Assembly: GCF_005047655.1 (NCBI RefSeq)
Contig: NZ_SUKF01000001.1
Span: forward strand, 119,394-151,393
Direction of reading: 5' to 3'
Length of the DNA stretch: 32,000 nt
DNA from: Sinimarinibacterium sp. CAU 1509
GTDB taxonomy: Bacteria; Pseudomonadota; Gammaproteobacteria; Nevskiales; Nevskiaceae
Part shown: piece by piece, positions 1 to 32,000 of the stretch
Layout: each line of letters opens with the position of its first letter
How positions within the stretch are numbered: position 1 is the stretch's first letter
Position numbers and translations under genes: made by a program
Notes under the pieces: model-generated
Seen by the model: the letters and a program-made list of their open reading frames with translations, nothing else
Told to the model about the DNA's origin: nothing
Databases searched by the model: none

Positions 1-774
1 TTCCGCACTCCACACCAGACGGGACATGGCCAGGCGCGCGGCAGAGCGGTAGCCGGAATCGAGGTCGGGGTCGTTCAGCAGCGTCAGGGCGACAGTCGAC
101 TCGAATGCCTCGGGTAGTGCAGCCAGCAGCGTGAGTCCGGCAGGTGTTGCCGGGGCCCGCAGGACGTCGCGTGCCAGTGATGTGTCGCCCAGGCGCAGCG
201 CCAATGCGCTGCGAACGCCGGGATCGGCAGAGTCGGCGCTGCGCAGCAGCAGCAGCTCCGCATCGCTCGCGACAGCGATCTGCTCGCGCCAGGCCGCTGC
301 GTCGTCGATTGCACGCAGGGCCTCAAGATCACCCCGACGCAACGCGCTGACGAGTGCGGCGCGGTGCGCGGCCTTGTCCCAGCGGCGCAGGGTCCCCCGT
401 GCGGTTGCGGCAATCTCGAATGCAGGCACGGTCAGCCCGCCGCGCGCGCGTTCGTCGTCCAGCGCATCGGTATAGGTCTGCGGTGAATAATCCGTCAGTG
501 CTTCGACCTGCATACGGGTCGCAGCTTGCGGGGCAATGGCTTCGCGCAATCGCAGCAGGGTCTGCTGCAGTTCGGCTTCTGCCGGTAACGGGTCGCTGAC
601 TGCGGAGAGCCGTGCGGCATCCAGGCGTGCCGCCAGCGTGCTTTCGTCGGGTGCTGATTTTGCGGTAACGGCTGCAATGCGTACCGCTTCGTCCAGCGCG
701 CTGCGCGGAACGTAGCCCGCGCATGCGCCGCCGCTCCAAATAAATGCGATGCAGGCGGCGGCGCAGAGGCGCAC
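1..774 (-). CDS. Hypothetical protein; the C-terminal part lies beyond the left window edge. Possible lipoprotein, Ala/Leu/Arg-rich.
   Basis: Absent from the supplied ORF track because it runs off the left edge. The minus-strand frame with codons at 1-3, 4-6... has no stop between 834 and 1 and shows GC-rich third positions. A candidate GTG start at 774-772 lies 2 nt after the pdxH stop. The N-terminus VRLCAAACIAFIWSGGAC looks like a signal peptide with a lipobox-like end. No family recognised. Confidence 0.4.
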   Translation of the reverse strand, partial: MRLCAAACIAFIWSGGACAGYVPRSALDEAVRIAAVTAKSAPDESTLAARLDAARLSAVSDPLPAEAELQQTLLRLREAIAPQAATRMQVEALTDYSPQTYTDALDDERARGGLTVPAFEIAATARGTLRRWDKAAHRAALVSALRRGDLEALRAIDDAAAWREQIAVASDAELLLLRSADSADPGVRSALALRLGDTSLARDVLRAPATPAGLTLLAALPEAFESTVALTLLNDPDLDSGYRSAARLAMSRLVWSAE

Positions 775-776
775 GT

Positions 777-1394
777 TCAGGGCTCGAGGCGCTCGATAAT
801 CCAGCCGGCGCCGTCGCGCCGATAGCGCAGACGGTCATGCAGCCGCCCCAGGCGACCCTGCCAGAATTCGATGTTCAGCGGTTCGACGCGGTAGCCGCCC
901 CAGTAATCCGGGAACGGCACGGTGGCGCCGCCGAGCGCGGCCTCCTGCGCGTCGTAGCGGCGATCCAGCGCTTCGCGCGACTCGACCACCTGGCTCTGGT
1001 GCGAGGTGATCGCGCCGATCTGCGATTCGCGCGGGCGCTGGTAGAAGTACTCGCGCGACAGCTCGGGGGAGACCCGGGAGACCGTGCCTTCAATACGGAT
1101 CTGGCGCTCCAGCTGTTCCCAGAAGAACACCAGCGCGACGTTGGGATTGGCCGCCAGTGCCTCGCCCTTGCGGCTGAGGTAGTTGGTGTAGAAGGTCAGG
1201 CCGCCGTCGACGATGCCCTTGAACAGCACGATGCGTGCGGAGGGACGACCGTCGGCATCGATCGTTGCCAGGGTCATCGCGGTACTGTGGTCACTGACTT
1301 CAGCCGCGGCAGCGAGCCAGCGCTCCAGTTGTTCGATCGGGTCGGCCGACAGATCGGCTTCGAGCAGCGGCGGGTTACGGGTGTATTGGGTCAT
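777..1394 (-). CDS. pdxH: Pyridoxamine 5'-phosphate oxidase
   Basis: The translation from the internal ATG at 1394 (MTQYTRNPPLLEADLSADPIEQLERW...) gives 205 aa. Its PdxH-typical C-terminus is ...PDYWGGYRVEPLNIEFWQGRLGRLHDRLRYRR. The longer 256-aa track ORF adds an implausible Pro/Ala/Arg-rich extension. Confidence 0.9.
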   Translation of the reverse strand: MTQYTRNPPLLEADLSADPIEQLERWLAAAAEVSDHSTAMTLATIDADGRPSARIVLFKGIVDGGLTFYTNYLSRKGEALAANPNVALVFFWEQLERQIRIEGTVSRVSPELSREYFYQRPRESQIGAITSHQSQVVESREALDRRYDAQEAALGGATVPFPDYWGGYRVEPLNIEFWQGRLGRLHDRLRYRRDGAGWIIERLEP

Positions 1395-1533
1395 CTCGGG
1401 TCTGGCACACTCAGCGGCAAATCGGGACGCCGGCCGCGGGACGGGGCCGGGACGTTCGAGAATTGTCGCGCCAATCCGGCTCGCTGTCGAAGCCGGCGCC
1501 GGCGTTCGAATCCACTCAACCGGAATGCTTGCC

Positions 1534-2532
1534 ATGCCCAGCTTCAAAGCCCTGCGTGTTCATTCACTCGACAAGACCACGACTGCAAAATTCGAGACGC
1601 TGACGGTCGACGACCTGTCATCCGGCAACGTGGTGGTGCGCGTGGTCTGGTCGGATATCAATTACAAGGACGCATTGGCGGTGACCGGCAAGGGCCGCAT
1701 TCTCAAGGGCTACCCCAAGGTGCCCGGCATCGACCTGGCTGGCGTCGTCGAGTCCAGCGCCGACGCACGTTACGCGCCGGGCGATCGCGTGCTGGTTACC
1801 GGCTGCAATATTGGCGAGGCGCTGGATGGTGGCTACGCCGAGAAAGCACGCGTGCCGGCCAGCATTCTGGTGCCGCTGCCGGAGGGACTCAGCTTGCGCG
1901 AGTCAATGGTTCTGGGGACGGCAGGATTTACCGCCGCCATGGCGTTGCGCCGCATGCTGGAGAACCATCAGGCCCCGGAGATGGGGCCGATTGCGGTCAC
2001 CGGCCCGACAGGCGGCGTCGGTTCGGTCGCGATCGAACTGTTCAAGCGCGCCGGCTTTACCGTGCATGCAATCACCGGCAAGGCCGGCGCCGCTGATGCC
2101 TATCTGAAATCGCTGGGCGCCGACGAGGTCGTGTCGAGGCAGTCGCTGAATCTGGGCACGCGGCCATTGGAATCGGCGCTGTGGGGCGGTGCGGTCGACA
2201 ATCTGGGCGGCGAAACCCTGGCGTGGCTGACCCGCACTACGCGGCCTTGGGGCAACATCGCCAGCATCGGGCTGGCACAGTCGCACGAGCTGAACACCAC
2301 GGTGATGCCGTTCATTCTGCGCGGCGTATCGGTGCTGGGTATCCATTCAGTCGAGTGTCCGCGCCGCTGGCGCGAGGAAATCTGGCGGCATCTGGCGACC
2401 GATCTGAAGCCTGCCTCGTTCGAGCGTCTGGTGGCGCGTGAGGTCAGCCTCGATCAGGTGCCGGCCGCATGTGAGGATCTGATTGCCGGGACGGTCACCG
2501 GGCGCACGCTGGTCCGCGTGTCGGACGAGTAA
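1534..2532 (+). CDS. acuI: YhdH/AcuI-type MDR NADPH-dependent oxidoreductase (acrylyl-CoA reductase / quinone oxidoreductase family)
   Basis: MPSFKALRVH...VVWSDINYKDALAVTGKGRILKGYPKVPGIDLAGVV...TGPTGGVGSVAIEL...GRTLVRV closely parallels E. coli YhdH as I remember it. Start chosen at ATG 1534 (alternative ATG 1525). The track ORF starting at 1213 overlaps pdxH on the opposite strand and is rejected. Confidence 0.85.
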   Translation: MPSFKALRVHSLDKTTTAKFETLTVDDLSSGNVVVRVVWSDINYKDALAVTGKGRILKGYPKVPGIDLAGVVESSADARYAPGDRVLVTGCNIGEALDGGYAEKARVPASILVPLPEGLSLRESMVLGTAGFTAAMALRRMLENHQAPEMGPIAVTGPTGGVGSVAIELFKRAGFTVHAITGKAGAADAYLKSLGADEVVSRQSLNLGTRPLESALWGGAVDNLGGETLAWLTRTTRPWGNIASIGLAQSHELNTTVMPFILRGVSVLGIHSVECPRRWREEIWRHLATDLKPASFERLVAREVSLDQVPAACEDLIAGTVTGRTLVRVSDE

Positions 2533-2680
2533 ATGCGGCGCGCCGCGGCGGGTGCCGTGGGTTTCCAGGCACACGGCGGATCGGTTCCGCTCGTCGGGAG
2601 CGTTCGCCGCCGGGTTTAGATCCGGCCGAGTCTGCCGCTATCGACCCTTATCGGGGTTGGTTTCGCGGCAGGGATTCGGC

Positions 2681-5050
2681 ATGGGCAAGATGATCGGCCG
2701 GTTTGAAGTGATGCGGCCGCTGGGCCGCGGCGCTCACGGCGCCGTCTTCCTTGCGCGCGATCCCCAGGTCGATCGCGTGGTGGCCATCAAGCTGATGCAG
2801 GATCGTGGCGACGGCGCCCCGGCGCAGGATCGCGTGCTGCAGGAGGCCCGCGCCGCCGGACAGTTGCGACATTCCGGCATCGTCACGGTTTTCGACGTTG
2901 GCGAGCACCAGCGACTGCCATACATCGTCTGCGAGTTCATCGAAGCGCGGACCCTGGCGCAGGTGCTGTCCGAGGACGGTGCACTGCCGGCGGAACGCGC
3001 AGTGCCGATGATGATCAGCCTGCTCGACGCGCTTCAGCATGCGCACACGATGGGCGTGGTGCACCGTGACCTGAAGCCGGCCAATATCCTGATCGACGCG
3101 CAGGACCAGCCGCGCATCACCGACTTCGGTATTGCCGTGCGCTGCGCCGCCGAAAGCAGCCAGGGCGGGGCTCTGGTCGGCACGCCCCGGTACATGGCCC
3201 CGGAGTACATCACCGAAGGCGTGGTTGGTCCGCAGAACGACGTATTTGCGGCCGGACTGGTGTTGTACGAGATGCTGTTCGGTGTCCCTGCGTACTCCGG
3301 CGACAATATTTTTCAGGTGCTGCACCGCATCGCCAATCAGCCGATCGTCCTGCCGGCTGATGCCGCTGCTCGAATCGACGAGCCGCTGCTTGATGCACTG
3401 ATCAAGGCGACAGCGCGGGAGCCCGAACTGCGCTTTGCCTCGGCCGCACAGATGGGCGAAGCGCTCAAGGTCTACGCTGCGGGGCGCAGCGGCACGGCCA
3501 ACGGCGCCGGGTCGGCACAGAGCACGCTGGATTTTCTGCTGCGGCGCATGAGTCACAAGAGTGACTTTCCGGCGATGTCGGCGTCGATCCGGTCGATCAA
3601 CCGGCTGGCCATCTCGGATCAGTCCAGTGCGGCCGTGCTGGCAAACGAGATCCTCAAGGACTTTGCGCTCACCAACAAGATCCTGCGTCTGGCCAACTCG
3701 GCGTTCTACCGTCACTCCGACGGCGGGCGCGTGCGCACGGTATCGCGCGCGATCGTGATCCTGGGGTTTGACTTGACGCGGGATCTGGCGATCTCGCTGG
3801 TGCTGTTCGAGCACATCCGTGACCAGCGGCATGCCGCCCTTCTGAAGGACGAGTTCCTGCGTGCGACATTCGGCGGGCTGCTGGCGCGTGAGCTGGCGTC
3901 GCAGACCGGAGACCCGCAGCAGGAAGAGATCTTTGTCTGCGCGATGTTCCGCAACCTGGGGCGGCTGCTGTCGTGCTACTACTTTCGCGACGAAGCCGAG
4001 ATGGTGGCGCGTATCGTTGCGATGGAACATTGCGACGAGGACATGGCGGCGCAGCGAGTCCTCGGAGTCAGCTATCGCGAACTCGGCATCGGCGTCGCCC
4101 GCAGCTGGGGCTTCCCGGGCAGCATTCTCGACAGCATGACGGCGATTCCTGCCGGCCGGGTTTCGTCGCCCCGCTCGCGCGGTGACCATCTGAGGCTGTA
4201 CAGCGCCTGTGCGAACGCGTTGGTGGAAGCCTCGGAACGCTCTGGCGGCACTGCTCAGCCGGCCGATATGGCAGCCATTCTGAAGACCTTTGGCGAGGCG
4301 CTGGGCCTCAACGGCAAGCAGGCGGCGACTGCGCTGGACGCGTCGGTCAATGGGCTCAAGGAACTGGTCCAGGCGCTTGGGCTGCAGCGCGACAGCTCGG
4401 CGTTTCTGCGCGCCGTGACCCCCGGTGCGGAAGTCCCCTCGGCGCCGGATGCGCAGGCTCAGGCTGCTGGCGGGGTTGCACCGCTGCCGCCGGAAACCGA
4501 AGCCGGCGACGCGGCGCGCGATACCGATGCGGTCAACATTGGCGCAATCCTGCAGGGCGGGATCCAGGACATCGGCCAGGCGCTGATCGATGACACACCG
4601 CCTGCCGACGTGCTGCGGATCATTGCCGAAATTGTCTATCGCGCGCTGTCGGTACAGCGGGTGCTGCTGTGCGTGCGCAATGCGGCCGGCGACAGTCTGG
4701 TTGCGCGACATGGTTTTGGTACCCAGGTCGATCAGTTGATGTCGACGTTCAGGGTTCCGCTCGGTGGGGGTGACATCTTCGATCGCATCGTGGCCGGGAA
4801 TCTCGACGTACTGGTCTCGGACGCTGCCGTCGAAAAAATCCGCAAGCACCTGCCGGATTGGCATCGCGAACGTTTTGGCGCCGCCAGTTTCCTGCTGCTG
4901 CCGATGCGGGTGGGGCAGCGCGCGGTGGGCCTGATCTATGCCGATGTCGAGCGTGCCAACAGTCTGAGCATCAGCCCTGAACATTTATCGCTGCTGCGAA
5001 CGCTGCGCGACCAGGCGCGGCTGGCCGTCAAGCAATCGCTGCCGCGTTAA
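2681..5050 (+). CDS. Cytoplasmic Hanks-type Ser/Thr protein kinase fused to an HDOD domain and a C-terminal GAF-like domain
   Basis: Kinase motifs are GRGAHGAVFLA, VAIKLM, HRDLKPANILI, DFGIA and YMAPEY (nt about 2690-3490). The HDOD-like block is LDFLLRRMSHKSDFPAMSASIRSINRL...ILKDFALTNKILRLANSAFY (about 3527-4150). The GAF-like C-terminus is LRIIAEIVYRALSVQRVLLCV...FLLLPMRVGQRAVGLIYAD (about 4540-5040). Start set at ATG 2681 (MGKMIGRFEV). No TM segment seen. Confidence 0.85.
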   Translation: MGKMIGRFEVMRPLGRGAHGAVFLARDPQVDRVVAIKLMQDRGDGAPAQDRVLQEARAAGQLRHSGIVTVFDVGEHQRLPYIVCEFIEARTLAQVLSEDGALPAERAVPMMISLLDALQHAHTMGVVHRDLKPANILIDAQDQPRITDFGIAVRCAAESSQGGALVGTPRYMAPEYITEGVVGPQNDVFAAGLVLYEMLFGVPAYSGDNIFQVLHRIANQPIVLPADAAARIDEPLLDALIKATAREPELRFASAAQMGEALKVYAAGRSGTANGAGSAQSTLDFLLRRMSHKSDFPAMSASIRSINRLAISDQSSAAVLANEILKDFALTNKILRLANSAFYRHSDGGRVRTVSRAIVILGFDLTRDLAISLVLFEHIRDQRHAALLKDEFLRATFGGLLARELASQTGDPQQEEIFVCAMFRNLGRLLSCYYFRDEAEMVARIVAMEHCDEDMAAQRVLGVSYRELGIGVARSWGFPGSILDSMTAIPAGRVSSPRSRGDHLRLYSACANALVEASERSGGTAQPADMAAILKTFGEALGLNGKQAATALDASVNGLKELVQALGLQRDSSAFLRAVTPGAEVPSAPDAQAQAAGGVAPLPPETEAGDAARDTDAVNIGAILQGGIQDIGQALIDDTPPADVLRIIAEIVYRALSVQRVLLCVRNAAGDSLVARHGFGTQVDQLMSTFRVPLGGGDIFDRIVAGNLDVLVSDAAVEKIRKHLPDWHRERFGAASFLLLPMRVGQRAVGLIYADVERANSLSISPEHLSLLRTLRDQARLAVKQSLPR

Positions 5051-5862
5051 CGCTGCAGCCGGCGGACCTGATCCAGCAGTTCCGGCAGGCTGCAGACGAC
5101 CAGATCGGGTTGCTCCGGATGACGCGGGGTGCCGGGGAAAATCTTGTCGATCCAGGCTTGATCCCAACCGGCCCCGTTGTAAAACACCGCAGTGACGCCG
5201 GCGCGCTTGGCTGCAATCACGTCGGTAGTACTGTCGCCGACGAACCAGCAGGCGGCGTCAGCGGGCAGCGCGAGTTCTGTCAGCGCCCTGTGGATCTGGT
5301 CGGGCTGGGGTTTGCGCCGGGCGCCGTCGTCGCCACAGACAATGGTGGCAAACAGCTCATGCCAGCCGCTGCCATCGATGGTGTAGACCTCGTGTGCCAT
5401 GAACTGACGCCGTCGGTTGGTCAGAACCCCGAGCGGGATGCCCATCTCCCGCAAGGCGAGCAGCTGAGTGCGTGCCTGCGGTTCCATCGGGTGCACGATG
5501 CCGAAATGACGCGCGTAGCTGTCGTCAAACGCGCGATGAGCGATTGACTTGGCGGCCTGGTTGTTGCCGAACAGGACTTCGAAGATGTCGGTGCGGGAGA
5601 CCTTGCGCTCGGCGCGAATGCGCGGATGCAGGTGGCCTGTTTCTCGAACATAGTTGACCAGTTTTTCATCTTCCGGCGTCTTCGACTGCCCCGGCGCCAC
5701 CAGCTGGTCGAGCAGATCGAGCGTTTTCAGCTTCGGCAGCACCTCATCGAGCGCGTGATACATCGCGTCGAAGGTATTGGCCAATGTGGCGTGCCAGTCA
5801 AACAGGATTGCGTGTGGGCAGACCAGACGAGGTCGAGAGGTGCTGACAAGCTCCTTGGGCAT
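5047..5862 (-). CDS. HAD-superfamily hydrolase (phosphatase-like) with an atypical motif I
   Basis: Motif I is AILFDWHATL (D-x-H-x-T). Motif II is PLGVLTNR. The Lys motif is RRKPQPD. Motif IV is FVGDSTTDVIAAKRAG. The 3' end overlaps the convergent kinase gene by 4 nt. Confidence 0.8.
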   Translation of the reverse strand: MPKELVSTSRPRLVCPHAILFDWHATLANTFDAMYHALDEVLPKLKTLDLLDQLVAPGQSKTPEDEKLVNYVRETGHLHPRIRAERKVSRTDIFEVLFGNNQAAKSIAHRAFDDSYARHFGIVHPMEPQARTQLLALREMGIPLGVLTNRRRQFMAHEVYTIDGSGWHELFATIVCGDDGARRKPQPDQIHRALTELALPADAACWFVGDSTTDVIAAKRAGVTAVFYNGAGWDQAWIDKIFPGTPRHPEQPDLVVCSLPELLDQVRRLQR

Positions 5863-5975
5863 GGAGCGACGCTATCCGGTGGCATGCGGCAGCGCAAGCG
5901 CGGACTTATGCTGCATCCCTTTCGGCATGAGGCATGCGGCTAGTCCGAGCGGGGGAGGCGACAGCACCCCCCGTT

Positions 5976-5992
5976 TGCGAATCTAGTTCGCA
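5976..5992. promoter_or_regulatory. 17-bp palindrome TGCGAA-TCTAG-TTCGCA, a candidate TetR operator upstream of the 6023 TetR gene
   Basis: Perfect 6-bp inverted arms read directly from the sequence. It lies about 30 nt upstream of the TetR start, in the divergent HAD/TetR intergenic region. Confidence 0.3.
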
Positions 5993-6022
5993 TAACAAGG
6001 TTCGGAGGCTCAGAGCTGACCG

Positions 6023-6769
6023 ATGGCGGCGGATGACGCGCAAGCAGCGGTATTGCACCGCGACATGGAGGTGGCTGGCCCCAGGGTCGGACGCCCGCCG
6101 CGTGTCAGTGCCCAGGCCATCATCGAGGCGGCCATCGAATTGGGTCTGGATCGGGTCACGCTGAAGCAGGTGGCGGACCATCTCGGCGTTGGCGTCGCCA
6201 CGCTGTACCGGCATGTGCGCAGTCGCGACGAGTTGTTGCGGATGGCGGCGTTTCGCGTGGTGCTGTCGCGGCGAATGCCGCGCTCGCAACCTGGCCGCGC
6301 GGTGCACTGGGCCGAAGTTGCCCTCGGCTTTGCCGCGAGTCTGTACGAGACCTTTGCCGGCGAGCCGCAGCTGATCCACGAAATGGCGCGTGGGCGCATC
6401 GGCCCGGACGCTGAAGTGGATTTCCTCGAACAGTTCCTGGCCGAGCTCAAGCAGCATGGTTTCAGTGCGCGTGAAAGTATCCGCCTGCATCATGCGCTCG
6501 CGATGATGGCGATTGGTGCCGCTGCTGGAGCCTTGTCGCTGAGTGGCGCCGCTGCTGCCGGGCAGCCGCACGACGCTGCGATGCGTCGGGTGCTGGCTGA
6601 GCGTGATGCCGACGAACTGCCGGAAGTGCGTGGCGCAGCCGCGGAATTTCTCAATATCAATCCGGCGCACTGGTTGCTGGCGCTGCGCGATCTGCTGGCC
6701 GGCTTCGCCCAGGCACGTGGAGAGACGCTGCCGGAACAGTTGTTCGGTACGGCACTTTCAGATCCCTGA
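6023..6769 (+). CDS. TetR/AcrR-family transcriptional regulator
   Basis: N-terminal HTH: GRPPRVSAQAIIEAAIELGLDRVTLKQVADHLGVGVATLYRHVRSRDELL. The start is uncertain (ATG 6023 or a downstream Met). Confidence 0.85.
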   Translation: MAADDAQAAVLHRDMEVAGPRVGRPPRVSAQAIIEAAIELGLDRVTLKQVADHLGVGVATLYRHVRSRDELLRMAAFRVVLSRRMPRSQPGRAVHWAEVALGFAASLYETFAGEPQLIHEMARGRIGPDAEVDFLEQFLAELKQHGFSARESIRLHHALAMMAIGAAAGALSLSGAAAAGQPHDAAMRRVLAERDADELPEVRGAAAEFLNINPAHWLLALRDLLAGFAQARGETLPEQLFGTALSDP

Positions 6770-6972
6770 GCGGGTTTGGCGCATGCCGCGTGGTTGCTGC
6801 AGCACCTGTGCGGTATCGGCTTACTCGTTTCGGACGAGGCGGGGCGACAGTAGCCCACTACCATGGGCATGCCCGGGGCGTGCATTTGCCGCCGCCACCG
6901 GGATGCAGTGTTGAATTGTGGCGCAACCAAGATTCGGGGCGCGTGACGTTCCGGTGTGAGGAGGAGACGGTA

Positions 6973-8343
6973 ATGAGGCTCAACAAGGCTTTAGCGGTAT
7001 GTGCGTTGATAGGCGGATTCGGTCTGCCGATCCATCAGGCCGCAGCCAAGGCCACCGCGGAGGAGATCGCGAAGCTCGACGGCGACAATCTCACCTGCAT
7101 GGGTGCCGAGCGTGCCGGCAGCCCGGACGGCGTGGCCGAATACACCGGTAAATATCTCGGCAAGTGGCCGGGCATGACCAAGCCCTATGGCTACGAGCCG
7201 GGCCCGTATGCTGCGGAGAAACCCCTGTTCACGATTACCGCGCAGAACATGGCGCAGTACGAGGACAAGCTGACCGAAGGCCAGAAGGCCTTGCTGAAGG
7301 CGTATCCCGACTCCTACAAGATGAATGTGTATCCCAGCCATCGCGATTTCCGCTTCCAGGACTGGGTCTGCGACACCGTCAAGAAGAACGCGGCCGAAGC
7401 CGAGTTGGTGCATGACGGTCTGGGCATCAGCGGCACCAGCGGTGCGATTCCGTTCCCGTTCGCCAAGAACGGCAGCGAGGCGATCTGGAATATCATCAAT
7501 CCGCACCGCGCCTGGACCGAACAGGCGGTCTGCGACATCGCCGATGTCTATGCCAACGGCAGCATCGCCTGGGGTCGCAACAAGTTCATGACCCTGAACC
7601 CCGGCAACGATCCGAAGAAGCGCGCCTCGTTCCAGGACAAGATCAACGCCTACTTCTACACCGGCTACCTGCTGCCCGAGCGTGACAAGGGCTTCGTCGC
7701 CGTCGGTTATCAGCCGAACGACTTCAGCAATGACGCCACGCAGTCGTGGCAGTACCAGCCGGGCATCCGTCGCGTGCGTCAGGCGCCGGAAGTCTGCTGT
7801 GACTACCCGGTGCCGCCGGCCGGTCTGCGCACGGTCGATGACGACTATGTCTTCAACGGCTCGCCGGAACGCTACACCTGGAAGCTGGTCGGCAAGAAAG
7901 AGATTTACGTGCCGTATCACAACTTCAAGATCAATGATCCGTCGCTGAAGTACGACCAGATCATCAAGCCGAACACGATCAATCCGGAATACGAGCGCTA
8001 CGAGCTGCATCGCGTCTGGATCGTCGAAGGCTATCTGAAGGACGGCATGCGCCATATCTACAGCAAGCGCCGTCTGTACGCGGACGAAGACAGCTGGATC
8101 GCGCTGTGGGCCGACAACTACGACGGTCGTGGCCAGCTTTGGCGCGTCGCGTTCGTGAACTACTTCTACTCGCAGGAATCGATGGCATTCCATCGCGGCA
8201 CTTCGGTTTATCACGACCTCACCGCGAAGGCCTACGAGGCAGGGTACATGGTCAATGAGCGTGGCAAGGATTGGTGGCGCATCAACCAGCCGCTGACGCC
8301 GGCGCAGTTCAGCCCGGAAGCGGCGGCACGCGGCGGGCACTGA
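6973..8343 (+). CDS. DUF1329-family periplasmic protein (LolA-like fold family), copy 1
   Basis: The signal peptide is MRLNKALAVCALIGGFGLPIHQAAA. Family blocks are EEIAKLDGDNLTCMGAERAGSPDG, KPLFTITAQNMAQYEDKLTEGQKALLKAYPDSYKMNVYPS, IRRVRQAPEVCCD and YELHRVWIVEG. The SD GAGGAGA lies before ATG 6973. Confidence 0.85.
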   Translation: MRLNKALAVCALIGGFGLPIHQAAAKATAEEIAKLDGDNLTCMGAERAGSPDGVAEYTGKYLGKWPGMTKPYGYEPGPYAAEKPLFTITAQNMAQYEDKLTEGQKALLKAYPDSYKMNVYPSHRDFRFQDWVCDTVKKNAAEAELVHDGLGISGTSGAIPFPFAKNGSEAIWNIINPHRAWTEQAVCDIADVYANGSIAWGRNKFMTLNPGNDPKKRASFQDKINAYFYTGYLLPERDKGFVAVGYQPNDFSNDATQSWQYQPGIRRVRQAPEVCCDYPVPPAGLRTVDDDYVFNGSPERYTWKLVGKKEIYVPYHNFKINDPSLKYDQIIKPNTINPEYERYELHRVWIVEGYLKDGMRHIYSKRRLYADEDSWIALWADNYDGRGQLWRVAFVNYFYSQESMAFHRGTSVYHDLTAKAYEAGYMVNERGKDWWRINQPLTPAQFSPEAAARGGH

Positions 8344-8413
8344 GCCGGGCGCGACGCTGAGCAATCTGACGGGGCGGGCATTGCCCGCCCCATTTTCTTT
8401 GAGTGAGGTTGGG

Positions 8414-9280
8414 ATGAAAAACGCATTTATCACTGGCGCCAACGTCGGGCAGGCCAATCTGCTGGTCAAGGCACTGGCACAGCGCGGCTGGCGCGTGTTT
8501 GCAGGCGTGCTGCCGGGTGCGCCGACGGACCTGAAGACTGACGGCAACATCACCGTGGTCGACCAGGACGTGTCCGACAGCGACTCTGTGGCGCAGAGCG
8601 CGGCAACGGTGACGGCGGCACTCAACGGCGAAGGTCTGGATCTGCTGATGAACGTCGCGGGCGTTGCCAATATTGGTACCGGGGTACTGGAGGCGGCTAA
8701 ATTCGAGGACGTCCAGCGCCTGTTCAACATCAATCTGTTCGGACAGTTGCGCGTGATCCAGGCGTTTCTGCCGTTGGTGCGCAAGAACGCGCCGGGCTCG
8801 CGCATTGCCAACTACAGTTCGGGTGCGATCCTGGCCAACCCGGTGGGCGCCGGCGCCTACAACATGACCAAACATGCGATTCACGGCATGACGCTGACCC
8901 TGCGGCATGAACTCGCGCCGTTCGGAATCCAAGTCACCTCGATCATTCCCGGCGGCGTATTGACCGCGATGTCGGCGAATTCCCACGCCAACACCAAGAA
9001 GACCTGGAACGAACAGCCTGAGGCAGTGCGCAAGGTTTACGAGCCGTATCTGGGGCCGGTGATGATGCAGGTACTGCCGGACATGCTGGAAAAGAGTGGC
9101 AGCACGCCGGAACAGGCGCTCGAGGGCACCTTGGCGATTCTCGACAAGAAGAAGTGGAAGCCAATGGAATACCTGGGCAAGGACGTCAAGCCGATGGGCG
9201 TGATGCGCCGACTGCTGTCGGACAGCCAGCTTGAATCGATGATGCGCATGACATTCAAGATTCCCGCGTACAAGGCCTGA
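8414..9280 (+). CDS. Short-chain dehydrogenase/reductase (SDR) family oxidoreductase
   Basis: The N-terminal nucleotide-binding motif is MKNAFITGANVGQANLL. The catalytic motif is YNMTKHA (YxxxK). NVAG and PGGV segments are also present. Start at ATG 8414. Confidence 0.85.
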   Translation: MKNAFITGANVGQANLLVKALAQRGWRVFAGVLPGAPTDLKTDGNITVVDQDVSDSDSVAQSAATVTAALNGEGLDLLMNVAGVANIGTGVLEAAKFEDVQRLFNINLFGQLRVIQAFLPLVRKNAPGSRIANYSSGAILANPVGAGAYNMTKHAIHGMTLTLRHELAPFGIQVTSIIPGGVLTAMSANSHANTKKTWNEQPEAVRKVYEPYLGPVMMQVLPDMLEKSGSTPEQALEGTLAILDKKKWKPMEYLGKDVKPMGVMRRLLSDSQLESMMRMTFKIPAYKA

Positions 9281-9290
9281 GGACGATCCC

Positions 9291-10805
9291 ATGAATGCAG
9301 TACTCAAGCCTGCCGAAGACACCACAGCTGACCAGATCCGTGCGGTGTTCGACCGTGTTGCCGCGCGTGCGACGGCACTAGTCGACACCACGGCCGAACA
9401 GCGGGCGGACAAGATTCGCAGCCTGCTGAAGGCGACGCTGGACGCGCGTGACGCGATCATCGCAGCGGGACACAAGGAACTGCGCCTGTGCGAGACCGAT
9501 CTCGACGCGCAGTTGCTGATGATCAAGTCCGAGGCCGAGTTCATCGTCAAGCACTTGGCGCGATGGATGCAGCCGCAGAAGGTCCAGGGCTCGCTGATGA
9601 CTCTGGGCAAGAAGAGCTACATCCAGTATCAGCCCAAGGGTGTGGTGATTCACGTTTCAACCTGGAATGCACCCATTGCCGAAGCGCTGGTGCCGGCGTT
9701 CGGTGCCATTGCGGCCGGCAACGGCTTCATCCTGAAGCCATCGGAACTCGCGCCGTATTCGGCGCAGGTGCTCGCGGACATCATCGCCAAGGCGATGCCT
9801 GACGACGAGTTCGCCGTGGTCAACGGTGCGGCCGAGGCAGCGCAGGCGCTGCTGGCCTGTCCGTTCAACCACGCGTTTTATATCGGAGGGCACGCGGTCG
9901 GGCGCATCATCATGCGTGCGGCGGCCGAACACTTTGCTTCGGTCACCCTGGAGATGGGCGGCAAGAATCCGACCATCGTCGATGCCAGCGCCGACATCGA
10001 GGATGCGGCACGCAAGACCGCGTGGGGCCGTGTCGCCAACGCCGGCCAGGTCTGTCTGGCGCCGGACTATGCGCTGGTGCACGCTTCAGTCGAGCGCAAA
10101 TTCATCGACGCGCTCGGCGCAGCGATGAAGCAGATGTACGACGCCGACGGTCAGGGATTCCAGAAGTCGGGATTCGTGCCGCGAATCGTCAATGCACGTC
10201 ACTTCGCGCGGATCAAGGCGCTGCTCGACGACGCCATCGCCAAGGGCGCCAGGGTTGAGTGCGGCGGGCAGACCGACGCCGATGACCTGTTCATCGCGCC
10301 GACGGTACTGTCGAATCTGACGCCTGACATGAAGATCATGCAGGACGAGATCTTCGGGCCGATCATCTGCGTGCTGCCGTTCGAGCGGCGCGAGGACGTG
10401 ATTCGCGAGATCCGCACGCGAGCCAAGCCGCTGGGCTCGTACATCTTCGCCAAGGATCGCGAGGCGATCGACTGGTTCCTGCAGCACACGACCTCGGGCA
10501 GCTGTGTGGTCAACCACAACCTGATCCAGTCCGGGACCAATCCGAATCTGCCGTTCGGCGGCGTTAACGCCAGCGGTATTGGCCGCATCGGCGGCTACTA
10601 TTCGTTCCTGGAATGCTCGAATCCGCGAGCAGTGGTTGAGGAAGGCCCTCCGGTCGGCGATCCGAATCTGATGTATCCGCCGTACTCGGACAAGTACAAG
10701 CAGATGATCGGGCAGCTGTTGAGCAAGGAGATCAAGATGCCGGATGCCGCGATCAATCTCATCAACGGCATCATCAAGGTCACCAGCGCGTTCAAACGCG
10801 GCTGA
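9291..10805 (+). CDS. Aldehyde dehydrogenase, class-3-like (fatty or coniferyl aldehyde dehydrogenase type)
   Basis: Motifs are LEMGGKNP, the catalytic Cys in NAGQVCLAPDY, EIFGPI and PFGGVNASGIGR. It starts 10 nt after the SDR stop. Confidence 0.9.
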   Translation: MNAVLKPAEDTTADQIRAVFDRVAARATALVDTTAEQRADKIRSLLKATLDARDAIIAAGHKELRLCETDLDAQLLMIKSEAEFIVKHLARWMQPQKVQGSLMTLGKKSYIQYQPKGVVIHVSTWNAPIAEALVPAFGAIAAGNGFILKPSELAPYSAQVLADIIAKAMPDDEFAVVNGAAEAAQALLACPFNHAFYIGGHAVGRIIMRAAAEHFASVTLEMGGKNPTIVDASADIEDAARKTAWGRVANAGQVCLAPDYALVHASVERKFIDALGAAMKQMYDADGQGFQKSGFVPRIVNARHFARIKALLDDAIAKGARVECGGQTDADDLFIAPTVLSNLTPDMKIMQDEIFGPIICVLPFERREDVIREIRTRAKPLGSYIFAKDREAIDWFLQHTTSGSCVVNHNLIQSGTNPNLPFGGVNASGIGRIGGYYSFLECSNPRAVVEEGPPVGDPNLMYPPYSDKYKQMIGQLLSKEIKMPDAAINLINGIIKVTSAFKRG

Positions 10806-10825
10806 GGATTCCACAAAGCTGTAAA

Positions 10826-10857
10826 CAAAGAAGGCCACCTCGCGGTGGCCTTCTTTG
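10826..10857. terminator. Bidirectional intrinsic terminator between the two convergent aldehyde dehydrogenase genes
   Basis: A perfect 14-bp stem, CAAAGAAGGCCACC / GGTGGCCTTCTTTG, with a 4-nt loop TCGC. The A/T-rich stem bases give a U-tract on either strand. Confidence 0.7.
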
Positions 10858-10869
10858 CATCTGCTGTCG

Positions 10870-12333
10870 TTACTGCGTCTTCAGCATGATGTTCATCAGC
10901 TTCTTCTTGAAGTCGGTGTACGGCGGGAACAGCACACGCGCCATCATGAATCGCGTGCGGACGACTGCGCGTTCATGCGAGAACGCTCGGAAGCCGTAGA
11001 TGCCGTGCGCACTGCCGATGCCGGAATTGTTGACGCCGCCAAACGGCAGATTGCCGTGTGCATACTGCACCACGCAGTGATTGATGCAGGTGCCGCCGGC
11101 GCTGGTGCGCTTGAGCGTCTTCTCGATGTTGCTCTCGGTGCGGCTCCAGATGTACAGCGCCAACGGCTTGGGATCGGCGTTGATCGCCTCGATCGCGCGA
11201 TCAAGGTCGGTGTAGGCGATGATCGGCAACAGCGGCCCGAAGATCTCTTCGGTCTTGATCTTGGCGTCTTCCGGAATGTTGTCGATCAGGGTTGGCTGGA
11301 TGAAGCAGTCCTTCTCGGAGGCTTGGCCACCGAACAGCACCCGGGCGCCACGCTCGCGGGCATCCGTCAGCAACGTGTTGATGCGCGTGGTGTGGCGCTG
11401 ATTGACCACGCGCGCCAGGTACGGCGAGTTCATCTGTTGCTCTGCGGTTTCGCCGTAGCATTCCTTGAGTACGTTGATGCACTCGGCAACGAACGCGTCC
11501 TTGACCGTCGCGTGCACATAGATGTAATCCGGTGCGATGCAGGTCTGACCATTGTTGGTGTACTTGCCCCACATGATCGTGCGTGCCGCGAGCTTGAGGT
11601 CGGCGCTGGCGTCGATGATCGTCGGCGACTTGCCGCCCAGTTCCAGCGTGACACTGGTCAGGTGCTTCGCCGCTGCTGCCATCACGATCTTGCCGACCGC
11701 CGGCGATCCGGTGAAGAAGACGTGATCAAACGGCAGCGCCAGCAGTGCGGTTGAGGTTGCAACGGCGCCCTCGACGATCGCCACTTCATCTTCGGGGAAG
11801 ATTTCGCGGATCACCTTGGCCATCAGTGTGGTCAGATGCGGCGTCATCTCGGACGGTTTGACGATGGCGGTGTTGCCGGCCGCAATGCATGACACCAGCG
11901 GTCCGAAGCTGAGGTTAACGTTGTAGTTCCATGGCGACATGATCAGGCAGCGGCCCTTGGGCTCAAACTGCACCCAGGACTTCAGGCCCACTGTCAGGCT
12001 GGTCGGCCACACCGTATGCGGCTTCATCCATTTCTTCAGCGCGCGCATCGCGTGCTTGGCTTCGCTGATGACCGGCAGGATCTCGGCGAGATCGACTTCA
12101 GCCGGCGGCTTCTTGAAATCCAGATATGCGGCTTCGTGAAAGGCCTCGCGATGGGCCATCACGGCGTCGTGCAACTTGCGGATCTTGGCGATGCGTTCCT
12201 GAGCGGTCGAGGTGCGCAGGCGGATCGCGGTTTCGCGTTGACGTTCAAAAATTCGCTGAATTTCGGCTTCCGGGGTTTCGCCCGGGGCAGTGCCACTGGC
12301 GGCGCTGGGCAGGTAGGACACGACCGTGCTCAT
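10870..12333 (-). CDS. Aldehyde dehydrogenase, class-3-like (second paralogue)
   Basis: Motifs are LELGGKSP, NNGQTCIAPDY, EIFGPLLP and PFGGVNNSGIGS. It has the same overall architecture as the 9291-10805 product. Confidence 0.9.
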   Translation of the reverse strand: MSTVVSYLPSAASGTAPGETPEAEIQRIFERQRETAIRLRTSTAQERIAKIRKLHDAVMAHREAFHEAAYLDFKKPPAEVDLAEILPVISEAKHAMRALKKWMKPHTVWPTSLTVGLKSWVQFEPKGRCLIMSPWNYNVNLSFGPLVSCIAAGNTAIVKPSEMTPHLTTLMAKVIREIFPEDEVAIVEGAVATSTALLALPFDHVFFTGSPAVGKIVMAAAAKHLTSVTLELGGKSPTIIDASADLKLAARTIMWGKYTNNGQTCIAPDYIYVHATVKDAFVAECINVLKECYGETAEQQMNSPYLARVVNQRHTTRINTLLTDARERGARVLFGGQASEKDCFIQPTLIDNIPEDAKIKTEEIFGPLLPIIAYTDLDRAIEAINADPKPLALYIWSRTESNIEKTLKRTSAGGTCINHCVVQYAHGNLPFGGVNNSGIGSAHGIYGFRAFSHERAVVRTRFMMARVLFPPYTDFKKKLMNIMLKTQ

Positions 12334-12472
12334 GAATTCTCTCTCCGAAATTTGGGTGCCGCGCCGGGCGCGGGCTAATCAACCGAATGTTCAAGTATAG
12401 GCCGGGGCGGAGCCGGGCAACACCCCGGCCGGTTCCGGCCGTGGGTACGCGGGATTGTTCCTGGGCGTTGCT

Positions 12473-12502
12473 TTGTGGTCTGATCTGCGATGTTCATATA
12501 AA
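12473..12502 (+). promoter_or_regulatory. Possible sigma70-type promoter for the WS/DGAT gene
   Basis: This is the only AT-rich patch in the intergenic region. It reads TTGTGG (12473-12478), an 18-nt spacer, then TATAAA (12497-12502). The SD GGAGGAGAGG and ATG 12527 follow. The match is weak and read by eye. Confidence 0.3.
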
Positions 12503-12526
12503 TAAAGACAATTCCGGAGGAGAGGC

Positions 12527-13981
12527 ATGAAGCGCATGAGCCCGTTGGACGCCGCATGGCTGTACGTCGATACCGTCGACACCCCCATGCATGTGGGCAG
12601 CCTGACGATCTTCTCGTTGCCGCCCAAGGCTCCGGAGCACTTTCTGCGCGACATGGTGGCGCAGCTGCGCGAGGTGCAGACTTGCGCCGCCCCGTTCAAT
12701 CTGAAGCTGCGTTCGGCACGGTTGAAGGGTGTGGTGCCAAGCTGGGTCGAGGATGACGAGATCGACCTCGATTACCACTTCAGGCATTCGGCGCTGCCGC
12801 AGCCGGGCGGTGAGCGCGAGCTCGGTGTGCTGGTGTCGCGCCTGCACTCGCACCCGATGGACTTCAATCGCCCGCTGTGGGAAATGCATGTCATCGAAGG
12901 CCTCGAGCATGGTCGCTTCGCGCTGTACATGAAGATGCACCACTCACTGGTGGATGGCGTCGGCGGCATGCGCATCCTGCAACGCATCCTGTCGGATGAC
13001 CCGAACGACCCCCATCTGCTGCCGCCATGGGCCGTCGGGTCTGGCGGCCGGCCGCGGGGGGCAGGCGGCAGTCCGAGCCTGGGGCAGTTGCAGCGCCTGA
13101 TCAGCACGGTGCGCCAGCAGGCCGCGACGGTTCCGGGGGTTTCGCGCGCATTTGTCGAAGTGCTGCGTGAGGCCGTGAGGCAGAACCTGCAGTCGTGGGC
13201 GTTGCCGTTTGCCGGACCCAAGTCGGTGCTCAATGACAAGGTTTCAGGGCAGCGCCGCTTCGCGACGCAGCATTACGCACTGGATCGCATCCGCGCAGTG
13301 GCCAAGGGCGCCGGTGTCACGGTCAATGACGTATTTCTGGGGCTCTGTTCAGCCGCGATGCGTCACTATTTGCTGGATCTCGATGCGTTGCCGGAAAAAT
13401 CGCTCACTGCCGGCGTGCCGGTGTCGGTCCGGCCCGCGGATGACGGCGAGTCGGCCAATGCGATCAGCTTCATCATCGCGCGCCTGAATACGGACATCGC
13501 CGACCCGATCGAGCGTCTGCATGCGATTCACGAGTCAGCGCTGATCGCCAAGGAGCATCTGCAGAAGCTGCCGAAGGCCGACATCAGCAACTACACCATG
13601 ATCTTCATGGCCCCGTTCATCCTGCAGCTGATTGCGGGTCTCGGCGGTCGCGCACGACCGATGTTCAATGTCACGATCTCCAATGTGCCGGGGCCGGATC
13701 GTCCCCTGTATTACAACGGCGCGCGTCTGGAGCAGATGTATCCGGTGTCGCTGCTGTCGCATGGGCAGGCGCTGAACATTACCGTCGTCAGCTACAACGG
13801 ACAGTTCAACGTCGGATTCACCGGTTGTCGCGACACCTTGCCGAGCATGCAGCGTTTAGCGGTCTACATGGGCGATGCACTGGACGAGCTGGAGGCCGTG
13901 CTGGGGCTGAATTCAGCGCCTGAGCAGCAGCGCACCAAGGCCCCGGCAAAAAAGCGCTCCAAGCGCAGCGCTACGGTCTGA
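12527..13981 (+). CDS. Wax ester synthase / acyl-CoA:diacylglycerol acyltransferase (WS/DGAT family)
   Basis: The N-terminus is MSPLDAAWLYVDTVDTPMHVGSL. The catalytic motif is HHSLVDGVGG (HHxxxDG). Also present are NDVFLGLCSAAMRHYL and ISNVPGP, all typical of the AtfA-type family. Confidence 0.9.
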   Translation: MKRMSPLDAAWLYVDTVDTPMHVGSLTIFSLPPKAPEHFLRDMVAQLREVQTCAAPFNLKLRSARLKGVVPSWVEDDEIDLDYHFRHSALPQPGGERELGVLVSRLHSHPMDFNRPLWEMHVIEGLEHGRFALYMKMHHSLVDGVGGMRILQRILSDDPNDPHLLPPWAVGSGGRPRGAGGSPSLGQLQRLISTVRQQAATVPGVSRAFVEVLREAVRQNLQSWALPFAGPKSVLNDKVSGQRRFATQHYALDRIRAVAKGAGVTVNDVFLGLCSAAMRHYLLDLDALPEKSLTAGVPVSVRPADDGESANAISFIIARLNTDIADPIERLHAIHESALIAKEHLQKLPKADISNYTMIFMAPFILQLIAGLGGRARPMFNVTISNVPGPDRPLYYNGARLEQMYPVSLLSHGQALNITVVSYNGQFNVGFTGCRDTLPSMQRLAVYMGDALDELEAVLGLNSAPEQQRTKAPAKKRSKRSATV

Positions 13982-14122
13982 GCGATGCGGGCGTGGTGGT
14001 TGTGGCATCTGGGCGGCGCGTGCGGACGCGCCAGCCAGATGCATACAATAGAGCTCGCGGCGGTCAGCGCGACCGCCCGAGTGCACCGACCCCTCGCCAG
14101 CCTTTGAGCTCGATCCAGCGTT

Positions 14123-14950
14123 ATGGCACCCCCCAAGAAATCAACCGCTCGCCCACGGGCCGCTGCACGGCCGGCGCCGTACAAGATCAAGGATGTATCT
14201 GAGATCACCGGTGTTTCGCGTGAGACGATTCGGTTCTATATCAATGAAGGCCTGTTGCCGCCGCCGGAGAAGTCGGCCCGTAACATGGGCTGGTACACGC
14301 AGCACCATATCGATCTGCTTCAGCTGATTCAGAAACTGCAGCGTGAACAGTTTCTGCCGCTCAAGGCGATCAAATCACTGGTTCACGGCTCCTCGGATTT
14401 TGAATTCACCACGCAGCAGGAAGGCGTGCTGGCGCAAATCCGGAATCAGCTGTCGTTTGGCAGTCGGGGTTTGCTGCCTTCGGGAAAGCCCGGTGCCATT
14501 GCGCGTGATCTGGGGCTGACGCGCAAGGAGCTCAAGGAGTTCGATGACATCGGGCTCACCTTGGCGAAGGACGCGACCGTCAGCGATATCGAGGTTGCTG
14601 AACTCTGGATCAAGCTCAAGAAAAACGGTCTCTCCGAGGCGCGCGGCTTCACGCCCAAGGATCTTGGTTATCTTGTCGAACTGGTCGACTTTGCGGTGCA
14701 GGCGGAACTGCGACTGTTTGAGCAAAAGATCCAGACGATGTCACCGGACGAAGGAACGCGCCTGTCGGAAGTCGTGATTCCGACGCTCAGTCGTGTCTTC
14801 GCGATACTGCATGAGCGGCGGCTGGGTATGTTCATCGAGCGTTACCTGGCCCAGCGCTCCGAGAGCAGGGTTCCAGCCAGGCGGGTCGCAAGTGCGGCAG
14901 CCCGCGGGAGCGCCGATGGCAGGGCATCGACGCGCCGTTCCAAGGTCTGA
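14123..14950 (+). CDS. MerR-family transcriptional regulator with a long C-terminal domain
   Basis: The HTH is YKIKDVSEITGVSRETIRFYINEGLLPPPEKSARNMGWYTQHHIDLLQLIQKLQ. Both N- and C-terminal tails are basic and Ala/Arg-rich. Confidence 0.8.
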   Translation: MAPPKKSTARPRAAARPAPYKIKDVSEITGVSRETIRFYINEGLLPPPEKSARNMGWYTQHHIDLLQLIQKLQREQFLPLKAIKSLVHGSSDFEFTTQQEGVLAQIRNQLSFGSRGLLPSGKPGAIARDLGLTRKELKEFDDIGLTLAKDATVSDIEVAELWIKLKKNGLSEARGFTPKDLGYLVELVDFAVQAELRLFEQKIQTMSPDEGTRLSEVVIPTLSRVFAILHERRLGMFIERYLAQRSESRVPARRVASAAARGSADGRASTRRSKV

Positions 14951-14995
14951 TACGGCGCGCACCCCGGAAGCACTCCCGTTCGCGCCACACATTTC

Positions 14996-15829
14996 ATGCG
15001 TGCGAATGCCATCAGATGGCTGTTGATGGTGGCTGCAGCCGTGAGCATGCCGGCATACATTGCCAGTCAACTTCACTGGGGGCAGGCGCTGCGTCCGGCG
15101 CCGTACCACTATGGCGAGTCCGATGCGGATTGTCCGGCGGTCAGGCCGGCATTGGCCGGAACTGCTCCGGCGGAACTTCTGCCCGGATACACCGTGCGGA
15201 CACCGAGCAACTACGATCCGCGCCAGGCGCATCCGCTCCTGGTTGTTTTTAGTCCGGCAGGCATCGGGCGCGGAATGAGAGAGCGTATCAGTGGGCTGAC
15301 GAATGTCGCTACGGCGCAAGGATTGATCGTCGCGTATGTCGATAGCCTGAAACTGAGCCGCAAGGCGGTGGGGCGCTTCGCGCAGGTGGTGTCAGCGATC
15401 GCGGCACAGTGGTGTGTGGATCCGAGCCGCATCACGGTAGCGGGCCATTCTGATGGCGGCACCGTTGCCGAACTGCTCGCTTTGCTCGATGCCGGGGCGG
15501 GAAGCGTTCCAGCGGCGATTGTGGCCAGCGGTGCGGGTCTGATCGAGTCGGACTTTGCCGAATTTCGCTGCGTCCAGCCGGTCGACGTCACCCTTTTTCA
15601 CGGCCGTGACGACCACCACTTTCCGGGGTACGGGGCCTCGGCGGCGCGGGGCTGGGCAGACTGTCTGGGGTGCGCAGCGACGCCGGCTCTCGATTCGGAC
15701 GGCTGCCTTGCCTATTCGGGCTGCCGAGGGCAGCTGCGCTATTGCGAGCTTCCAGTGGGCCATTGGCGATGGCCGCCAATCAACGATGCGATCGTGGCCA
15801 AAGCCGCTGCACGTGCGGCGATTGACTGA
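14996..15829 (+). CDS. Secreted alpha/beta-hydrolase-fold esterase (PHB-depolymerase/LpqC-like esterase family, tentative)
   Basis: The signal-like N-terminus is MRANAIRWLLMVAAAVSMPAYIA. PLLVVFSPAG is followed by the nucleophile elbow ITVAGHSDGG (GxSxG). The subfamily assignment is from memory only. Confidence 0.6.
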   Translation: MRANAIRWLLMVAAAVSMPAYIASQLHWGQALRPAPYHYGESDADCPAVRPALAGTAPAELLPGYTVRTPSNYDPRQAHPLLVVFSPAGIGRGMRERISGLTNVATAQGLIVAYVDSLKLSRKAVGRFAQVVSAIAAQWCVDPSRITVAGHSDGGTVAELLALLDAGAGSVPAAIVASGAGLIESDFAEFRCVQPVDVTLFHGRDDHHFPGYGASAARGWADCLGCAATPALDSDGCLAYSGCRGQLRYCELPVGHWRWPPINDAIVAKAAARAAID

Positions 15830-15920
15830 AGGCGGGGCGGTACTGGCCCGCAGCACTTGATCGGGTCAGGGCTTCGGGTCCGCATGCGTTGACGAGTGGC
15901 CGTGTCTGGCCTTGTGCGTA

Positions 15921-15934
15921 GTGAAACTATTCAC
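15921..15934. promoter_or_regulatory. Small palindrome GTGAA-ACTA-TTCAC in the leader or promoter region upstream of xmoC
   Basis: 5-bp perfect inverted arms with a 4-bp spacer, about 125 nt upstream of the preferred xmoC start. It could arise by chance. Confidence 0.2.
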
Positions 15935-16057
15935 TATGGACATGCTTAAAAACCTGTGCAAAACTTCGGGTACATGGCTCCGTTCAGAAGAGCCAGGATG
16001 CCGTGGGGCTGTGTGATGGCTGACTCGAACCTGCGATATTTGGAAGGAGATCTACAA

Positions 16058-16876
16058 GTGACCACTTCAGTCGAAGCATCGGACGACGCTCACGACAGAG
16101 CGCTGCGTGCACCCTGGAAAGCGTTTTTTGGCATGTTGGCGTTTGCTGCGGCTGTCTTCGCCGCCTACCGCATCTATCAGCATGAAACTGCGTTTACGTT
16201 CGGATTGGACTACTTCAATCCGGAGTTCGCGACGTATTGGATGAGTGTGCTGTACTCCGAGCTCGCAATCGAAGTGCTCCTCGGTATCGCAATCGTCGGT
16301 TACCTCTGGATCACGCGCGATCGCAATCTCGACAAGATCACGCCCTCGGAAGAACTGCGACGCTATCTGGTGCTGATGAGTCAGCTCCTGATGTTCGGAG
16401 CAATTGCCTATGTGGTGACTTCGATCTACACCGAGTCCGATGCGGCCTGGCATCAGGTTACGGTGCGCGATACCGACTTCACTCCGACCCACATTGGGCT
16501 GTTCTACTTTGGCGTTCCTGTTTTCATCCTCAGTGTGCTGACTGCATTCGTCTACGCACGCACGCGCATCCCGGCGTTTGCGAAGCGGGTGTCGCTGCCG
16601 TTCGCGCTGCTGGTTGCCGGTCCGGTGATGATCATGCCGAACCTGGGCTTCAACGAGTGGGGGCACACGTTCTTCTACGCTGAGGAACTGTTTGCAGCGC
16701 CGATTCATTGGGGCTTCGTGCTGCTGGGTTGGGCCACCTTTGCGGCGGGCGGTTTGCTGGTGCAGATCCTGACCCGCGTCGTGCAGCTGACCCAGGTTGT
16801 TAGCTCGGCTGACGTTCAGCAGACCAACATCAAAAGTGAAGCTGCAGCCAATGCGGAGCTGAACGCGGCGGCCTGA
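16058..16876 (+). CDS. xmoC: Copper membrane monooxygenase subunit C (PmoC/AmoC family)
   Basis: FGLDYFNPEFATYWMSVLYSE and LWITRDRNL are family-typical. TESDAAWHQVTVRDTDFTPTH gives the D-x3-H-x12-H pattern. NEWGHTFFYAEELFAAPIHWGF gives the N-x3-H-x13-H pattern. Start preferred at GTG 16058, behind the strong SD GGAAGGAGA. In-frame alternatives are ATG 16016 and the track start at 15956. Confidence 0.9.
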   Translation: MTTSVEASDDAHDRALRAPWKAFFGMLAFAAAVFAAYRIYQHETAFTFGLDYFNPEFATYWMSVLYSELAIEVLLGIAIVGYLWITRDRNLDKITPSEELRRYLVLMSQLLMFGAIAYVVTSIYTESDAAWHQVTVRDTDFTPTHIGLFYFGVPVFILSVLTAFVYARTRIPAFAKRVSLPFALLVAGPVMIMPNLGFNEWGHTFFYAEELFAAPIHWGFVLLGWATFAAGGLLVQILTRVVQLTQVVSSADVQQTNIKSEAAANAELNAAA

Positions 16877-16904
16877 TCCAGGCCACGATCGCAGCGTTTG
16901 ACTC

Positions 16905-16930
16905 GGGGAGCCGCCTGCGTGCGGCTCCCC
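16905..16930 (+). other. GC-rich stem-loop in the xmoC-xmoA spacer (possible attenuator or mRNA-stability element)
   Basis: GGGGAGCCGC-CTGCGT-GCGGCTCCCC forms a perfect 10-bp stem. It is followed by CGCTTTATTC, then the SD GGGAG and ATG 16951. Confidence 0.5.
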
Positions 16931-16950
16931 CGCTTTATTCGGGAGCATCA

Positions 16951-17703
16951 ATGTCTCAGGAACTAACCGTATCGGCGGTGCGCAGCACCGCCGAGCAGCA
17001 CCGCGTGCATGTTCAAGTCGACTTGCTGGCGATTCCGCTGGTCGTCCTATTGTTTGCGGCCGTATTCAGTTTCCAGTTTGCGCTGCTGGTCGGTGACTGG
17101 GATTACTGGATCGACTGGCGCGATCGTCGCTGGTGGCCGCTGGTTACGCCGTTGGCATTGACCATCCTGCCGGCAGTCTTCAGCTACTTCCTGTGGGAGC
17201 GTCTGCGTCTACCGTTGGCGGCGACACTGACGATCCTCGCGCTGACCGCTGCAGCGTGGGTCAGTCGGTACCTGAACTTTCATCTCTTTGCGAACTTTCC
17301 GATGAACATGGTGTGGCCATCGGCATACATCGGTTTGGGTCTGATCGTGGACTGCATTCTGCTGCTGACCGGCAGCTTCTTCTGGACCGGGTTATTGGGC
17401 GGCTTTGCCTTCGCGGTGCTGCTCTACCCGATGAACTGGCCGCTGCTCGCGCCGTTTCAGGTGCCGCTCGAATTGCATGGGACGATGCTGACGGTGTCCG
17501 ATCTGATGGGCTTCGAGTACGTCCGCACAGCGATTCCGGAATACGTCCGCATCATCGAGCAATCCACGCTGCGTACCTTCGGCGAGGCAGTGACACCGTT
17601 GACCGCCGTGTTTGCCGGCTTCCTCAACATCATGAACTTCTGGTTCTGGACCTGGATCGGCTATCTCGGCAGCAAGGCCCTGTGGATCCGAAAGATCGTC
17701 TGA
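16951..17703 (+). CDS. xmoA: Copper membrane monooxygenase subunit A (PmoA/AmoA family)
   Basis: Family blocks are LLVGDWDYWIDWRDRRWWPLVTP and GFEYVRTAIPEYVRIIEQSTLRTFG. The protein is multi-TM and 250 aa long. The SD GGGAG lies 5 nt upstream of the start. Confidence 0.9.
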   Translation: MSQELTVSAVRSTAEQHRVHVQVDLLAIPLVVLLFAAVFSFQFALLVGDWDYWIDWRDRRWWPLVTPLALTILPAVFSYFLWERLRLPLAATLTILALTAAAWVSRYLNFHLFANFPMNMVWPSAYIGLGLIVDCILLLTGSFFWTGLLGGFAFAVLLYPMNWPLLAPFQVPLELHGTMLTVSDLMGFEYVRTAIPEYVRIIEQSTLRTFGEAVTPLTAVFAGFLNIMNFWFWTWIGYLGSKALWIRKIV

Positions 17704-17714
17704 GGAGAACAACA

Positions 17715-18956
17715 ATGATGAACCGACTGATCTCTTGGGCCTGTGCAGCACTTATCGTCCTGTCGAGTTTTACCGTCGCAATCGAGTCCGCCGAGGCGCA
17801 TGGCGAACGCGCCCAGATGCCGCAGTTACGCATGCGCTCCGTGCATTGGTTCGACGTCAACGTGTCGACAGTCGATATGCAGATCAACGACATCGTCAAG
17901 GTCACCGGCAGCTTCATGCCGTCGAAGTATTGGCCGGAGCATGTCCAGTCAATTGAAAAGACTGCCTTCCTGAACATCGGGGTGCCTGGGCCGTCATTTG
18001 TGCGGCTGGACTCGCGCGTCAATGGAGTGCCGATGATTCGATCGACGGCCTTCATGAAAGGTGAGCGGTACAACTTTGAAGTGACGCTCAAGGCGCGCAA
18101 GGTCGGACGTTATCACGTGCATCCGGTGATCAACGTCGAGGGAACGGGACCGATCATCGGGCCCGGACTGTGGGTTGACGTGGGCGGAGACGAGGCGGCA
18201 TTTGAAAACAGCGCGACGACCTTGCTCGGCCAGACCATCGACCTGGAAACCTACGGACTCCGCAATGCGGCGTTCTGGTCCGCGCTGTGGTTCGTGATCG
18301 GTCTGGCATGGTTTGCGTACTGGTTGTCGAAGTGTCCGATCGTGGTGCCGCGCTTCAAGCGGGTTGATGAGCTGGGCGTCGTCAATGCGGACAAGATCAT
18401 CACAACGACGGATCGCCGCGTCGGGTTTGTGTTTCTGGTGCTGACGCTGTCGCTGGTCACCGGCTCCTACATGTATACGCAGGAGAAATGGCCGATCACC
18501 ACGCCGTTGCAAACCGGCAAAGTCGAAGTGCCGCCGCTTGAGGCTGAGAGCATGCCGCTGAAGGTGCGGTTGACGGATGCACGCTACCGTATTCCGGGTC
18601 GCAGCTTCCGCATGGAGCTGGAAGTGACGAACTCTGGCGACAGTCCGGTCACGGTGGGTGAGTTTGCTGCGGGTAATCTGCGTTTCATCAACAGCGCGGT
18701 CTTGCAGGTGACGCCCAAGGATGAGGACGACTTGATTGCGGCAGATGCACTTCGCGTCGAGGGAGGCTCGGTTGCGCCGGGCGAAACCCGCACAATTGTC
18801 GTCTACGCCGACGATGCGCTGTGGGAGACTCAACGCATGACGACGATGATTGCGTCCCCGGATGCGTTGGTGGCCGGGCTTCTGTTCTTCTTCGATGCCA
18901 ATGGCGAGCGCTATCCTGTCGAAGTGGGTGGAATGATGATTCCGGAGTTCGTTTGA
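17715..18956 (+). CDS. xmoB: Copper membrane monooxygenase subunit B (PmoB/AmoB family)
   Basis: Start at ATG 17715 behind the SD GAGGAG. The signal peptide MMNRLISWACAALIVLSSFTVAIESAEA is followed by HGERAQMPQLRMRSVHWFDV. GRYHVHPVINVEGTGPIIGPG is present. Two central TM helices sit between two beta-rich domains. The 607-aa track ORF starting at 17133 is an out-of-gene extension over xmoA. Confidence 0.9.
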   Translation: MMNRLISWACAALIVLSSFTVAIESAEAHGERAQMPQLRMRSVHWFDVNVSTVDMQINDIVKVTGSFMPSKYWPEHVQSIEKTAFLNIGVPGPSFVRLDSRVNGVPMIRSTAFMKGERYNFEVTLKARKVGRYHVHPVINVEGTGPIIGPGLWVDVGGDEAAFENSATTLLGQTIDLETYGLRNAAFWSALWFVIGLAWFAYWLSKCPIVVPRFKRVDELGVVNADKIITTTDRRVGFVFLVLTLSLVTGSYMYTQEKWPITTPLQTGKVEVPPLEAESMPLKVRLTDARYRIPGRSFRMELEVTNSGDSPVTVGEFAAGNLRFINSAVLQVTPKDEDDLIAADALRVEGGSVAPGETRTIVVYADDALWETQRMTTMIASPDALVAGLLFFFDANGERYPVEVGGMMIPEFV

Positions 18957-19561
18957 TGACACGTCTGATGGGCCTGATGCTGGTTCTGCTCATGGCCGTG
19001 CAGTCCGGACCGACGGCAGCGCACGGCGGGGTCTCGGTCGAGGACGATGTCTGCATCATGCGCATCGGGCCATACCGGGCACATTTCACGGGCTATCAGC
19101 CGGAGTATCGTGCGACGCAGGAATTCTGCGAGGACATTCCGGTGGTGGCCAAGGCGATCATCGTGCTGGATTTCATCGACAACGTCCTGCGCGGTATGAG
19201 CGTCGAGTTCAATCTGCTGCGTGATACGGATGGATTGGGAGCGGCGGCACGCTTCGACCAGCTCGGCTCGATGCAGCAGATTCGTGAACGCAGTTTGTTC
19301 AACGTACCCGCAGCGACCTATCCGCGTGGAACGATTACCCTGGAGCCGACGCTGGATCAGTCGGGCTGGTATATCGGAGTTCTCAGTGCTACGGACCCAG
19401 AGACCGGTGGCACCCTGCACTCGGTGTTTCCATTCCGAGTCGGCGTGCGCAGCTACTGGCGTTACGGTGTTGCGCTGTTGGTGATCCTGGCGCTGTCAGT
19501 GCTGTTGTACCGTGTCAGCGGTCGAAAACGTGCTGGCGGCGCCTCGACCACCGCTGCGTGA
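18956..19561 (+). CDS. Membrane-anchored periplasmic protein in the PmoD/AmoD position. It has a predicted N-terminal His after signal cleavage and is a possible copper protein.
   Basis: ATG 18956 shares its A with the xmoB TGA (TGATG). The signal peptide MTRLMGLMLVLLMAVQSGPTAA is followed by HGGVSVEDDVCIMRIG. The soluble domain is about 150 aa. The C-terminal TM is YWRYGVALLVILALSVLLYRV, followed by a basic tail. The architecture matches PmoD/AmoD and YcnI-type proteins. I could not verify sequence homology. Confidence 0.7.
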   Translation: MTRLMGLMLVLLMAVQSGPTAAHGGVSVEDDVCIMRIGPYRAHFTGYQPEYRATQEFCEDIPVVAKAIIVLDFIDNVLRGMSVEFNLLRDTDGLGAAARFDQLGSMQQIRERSLFNVPAATYPRGTITLEPTLDQSGWYIGVLSATDPETGGTLHSVFPFRVGVRSYWRYGVALLVILALSVLLYRVSGRKRAGGASTTAA

Positions 19562-19603
19562 ATGCGGCTTCCGATGCTCAATAGAAGGCAGGCATAACCG
19601 CTG

Positions 19604-21187
19604 ATGGGCCGAGCGGAGTCCATGCTGCCCGTAGTCTGGATCACCAGCGTCGCAGCGCTGATGATCGCAGGGGTTGCAGCGCTGGTTGTGTTCGGGCCAA
19701 GTGCGCCACGATCCGTCGGTGGCGACACCGTGCCTGAGGATGCATGTCCGCCCGGGACGCCGGCCCACTGGCGTGACGCACAGACGATCGACGGCGTCGA
19801 GATCGAGGCCGATCCGTCCTGTGAGCCGGATGATCCGGCGGTTGTCGCTGCTGTGGTCAAGGGCACAAACCGTGCGGTGCAGGCGTTGATGGAAACCCGT
19901 CTCGCACGCGACGCGGTGATCAAGCGTAACGACCGCGACGGTGACGGTGATCCGGACGACATCGAGATCAAGCTCGAGGTCACCGAGCTCAACGGATTTT
20001 CACCGAACCTGGATGTGCCGTCGCTGCGTTACCCGATCGCTCCCGGCATCACGCCGGGCCTATGGGTGTTCTCGCCGAAAGTGCGCGGCATGTCGACGAC
20101 GAACTTCCTGAGCAATGACCCGCAGCCGTTGCTGCGTCTGCCGGCTCCGGTGATCCGAGTGGAGCAGGGCGACACGGTCACGATCACCCTGGAAAACACG
20201 CACTACTTTCCGCACACGATTCACCTGCACGGTGTCGATCATCCGTTCGTTCAGGCCGATGGCCAGGGGAATGACGGCGTGCCGATGATTAGCGAAATGG
20301 CGACATTGCCGGGCCAGCGACACAGTTACCGCTTTACGCCGCGCCAGACAGGGACCTTTTTCTACCACTGCCATGTACAGCCACAGGCGCACATCCTGAT
20401 GGGGCTGGCCGGCATGATCGTGGTTGAGGAGAACCGTCCCGACAACTGGTTGCAGACCTTCAACGTCGGTGCCGGCCGTGTGCGACATCGTTCGGTCGCT
20501 TCGCGCGAGCAATACGACCGTGAGTACGATCTGCACTACCAGGACATGGATCGCGAGCTGCACAACCTGATCCAGCATACCAATGACATTCGCTGGACGG
20601 CCAAGGCGATGAATCGCGATTACAAAATCGCCGAGCGGAGCGCTGAGTATCATCTGCTGAACGGGCATTCGTTTCCCTATACCCTGCGTGACTCCATGGT
20701 CGTCGTCGCGCCGGACGAGAACGTGAAGCTTCGCGTGATCAATACCGGGGCCGAGCCGATCTATCTTCATCCTCACGGGCACAAGCCGACGGTGACGCAC
20801 TACGACGGCGTCAGACTTTCGCAGTCGATCACACGTGATGTCTTCGAGATCGGGCCCGCGCAGCGTGCCGAGTTTGACCTGTCGACCGTAAACGACGGGC
20901 TGCATAGCTACGGTGAGGGCGCGTGGTTCATGCACGATCATCGAGAGCCCGGCATCACCACCGACGGCATCAGCCCCGGGGGTGACATCAGCCTCGTTGT
21001 CTACGAGACCTATTTGAATGCTGATGGCATGCCGAAGACTTACGGTAGCCTGGCGACGTTCTTCAATCCCGCGTACTACCGCGGGGAGATTCCGGTCTGG
21101 GCGGAGATGGCGCCGGATCTGTTCGGAGACCCCAACGTCCCCCAGGCCATGTGTACTTCCAATCCCAAACGGGACACTCAAAAATGA
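19604..21187 (+). CDS. Multicopper oxidase, apparently two-domain type with the type-1 site in the first cupredoxin domain. It has an N-terminal membrane anchor.
   Basis: The TM anchor is MLPVVWITSVAALMIAGVAALVVFG. Copper motifs are HTIHLHG, FFYHCHVQPQAHILMGLAGM, IYLHPHGH and WFMHDH, giving four HxH pairs and one Cys. An Asp-rich segment, NDRDGDGDPDD, lies in the N-terminal extension. Start is 19604 or ATG 19622. Confidence 0.85.
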   Translation: MGRAESMLPVVWITSVAALMIAGVAALVVFGPSAPRSVGGDTVPEDACPPGTPAHWRDAQTIDGVEIEADPSCEPDDPAVVAAVVKGTNRAVQALMETRLARDAVIKRNDRDGDGDPDDIEIKLEVTELNGFSPNLDVPSLRYPIAPGITPGLWVFSPKVRGMSTTNFLSNDPQPLLRLPAPVIRVEQGDTVTITLENTHYFPHTIHLHGVDHPFVQADGQGNDGVPMISEMATLPGQRHSYRFTPRQTGTFFYHCHVQPQAHILMGLAGMIVVEENRPDNWLQTFNVGAGRVRHRSVASREQYDREYDLHYQDMDRELHNLIQHTNDIRWTAKAMNRDYKIAERSAEYHLLNGHSFPYTLRDSMVVVAPDENVKLRVINTGAEPIYLHPHGHKPTVTHYDGVRLSQSITRDVFEIGPAQRAEFDLSTVNDGLHSYGEGAWFMHDHREPGITTDGISPGGDISLVVYETYLNADGMPKTYGSLATFFNPAYYRGEIPVWAEMAPDLFGDPNVPQAMCTSNPKRDTQK

Positions 21188-21630
21188 AAATTGGCAAGTT
21201 TGGATGGGTATTGCCCATCGTGATGTTCGGCCAGCTGGCTGCTGCCGGCGATGTGTTTGCAGAAGATGCCGCCAATGCTCATGCGCATCACATGCACATG
21301 GATCGCGGTGGAGACGACAGTCGCGTCCCGACGCCGGCAGGCATGTCGATCATGGTGACACAGCCGGCCGATGGTGCGCAGCTCGATGCCGACGCAGCGA
21401 TTCTGGTGCAGGTCGAGACCACCGGCATGGATGCCTCTGGCGATCACTGGCACCTGTATGTTGATGGTGAGCTCGTTGCGATGGTCGGTGGAGGCCGTAC
21501 GAAATATCAAATCGAGCCCGCGACCCTGGCGCCTGGTCGTCACGAGCTAAAAGTCACGATCTCCAACGCCAGTCATCACGAATACGCCGTGGAGCAGCGG
21601 CTGACGGTTTCGATCGGCAACGCGCCTTAA
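21184..21630 (+). CDS. Secreted His/Met-rich small protein, DUF4399-like (tentative), a putative periplasmic metal (copper) binder
   Basis: The ATGA start/stop overlap with the MCO gene lies at 21184-21187. The signal peptide is MKIGKFGWVLPIVMFGQLAAAGDVFA. Next comes NAHAHHMHMD. The remaining pattern is QPADGAQL...SGDHWHLYVDGELV...LAPGRHELKVTISNASHHEY, which matches my memory of the DUF4399 pattern (P-DGA...HHHL-ID...L-pG-H-L). Confidence 0.7.
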   Translation: MKIGKFGWVLPIVMFGQLAAAGDVFAEDAANAHAHHMHMDRGGDDSRVPTPAGMSIMVTQPADGAQLDADAAILVQVETTGMDASGDHWHLYVDGELVAMVGGGRTKYQIEPATLAPGRHELKVTISNASHHEYAVEQRLTVSIGNAP

Positions 21631-21650
21631 TCTCGCCGCGGATTTCGCAC

Positions 21651-22247
21651 GTGCGTTCGCATTCGCTCCGCCGGGTTCACTTCAGGCTCGCTCTGCTGCT
21701 TGCTGTTGCGGTGCTGTCGTCGTCGCCGATGGTGTGGAGTGCCGATGCGGGTCAGCCCGCGCACGATGGGCCAGGGCATCGCATGATCTGGGACGCCAGC
21801 GGCATGGTCATGGGCGAGAACCAGGGCGATGAACTGCCGCGTGGCTGTGCACAAATCAGTGGTGATGTCGAGATTACCGTGCATGTTGGCCGCCGTTATG
21901 CGCCCGCGGGCTACGTGCTCGGTTACAGTCAGTACGAATGGCGGGTGCCCAAGTGCAGTCGGCTGCATGTCACTCTGATCAACGAAGACCAGGTGCGGCA
22001 TATGTGGATGCTGCACGGGCTGCCGAAATATCTGTACCACGAAGGCATGTTCCATCTCGAGGTCGAGGGTGAGCGGCGCATGACCGGCACCTTCATTGTG
22101 CCCAGCGATGACCGTACCTATTTCGTGCACTGTGACATTGCGCAGCACACGGAGAAAGGTTTGATCGCGCAGCTCAAGGTTGGTCGCGGTGACGGCGATC
22201 TGCCCGGTGTTCCGGGAATCTCCAAACCGCTGTTCCGCGAACGCTAG
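21651..22247 (+). CDS. Secreted cupredoxin-like (type-1 copper-like) protein with Leu at the usual axial Met position
   Basis: The GTG start is at 21651. The signal-like N-terminus is MRSHSLRRVHFRLALLLAVAVLSSSPMVWSA. LHVTLINEDQVRHMWMLHG supplies the upstream His. YFVHCDIAQHTEKGLIAQLKV gives C-x4-H-x4-L where cupredoxins normally have C-x(2-4)-H-x(2-4)-M. Confidence 0.7.
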   Translation: MRSHSLRRVHFRLALLLAVAVLSSSPMVWSADAGQPAHDGPGHRMIWDASGMVMGENQGDELPRGCAQISGDVEITVHVGRRYAPAGYVLGYSQYEWRVPKCSRLHVTLINEDQVRHMWMLHGLPKYLYHEGMFHLEVEGERRMTGTFIVPSDDRTYFVHCDIAQHTEKGLIAQLKVGRGDGDLPGVPGISKPLFRER

Positions 22248-22550
22248 CGCTGCTGCGGGTCAGGTCGCCACGCGTCGCCAGCGCGAGAATTTTCACCCTG
22301 GGGTTCGATATGCGATCGTATCGTCTCGCGACGAAGCAGCGCGCGATACGCATCTCTGCGGCAGCCCATGACGCTGCAGCAAGATTGCCGCCTTGAGCAG
22401 CGCTTGGGTCGTGGTGATTTTCCGCGGACAAGATCGGCGCGATCCATTGGGCCCACCGGAGCAGGCAGCCACCGCGGCGTGACAGTGGATGCTCAGCGTG
22501 CATCCCCATCAGTGGTCTGCGGGATGTGGTGACGATGCTGCCGTCGCAAC

Positions 22551-22582
22551 AAAAAAGGCGGAGCTATTGCTCCGCCTTTTTG
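22551..22582. terminator. Bidirectional intrinsic terminator (3' of the GMC oxidoreductase gene; also the first terminator downstream of the CuMMO operon)
   Basis: In AAAAAAGGCGGAGC-TATT-GCTCCGCCTTTTTG, an 8-bp GC core stem is flanked by an A-run and a T-run. It lies 20 nt beyond the stop of the minus-strand GMC gene. Confidence 0.75.
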
Positions 22583-22601
22583 CGTACACCGGAATCCCGC
22601 A

Positions 22602-24230
22602 TCAAGCAGCCTGCGACATGTCCATGGCTGCGGGCTGGTTCTGTTGCAGCATCATCCGGGCGGCCATCTCGCCGATCACCATTGCCGGCGCGTTGGTATT
22701 GCCGCCGATCAGGGTCGGCATGATCGAGGCGTCGGCAACGCGCAGGCCTTCGATGCCATGCACGCGCAACTGCGCGTCGACAACCGCCATCGCATCCGGT
22801 CCCATCTTGCAGGTGCCGACCGGGTGATAGATGGTCTCGGCACGCTTGCGGATGTCGGCGAGAATCGCTTCGTCGCTTTGCGCTGCCGAACCGGGTTCGG
22901 TTTCGCCGCCATTGGTGGTGGCGAATGCGGGCGATGCAAAGATGCGACGGGCCAGCCGAACCGACGCGATCAGTGCGGCGCGATCGTCCGGATGTTCCAG
23001 GTAGTTCGGCTGAATCAGCGGTGCGGCCATCGGATCGGCGCTCTTGAGGCCGATGTAGCCGCGACTCTTCGGACGCAACTGGCAAACATGCAGGGTGCAG
23101 CCGTAACCCGGGACCAGCTTGCGACCATGATCCTTGAGGAAGCTCGGCAGGAAATGGAACTGGATGTCAGGGCGCTCGGAGTCCTTTGACAGCTTGGCGA
23201 AGCCACCGCCTTCAGCGACATTGCTGGCAAGCATGCCGCGGCGTCCGAAGATATAGCGGAACAGTGCGGCGATTGCGCGGGGTACAAAGGAAAGTGCCAG
23301 ACCGAATGCGCGCTTGCTGCGATCGCGGATCATCACCGTCATGTCGAGATGATCCTGCAGGTTCTGTCCGACACCCGGAAGCTCGTGCACCACCTTGATG
23401 CCGTGCTGTTCGAGTTCTTTCCTGGGGCCGATTCCGGACAGCATCAGCAGTTGCGGCGAATTCACTGCGCCGCCGCACAACACCACTTCACGCTGTGCGC
23501 TCAGATGTCGCTTTTGCCCGTTTTGGACAACGACTTCAATTCCGACCGCACGCTTACCTTCCATCAGCACGCGCGTGGCATGTGCACCGGTCAGCACCGT
23601 CAGGTTCGGTCGGGATCTCGCGTTTTCAAGGAACGCCCGGGCGCTGCTCCAGCGGCGTCCATCCTTCTGCGTGACCTGATAAAGGCCGACGCCTTCCTGT
23701 TCCACGCCGTTGAAGTCGGGGTTGTACGGCAGCCCGGCCTGTTTGGCGGCTTCGATGAAGACCTGCGACAACGGGTTGGGGTCGCGCACATCGGCGACGT
23801 TCAGCGGGCCGCCGGTGCCATGTGAGCGCGACGGTCCGCGCTCGTTGTTCTCGTGCGCCTTGAACAGCGGAAGCAGATCATCGTGGCTCCAGCCGGGATT
23901 GCCCTGATTGGCCCAGTCGTCATAGTCGCGGGCATGTCCGCGGATGTAGACCATCGCATTGATCGAACTGCTGCCACCCAGGGTCTTGCCGCGAGGCCAG
24001 AACAGTTTGCGCTGATCAAGCTGTGCCTGTGGTTCGGTGTCGAAGCACCAGTTATAGGTCTTGCTGCCGATCAGGCCGATCACGCCCAGTGGGGTGTGGA
24101 TCAAGGCGCTGGAATCCGGCGGGCCGGCTTCGATCAGGCACACGCGATGTCGTGGGTTCGCGCTGAGGCGATCCGCCAGAACGCAACCGGCCGAGCCGGC
24201 ACCAACGATAACGTAGTCGAATTCATTCAC
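22602..24230 (-). CDS. GMC-family FAD oxidoreductase (choline/alcohol dehydrogenase; AlkJ-like)
   Basis: The N-terminus is MNEFDYVIVGAGSAGCVLADRLSANP. Also present are GKTLGGSSSINAMVY and the C-terminal block HPVGTCKMG...VHGIEGLRVADASIMP. The SD GGAGGA lies upstream of the start. Confidence 0.9.
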   Translation of the reverse strand: MNEFDYVIVGAGSAGCVLADRLSANPRHRVCLIEAGPPDSSALIHTPLGVIGLIGSKTYNWCFDTEPQAQLDQRKLFWPRGKTLGGSSSINAMVYIRGHARDYDDWANQGNPGWSHDDLLPLFKAHENNERGPSRSHGTGGPLNVADVRDPNPLSQVFIEAAKQAGLPYNPDFNGVEQEGVGLYQVTQKDGRRWSSARAFLENARSRPNLTVLTGAHATRVLMEGKRAVGIEVVVQNGQKRHLSAQREVVLCGGAVNSPQLLMLSGIGPRKELEQHGIKVVHELPGVGQNLQDHLDMTVMIRDRSKRAFGLALSFVPRAIAALFRYIFGRRGMLASNVAEGGGFAKLSKDSERPDIQFHFLPSFLKDHGRKLVPGYGCTLHVCQLRPKSRGYIGLKSADPMAAPLIQPNYLEHPDDRAALIASVRLARRIFASPAFATTNGGETEPGSAAQSDEAILADIRKRAETIYHPVGTCKMGPDAMAVVDAQLRVHGIEGLRVADASIMPTLIGGNTNAPAMVIGEMAARMMLQQNQPAAMDMSQAA

Positions 24231-24409
24231 TGTGCAGTCCTCCAGGATATGCCCGCGTTGGCTGGTGTTTCGACTCGGCCCGCCGACAACTGTCGACGGG
24301 CCGAATCCGAGCGGGGCGCCTGGCCACCTTCAGGGTGGAGCGCACCCTGCCGCAGCGGGGGCAATCTGGATAATTGACCGGTGAATGCCGCTTGTCCCCT
24401 ATCGATCGA

Positions 24410-24901
24410 TCAGGTCGGGTCGATTTGCGGACGTCGCAATGCCTTCCATGCAATTGTTGCGGTAATCAGCATGACCAGCACGACGCCGACATAGAACAGG
24501 AAGAATGCGATCTGGTTGGTGGCCGGGCCGCCAAACTCCAGACCGCGACTGTGCGGGAACAGCGGATCGAGCAGGGAGGCGATGACGAAGGTCCAGGCCA
24601 CCACGATCAGTCCGTGCGCAGTGCGTTTGCGGCCAAGGGTCGACAGCGGGATCAAGGGCAGCACTGCGGCGGCCAGCCATAGCGCGAAGCCGTTGATGAT
24701 GCCTTCGAGATGTGCCATGCGCCATGCATCGTAGGTGCCGGGCAGCTGCACCTCGATGACGCCGGGAATCGGCCACAGCGTGATGTGACCGATCAGAAAG
24801 AACAGAAAGCCGAAGCCAATGGCTCCGCCCGCGAAAATCAGGAGTGCGCCGTGGCCGATCAGGTGGCGGCGAGCGTCCGCAATAGGGTCGGCCGAGCTCA
24901 C
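24410..24901 (-). CDS. Four-TM integral membrane protein resembling styrene-oxide isomerase (StyC/SOI-like, tentative)
   Basis: The preferred GTG start at 24901 overlaps the upstream stop (GTGA). The protein is 163 aa with 4 predicted TM helices. The segments IGHGALLIFAG, IPGVIEVQLPGTYDAWRMAHLEGIINGF and SRGLEFGGP parallel GHGILMIF, IPGYILEFHVPGSPEGWARAHSGPALNGM and RGLTFGP of Pseudomonas StyC as I remember it. The shared His-x5-Asn spacing is included. Confidence 0.55.
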   Translation of the reverse strand: MSSADPIADARRHLIGHGALLIFAGGAIGFGFLFFLIGHITLWPIPGVIEVQLPGTYDAWRMAHLEGIINGFALWLAAAVLPLIPLSTLGRKRTAHGLIVVAWTFVIASLLDPLFPHSRGLEFGGPATNQIAFFLFYVGVVLVMLITATIAWKALRRPQIDPT

Positions 24902-25803
24902 GCGGCGTCTCGAGAGGGGGTGCTTGCGAACGGCACCGCCATCAGCGGGTCCAGGGTATCGAGCAGCGGCACACCGGGTGCTGCACTGCGGTCGTAGCCC
25001 CGCAGCCAGTCCAGAACCCATTCCGGATCGCGTTCACGGCGCGGACTATTACCCGGGAGCGCTGCGCGCAAGAGATAGGGTCCAACGTGACGGATGAATC
25101 GACCGATCCGGACGGCCAGGCGCAGGCGTGAACGCAACTGGTTCCAGCGACCGTCCTTCTTCAGGATCGCCCGGTATCCCTGCATCGAATAGCGCATGAC
25201 ATCGAATGAGCCATGGAACACGCCAATCATGCGCGCCCAGTAACTGCCGAGAGAGGTGCCGAAAGCGGCCTGATAGACGTCATAGGCGACACACTTGTGC
25301 TCGGTTTCCTCGACCATGTGCCACAGCACGAAGGACACCACGCGCGGATCCGCGCCGTGAAACAGCTCGACACGGTGCTCGACCAGCCAGCGCGTGACGC
25401 CCAGGGTCATCGACTCGAAACCGGCGGTGTAAGCCATGCGCGTGCGGAGCGAACGCTGCGACAGGCGCGCGTATGACGCTTCCATCTGCTGCTCCACCTC
25501 GGCCAGTTCGGGATATCCGTGGTTCTTCAGCAGATCGTTGAAACGCCGGTGCGTGCGGAAGTGCTGGCCTTCCTGGGCCATGAAGCCCTCGCCGTCGGCT
25601 TGCAACGAAGCGTCGTCAATGCGCGCCAATGTTTCACGCATCGTGCGAATCAGAAAGGGTTCCAGGTACGGCATCGTCAATGACGCGCCATTGAGCATGG
25701 CGGCGAACTCCGGATCCTTGGGCATCCAGTTCGTCTGCATGCCTTCGGGAAACTCGAAAGGAATGCGGCGTGCGGTCAGTGCAGGGGATGGGTTCGTGCT
25801 CAT
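24898..25803 (-). CDS. Predicted metal-dependent hydrolase family protein (PF10118-like)
   Basis: IPFEFPEGMQTNWMPKDPEFAAMLNGASLTMPYLEPFLIRTMRE...GFMAQEGQHFRTHRRFN follows the pattern of this family as I recall it. It overlaps the upstream TetR gene by 4 nt (ATGA). Confidence 0.65.
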   Translation of the reverse strand: MSTNPSPALTARRIPFEFPEGMQTNWMPKDPEFAAMLNGASLTMPYLEPFLIRTMRETLARIDDASLQADGEGFMAQEGQHFRTHRRFNDLLKNHGYPELAEVEQQMEASYARLSQRSLRTRMAYTAGFESMTLGVTRWLVEHRVELFHGADPRVVSFVLWHMVEETEHKCVAYDVYQAAFGTSLGSYWARMIGVFHGSFDVMRYSMQGYRAILKKDGRWNQLRSRLRLAVRIGRFIRHVGPYLLRAALPGNSPRRERDPEWVLDWLRGYDRSAAPGVPLLDTLDPLMAVPFASTPSRDAA

Positions 25804-26513
25804 TTAGGAGGCTCCTCTGGTATCGCAACGCCGGGGCGTGCGGCTGCTGCTGTGTTTTTTGTCTTGCTGGTCTTGCGCGGCGGTGAGTCGGCGCTGAGTT
25901 GAGGGTGCTGCAGGCCGGCCATCAGCGTGGCGATCATGGTTGGCACCAGGGCGTCGATCGTGCGACCCATGACGAATTGCCCCGCGACCTGCAGCGACAC
26001 CAGGCCATGCGCGCCGGCCCAGAACAGATGGCTCGCGGTCAGCGGATCGGTTGTCAGCTGCAGTGCGCCGCTGTTGTGCGCTGCGGTGACGACCTTGGTG
26101 CACACCCCCAACGAATCGCGCTTGGCCGCGGCCAGCTCCAGTGAGCGCTGGCCCAGATCGCTGCCCTCAAGTTCGAAGAACATCAGTGCATAGCGATTCG
26201 GACGCTCCAGGCCTGCGCGGATATAGGCGTCGGCCAGGACGTTGAGTTGCGTCAGCGGTTCGGTGTACGGGGCAATCGCTTCCAGCATGGCCTGTTCGAT
26301 CCAGCGATATGCCCTCGCCCTCAGTGCTGTAACCAATTCCTCCTTGCTGGAGAAATAGCGGTACGGAGCGGAATAGCTGCACCCCAGCAGTGACGAGATC
26401 TTGCGGAAGCTGACAGCGGACAGCCCGCTGTCTTCGAACAGCTGCATCGCAGCGTCCAGGATCTGTTCGCGTTTGGATTCGACCTGCTCGGCGGAAAAGG
26501 TTTGACGTGCCAT
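25800..26513 (-). CDS. TetR/AcrR-family transcriptional regulator
   Basis: The HTH is REQILDAAMQLFEDSGLSAVSFRKISSLLGCSYSAPYRYFSSKEELV. It is the first gene of a minus-strand unit, divergent from the RND transporter gene. Confidence 0.85.
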   Translation of the reverse strand: MARQTFSAEQVESKREQILDAAMQLFEDSGLSAVSFRKISSLLGCSYSAPYRYFSSKEELVTALRARAYRWIEQAMLEAIAPYTEPLTQLNVLADAYIRAGLERPNRYALMFFELEGSDLGQRSLELAAAKRDSLGVCTKVVTAAHNSGALQLTTDPLTASHLFWAGAHGLVSLQVAGQFVMGRTIDALVPTMIATLMAGLQHPQLSADSPPRKTSKTKNTAAAARPGVAIPEEPPK

Positions 26514-26514
26514 G

Positions 26515-26548
26515 GACGGTGTTGTACCAGCATTAAGTTAACACCGTC
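26515..26548. promoter_or_regulatory. Inverted repeat GACGGTGTT-N16-AACACCGTC abutting the TetR start codon; a candidate operator or 5' RNA hairpin
   Basis: Perfect 9-bp arms read from the sequence. The AT-rich 16-nt spacer contains GTTAAC. It sits in the divergent TetR/RND intergenic region. Confidence 0.4.
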
Positions 26549-26769
26549 AAATTAATTGAGGAGCGAGTCCTCCAAAGGCTGGAGGGGTGTCGAAACCTTC
26601 CCGTCCGGTAGGGCTCGGTCGGCGGCGAGGTGGGCAAACCTAACTTTTGTTAGGCGTCGCATTGCCTTGGCGCACTTAGCGTTGCATTCGGAGCTGACAC
26701 CACCGAATTCAGGTGGTCTGGCCATAGAGCAGTTGACCCAAACCGCATGGGTCGACGCATGAAATAGCG

Positions 26770-29388
26770 ATGCGGGGAGAGCAAGCAGTGCACGCAGACA
26801 GCCGAAGCAAGTTCGCGCAGTTGTTCGTACGCGTTACCGAGCCAATGATCTTCAATCGTCGCTGGGCGACGTTGCTGTTTCTTGGGTTGGCGACGTTGTT
26901 CTTTGGCTATCACGCCACGCAGCTGCGCATGGATACCGGTTTCGACAAGCAGCTGCCGCTGGGGCATCCCTACATGGGCATCTACCACCAGTATCAGGGC
27001 GAGTTTGGCGGCGCCAATATCGTGCTGCTGGCGGTGATACAGAAGCAAGGTGACATCTATACCGCCGATTTCATGACCTCGCTGCGTCAGGCCACTGATG
27101 CGGTGTATTTCACCCCGGGCGTCGATCGCTCGCGCGTCAGCTCGCTGTTCACGCCGAACGTGCGCTACATGGAAGTGGTGGAGTCCGGCTTCCAGGGCGG
27201 CAACGTGGTCCCGGCCGACTTCAAGCCAACGCCGGAAATGCTGGCCAAGGTGCGTTCCAACGTCGCCAAGTCCGATATCCGCGGGCGCCTGGTCGCCAAT
27301 GATCAGTCCGCCGCGATGGTGGTGTCCGAGCTGCTGGAAAAGGATCCGGTCACCGGAGTCAAGCTCGACTACATCGATACGGCTCACCGTCTGGAACAGG
27401 TGCGCAATCGGTTCATTTCGCCCACCAAAGTCGAGTACCTTGCCAAGACTGATGTCGGTCCCTTCAAGAAGGGCGATATCGTCAAGACCGAATACAAGGA
27501 CACGCGGAACTGGGCGTTCCCCATCATGCACGTGACCGTCGACTCCGGCGAGACCGACGTTGCTCCGGTGCGGTTCCGCGGCTACCAGCTCGACGTACGC
27601 ACGGTTGAGAATCCGGACTACAACCCGAATATCGATATCGCAATCATCGGCTTCGCCAAGGCCGTCGGTGATATCGCGGACAGTGCGGTCGAAGTCTTCA
27701 GCTTCTTTGGCCTGACCCTGATTCTGGTGTGGTTGCTGCTGTGGCAGTACTGCGGCTCGCCCTCCATTGCGCTTCTGCCTCTGATTTGCGGCGTGCTCGC
27801 GGTGGTATGGGAACTCGGCATGCTGCAGCTGTTCGGTTTCGCGCTCGATCCTTTTGCGGTGCTGATGCCCTTCATTGTCCTCGCGATCAGTACGTCGCAC
27901 GGCATCCAGATCACCAACTTCTGGCTTAATGAAGTGGCCGACAATGGCTTGTCGAGCTTCGAGGCTTCGCGTGCGACCTATCGACGGTTGGTGATTCCCG
28001 GCATTTCCGCCCTGCTCACCAACTTCGTCGGTTTCGGCACGATTCTGCTGATCCCGATCGGGATCATCCAGGAGATGGCAATCAACGCCATGTTCGGCCT
28101 GATGGCGATCGTGCTGTGCAAGAAAGTCCTGCTGCCGTGCCTGCTGTCGTTCGCGCCGATGAAGAATCCGGCCAAATTCCGCGAGCATCAGAAGAGCCGC
28201 GACCGTTTCTTCGCACCGATCTGGCGCACGCTGTCGGTCATTACCAAACGTCCGGTGGCTGCTGTGGTTCTGCTGGCAGCGGTTGGCTTGTGGGGTTGGG
28301 CCGAGTACGTCTCGCAGGATCTGAAGATCGGTGAGCTGCATGAAGGTGTGCCGGAGCTGCGTCCAAACGCACGCTACAACCAGGACTCACGCACGATCAC
28401 CGGCGCCTTCTCGATCGGTGTGGATGTCATCAAGCTGATTTCCGAGTCACATGCCGACGGTTGTATTGATCACGCCGTCATGGACAAGATCGATGAGTTC
28501 GCCTGGCGGATGGAAAACGTCGAGGGCGTGCAGTCGACCATGTCGCTGGCAAAAACTTCGCGTGCCGTTTTCAACGCCTACAACGAGAACAATCCGAAGT
28601 GGTTCGTGTTGCCGCGTGAATCGGGCGCCTTGGTGGTGACGGTGCAGCCGTTCCCGAGTTCAACCGGCCTGCTCAACGAAGATTGCAGCGCGATTCCGAT
28701 CCTGGTGTATTCCAAGGACCACAAGGCAGAGACCATCGATCGCATCGTCTTCGCCGCGCAGTCGTTTATCGACGCGCAACCTGCAGATGCCCCGGTGACG
28801 TTCCGTCTGGCAACGGGCAACGTCGGCGTGATGGCTGCGGCTAACGATGTGATCAAGGAAACCGAATCCAAGGTGTTGCTGTGGCTGTTCCTCGGCATCG
28901 GTGTTTGCGTGCTGATGTCTTTCCGCAGCTTCGCTGGACTTGTTTGCGTGCTGGTACCGCTGGCACTGGTTTCGGTGCTGTCCTATGCGGTCATGGTTTA
29001 TCTGCAGATCGGCATCAAGGTGTCGAACCTCGCTGTTGCGGCGTTTGCTGCAGGTATCGGTGTTGACTACGGCATCTACATTTACAGCGTGCTCGAAGAA
29101 TGCGTGCTGAACCGCGGCATGCCGCTGCGCAAGGCCTATGAGGAAACGCTGCATCAGACCGGCAAGGCGGTGATTGTGACCGCGCTGACGCTGGCGGCCA
29201 GTGTCTGCACCTGGTTCTTCTCGGGTCTTCAGTTCCAGATCGACATGGGCATTCTGCTGACGATCATGTTCATCGCCAATGCGGTCGCCGCAGTGGTGCT
29301 GCTGCCGGCGTTCGCAGCATTTCTGCTGCGGGCCAAGCCGACGCAGGCCGAGGTGGAGCCGATGGATTCGGCAGCAGCGCCGATCTGA
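26770..29388 (+). CDS. RND-superfamily transporter with MMPL-type domains (COG1033-like exporter of hydrophobic compounds)
   Basis: The protein is 872 aa with two clusters of about 5-6 TM helices separated by large periplasmic loops. GVDYGIYIYSVLEE and GKAVIVTALTLAASV are typical of this family. It is co-located with DUF1329 and DUF1302, its usual partners. Confidence 0.85.
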   Translation: MRGEQAVHADSRSKFAQLFVRVTEPMIFNRRWATLLFLGLATLFFGYHATQLRMDTGFDKQLPLGHPYMGIYHQYQGEFGGANIVLLAVIQKQGDIYTADFMTSLRQATDAVYFTPGVDRSRVSSLFTPNVRYMEVVESGFQGGNVVPADFKPTPEMLAKVRSNVAKSDIRGRLVANDQSAAMVVSELLEKDPVTGVKLDYIDTAHRLEQVRNRFISPTKVEYLAKTDVGPFKKGDIVKTEYKDTRNWAFPIMHVTVDSGETDVAPVRFRGYQLDVRTVENPDYNPNIDIAIIGFAKAVGDIADSAVEVFSFFGLTLILVWLLLWQYCGSPSIALLPLICGVLAVVWELGMLQLFGFALDPFAVLMPFIVLAISTSHGIQITNFWLNEVADNGLSSFEASRATYRRLVIPGISALLTNFVGFGTILLIPIGIIQEMAINAMFGLMAIVLCKKVLLPCLLSFAPMKNPAKFREHQKSRDRFFAPIWRTLSVITKRPVAAVVLLAAVGLWGWAEYVSQDLKIGELHEGVPELRPNARYNQDSRTITGAFSIGVDVIKLISESHADGCIDHAVMDKIDEFAWRMENVEGVQSTMSLAKTSRAVFNAYNENNPKWFVLPRESGALVVTVQPFPSSTGLLNEDCSAIPILVYSKDHKAETIDRIVFAAQSFIDAQPADAPVTFRLATGNVGVMAAANDVIKETESKVLLWLFLGIGVCVLMSFRSFAGLVCVLVPLALVSVLSYAVMVYLQIGIKVSNLAVAAFAAGIGVDYGIYIYSVLEECVLNRGMPLRKAYEETLHQTGKAVIVTALTLAASVCTWFFSGLQFQIDMGILLTIMFIANAVAAVVLLPAFAAFLLRAKPTQAEVEPMDSAAAPI

Positions 29389-29497
29389 AGCAGAAGAAGA
29401 TTCGATACCAGCGGCGCCACCACAGGTGTGGTGGCCGCCGGACAGGGAAGATAGAAGCAAAAAGCTCGCTAGGGCTTTCCACGACAGGAGAAGAAAA

Positions 29498-30865
29498 GTG
29501 TTGAGGACGACGAAACTGACGGTGCCAGCGCTGCTGGCCACCTTACTGCTGGCAACAACGGGGGCATCCGCGAAGGTTTCGCCGGAGGAGGCCGCGCGGC
29601 TGGGCAAGGACCTGACACCGGTCGGCGCCGAGCGCGCCGGCAACAAGGACGGCACGATCCCGGCATGGACCCCGGCTGAGAAGCACGGTGCGATGAAGGG
29701 CGAGTACGCAAGCGATCCTGCGTTGGCGAATGAAAAGCCGCTGTTTACGATCACGGCTGCCAACGTCGCGCAATATGCCGACAAGCTGACTGAAGGGCAC
29801 AAGGAACTGATGAAGCGGTACCCGGACACGTACAAGATGAACGTGTACAAGTCCTACCGCAAGGTGAACTACCCGCAGAAGATTCTCGACGAAACCGTCA
29901 AGAATGCGACGCGCGCGGAGCTCGAGGGCGTCGACAATCCGAAGGGTGCGTATGTCGGATTCCCGTTCCCGATTCCGAAGTCAGGTGCAGAGCCGATCTG
30001 GAACCACCGCACAAAATGGCGCGGCAACGCCCAGCGTCGTTTCAACAACCAGATGATCGTGCAGCAGGACGGCAAGTTCACGCTGACCAAGATCGTCGAG
30101 GACGTGAAGTTCTATTATTCGAACATCGACGAAGCGAACCCGCCTGAACTGAAGCCGGGCGTCGACTTTCTGCGTTATCTGTCCGAAACGATCTCGCCGC
30201 CCCGCATTGCCGGAACCTACATTCTGGTGCATGAAAAGGCCGGCTTCGGTACGGAAGGCCGTGCTGCATGGCTCTACGCCCCGGCGCTGAAGCGCATTCG
30301 CCGCGCCCCGGCCGTGTGCTGCGACAACCCGTACGAAGGAACGGATGGTCATCAGTTCTACGATCAGGTCGACATGTACAACGGCGTGCTCGAACGCTTC
30401 ACCTGGAAGTTGGTGGGCAAGCGCGAGATCTACATTCCGTACAACTCGTACAAGATGGCCAGCCCTCCGACCAAGTATGCGGACATTGCAGCGCCGAACC
30501 ATGTCAATCCAGAACTGCCGCGTTACGAGCTGCATCGTGTCTGGGTGGTCGAGGCCGACAACAAGCCGGATCAGCGTCACACCTTCAAGAAGCGCGTGAT
30601 CTACTTTGACGAAGACTCCTGGAACATCGTCGCGATCGACGACTACGACCAGCAGGACAAGCTGACCGAGTTCCAGGAAGGCCACCTGATTCAGTACTTC
30701 AACATCCTGGCAGCGACCACGCAGCCGGAAGTGATCTATCACTTCAATTCCGGGCGTTACTTCGTTACCGCGATGAACAACGAAGATCAGCCGTACGATC
30801 AGTCAGTGACGTTCAGCGACAGCGATTTCGAAGCCAATACGGTTCAGAAGAAGGCATCCAAGTAA
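29498..30865 (+). CDS. DUF1329-family periplasmic protein, copy 2
   Basis: The GTG start at 29498 sits behind the SD AGGAGAAG. There is no in-frame ATG before the conserved region. The signal peptide is VLRTTKLTVPALLATLLLATTGASA. Family blocks are EEAARLGKDLTPVGAERAGNKDGTIPAW, KPLFTITAANVAQYADKLTEGHKELMKRYPDTYKMNVY, IRRAPAVCCD and YELHRVWVVEA. Confidence 0.85.
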   Translation: MLRTTKLTVPALLATLLLATTGASAKVSPEEAARLGKDLTPVGAERAGNKDGTIPAWTPAEKHGAMKGEYASDPALANEKPLFTITAANVAQYADKLTEGHKELMKRYPDTYKMNVYKSYRKVNYPQKILDETVKNATRAELEGVDNPKGAYVGFPFPIPKSGAEPIWNHRTKWRGNAQRRFNNQMIVQQDGKFTLTKIVEDVKFYYSNIDEANPPELKPGVDFLRYLSETISPPRIAGTYILVHEKAGFGTEGRAAWLYAPALKRIRRAPAVCCDNPYEGTDGHQFYDQVDMYNGVLERFTWKLVGKREIYIPYNSYKMASPPTKYADIAAPNHVNPELPRYELHRVWVVEADNKPDQRHTFKKRVIYFDEDSWNIVAIDDYDQQDKLTEFQEGHLIQYFNILAATTQPEVIYHFNSGRYFVTAMNNEDQPYDQSVTFSDSDFEANTVQKKASK

Positions 30866-30968
30866 AGGCCGTCAGCTAACCGCACCCGGCGTGCAGTGCA
30901 CGCCGGGTGTTGGCTGCTGAGTCAAGGGCCAAGAGCCCCGTGTTCGTGCGTAGTGAGAGGAGAGTCCT

Positions 30969-32000
30969 ATGCAATCGAAAGTATTGCGAATTTTCGCCGT
31001 GGCAGCTGGGGTTGCCGGCGGCGTCCCGTTGAGCGCATCTGCGTTTGAGTACAACTTTTCGTTGTTCGACCAAGACGTCACCTCGGTCGTGAACAATACT
31101 GCGACCCTGGGTGCATCGTGGCGCATCGAAGGCCGTGATGACTATCTGGTCGGCAAGAGCAACCTTGATCCATCCGTCTGTGGCGGCGTCTATCAATCGT
31201 GCCAAGGTGTGCATCGGCAGCAGAGCTACCCGGCGGCGCATCTGGCTGCTGCGCCGGGCATGGCATCGGTCAACTTCGACGACGGCAACCTCAACTACGA
31301 CAAGTGGGACGTCACGCAGGCCCCGTTCAAGTTGGCCAATGATCTGAATATCCGCTTTGGCGATTTCGGCATCTTCGTGCGGGGGCTGGGTATCTACGAC
31401 TACGTCAACTACAACGACTTCGAGGAATACCACCCCAACAGGATTACCGCGGACAATGCCGCGGATGTCGGTACCACCGATGACCCGCAGTTCTCGAACC
31501 GCTACTACGCGCAGGTCTACGGACCGGGCGGTGTCGTGCGCAACGAGCGCACCGACAATACGGCCTTGCGTCAGGCTGGTTTGCGCTATGACTTGCTTGA
31601 CGCCAACATCTACGGCAGTTTCTTCTATACCGACGATCGCCAAATGCTGTTCCGCGTCGGTCGGCAGACGGTGAACTGGGGCGAAAGCACCGTGGCCGTC
31701 ATCAACAGTGTCAACCAGGCGCAGCCGGTCAATGCCAACAGCCTGTACCGACTGGGCTTTGGCTTGCTCGAAGAGCTGTTCCTGCCGGTCGGCATGGCGC
31801 GAATCAGCGCCGAGGTCATGGACGGCCTGAGCGTCGAGGGCTACTACCAGTGGGAGTGGGAGCCGATCGAGATTCCGACACCCGGCACCTACATGTCGTT
31901 CCTCGATCTGGGTACGGACAATCTGGTCAACAACGTCAATCTGGCATTCGGCGGTGGCGCCGAAGATCCGGATAGTGTGGGTACACTGCTCGATACGCCA
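30969..32000 (+). CDS. DUF1302-family outer-membrane protein, truncated at its 3' end by the window edge
   Basis: Not in the ORF track because it has no stop within the window. I translated it by hand from ATG 30969 and it is open for 344 codons to the window end. The signal peptide is MQSKVLRIFAVAAGVAGGVPLSASA. FEYNFSLFDQD...LGASWRIEGRD, FRVGRQTVNWGEST and YYQWEWEPIEIPTPGTYMS are family-typical. Confidence 0.8.
   Translation, partial: MQSKVLRIFAVAAGVAGGVPLSASAFEYNFSLFDQDVTSVVNNTATLGASWRIEGRDDYLVGKSNLDPSVCGGVYQSCQGVHRQQSYPAAHLAAAPGMASVNFDDGNLNYDKWDVTQAPFKLANDLNIRFGDFGIFVRGLGIYDYVNYNDFEEYHPNRITADNAADVGTTDDPQFSNRYYAQVYGPGGVVRNERTDNTALRQAGLRYDLLDANIYGSFFYTDDRQMLFRVGRQTVNWGESTVAVINSVNQAQPVNANSLYRLGFGLLEELFLPVGMARISAEVMDGLSVEGYYQWEWEPIEIPTPGTYMSFLDLGTDNLVNNVNLAFGGGAEDPDSVGTLLDTP

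Follow-up and report, generated by a model that had tools for sequence, protein, structure and literature searches.

A CuMMO operon of the Xmo/Emo lineage in Sinimarinibacterium sp. CAU 1509: a probable hydrocarbon monooxygenase with an adjacent putative copper module

The CuMMO operon of Sinimarinibacterium sp. CAU 1509 raises the question of what its enzyme would oxidize: ammonia, methane, or another hydrocarbon. The 32,000-nucleotide stretch of DNA analyzed here (the window) was compared with 80 related loci, labeled L001, L002, and onward, of which L001 is the nearest relative. XmoA was 100% identical to an NCBI protein of Sinimarinibacterium sp. CAU 1509, in which it is already annotated, and the lineage is likewise already described. 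At a probability of roughly 0.7, we favor the reading that intact XmoCAB, with XmoD, hydroxylates a hydrocarbon, most likely an n-alkane, and that GMC-type and aldehyde dehydrogenase steps follow.

Gene order and integrity of the operon

Three consecutive same-strand ORFs were called in C-A-B order, each preceded by an SD-like motif read directly (GGAAGGAG-8 nt-GTG for xmoC, GGGAG-6 nt-ATG for xmoA, and GAGGAG-6 nt-ATG for xmoB). Their Pfam matches covered the model lengths essentially in full, in agreement with the PmoC-, PmoA-, and PmoB-like proteins described in a first-pass annotation of this DNA. That annotation called the operon complete at 16058-18956, which held insofar as xmoCAB is intact; the end at 18956 omits xmoD and three further downstream copper-protein genes. 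The features are as follows.

16058..16876, + strand: xmoC, 272 aa counted from its GTG start codon; Pfam AmoC 5.6e-80; structural alignment with PmoC of Bath and Methylocystis
16905..16930, + strand: GC-rich hairpin in the xmoC-xmoA spacer, with a 10-bp stem (9 G-C) and then a short T-rich tail, from a terminator-like scan
16951..17703, + strand: xmoA, 250 aa; Pfam AMO 2.4e-78
17715..18956, + strand: xmoB, 413 aa with a signal peptide; Pfam Monooxygenase_B 1.4e-127
18956..19561, + strand: xmoD, PmoD/AmoD homologue, 201 aa
19604..21187, + strand: two-domain multicopper oxidase, membrane-anchored; Pfam Cu-oxidase_3/_2
21184..21630, + strand: small secreted His/Met-rich protein; ORF read directly
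21651..22247, + strand: cupredoxin-like protein, 198 aa; weak Pfam Cu-oxidase_2 match

The operon is under purifying selection, with dN/dS values of 0.04 to 0.24 across three relatives and 0.04 to 0.07 against L001 (0.068 for xmoC and 0.039 for xmoA); synteny with L001 extends from a MerR-family gene upstream of xmoC through the oxidase. The fold of 16870-16955 was calculated at -39.3 kcal/mol (z -2.6). Most related loci also had a strong hairpin in the C-A spacer, though of unrelated sequence, and the stem is a candidate attenuator or mRNA-stabilizing element.

Phylogenetic placement and copper ligands

Neighbor-joining trees were built with few reference sequences. In these trees, the window subunits fell in a clade of 100% bootstrap support with Solimonas, Panacagrimonas, Nevskia, Polycyclovorans, Polaromonas, Rhodoferax, and Hydrogenophaga. 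This Nevskiales and Burkholderiales Xmo clade lay outside PmoA, Pxm, beta-AOB Amo, and actinobacterial Hmo, as expected from the proposal that the subunits do not belong to the canonical PmoA/AmoA clades. XmoA was 70 to 95% identical to those of other Nevskiales xmo operons, including Solimonas aquatica (72%), which bears out the suggestion of comparable genome-mined copies in high-GC Gammaproteobacteria. Identities to Polaromonas, Rhodoferax, and Hydrogenophaga were 68 to 70% for XmoA and 64 to 66% for XmoB, and those to canonical PmoA, Pxm, and beta-AOB AMO just 38 to 45% (41 to 45% for Bath and 20Z PmoA/PmoB, with PmoA of both at 41%; 38 to 39% for AmoB). Actinobacterial hmoCAB, also put forward as a comparable case, proved very distant (38 to 40% in A and 27% in B). 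XmoCABD of the window belongs to the Nevskiales/Burkholderiales branch of the "Xmo/Emo" lineage, which comprises neither methanotroph nor nitrifier enzymes; the closest lineage in the literature is that of betaproteobacterial xmoCABD from Polaromonas/Rhodoferax. Because Burkholderiales lie inside the same 100%-supported clade as Nevskiales, lateral transfer within the lineage is implied.

Copper ligands were assessed on alignments with solved structures, not on sequence patterns; XmoB was set against 3rgb_A, 11ll_Aa, 6cxh_A, and two AMO structures. XmoB His29, the predicted mature N terminus, aligned with the first residue of mature Bath PmoB (His33), and His134/His136 with Bath His137/His139, which together make up the CuB pattern. 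In XmoC, Asp128/His132/His145 corresponded to Bath D156/H160/H173 (CuC) and Asn199/His203/His217 to Bath N227/H231/H245 (CuD). All three patterns, initially read from the translations, thus occupy homologous positions, and Bath PmoB His72 is replaced by Met68 in XmoB. With intact ORFs and every CuB, CuC, and CuD ligand aligned with solved pMMO, the enzyme is predicted to be catalytically intact, as originally suggested.

Neighboring genes and the probable substrate

The xmoD start codon overlaps the xmoB stop codon (TGATG), and xmoD follows xmoB in 68 of the 80 related loci; its profile matched the PmoD structure 6cpd with an E value of 1e-18. The multicopper oxidase carries a type-1 Cys in its first cupredoxin domain and a conserved N-terminal extension (D-DGDGDPD). 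Among solved structures it is closest to 3g5w, the two-domain oxidase from N. europaea, and its HxH, HCH, and H..M ligands were all invariant among 30 homologues. The ATG of the His/Met-rich gene overlaps the oxidase stop codon (ATGA), and this overlap and the one at xmoB-xmoD suggest translational coupling. Pfam matches to the His/Met-rich protein were weak and sub-threshold (DUF4399 and Big_7), and a tblastn search of the 80 related loci returned no match, so its sequence is not conserved there. In the cupredoxin-like protein, which has an N-terminal H..M..M..M motif, H117, H122, H135, H160-C161-D162, and H166 were invariant; its gene follows the oxidase gene in 22/22 loci with room for it, and homologues occur in Haliea sp. 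ETY-M (66%) and four Nitrosococcus species. Among 33 informative close loci, this oxidase stands directly after xmoD in L001 and L019 only. In most close relatives, the place of the oxidase and cupredoxin is taken by copC and a copD-cytochrome c fusion, which fits a copper-related role for genes at this position. We infer that the four tightly packed genes from xmoD onward form a periplasmic copper module, which would supply or handle copper for the enzyme or pass electrons to it. Of the side leads, the most interesting is the conserved oxidase-cupredoxin module, which also stands beside amoCAB of Nitrosococcus oceani.

Farther out, the window carries the following genes.

10870..12333, - strand: aldehyde dehydrogenase (Pfam Aldedh 5e-95), candidate for the second oxidation step
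12527..13981, + strand: WS/DGAT wax-ester synthase (Pfam WS_DGAT_cat 1.3e-83), its link to the operon uncertain
14123..14950, + strand: MerR-family regulator (Pfam MerR_1 5e-22), Cys-free and extended by a long C-terminal domain
14996..15829, + strand: secreted alpha/beta-hydrolase (esterase/PHA-depolymerase-like), with weak Pfam and NCBIfam matches
22602..24230, - strand: GMC-family FAD oxidoreductase (Pfam GMC_oxred_N/C), candidate pathway alcohol dehydrogenase

The neighbors named in the first-pass annotation were recovered by Pfam as GMC, two aldehyde dehydrogenases, WS/DGAT, two DUF1329 genes, DUF1302, and an MMPL/RND transporter. Also in line with it, none of the remaining ORFs in the 32 kb matched a Pfam family for the oxidation of methanol, formaldehyde, or hydroxylamine. 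MerR homologues (43 to 89% identity) adjoin xmoC in L001, L002, L003, L005, L007, L009, L012, and L024, and in L008 the homologue is found some 6 kb past xmoD, on its downstream side; the protein is a candidate operon regulator. In 15 of the 80 loci, from several lineages, a homologue of the alpha/beta-hydrolase is found no more than 10 kb from xmo. In the window, the GMC gene lies 3.6 kb and the aldehyde dehydrogenase gene 3.7 kb from the operon, both on the opposite strand, so that co-regulation with it would be hypothetical. In Polaromonas, Rhodoferax, Hydrogenophaga, and Acidovorax loci, a GMC homologue (64 to 66% identity) and an aldehyde dehydrogenase form a pair upstream of xmoC and divergent from it. 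Homologues of the aldehyde dehydrogenase (55 to 63%) are directly upstream of xmoC in 15 close-clade loci, as a pair with GMC in nine of Burkholderiales type and alone in six Nevskiales. A PQQ alcohol dehydrogenase of methanol or ethanol subtype follows xmoD in Polaromonas and Rhodoferax. The placement of the GMC/aldehyde dehydrogenase homologues beside xmoC in the betaproteobacterial relatives supports a route from alkane to alcohol, aldehyde, and acid.

Clade, ligands, neighbors, and the lack of C1 and nitrification genes in the window together support the earlier view of a hydrocarbon monooxygenase from a non-methanotroph CuMMO lineage. The XmoC copper site(s) would insert one oxygen atom from O2 into a hydrocarbon, with an n-alkane the likeliest substrate. 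The GMC-type dehydrogenase would oxidize the resulting alcohol, the aldehyde dehydrogenase would turn the aldehyde into an acid, and this acid could then enter fatty-acid metabolism. In 2020, Rochman and colleagues reportedly tied the betaproteobacterial enzymes to ethane and propane, not to methane, on the indirect functional evidence of isotope probing and RT-PCR, and organisms with such sister enzymes are said not to have assimilated methane. The Polaromonas, Rhodoferax, and Solimonas aquatica enzymes are listed as CuMMOs specific for neither methane nor ammonia (PMC8630023, PMC6215863), and the transcript abundance of xmoA, assigned to a Nevskia MAG, has been plotted with that of amoA and pmoA across groundwater wells (PMC9562985).

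It is fairly unlikely that the enzyme is specialized for some class of hydrocarbon outside the short n-alkanes: ethylene or other alkenes, methylated cycloalkanes, or medium- to long-chain alkanes whose alcohols would feed wax-ester synthesis. The 66% cupredoxin-like homologue belongs to an ethylene-assimilating organism, Haliea sp. ETY-M (PMC4036023), and Porticoccaceae enzymes, for which use of methylated cycloalkanes is proposed (bioRxiv 10.1101/2022.11.07.515388), share the same large clade at 51 to 52% XmoA identity. The window, however, contains no epoxide-handling genes that we could see, of coenzyme M or glutathione type, nor a Baeyer-Villiger monooxygenase, needed for ring or subterminal routes. 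Also in favor of such a specialization, L003 has a WS/DGAT homologue (46%) only 64 nt past xmoD in the same orientation, others are about 6 kb off in three further Nevskiales loci (L013, L014, and L064), WS/DGAT is near xmo in the window too, and DUF1329, DUF1302, and RND uptake/efflux genes flank the locus. On plasmid 2 of Polaromonas JS666, the GMC/aldehyde dehydrogenase pair (aldehyde dehydrogenase 61% identical to that of the window) flanks a P450/ferredoxin reductase/ferredoxin set. WS/DGAT adjacency is nevertheless confined to few loci, and no CuMMO is known to act on long chains.

An ammonia monooxygenase serving heterotrophic nitrification or ammonia co-oxidation is very unlikely. XmoB, alone of the three subunits, scored over the NCBIfam AmoB_BACT cut-off (524 versus 336), the B tree put beta-AOB AmoB next to the Xmo clade as its nearest outgroup (sister; 84% support), and xmoD, oxidase, and cupredoxin have counterparts beside amoCAB in N. 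oceani. XmoC and XmoA, however, fell under the NCBIfam equivalog cut-offs for AmoC_BACT/AmoA_BACT and for the methane/ammonia monooxygenase models, and since the Amo names also capture Pxm, they are no indicator of function. The low AmoB identity, the lack of hao and cytochrome c554/cM552 genes in the window, and conserved neighbors that point to alcohol and aldehyde oxidation also argue against it.

That the enzyme is a particulate methane monooxygenase, and its host an unrecognized facultative methanotroph, is highly improbable. Every pMMO copper ligand is present, and the best-scoring solved structures for all three subunits are pMMOs; yet the proteins lie outside the Bath/20Z clade at the identities given above and score under the TIGR03078 and TIGR03080 cut-offs. 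Methanol and formaldehyde oxidation genes are absent from the 32 kb, the conserved neighbors are the GMC-type and aldehyde dehydrogenases (and the PQQ enzyme in Polaromonas/Rhodoferax) with no formaldehyde-oxidation gene, and methane is reportedly not assimilated by organisms with sister enzymes. A recently transferred, unused, or decaying copy with no host role, as the slightly lower GC of xmoCAB (0.58 to 0.60, against 0.60 to 0.69 for most of the window) and the lateral transfer implied by the nested Burkholderiales might suggest, is hardly credible given intact ORFs, retained ligands, low dN/dS, start/stop overlaps, and synteny with L001.

Comparison with known systems

Actinobacterial hmoCAB (Mycolicibacterium chubuense NBB4 and Rhodococcus sp. 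ZPP) resembles the window as a C-A-B CuMMO of non-methanotrophs with hydrocarbon substrates. It lies at the far end of the tree and has other neighbors, namely an AMP-binding protein and an NDMA-dependent methanol dehydrogenase; a PmoD homologue is absent from these genomes (PMC6189053). M. capsulatus Bath pMMO (PDB 3rgb, 7s4h, and 7ev9) shares three homologous subunits, the aligned CuB/CuC/CuD ligands, and a mature PmoB starting at the His of HGE. It differs in clade, in sequence (41 to 45% identity), and in PmoB His72 (Met in the window), and C1 pathway genes are lacking near the window operon.

AmoD of N. oceani ATCC 19707 shares the AHGG mature N terminus of XmoD at 34% identity. An orthologous multicopper oxidase (55%, full length) and a cupredoxin-like protein (61%, but longer at 339 aa) are encoded 1.6 kb upstream of amoC, whereas the pair is downstream in the window; the catalytic subunits are gamma-AOB AMO, outside the trees compared here. 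Haliea sp. ETY-M/ETY-NAG (ethylene) and Porticoccaceae B045 (methylcycloalkanes) have, like the window, gammaproteobacterial non-methanotroph CuMMOs. For Haliea, the likeness comes from the cupredoxin-like protein, its catalytic subunits being outside the trees and no Haliea-named record being among the 80 loci; Porticoccaceae loci L072 and L076, unlike the window, have no oxidase after xmoD.

Solimonas aquatica DSM 25927, whose enzyme is of unknown function (PMC6215863), and other Nevskiales share order, clade, and xmoD, with a MerR-like gene beside xmoC in many. Most close relatives differ in the copC gene and copD-cytochrome c fusion after xmoD. Polaromonas, Rhodoferax, and Hydrogenophaga, reportedly alkane-utilizing Betaproteobacteria according to Rochman and colleagues in 2020 (a study cited in PMC8630023 and PMC9562985), differ from the window in host, which for the window is a gammaproteobacterium of the Nevskiales, in dehydrogenase genes directly and divergently upstream of xmoC rather than 3.6 to 3.7 kb away, and, for Polaromonas/Rhodoferax, in the PQQ alcohol dehydrogenase that takes the place of the oxidase, His/Met-rich protein, and cupredoxin. 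With the window they share the 100%-supported clade, the C-A-B-D order, and a GMC and an aldehyde dehydrogenase in the neighborhood.

Gene arrangement, copper ligands and regulation

The window carries seven plus-strand genes separated by gaps of at most 74 nt, beginning with three copper membrane monooxygenase (CuMMO) subunit genes in C-A-B order.

Genes of the xmo unit
16058-16876, +, xmoC ORF; Pfam AmoC PF04896, 5.6e-80
16951-17703, +, xmoA ORF; Pfam AMO PF02461, 2.4e-78
17715-18956, +, xmoB ORF; Pfam Monooxygenase_B PF04744, 1.4e-127
18956-19561, +, xmoD; ATG overlapping the xmoB stop codon
19604-21187, +, multicopper oxidase; two-domain, membrane-anchored
21184-21630, +, His/Met-rich secreted protein; ATG overlapping the oxidase stop codon
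21651-22247, +, cupredoxin-like protein; His/Cys/His set, N-terminal His/Met motif

The Pfam models of the first three genes were covered over almost their entire length, and a Shine-Dalgarno-like motif was read from the sequence at normal distance 5' of each. ORF calls and Pfam E-values (1e-78 to 1e-127) agree with the first-pass annotation, which had described three consecutive, SD-preceded PmoC-, PmoA- and PmoB-like ORFs. That annotation had confined the unit to 16058-18956, where the CAB genes do lie, but its 3' end was drawn too short, as xmoD and three further genes lie beyond it. The operon reaches at least 19561 and probably 22247. In comparison with L001, the nearest relative, dN/dS was 0.04 to 0.07 for xmoC, xmoA and xmoB; xmoCAB is therefore under strong purifying selection. 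Two antisense ORFs (16067-16951 and 17994-18962, minus strand) were rejected as high-GC artefacts overlapping strongly supported genes, because a coding region of 58-60% GC yields such ORFs and neither has support of its own. GC content is 0.58 to 0.60 across xmoCAB (16001-19000) versus 0.60 to 0.69 in most of the window, and the 3' part (26001-32000) is similarly low; the dip over xmoCAB fits either membrane-protein composition or lateral acquisition.

Metal ligands were assessed by residue-by-residue alignment to the solved structures of Methylococcus capsulatus Bath, Methylocystis and 20Z, and not by pattern. At the CuB site, XmoB His29 aligned with the first residue of mature Bath PmoB (His33 of the precursor), and His134/His136 aligned with Bath His137/His139. 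XmoC Asp128/His132/His145 aligned with the CuC ligands D127/H131/H144 of the 260-residue Bath PmoC chain, and Asn199/His203/His217 aligned with the CuD ligands N198/H202/H216; these Bath positions correspond to D156/H160/H173 and N227/H231/H245 in the numbering used earlier. The patterns initially recognized for CuB (with a mature N-terminal His), CuC and CuD thus occupy homologous positions in the structures. Three co-encoded homologous subunits in Pfam, together with the PmoB His brace and the CuC and CuD ligands, identify the enzyme as a member of the CuMMO superfamily. One difference from Bath had gone unmentioned: XmoB has Met68 at the position of PmoB His72, which belongs to a second site in Bath.

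The xmoC-xmoA spacer contains a 10-bp GC-rich hairpin (16905-16930). Strong GC-rich hairpins of unrelated sequence, often followed by a T-rich tail, occupy the same spacer in most related loci (L001-L070), which suggests that they have a conserved function in terminating, processing or stabilizing the transcript. The likeliest candidate regulator of the operon is a MerR-family gene that encodes no Cys (14123-14950, plus strand) and is found next to xmoC in many Nevskiales loci. A sigma-70 promoter scan of 13900-22700 returned 0 sites versus 2.8 expected, no convincing -24/-12 promoter was seen by eye upstream of xmoC, and an Rfam scan of the window found no known RNA. A gene some 11 kb 5' of the operon, with no evident link to it, encodes a large Ser/Thr protein kinase fused to HDOD and GAF domains (2681-5050), an unusual signaling architecture.

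XmoD and the oxidase-cupredoxin module

Relatives were collected in a scan at one genome per species, and the best 80 of 266 were taken as the locus set. As in the Xmo lineage, the window has a PmoD-like gene, xmoD, directly 3' of xmoB, a position shared by 68 of these 80 loci. No Pfam or NCBIfam family was found for xmoD; the link to PmoD emerged only with a 19-homologue profile, which matched structure 6cpd at E 1e-18. [quoted passage not shown]

The CuA-site motif, Cx7MxHxnC, comprises Cys41, Met49, His51 and Cys65 of the Methylocystis Rockwell protein (PMC6189053). This PmoD/AmoD motif was not found in XmoD, in which the motif is C33-x9-H43...C58, with Cx9H present across the aligned homologues; Cys33, His43 and Cys58 align with the PmoD motif, and the position of Met49 is taken by Arg41. 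XmoD accordingly falls in the Cx9HxnC class, which binds copper without forming CuA (PMC6189053). Its mature N-terminus, HGGVS, is invariant, and the N-terminal His suggests a copper site that would differ from that of characterized PmoD. XmoD and 60-odd homologues, including the AmoD of Nitrosococcus oceani, share a mature N-terminal His (AHGG...) and have Cx9H...C in place of Cx7MxH.

In the two-domain multicopper oxidase, the type-1 Cys belongs to the first domain. Among solved structures the oxidase is closest to Nitrosomonas europaea 3g5w, and its copper ligands are all invariant across 30 homologues. The cupredoxin-like protein, for which no significant solved relative was found by sequence, has an invariant His/Cys/His set in addition to its N-terminal His/Met motif. 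Its family numbers 1177 members at E<=1e-5, including Haliea sp. ETY-M (66% identity) and four Nitrosococcus species (61-63%).

Among the best 80 of 266 relatives, the oxidase lies directly 3' of xmoD in 29 of 33 informative loci of more divergent lineages, and the cupredoxin follows the oxidase in all 22 loci with room for it. Among 33 informative close Nevskiales and Burkholderiales loci of the same set, the oxidase arrangement of the window recurs only in L001 and L019; the full seven-gene arrangement is kept in the window and lost in most close relatives. Other close Nevskiales instead have copC and a copD-cytochrome c fusion 3' of xmoD, and Polaromonas and Rhodoferax have a PQQ alcohol dehydrogenase there. 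This copC/copD arrangement is the one known from pmo and amo operons, as reportedly described by Lawton and colleagues in 2016. The copC gene and CopD/cytochrome c/C-terminal-domain fusion occupy 12604-14958 in L002, 13027-14946 in L016 and 12973-14967 in L024; the C-terminal domain gave just a weak, sub-threshold AhpC/TSA match, in L024. Adjacency of pmoD genes to copCD is also mentioned in PMC6189053.

The oxidase-cupredoxin pair (window 19604-22247) is conserved in L085 (8308-11020), L087 and L090. N. oceani ATCC 19707 has an orthologous oxidase (55%, full length) and cupredoxin 1.6 kb upstream of amoCAB-amoD. A strict tie between the pair and a CuMMO was ruled out, as two of four sampled homologue loci (L088 and L089) had no CuMMO within 10 kb; the association is frequent, not obligatory. 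We read the module as one that may serve copper handling or electron transfer for the Xmo enzyme. That oxidase and cupredoxin would be periplasmic partners dedicated to gammaproteobacterial CuMMOs, for electron delivery or copper loading and not for generic copper resistance, seems to us rather unlikely. Such a role is permitted by the position of the pair after xmoD in the divergent loci and in the window, L001 and L019, by the amoCAB-side pair in N. oceani, and by the cupredoxin homologue in the ethylene-oxidizing Haliea. If it were true, the cultured Sinimarinibacterium strain would offer a handle on the source of electrons or copper for pMMO/AMO-type enzymes. None of the papers searched contained both "xmoCAB" and "multicopper oxidase".

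Neighboring genes and the likely substrate class

Neither genes for methanol or formaldehyde oxidation or assimilation nor hao and cycAB, the hydroxylamine-ubiquinone redox module, were found within the 32-kb window, in agreement with the initial reading that it lacks C1 and nitrification genes. Conservation of the neighbors is a stronger argument about substrate than this absence. Homologues of the GMC oxidoreductase (22602-24230, minus strand; 64-66%) and the aldehyde dehydrogenase (10870-12333, minus strand; 61-63%) are paired in nine Burkholderiales-type loci, where they lie divergently and immediately 5' of xmoC, and the aldehyde dehydrogenase alone (55-57%) is directly upstream of xmoC in six Nevskiales loci. 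A GMC/aldehyde dehydrogenase pair (65% and 61%) also flanks a P450/ferredoxin reductase/ferredoxin set on plasmid 2 of Polaromonas JS666. The conserved dehydrogenases lend indirect support to a predicted route from hydrocarbon through alcohol and aldehyde to acid, and to the earlier interpretation of a probable hydrocarbon monooxygenase.

A WS/DGAT gene is present near xmo in three other Nevskiales loci and in the window (12527-13981, plus strand). In one Nevskiaceae MAG it lies 64 nt 3' of xmoD on the same strand (L003, 12663-14054), a position that hints at possible esterification of alcohols made by Xmo. Activity on medium- or long-chain alkanes, with the resulting alcohols passing into wax esters, is a lesser and rather unlikely possibility. 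The window also encodes a secreted, Cys-rich alpha/beta-hydrolase resembling esterases and PHA depolymerases (14996-15829); such a gene recurs no more than 10 kb from xmo in 15 of the 80 loci (best 80 of 266 relatives), which belong to Nevskiales, Macondimonas, Thiotrichaceae and Pseudomonadales. The WS/DGAT and esterase hints allow longer-chain or subterminal routes without establishing them.

A cultured member of the Xmo lineage

Among the best 80 of 266 relatives, XmoA is 70-95% identical in other Nevskiales, 68-74% in Burkholderiales (Polaromonas sp. AER18D-145 and AET17H-212, Rhodoferax, Hydrogenophaga and Acidovorax) and 47-64% in gammaproteobacterial MAGs such as Macondimonas, Thiotrichaceae, Pseudomonadales and Porticoccaceae. 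The Nevskiales relatives include Solimonas sp. SE-A11, Solimonas aquatica DSM 25927 and Panacagrimonas perspica DSM 26377, along with MAGs of Nevskia, Polycyclovorans, Oceanococcus, Stagnimonas and Sinimarinibacterium. In some related loci xmoC is present twice in tandem 5' of xmoA (L003, 7921-9706; L007; L049), and several MAGs, e.g., NORP120, have two or three xmoCAB paralogues, some without xmoD (L048, L052, L057).

Neighbor-joining trees of XmoA and XmoB (100 bootstraps) were built with few references: Bath and 20Z pMMO, Methylomagnum pxmABC, Mycolicibacterium NBB4 hmoCAB and the Rhodococcus sp. ZPP operon, plus two solved beta-AOB AMO chains in the B tree only. Gamma-AOB AMO, alphaproteobacterial pMMO, Verrucomicrobia, NC10, archaeal AMO, and the Haliea and ET-HIRO enzymes were left out. 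In both trees, the window fell in a clade of Nevskiales and Burkholderiales sequences (100% bootstrap; 64-95% identity) that includes the Polaromonas, Rhodoferax and Solimonas xmo operons and, in the A tree, is nested in a larger gammaproteobacterial Xmo clade (85% support). The presence of Burkholderiales sequences inside the same fully supported clade implies lateral transfer between the two orders.

To our knowledge, CuMMOs outside methanotrophs and nitrifiers are known almost wholly from genomes and isotope-probing studies, and we know of no Nevskiales Xmo enzyme to which a substrate has been assigned. Isotope probing, single-cell genomes and RT-PCR by Rochman and colleagues in 2020 reportedly linked betaproteobacterial xmoCABD, by indirect evidence, to ethane and propane, not methane. 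The closest published relatives reportedly come from single-cell genomes and not from cultures. The Solimonas aquatica operon has been described as a CuMMO of unknown function (PMC6215863), and it was grouped under that heading with Polaromonas and Rhodoferax in a study citing Rochman et al. 2020 (PMC8630023). In groundwater wells, xmoA transcript abundance has been plotted with that of amoA and pmoA, the xmoA being assigned to a Nevskia MAG (PMC9562985).

XmoA of the window is 100% identical to the NCBI protein [quoted passage not shown]; the gene is thus already annotated. The lineage, too, is already described, and current understanding is unchanged by the finding. The window copy comes from a cultured isolate and has all ligands intact. 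It is valuable mainly because it can be tested in culture, the oxidase-cupredoxin module being a side lead: the strain is a practical system for assigning a substrate to the lineage and for asking if CuMMOs are directly served by PmoD-like proteins, the two-domain oxidase and the cupredoxin. It could likewise help to keep such genes from being labeled methane or ammonia monooxygenases by mistake in environmental surveys.

NCBIfam agrees in part with this placement. XmoC and XmoA score under the equivalog cut-offs for AMO as well as those for CH4/NH3 monooxygenase, with AmoC_BACT at 290.9 versus 319 (XmoC) and AmoA_BACT at 265.9 versus 290 (XmoA). In the comparison with pMMO, TIGR03078 gave 255.6 versus a cut-off of 280.6, TIGR03080 248.4 versus 318.15, and TIGR03079 394.5 versus 394.9. 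Among the Amo models, only the AmoB_BACT cut-off was exceeded (XmoB, 524 versus 336). The Amo model names also capture Pxm and are therefore uninformative on substrate.

Both trees and equivalog scores separate the window from methanotroph PmoCAB; identity to the pMMOs of Bath and 20Z is 41% (A) and 44-45% (B), and the window lies outside their clade. It also lies outside Pxm (39-42% identity). Grouping with ammonia-oxidizer AmoCAB was not found, by the XmoC and XmoA equivalog scores or in these trees without gamma-AOB AMO: identity to the two solved beta-AOB AmoB chains is 38-39%, and the window is in a separate clade of the B tree. AmoB adjoins the Xmo clade in that tree, a position that fits the account in which beta-AOB amoCAB diversified from "emoCAB (ethane monooxygenase)" and pxmABC of non-methanotrophs (PMC11135946). 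With the window outside PmoA/B, Pxm, beta-AOB AmoB and Hmo, the subunit trees uphold the original assignment to a non-methanotroph CuMMO lineage. The comparison with hmoCAB offered alongside that assignment did not hold, as no grouping with hmoCAB or bmoCAB was found and no sequences in either tree lie farther away than the actinobacterial Hmo/Bmo enzymes (identity of 38-40% for A and 27% for B); the nearest known systems are the betaproteobacterial and Nevskiales xmoCABD operons.

Follow-up and report, generated by a model that had tools for sequence, protein, structure and literature searches.

How copper membrane monooxygenases (CuMMOs) come by their copper and their electrons is an unresolved question in the field, and isolated CuMMOs lose most of their activity. 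Genes for PmoD that adjoin genes for multicopper oxidases (MCOs) are already on record (Fisher 2018, PMC6189053; Kruse 2019, PMC6688271). PmoD was found solely in CuMMO-encoding genomes, and PmoDs of the Cx9H class bind copper in vitro without forming CuA (Fisher 2018, PMC6189053). In M. capsulatus, expression of the pmoD homologue MCA2130 and of the MCO gene MCA2129 is 3.9-fold and 2.4-fold lower, respectively, in copper-free sMMO cells (PMC4831470, supplement). A role in electron transfer, as a partner protein, has also been proposed for PmoD, and an archaeal MCO has been found to oxidise NH2OH (PMC13058606). Given the known PmoD-MCO adjacency and the lower expression of such a pair without copper, the statement of the first-pass annotation that nothing like the present gene set had been described is too strong.

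The DNA analysed here, referred to as the window, is a stretch of 32,000 nucleotides from Sinimarinibacterium sp. CAU 1509. On its + strand, CuMMO subunits C, A and B are encoded by xmoC (16016..16876, longest ORF from GTG 15956), xmoA (16951..17703) and xmoB (17715..18956), which match Pfam AmoC (E 6.5e-80), AMO (E 2.4e-78) and Monooxygenase_B (E 1.4e-127). The best PDB matches of xmoB are PmoB chains of pMMO (E 2e-111), followed by AmoB of AMO. A MerR-family regulator gene (14123..14950, + strand; Pfam MerR_1, E 5e-22) lies 5′ of xmoC and is kept upstream of xmoC in loci L001 (83% identity) and L010 (48%). CueR was considered for this regulator and rejected, as matches to CueR-type models span the HTH region only and score far under cutoff. 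At the other end, a GMC-family (AlkJ-like) oxidoreductase gene with Pfam GMC_oxred_N and GMC_oxred_C domains runs convergently (22602..24230, − strand). Its product is 64-70% identical to those of neighbouring genes in L002, L003, L007 and L010, and the gene is syntenic with xmo or with the genes described below at related loci.

Downstream of xmoB, four co-oriented and tightly packed genes occupy 3.3 kb of the + strand: ORF1 (xmoD, 18956..19561), an MCO gene (19604..21187), ORF3 (21184..21630) and ORF4 (21651..22247). The positions and junctions first proposed for them all hold. The xmoB stop codon TGA (18954-18956) overlaps the ORF1 start codon ATG (18956-18958), and the ORF1 stop codon (19559-19561) is separated from the MCO start codon ATG at 19604 by a 42-nt gap, in which no stable hairpin was found. 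The MCO gene and ORF3 overlap by ATGA (21184-21187), and 20 nt separate the ORF3 stop codon (21628-21630) from the ORF4 start codon GTG at 21651.

No terminator was found between xmoB and 22552 when positions 18900-22551 were scanned. The sole strong hairpin within 18900-22650 is at 22552..22581, with perfect 13-nt arms (AAAAAGGCGGAGC and GCTCCGCCTTTTT), a folding energy of −27.5 kcal/mol and a z score of −6.2. Because this hairpin, bordered by A5 and T5, comes about 20 nt after the end of the GMC oxidoreductase gene and 300 nt after that of ORF4, it is a bidirectional intrinsic terminator common to both genes and is assigned to neither strand. The xmoC-xmoA spacer also contains a GC-rich stem-loop (16905..16930, + strand) that has nine G-C pairs in its 10-bp stem and is followed by a weak U tract; the region folds at −31.3 kcal/mol with a z score of only −1.6. 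This stem-loop falls inside the seven-gene unit that had been proposed from xmoC to ORF4. Thus, the claim that no terminator-like hairpin occurs until 22551-22582 stands for the part downstream of xmoB, but not for the whole unit. The overlaps, the short gaps and the terminator-free stretch at 18900-22551 are compatible with a seven-gene operon; the stem-loop comes after xmoC, and homologous genes form separate units elsewhere.

ORF1 is, by homology, a true PmoD/AmoD homologue and a member of an xmoCABD operon. It matches PmoD of PDB 6cpd over residues 31-163 (phmmer, E 4e-10), and a local PmoD HMM recovers AmoD of N. oceani as well (1e-42). A signal peptide is followed by a periplasmic domain and then by a transmembrane helix at the C-terminus (YGVALLVILALSVLLY). 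The protein begins with MTRLMGLMLVLLMAVQSGPTAA, after which the predicted mature N-terminus is HGG; the PmoD position and the predicted N-terminal His first suggested for it both hold. We aligned ORF1 with PmoD homologues from the retrieved loci; the majority of these homologues, though not every one, adjoin an MCO gene. In this alignment of 54 sequences, a His directly follows the predicted signal-peptide site (A-HGG in the window) in 38, and C33 and C58 align with PmoD-family cysteines in 53. The CuA-forming motif Cx7MxH was sought in xmoD and rejected; the sequence CIMRIGPYRAH is of the Cx9H type, with Arg where that motif has Met. Cx9H, rather than Cx8M, is the dominant class of PmoD beside this MCO.

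The second gene encodes a membrane-anchored two-domain MCO, as expected of it, with Pfam Cu-oxidase_3, Cu-oxidase_2 and Cu-oxidase domains and 2920 homologues; ahead of the core it has a conserved N-terminal domain of ~130 residues. The NCBI protein model (P0001) has 521 residues, six fewer than the 527-residue ORF, which would be explained if translation began from the second in-frame Met (ATG 19622); the gap from ORF1 would then be 60 nt. The best PDB matches, each over two stretches, are 3g5w, a two-domain MCO of N. europaea (E 2.5e-27), and 2zwn. H204, H207, H209, H255, C256, H257, H263, M266, H389, H391, H444 and H446 are invariant among 37 homologues. The protein thus has two cupredoxin domains, the eight His of a trinuclear site and the His/Cys/His/Met of a type-1 site in domain 1, and both copper ligand sets are judged complete from the residues. 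Assignments to NCBIfam CopA (TIGR01480; 68.8 bits, cutoff 479) and CueO (NF008205; 37 bits, cutoff 525) were rejected, each match covering one domain only, and neither a Met-rich insert nor a twin-arginine motif of the CueO/PcoA type was obvious by eye. A Methylomarinovum homologue (P0048) is named ‘manganese oxidase’ at its source, a label that is annotation alone.

ORF4 encodes a secreted, MCO-domain-like cupredoxin of a single domain, an identity proposed at the outset and upheld by a confident AF2 model (pLDDT 88) and 1177 homologues. Foldseek matches the model to the CuA domain of N2OR, two-domain laccases, auracyanin and pseudoazurin (E ~1e-6). H117, M120, H122, H160, C161, D162, H166, C66 and C102 are invariant, while position 171 is Leu in the window and Met in most homologues. 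The fold and the ligands His/Cys/His/(Met or Leu) together predict a type-1 copper site. ORF4 retains the canonical MCO signature H-C-x-x3-H-x4-(M/L), and two of the four trinuclear-site histidines are swapped for the invariant Met and Asp. By this motif pattern, ORF4 looks like a degenerate MCO domain; a profile comparison with the MCO domain was not significant (E 0.042). Some proteins of the ORF4 family carry an N-terminal CusF domain, a Cu(I) chaperone (PF11604, E 1e-17).

The ORF3 product is secreted and Ig/FnIII-like, its N-terminal tail is rich in His, and the His-rich stretch that had singled it out is present as AHAHHMHM. A word search among 5.8 billion proteins yielded nine homologues and a profile search 983, repeat arrays among them. 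H88, H90 and H131 are invariant. The AF2 model (pLDDT 81) shows a beta sandwich, for which Foldseek returns generic hits, so the fold as modelled is generic Ig-like. Against DUF4399, ORF3 scores 24.4 bits, under the Pfam cutoff of 28. The motif G-x-H-W-H (GDHWH in ORF3) is common to both and conserved across the profile-derived ORF3 family. ORF3 itself is lineage-specific, being restricted to the subclade of the window. Although the products of all four genes are secreted or membrane-tethered as claimed, only three belong to copper-protein families or folds.

Gene contexts were compared in a sample of 80 metagenome loci. A cupredoxin gene follows the MCO gene in 64 of 65 loci, a PmoD homologue lies upstream of the MCO gene in 65% (43/66), and xmoB is directly upstream in 23% (12/53). 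The MCO and the cupredoxin are an obligate couple, widespread in gammaproteobacterial ammonia, methane and alkane/alkene oxidisers. Synteny with CuMMO genes had been proposed as a check, and the outcome is positive: the pair stands beside CuMMO operons of at least ten divergent lineages, whose XmoA identity is only 35-65%. In L012 and L014, the seven-gene order is identical to that of the window, yet XmoB is just 32-36% identical, compared with 65-71% for the MCO and 64-75% for ORF4. In Nitrosococcus oceani, the pair is found one gene upstream of amoCABD, and identity to the window is 55-61% for the pair and 37-45% for the monooxygenase. Thus, a concrete and widely conserved gene pair is identified, a two-domain MCO with a dedicated cupredoxin and usually with PmoD, that is better conserved across guilds than the monooxygenase itself. 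Genetically tractable methanotrophs appear to carry it.

On the other hand, the four genes had been taken for one dedicated module, and this does not survive the comparison. While xmoD remains with xmoCAB where the other three genes are elsewhere or missing (L010, L002), the trio of MCO, ORF3 and ORF4 is an autonomous cassette. Its position relative to CuMMO genes can be downstream, upstream, divergent or convergent, it can be on the opposite strand, and in L010 and L098 it forms a transcription unit apart from xmoCAB. The trio occurs without a CuMMO or PmoD gene within 8-10 kb in Oceanococcus, an ENA MAG and Panacagrimonas, with P450 (alkane hydroxylase) and ferredoxin genes, or else an RND pump, as its neighbours. 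Within the subclade of the window, it is part of hydrocarbon-catabolic islands, both those with a CuMMO and those with a P450 as the hydroxylase. At the Aquabacterium locus L002, its place is taken by pmoD-copC-copD(cytochrome c). The 3.3-kb stretch therefore consists of two evolutionary units behind xmoCAB, xmoD and the MCO-ORF3-ORF4 cassette, and the cassette is a real but non-exclusive CuMMO partner. Occurrence of the pair without a nearby CuMMO is a caution against presuming a dedicated role.

We propose that the MCO and the cupredoxin could form a periplasmic, O2-reducing copper oxidase system, in which the cupredoxin would be the electron-entry or copper-presenting partner and Cu(I) the most likely substrate. 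Together with PmoD, the pair would set the periplasmic copper redox state and the copper supply needed by the CuMMO, and in the window, transcription from the xmo promoter probably continues into the cassette. PmoD homology, copper binding by the Cx9H class, the invariant MCO ligands, the CusF fusions and the CuMMO synteny make a copper role most likely. Weighing against a copper role tied to the CuMMO are the CuMMO-free trios, the separate units in L010 and L098, the sub-cutoff scores for CopA and CueO, a MerR regulator other than CueR, the generic fold of ORF3, and RND pumps that are not clearly of a metal type. On balance, we tentatively favour two units behind xmoCAB, with the MCO-cupredoxin cassette as a Cu(I)-oxidising or copper-handling system that serves the CuMMO, at a little under an even chance. 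A bolder version is doubtful: the pair, usually with PmoD, would be a conserved periplasmic CuMMO partner in ammonia, methane and alkane oxidisers that loads or re-oxidises the copper sites of the CuMMO or else links these sites with the respiratory chain, and the half-set of His2 plus invariant Met and Asp in the cupredoxin would form a new copper site at the interface between cupredoxin and oxidase.

The first-pass annotation considered an electron relay to the monooxygenase. In such a relay, the cupredoxin, PmoD or both would pass respiratory-chain reductant to the CuMMO copper sites, and the MCO would be a safety valve or a re-oxidant of the carrier. ORF4 does have a full set of type-1 electron-transfer ligands, and the pair repeatedly adjoins CuMMO operons; moreover, 6-8 of the 80 loci have genes for subunits I and II of a heme-copper oxidase after the pair. 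However, an MCO spends electrons on O2, so that it would be a competitor of the monooxygenase and not its supplier; as an O2-reducing electron sink, it fits copper oxidation better than electron donation. A high potential is predicted for a type-1 site with axial Leu, and the axial Leu in the subclade of the window fits a role as acceptor better than one as donor. The PmoD of the window also lacks the CuA-forming Cx7MxH, and the trio is found without a nearby CuMMO. Despite the earlier proposal of PmoD as an electron-transfer partner (PMC13058606), we regard a relay as unlikely.

The variable arrangement of the cassette would also suit a general periplasmic copper tolerance module without any CuMMO-specific role, its linkage being due to high copper flux and island shuffling. 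The loci without a nearby CuMMO or PmoD, some of which have RND pumps, the variable pmoD-MCO spacer and the IS elements bordering the cassette in Oceanococcus all point this way. Yet direct adjacency, in 23% of loci, to genes of a rare family from at least ten CuMMO lineages is far more than drift would yield, and 65% of loci have PmoD, which is reported from CuMMO genomes only (Fisher 2018, PMC6189053). In addition, the named source organisms of MCO and ORF4 homologues are nearly all from known CuMMO guilds, and the adjoining RND pumps match Cus/Czc no better than they match the multidrug type. This explanation seems improbable to us. Oxidation by the MCO of a non-copper substrate tied to monooxygenase chemistry, such as hydroxylamine from ammonia co-oxidation, Mn(II)/Fe(II), or phenolic or hydroquinone by-products of hydrocarbon oxidation, is very unlikely, for although the ‘manganese oxidase’ label, NH2OH oxidation by an archaeal MCO (PMC13058606) and the hydrocarbon islands with either hydroxylase would agree with it, that label is a source annotation, no organic or nitrogenous substrate is common to ammonia, methane and alkane oxidisers and P450-only contexts, and CusF fusions and PmoD indicate copper.

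Among the known systems, PmoD/AmoD (amoD, amoE, orf4/orf5; Fisher et al. 2018, 6cpd) share with xmoD significant homology, topology, two conserved cysteines, a cupredoxin-like periplasmic domain and the place directly after subunit B, but xmoD has Cx9H instead of the CuA-forming Cx7MxH. Besides, the operon of xmoD is one for a hydrocarbon-type CuMMO, whereas methane and ammonia oxidisers were the main sources of PmoD in the 2018 survey (Fisher 2018, PMC6189053). The Nitrosomonas europaea MCO 3g5w and mgLAC (2zwn) have the same two-cupredoxin-domain core with the type-1 site in domain 1 and identical HCH-x5-H-x2-M spacing. Unlike them, the window MCO has an extra conserved N-terminal segment of ~175 residues, which carries a transmembrane anchor and a DxDxDGDPD motif along with two invariant Cys, and a ~65-residue insert between domains, and it is encoded together with a cupredoxin as its obligate partner. 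CueO, PcoA and CopA, with PcoC/CopC, PcoE and CusF, resemble the cassette in the proposed logic of a periplasmic MCO with small His- or Met-rich copper-binding partners. However, they are three-domain, Tat-exported and Met-rich, whereas the window MCO is two-domain and far under the family cutoffs.

Extended pmo/amo operons (pmoCAB-pmoD-copCD, amoCABED-copCD) likewise chain copper accessory genes behind subunit B. They carry CopC and CopD, whereas the window has the MCO, the Ig-like protein and the cupredoxin instead, with no CopC or CopD domain downstream of xmoD within the window (Pfam). The PmoD-MCO pairs of methanotrophs (MCA2130/MCA2129; Methylacidiphilum; the Cx8M class ‘commonly near multicopper oxidases’) also have a PmoD homologue immediately 5′ of the MCO gene, and MCA2130 and MCA2129 are both higher in copper-replete, pMMO-expressing cells. 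These pairs sit apart from pmoCAB, while in the window, and likewise in 12 of 53 metagenome loci, the set is joined on directly after xmoCAB. The class near MCOs in methanotrophs is Cx8M, whereas PmoD beside the window-type MCO is mostly Cx9H; MCA2129 may be of another MCO family, and the cupredoxin partner and ORF3 are absent from descriptions of the methanotroph pairs. Set beside these systems, the cassette is CuMMO-associated, neither dedicated nor wholly new.

Downstream of xmoCAB, whose genes xmoC (16016-16876, +), xmoA (16951-17703, +) and xmoB (17715-18956, +) each give a very strong Pfam match, lie four more ORFs. The first-pass annotation had them chained to xmoB, and all four junctions are as it described. 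TGATG at 18954-18958 overlaps xmoB with ORF1, a PmoD homologue (18956-19561, +), a gap of 42 nt precedes ATG 19604 of a multicopper oxidase (MCO; 19604-21187, +), ATGA at 21184-21187 overlaps the MCO with ORF3 (21184-21630, +), and a gap of 20 nt precedes GTG 21651 of ORF4, a cupredoxin (21651-22247, +). The NCBI MCO of Sinimarinibacterium sp. CAU 1509 matches 99% of the query length at 100% identity. It has 521 aa in the NCBI model versus 527 aa in the ORF, a 6-aa difference that would be accounted for if translation began at the following in-frame Met (19622); owing to this differing annotated start, the window MCO gave no match in an exact-sequence look-up.

The sole strong hairpin in 18900-22650 is found at 22552-22581 (AAAAAGGCGGAGC-tatt-GCTCCGCCTTTTT; dG -27.5 kcal/mol, z = -6.2), and is a bidirectional terminator common to the convergent GMC oxidoreductase gene. 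The only Rfam match, a sub-threshold Leu_leader, is produced by this terminator and was discarded. No stable structure is present in the pmoD-MCO spacer. The xmoC-xmoA spacer contains a GC-rich stem-loop with a 10-bp stem (16905-16930) followed by CGCTTTATTC, a structure that could terminate transcription in part or act in mRNA processing or stability within the operon. A sigma-70 promoter scan of 15000-23000 gave zero sites and is uninformative in such GC-rich DNA. The approximately 300 nt from the ORF4 stop to the terminator (22248-22550) are without a convincing gene, the ORFs there (22180-22371, +; 22174-22509, -) being unconserved.

ORF1 has no Pfam match, and it matches the PmoD crystal structure 6cpd at E 4e-10, with the signal peptide, two conserved cysteines and C-terminal TM helix of the PmoD family. 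A predicted N-terminal His had been noticed earlier, and this is borne out by an alignment of 54 PmoD-family sequences, the majority but not all MCO-adjacent, in which His follows the predicted cleavage site (A-HGG) in 38. The ORF1 motif is Cx9H (CIMRIGPYRAH), and the CuA-forming Cx7MxH is not present; Cx9H PmoDs bind copper and do not form CuA (Fisher et al. 2018, PMC6189053).

The MCO has two cupredoxin domains, and its closest solved relatives are the Nitrosomonas europaea two-domain MCO 3g5w (E 2.5e-27) and then 2zwn. Across 37 homologues there is no variation in its candidate type-1 and trinuclear ligands, in an N-terminal cysteine pair or in a DxDxDGDPD motif. Scores against the CopA and CueO family models both fall far under cutoff.

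The predicted structure of ORF4 is a confident cupredoxin (pLDDT 88), in which H117, C161 and H166 are invariant and position 171 is Leu in the window's subclade and Met elsewhere. Its motifs, RH-MWM-LHG and H-C-D-x3-H-x4-L, would represent the canonical MCO signature with two trinuclear His substituted: within residues 117-122 and 160-162, two of the four trinuclear-site His are retained (H122, H160) and the remaining positions are invariant Met120 and Asp162. Comparing the ORF4 and MCO profiles gave no significant match (E 0.042), so the evidence for this relationship is the motif pattern plus a marginal Pfam hit. The retained His together with the invariant replacements suggest a second, possibly interfacial, metal site. 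Most ORF4 homologues carry a C-terminal TM anchor, which ORF4 of the window lacks, and three (P0171, P0216, P0233) have a CusF Cu(I)-chaperone domain fused N-terminally.

For ORF3, the confidently predicted fold (pLDDT 81) is an Ig/FnIII-like sandwich preceded by a disordered His-rich tail. Foldseek matches are generic FnIII/Ig proteins; CopC ranks only 12th, which was not taken as evidence of homology. A profile search gave 983 relatives, including many small lipoproteins with G-x-H-W-H and a later His, plus giant repeat proteins.

Gene order was compared among close relatives. A GTDB scan with XmoB gave only two of them, and was thus unusable as a census centred on copper membrane monooxygenases (CuMMOs). 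In a Nevskiales MAG, the order MerR-xmoCAB-pmoD-MCO is repeated as far as the contig end. The complete order xmoCAB-pmoD-MCO-ORF3-ORF4 recurs unchanged in two metagenome lineages (L012/13 and L014/15), with identities to the window of only 32-36% for XmoB, 65-71% for the MCO and 64-75% for ORF4. At another locus (L010), xmoCAB-pmoD and the MCO-ORF3-ORF4 trio run towards each other, with FadL-like and TetR genes between them. Aquabacterium has xmoCAB-pmoD-copC-copD(cytochrome c) with the trio absent. Oceanococcus atlanticus, an ENA MAG and a Panacagrimonas MAG also have the trio, but CuMMO and PmoD genes are absent from the surrounding 8-10 kb; its neighbours there are thioesterase, hydrolase, GMC oxidoreductase, P450/ferredoxin/AraC or RND genes. 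Thus, PmoD goes with xmoCAB, and ORF3 goes with the MCO-ORF4 cassette.

A metagenome scan using the MCO alignment gave 80 loci at 48-60% identity. Of the 65 loci that extend far enough downstream, 64 have an ORF4-type cupredoxin after the MCO; a PmoD homologue, chiefly of the Cx9H class, precedes the MCO in 43/66, and xmoB is immediately upstream in 12/53. ORF3 was not detected in these loci beyond the window's subclade. The CuMMOs linked to the MCO span at least 10 lineages with pairwise XmoA identity of 35-65%. One metagenome contig (L066:450-3744) has three xmoC in tandem, then xmoA-xmoB-pmoD-MCO-cupredoxin. Three other loci (L079, L082, L084; about 6800-12500) have xmoA-xmoB-pmoD-MCO-cupredoxin, and tblastn detected no xmoC in ~6.8 kb upstream.

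In Nitrosococcus oceani ATCC 19707, a single gene separates the MCO-cupredoxin pair from amoCABD downstream of it (identity to the window of 55% for the MCO and 61% for the cupredoxin); in a Methylophagaceae MAG, the pair is divergent from xmoCAB-pmoD. In Haliea sp. ETY-M, which oxidises ethylene and possesses a CuMMO, the MCO and cupredoxin entries are two accession numbers apart. Methylomarinovum and Methylohalobius have pmoD-MCO-cupredoxin, with pmoCAB absent from the 8-10 kb flank examined. Genes for a VTT/DedA-like protein, heme-copper oxidase subunits and RND pumps also recur nearby. Cassette-adjacent RND pumps did not qualify as copper-specific (Cus/Czc) when tested, nor did MerR regulators as CueR.

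The best reading of the MCO-cupredoxin set is a putative periplasmic, membrane-tethered, O2-reducing copper oxidase system accompanying CuMMO-based metabolism, most plausibly managing Cu(I)/Cu(II) and copper supply. Purely generic copper tolerance is kept alive by P450-linked loci, but is hard to reconcile with enrichment of the cassette beside a rare enzyme family and with its association with PmoD. Since MCOs act as electron sinks, donation of electrons is a less likely role.

In Oceanococcus (L003/L004:10740-12332), IS-type transposase genes immediately follow the cupredoxin, and past them lies a GMC oxidoreductase, P450, ferredoxin and AraC set, consistent with a neighbouring hydroxylase operon having been rearranged or replaced. 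The xmo locus of the window likewise sits in what looks like a hydrocarbon and lipid metabolism island. It is flanked by genes for two DUF1329 proteins (6790-8343 and 29279-30865), a wax-ester synthase (WS/DGAT; 12527-13981) and a Ser/Thr kinase-HDOD-GAF protein (2483-5050), and the island also encodes an SDR, a GMC oxidoreductase, two aldehyde dehydrogenases and a TetR regulator. PADLOC matched no defence system.

The searchable literature, which is incomplete, yielded no account of the cupredoxin partner, ORF3, the N. oceani pair or the fusion behind hydrocarbon-type xmoCAB, nor of the cassette in work on Noc_2505/2506, the Haliea emo cluster or Sinimarinibacterium. In N. oceani, two small genes without Pfam matches (Noc2499, Noc2498; L096:16836-17870) follow amoD; Noc2500 (amoD) and Noc2499 respond to ammonium or hydroxylamine with 9- to 22-fold induction, amoCAB being uninduced (PMC3772326). 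The PmoD-MCO link was already described: PmoD networks have been coloured by MCO-gene proximity, one PmoD class being commonly near MCOs (Fisher et al. 2018, PMC6189053). The pmoD homologue MCA2130 of Methylococcus capsulatus adjoins an MCO, and Methylacidiphilum has a similar pair (Kruse 2019, PMC6688271); in sMMO relative to pMMO cells, the MCO gene MCA2129 is at -2.35 and MCA2130 at -3.94 (Larsen and Karlsen supplement, PMC4831470). Unlike the solved two-domain MCOs, the MCO of the window has a conserved N-terminal extension (residues 1-175; 19604-20140) without a Pfam match, containing a TM helix, invariant C48 and C73, and DxDxDGDPD as a calcium-site-like motif at residues 110-118.

Follow-up and report, generated by a model that had tools for sequence, protein, structure and literature searches.

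The window analyzed here is a 32,000-nucleotide stretch of the genome of Sinimarinibacterium sp. CAU 1509. It carries a short unit of three overlapping genes on the minus strand, the last of which encodes a membrane protein resembling styrene oxide isomerase (SOI). The features of the window that bear on this unit are as follows.

9291-10805 and 10870-12333, two aldehyde dehydrogenase (ALDH) genes
~15956-18956, plus strand, CuMMO genes
22602-24230, minus strand, GMC flavoprotein oxidoreductase of the choline-dehydrogenase subfamily, presumably AlkJ-like
24231-24409, minus strand, intergenic region between the SOI-like gene and the GMC gene
24410-24901, minus strand, SOI-like gene, GTG start, 163-aa four-helix membrane protein of what we call the E/S-type clade
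24898-25803, minus strand, PF10118 gene, 301-aa all-helical protein annotated as "predicted metal-dependent hydrolase"
25800-26513, minus strand, TetR-family regulator with TetR_N and TetR_C_33 domains, first gene of the overlapping three-gene unit
26514-26560, minus strand, promoter/operator-like block immediately upstream of the TetR ATG

The open reading frame coordinates bear out the tight packing of the unit that was originally predicted. The GTG start of the SOI-like gene overlaps the stop codon of the PF10118 gene (GTGA), as expected for translational coupling, and an ATGA overlap joins the PF10118 gene to the TetR gene. The SOI-like gene is separated from the GMC gene on the same strand by 179 nt, again as noted before. 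A Pfam scan of the regulator identified the TetR_N helix-turn-helix (PF00440; E value of 2.6e-12) and a C-terminal domain (PF13305; E value of 5.9e-16). Two other statements about the neighborhood did not hold. The ALDH genes had been called adjacent to the SOI-like gene but lie 12 to 15 kb away, and the operon had been described as beside the CuMMO, whereas the CuMMO genes are 5.5 kb off and form a convergent, separate transcription unit. The styA, styB, and styD context is absent around the SOI-like gene, there is no second SOI paralog in the window, and Pfam scans revealed no flavin styrene monooxygenase among the window's open reading frames.

The 163-aa protein is a genuine but divergent homolog of SOI (StyC). 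It is identical to the NCBI hypothetical protein E4T66_00660 from the same strain, and the members of its clade are all annotated as hypothetical proteins. The NCBIfam StyC model (NF045734) matched it over its full length (1-147/147) with an E value of 9.1e-14 and a score of 51.7 bits, which does not reach the StyC equivalog cutoff of 150 bits. BLASTP gave 30.7% identity to StyC over 153 aa, and the sequence of PDB entry 8pnu was matched with E values of 8.5e-10 (phmmer) and 1.3e-15 (profile). The Pfam SOI family (PF26512.2) has a precomputed match for the identical protein (P0001) and for all of its homologs. The original prediction of a 163-aa reading frame with four transmembrane helices at 24410-24901 was corroborated by the translation, and both a hydropathy scan and an AF2 model (pLDDT of 81.7) have four helices. 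When the model was searched with Foldseek, chain A of 8pnu was the sole significant match (E value of 1.3e-6; TM of 0.78/0.81; rmsd of 2.9 A), so that profile and structure comparisons both place the protein with SOI. The motifs from which the relationship was first suspected (GHGxLxIF, IPGxI...PGxxxxWxxAH-x5-NG, and RGLxFG) are all present and aligned with StyC in the HMMER alignments.

Further inspection of these alignments revealed that the residues around the heme are retained. His64 aligns with His58, the axial heme ligand of StyC, and is invariant in both the clade and the superfamily, and the likewise invariant Asn70 aligns with StyC Asn64; the His-x5-Asn spacing of StyC, noticed earlier, is thus kept. 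The SRGL motif contributes Arg119, which does not vary within the clade and aligns with StyC Arg112 (Arg111 in RoSOI1), which binds a heme propionate (PMC12502698). By analogy with StyC, heme b probably sits at the interfaces of a trimer of this protein, with His64 as its ligand. In StyC, the sixth coordination site of the heme is open, and the heme serves as a Lewis acid and not as an electron carrier (PMC11374702).

The departure from StyC lies in the third transmembrane helix (TM3). Alanine mutants of StyC Asn99 and Tyr103 in this helix are completely inactive, that of Asp95 is impaired, and Asn64 in TM2 is part of hydrogen-bond network 1 (PMC11374702). The window protein has Val, Phe, and Ser at positions 95, 99, and 103 (StyC numbering), and the approximately 80 members of the clade have Val/Ile/Thr, Ile/Phe/Leu, and Ser/Ala, respectively. 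Neither alignment places a Tyr or an Asn in TM3 of the SOI-like protein; the earlier remark that the TM3 Tyr of StyC is missing was correct (Tyr103 is Ser here). Additionally, Glu66, two residues after the heme ligand, is invariant in the clade and aligns with StyC Gly60, and StyC Arg56 is replaced by Met. Having neither Asn99 nor Tyr103, the E/S-type clade falls outside the StyC equivalog, and its chemistry may differ; the loss of this pair and the score of 51.7 bits against a 150-bit cutoff mean that a Meinwald-type reaction is not assured. Judging from helix periodicity and the StyC structure, the conserved Asn and the clade-specific Glu would sit close to the distal heme pocket; that both are conserved hints at a catalytic function. 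The StyC structure suggests that positions 95, 99, and 103 line the pocket here as well; if so, the pocket would be more hydrophobic and presumably better suited to aliphatic substrates.

The conserved partner of the SOI-like gene is the PF10118 gene and not the nearby CuMMO. In 70 of 84 loci, the SOI-like gene is directly preceded by a PF10118 gene on its own strand; the median gap is -4 nt, and a 4-nt overlap is frequent. The paired loci span Gamma- and Alphaproteobacteria, Myxococcota, Actinomycetota, and a spirochaete MAG, and the cassette was found in Nevskiales, Halieaceae, Porticoccaceae, Bermanella, Zavarzinia, and Hyphomonadaceae. Given these taxa, it may point to a pathway by which hydrocarbon-degrading communities process alkenes or related lipids. 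The regulators adjacent to the cassette vary (TetR, MerR-MEDS, PadR, AraC, and AlkS-like), and several regulators of such types (those with MEDS domains and the AlkS-like and AlkR-like ones) respond to hydrocarbons or their derivatives. A GMC gene is found beside the cassette only in three Nevskiales loci, namely, the window and two relatives, and so it appears to be a lineage-specific addition. Candidate PF10118-SOI fusions among the long superfamily matches were rejected; those with detectable domains are unrelated chimeric gene models, and the others have no Pfam match.

The description of the upstream gene as a PF10118-like hydrolase was right about the family and probably wrong about the activity. 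The 301-aa protein matched PF10118 (Metal_hydrol) at 183.7 bits against a gathering cutoff of 33.2 (E value of 6.3e-54). Across 23 sequences and paralogs at 25 to 29% identity, a set of potential ligands is invariant: E48, E78xxH81, E130, and H162xxE165E166xE168H169. These are predicted to lie on four helices (E48 in 31-59, E78/H81 in 65-94, E130 in 119-142, and E165/E166/H169 in 153-181). The arrangement is that of a diiron-carboxylate motif, and both the sequence and the model suggest that, despite its name, the protein probably is a ferritin-like diiron oxidase or oxygenase. The best structural matches of the model were R2-like ligand-binding oxidases, RNR R2, acyl-ACP desaturases, and toluene monooxygenase, although the similarity was weak (Foldseek E value of 0.06; TM of ~0.45; 12 to 14% identity) and no sequence match to any solved structure was found. 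Like the R2-like oxidases, RNR R2, the desaturases, and the hydroxylase of toluene monooxygenase, PF10118 is an all-helical bundle with the pattern E...ExxH...E...ExxH; unlike them, it has an extra invariant residue, His162. This residue completes an HxxxExxH pattern that we take to occur also in heme-oxygenase-like diiron oxidases. Literature searches on PF10118, COG3687, SOI in combination with "metal-dependent hydrolase" or rubredoxin, and Sinimarinibacterium monooxygenases returned nothing relevant.

A sister clade of PF10118 proteins, 25 to 29% identical to the clade of the window, shows the same association; an SOI gene was present in 64 of its 80 metagenomic loci. The PF10118-SOI pairing is thus near-universal in two deep clades. 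The sister-clade SOIs keep Asn99 and Tyr103, and the position of StyC Asp95 is not conserved in these Tyr-containing proteins. Among the 80 loci, 25 encode a rubredoxin, 19 a reductase, and 10 a 2Fe-2S ferredoxin. In one arrangement, PF10118-rubredoxin-rubredoxin reductase is divergent from ALDH-SOI-AlkS-like regulator; in another, the order is SOI-ALDH-AMP-ligase-2Fe2S ferredoxin-ferredoxin reductase-PF10118. This clustering with ALDH, acyl-CoA ligase, and redox partners lends indirect support, at the level of the family, to the epoxide-to-aldehyde route originally envisaged. Since the sister PF10118 proteins have dedicated soluble redox partners and the sister SOIs retain the complete catalytic set, it looks as though the pairing had a catalytic role from the start.

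Taken together, these observations are consistent with the notion that 24410-26513 is a self-contained, repressor-controlled oxygenase-isomerase cassette, in which PF10118 and the SOI-like protein follow the logic of StyAB and StyC; we give this reading about an even chance of being right. PF10118 would act at the membrane on a hydrophobic compound derived from hydrocarbons or lipids, which probably is unsaturated, and would oxygenate it, in the simplest case to an epoxide. The ferric heme of the SOI-like protein, serving as a Lewis acid, would then rearrange the oxygenated intermediate into a carbonyl compound, which in this lineage could be processed by the downstream GMC dehydrogenase and other dehydrogenases. 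TetR would release the operon upon binding a hydrophobic ligand. In this scheme, we infer that the SOI-like protein binds heme, that PF10118 contains two irons, that the reactions proceed in this order and through an epoxide, and what class the substrate belongs to.

The original prediction drew the substrate from elsewhere. In that model, the SOI-like enzyme detoxifies aliphatic epoxides formed when the CuMMO cooxidizes alkenes, and the resulting aldehydes pass to the two ALDHs. CuMMOs do epoxidize alkenes, the protein belongs to the SOI family and keeps the heme ligand, the residues of the clade at positions 95, 99, and 103 would make for a hydrophobic pocket, and the CuMMO genes, 5.5 kb off, share with the ALDH, WS/DGAT, GMC, and RND/DUF1329 genes what appears to be a hydrocarbon oxidation island. 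However, pmoCAB genes were found within 10 kb in none of 83 related loci, including that of S. flocculans, which belongs to the same genus. The closest syntenic relative (L004; ~85% nucleotide identity, with gene order shared from RND through GMC) has genes for an AurF-like diiron protein, an FNR-type reductase, and a MerR-family regulator in the slot that in the window is taken by the CuMMO, MCO, and cupredoxin genes. The CuMMO and SOI units also are convergent and separately regulated (MerR versus TetR), the distant ALDHs are accounted for by an ordinary route from alkane through alcohol and aldehyde to acid, and the model leaves the conserved PF10118 partner out of account. The CuMMO is not the conserved substrate source, its proximity is specific to this genome, and we regard the epoxide shunt from the CuMMO as decidedly improbable. 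For annotation, CuMMO proximity should not count as a functional link.

Alternatively, the SOI-like protein may not be an isomerase. It could make up, with PF10118, a two-subunit diiron oxidase or oxygenase at the membrane, in which it would serve as the anchor, as the subunit that transfers electrons through heme b, or as both. The pattern of conservation, in which heme-binding residues are kept and the substrate-positioning residues of StyC (Asn99, Tyr103, and Asp95) are lost, would fit such a role, and such close coupling of the two genes in translation points to a stoichiometric complex. The window cassette and most loci of its clade (clade 1) have no gene for a reductase, rubredoxin, or ferredoxin nearby, which weighs against the oxygenase-isomerase reading and in favor of the present one. 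An anchoring role for SOI, tying partners of its pathway to the membrane, has also been proposed (PMC12502698). The StyC heme, however, has the character of a Lewis acid with an open sixth site (PMC11374702), the soluble redox partners and the complete catalytic set of the sister systems argue the other way, and so does the retention of the Asn and the clade-specific Glu, if they do sit near the distal heme pocket. We consider this subunit role unlikely. The Oceanococcus loci, which have TetR and the SOI-like gene without PF10118, raise the alternative that the enzyme detoxifies epoxides of any source, and that PF10118, rather than making the epoxide, works after the isomerase or alongside it, for instance on the aldehyde product; aldehyde-acting ferritin-like diiron enzymes such as aldehyde-deformylating oxygenase exist. 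General detoxification seems improbable, however, because PF10118 comes first and is translationally coupled in the 70 paired loci, and because the sister clade already has an ALDH for the aldehyde. It is very improbable that PF10118 is a metal-dependent hydrolase in fact as well as in name and that its pairing with the SOI-like gene stems from some unrelated process at the membrane. Its name in Pfam and COG and the weak Foldseek E values to diiron proteins would be in keeping with this, but the name is itself a prediction, the invariant motif is of the diiron carboxylate type, and the rubredoxin or ferredoxin and reductases beside the sister-clade PF10118 genes would be superfluous for a hydrolase.

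The proposed oxygenase-isomerase cassette can be set beside several known systems. With StyC of Pseudomonas sp. VLB120 (PDB 8PNU/8PNV), the SOI-like protein shares the four-helix membrane fold (TM of 0.8; ~31% identity), the axial heme His, the Asn six residues on, the RGL Arg, and the GHG and W-x-x-x-H motifs. It differs in the clade's replacements of Asn99 (Phe/Ile/Leu), Tyr103 (Ser/Ala), Asp95 (Val/Ile/Thr), Gly60 (invariant Glu), and Arg56 (Met) and in having PF10118 as its partner instead of styA, styB, and styD. As in the StyAB/StyC/StyD pathway, a (putative) oxygenase gene immediately precedes the SOI-family gene, and the sister clade adds to oxygenase and SOI the redox partners, the ALDH, and sometimes the acyl-CoA ligase. 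Unlike that pathway, the oxygenase would be a diiron protein and not a flavin monooxygenase, the window cassette has neither ALDH nor redox partners, and the substrate probably is not styrene. The sister clade also recalls the AlkB/AlkG/AlkT/AlkS system, in that the genes after PF10118 encode rubredoxin and its reductase, the latter carrying an Rbx_binding domain, and AlkS/MalT-type regulators adjoin in oil-degrading taxa such as Bermanella. However, PF10118 is all-helical, a relationship to AlkB was not detected, and the window cassette has no Alk-type partners.

SOI is, to our knowledge, the only enzyme known for the Meinwald rearrangement and is a sought-after biocatalyst; the characterized SOIs that we know of serve in styrene catabolism, where their substrates are aryl epoxides. 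The known biology and substrate range of the SOI fold would be broadened by this large clade with its remodeled distal pocket and by the sister clade, whose Tyr-containing members occur outside sty operons. For PF10118/COG3687, the pairing is a first functional lead and points toward an oxygenase rather than a hydrolase. More tentatively, and with the balance somewhat against it, PF10118 proteins may be unrecognized rubredoxin- or ferredoxin-dependent diiron oxygenases, possibly alkene epoxidases, and obligate partners of SOI. Together with SOI, they would then form a widespread non-flavin oxygenase-isomerase-ALDH route by which marine and soil hydrocarbon degraders process unsaturated hydrocarbons or lipids, with the window clade as a derived form in which Glu replaced the Asn/Tyr pair, giving another substrate or another heme-Lewis-acid reaction.

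Among the assayed SOIs, ZcSOI, NrSOI, and StSOI were considered as possible members of the SOI-like clade; an assayed enzyme from the clade is not known to us. The primer-encoded termini of ZcSOI (MSQADVTL..., ...QKVMVG..., and ...QSKD) matched none of the 419 proteins retrieved and differ from those of the Zavarzinia clade member (P0050), and ZcSOI therefore probably is a different paralog.

The block upstream of the TetR ATG contains TTGACGGTGTTAACTTAATGCTGGTACAAC at 26521-26550, which is conserved in L004 and in a further locus, L005, and a 9-bp inverted repeat, GACGGTGTT/AACACCGTC, at 26515-26523 and 26540-26548. A simple promoter scan that included this block found no sigma-70 consensus. 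Only ~7 nt separate a -10-like hexamer from the ATG, so the TetR operon transcript may be leaderless. At the other end of the cassette, a simple scan of 24231-24409, the gap between the SOI-like and GMC genes, revealed neither a T-tract terminator nor any other convincing one. A sigma-54 promoter considered by eye in the conserved block downstream of the SOI-like gene was rejected, as the spacing is wrong. This block, of ~50 nt, lies just past the SOI stop codon (~24355-24409) and is conserved with L004 and L005, and a 17-nt palindrome is present at 24272-24307, between the SOI-like and GMC genes.

The 163-aa product of the SOI-like gene is identical to the hypothetical protein E4T66_00660 of Sinimarinibacterium sp. 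CAU 1509 (order Nevskiales). The motifs of the styrene oxide isomerase (SOI) StyC named in the original prediction were all found in this protein, and all align with StyC in HMMER alignments. The NCBIfam StyC model was covered in full (E value of 9.1e-14), and the PDB SOI structure 8pnu was matched by the single sequence (8.5e-10) and by a 28-sequence profile (1.3e-15); identity in the SOI comparison was 30.7% across 153 residues. An AF2 model (pLDDT 81.7) gave 8pnu_A as its sole significant PDB match (TM 0.78/0.81), and the Pfam assignment PF26512, named "SOI," is present on all homologs. Membership of the SOI family is therefore borne out by the HMM, PDB, and Foldseek comparisons. The score of 51.7 bits falls below the StyC equivalog cutoff of 150 bits, which places the protein inside the SOI family but outside the StyC equivalogs. 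With just 276 representatives at 50% identity in a set of 1.84 billion proteins, this is a small superfamily. Nearly all of its members share His, Asn, and Arg-Gly-Leu, and Asn99/Tyr103 (StyC numbering) mark only a part.

In StyC, ferric heme b serves as the Lewis acid and has His58 as its axial ligand; the N64A and D95A mutants are impaired, and the N99A and Y103A mutants are wholly inactive (PMC11374702). Heme binding requires the equivalent His, and a heme propionate is stabilized by the Arg of the RGL motif (PMC12502698). Within its established SOI family and fold, the window protein retains the heme-binding residues, like StyC (His [H64], Asn [N70], and Arg [R119]), and has altered distal residues, with Val, Phe, and Ser, unlike StyC, at positions 95, 99, and 103. 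Since TM3 is devoid of both Tyr and Asn, the loss of Asn99 and Tyr103 is true under either alignment. The window protein belongs to a Glu/Ser-type group of about 80 species (clade 1) with the signature W-M-H-E-N-[VIT]-W-[IFL]-[SA]-R at StyC positions 54/56/58/60/64/95/97/99/103/112. The Glu at His+2, where StyC has Gly, is invariant in clade 1. Helix periodicity puts it on the helix face of the conserved Asn, at a distance of one turn, and it may therefore be in the distal pocket.

The window ORFs confirmed the predicted cassette layout, including the gap to the GMC gene:

24410-24901, minus strand: SOI-like gene, with a GTG start that overlaps (GTGA) the stop of the PF10118 gene
24898-25803: PF10118 gene, which overlaps (ATGA) the TetR gene
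25800-26513: TetR gene
179 nt past the SOI-like gene: GMC oxidoreductase gene

Abutting the TetR ATG on the 5' side is a block (26515-26550) conserved with loci L004 and L005. Within it, TTGACG and TACAAC are separated by an 18-nt spacer, the -10-like hexamer lies about 7 nt from the ATG, and the putative promoter falls within the span of a 9-bp inverted repeat. Judged from sequence, it is plausibly an autoregulated promoter and operator yielding an almost leaderless transcript. Just past the SOI stop, a block of about 50 nt (24355-24409) is more conserved with L004/L005 than the remaining spacer, and a palindrome lies at 24272-24307, in place of which L004 has a different palindrome. These spacer features (24272-24409) may represent a regulatory element or RNA hairpin ahead of the GMC gene.

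In order to define the neighbors of clade 1, 80 species-representative genome loci and 3 from contig look-ups were searched with the window proteins, and neighboring ORFs were clustered. In 70 of 84 loci, the SOI-like gene is directly preceded by a PF10118 gene of the same orientation; the median gap is -4 nt, and 23 loci have the identical 4-nt overlap. The remainder are mostly contig ends, Oceanococcus (TetR and SOI only), and Erythrobacter-type loci with divergent order. The loci come from Nevskiales, Halieaceae, Porticoccaceae, Salinisphaerales, Lysobacteraceae, Shewanella, Zavarzinia, Hyphomonadaceae, and Erythrobacteraceae among the Proteobacteria and also from Myxococcota, Actinomycetota, and one spirochaete MAG. 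The upstream regulator varies: TetR in 26 loci (plus 6 without PF10118), MerR-MEDS in 10, PadR in 7 (plus 3), AraC in 5, and none detected in 22. Apart from PF10118 and these regulators, no conserved neighbor was found across the clade-1 loci; a GMC gene after the cassette is restricted to the window and two relatives from Nevskiales. The MerR-family HTH fused to a MEDS domain (L070, 8240-9049, and nine others) occurs in Halieaceae- and Porticoccaceae-type loci; the MEDS domain reportedly has been proposed as a sensor for simple hydrocarbon derivatives.

Many genomes carry a second SOI paralog, with Asn99/Tyr103 or Asn99/Phe103, just 3' of the clade-1 gene (L026, L028, L030, L033, L040, L041, L047, L050-L053, L060, and L080). 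Mixed trimers are conceivable because each heme sits between two protomers. In Oceanococcus (L001, L002, L014, L018, and L022, at about 7742-10483), where TetR accompanies the SOI-like gene and PF10118 is absent, an Asn/Phe-type paralog is divergent from the SOI-like gene and overlaps a gene for a double SnoaL/NTF2-like protein, a fold that includes limonene epoxide hydrolase. In L044, a Nevskiales MAG, the clade-1 PF10118 copy (7810-8841) is broken by an in-frame stop or frameshift and is a pseudogene or assembly error.

The Pfam label of PF10118, "predicted metal-dependent hydrolase," is a prediction only, and we found no literature on its function. Invariant in 23 homologs are E48, Q77-E78-x-x-H81, E130, and H162-x-x-E165-E166-x-E168-H169, which lie on successive long helices of an all-helical AF2 model (pLDDT 88.4). 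Ferritin-like diiron carboxylate proteins have this same Glu/His arrangement of metal ligands. The best Foldseek PDB matches were R2-like ligand-binding oxidases, followed by RNR R2, acyl-ACP desaturases, and toluene-4-monooxygenase hydroxylase, with probabilities up to 1.0 yet weak E values (at least 0.06) and TM scores (about 0.45). Sequence and profile searches of the PDB gave no match.

A second PF10118 paralog in L080 (Bermanella) and L044, 25 to 29% identical to that of the window, has the same invariant Glu/His set. A metagenome scan with this paralog yielded 80 sister-clade (clade 2) loci, many on short contigs, 64 of which encode an SOI-family protein. These SOIs keep His58, Asn64, Asn99, and Tyr103, with the single exception of a clade-1-type ORF in L136. 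Three arrangements were seen:

Type I: AlkS/MalT-like regulator, SOI, and ALDH on one strand; divergent from these, PF10118, canonical rubredoxin (e.g., L080, 11903-12118), and rubredoxin reductase with an Rbx_binding domain
Type II (about 40 loci): PF10118 followed immediately by SOI
Type III: SOI, ALDH, AMP-dependent ligase, 2Fe-2S ferredoxin, ferredoxin reductase, PF10118, and MalT-like regulator

Type I-like clusters and the SOI-ALDH-AMP-ligase-ferredoxin-ferredoxin reductase-PF10118 order are exemplified by L080 (8608-13408), L084-L103, L124, and L146. Across all 80 loci, whose contigs are often short, rubredoxin was encoded in 25, a reductase in 19, ferredoxin in 10, ALDH in 20, and a MalT-like regulator in 23; the counts for the 83 clade-1 loci were 2, 3, 1, 5, and 2, respectively. 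Such rubredoxin and ferredoxin systems would be unneeded by a hydrolase. The order of oxygenase, SOI, ALDH, and CoA ligase follows the principle of StyAB/StyC/StyD but uses another oxygenase, and the clusters appear to encode a sty-like pathway, as yet undescribed, that relies on a non-flavin enzyme for oxygenation. Tandem arrays of clade 2 PF10118, clade 1 PF10118, and a Glu/Ser-type SOI occur in L044, L131, and L136, which suggests related roles.

SOI genes are thus coupled to PF10118 in two deep clades, and a functional partnership between the products is very probable. In the fuller scheme, PF10118, as a putative diiron oxygenase, would convert a hydrophobic unsaturated substrate to an epoxide or related oxygenated intermediate, which the SOI-like trimer would rearrange at ferric heme to a carbonyl; a hydrophobic ligand would relieve TetR repression of the cassette, and in Nevskiales an AlkJ-like GMC dehydrogenase would be added 3' of it. 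We consider this scheme evenly balanced, limited as it is by the lack of Asn99 and Tyr103 in clade 1 and of redox partners in the cassette. In the main rival, which we judge unlikely, the SOI-like protein would be a heme-b protein that anchors PF10118 in the membrane or conducts electrons for it. Every member of the clade carries the annotation "hypothetical protein," and no publication was found pairing SOI with PF10118, COG3687, or rubredoxin systems. No assayed SOI was traced to this clade; the primer-derived termini of ZcSOI had no match among 419 retrieved proteins and are distinct from those of the clade member in Zavarzinia.

The partnership of PF10118 with SOI is a more interesting lead than the shunt for CuMMO-made epoxides that had accompanied the correct homology call. 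The CuMMO genes lie 5.5 kb from the SOI-like gene, on the opposite strand and convergent, and the two ALDH genes said to adjoin it are 12 to 15 kb away. pmoC, pmoA, and pmoB are absent from all 83 clade-1 loci, including S. flocculans (L012) of the same genus. L004, a Nevskiaceae MAG with about 85% nucleotide identity, is collinear with the window from RND through GMC (29378-22529) and again at MerR/WS-DGAT. Between these, the window slot (14388-22529) holds an esterase-like/CuMMO (pmoCAB-like)/multicopper oxidase/cupredoxin block of about 8 kb, and the L004 slot (6900-11090) encodes an AurF-like diiron protein along with an FNR/2Fe-2S reductase and an additional MerR. The CuMMO thus occupies a variable slot beside an independently conserved cassette; the shunt is not supported, and any dependence of the cassette on the CuMMO is highly improbable.

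Two different oxygenase systems, the CuMMO and the AurF-like diiron protein, have been exchanged at this one site. Located 3' of pmoB (19604-22247) are ORFs for a 527-aa multicopper oxidase, a 159-aa Ig-like/DUF4399-like protein, and a 198-aa protein with a weak cupredoxin (Cu-oxidase_2) match, which may be CuMMO accessories for copper handling or electron transfer. The flanks carry two DUF1329 (LolA-like) genes and an RND/MMPL (HAE3-like) transporter (6790-8343, 26770-29388, and 29279-30865), and the window also encodes a WS/DGAT (12527-13981), an SDR, and the two ALDHs; the neighborhood looks like an island of hydrocarbon and wax-ester metabolism. The 855-aa product of the ORF at 2483-5050 carries HDOD and GAF domains in addition to a Ser/Thr protein kinase domain.
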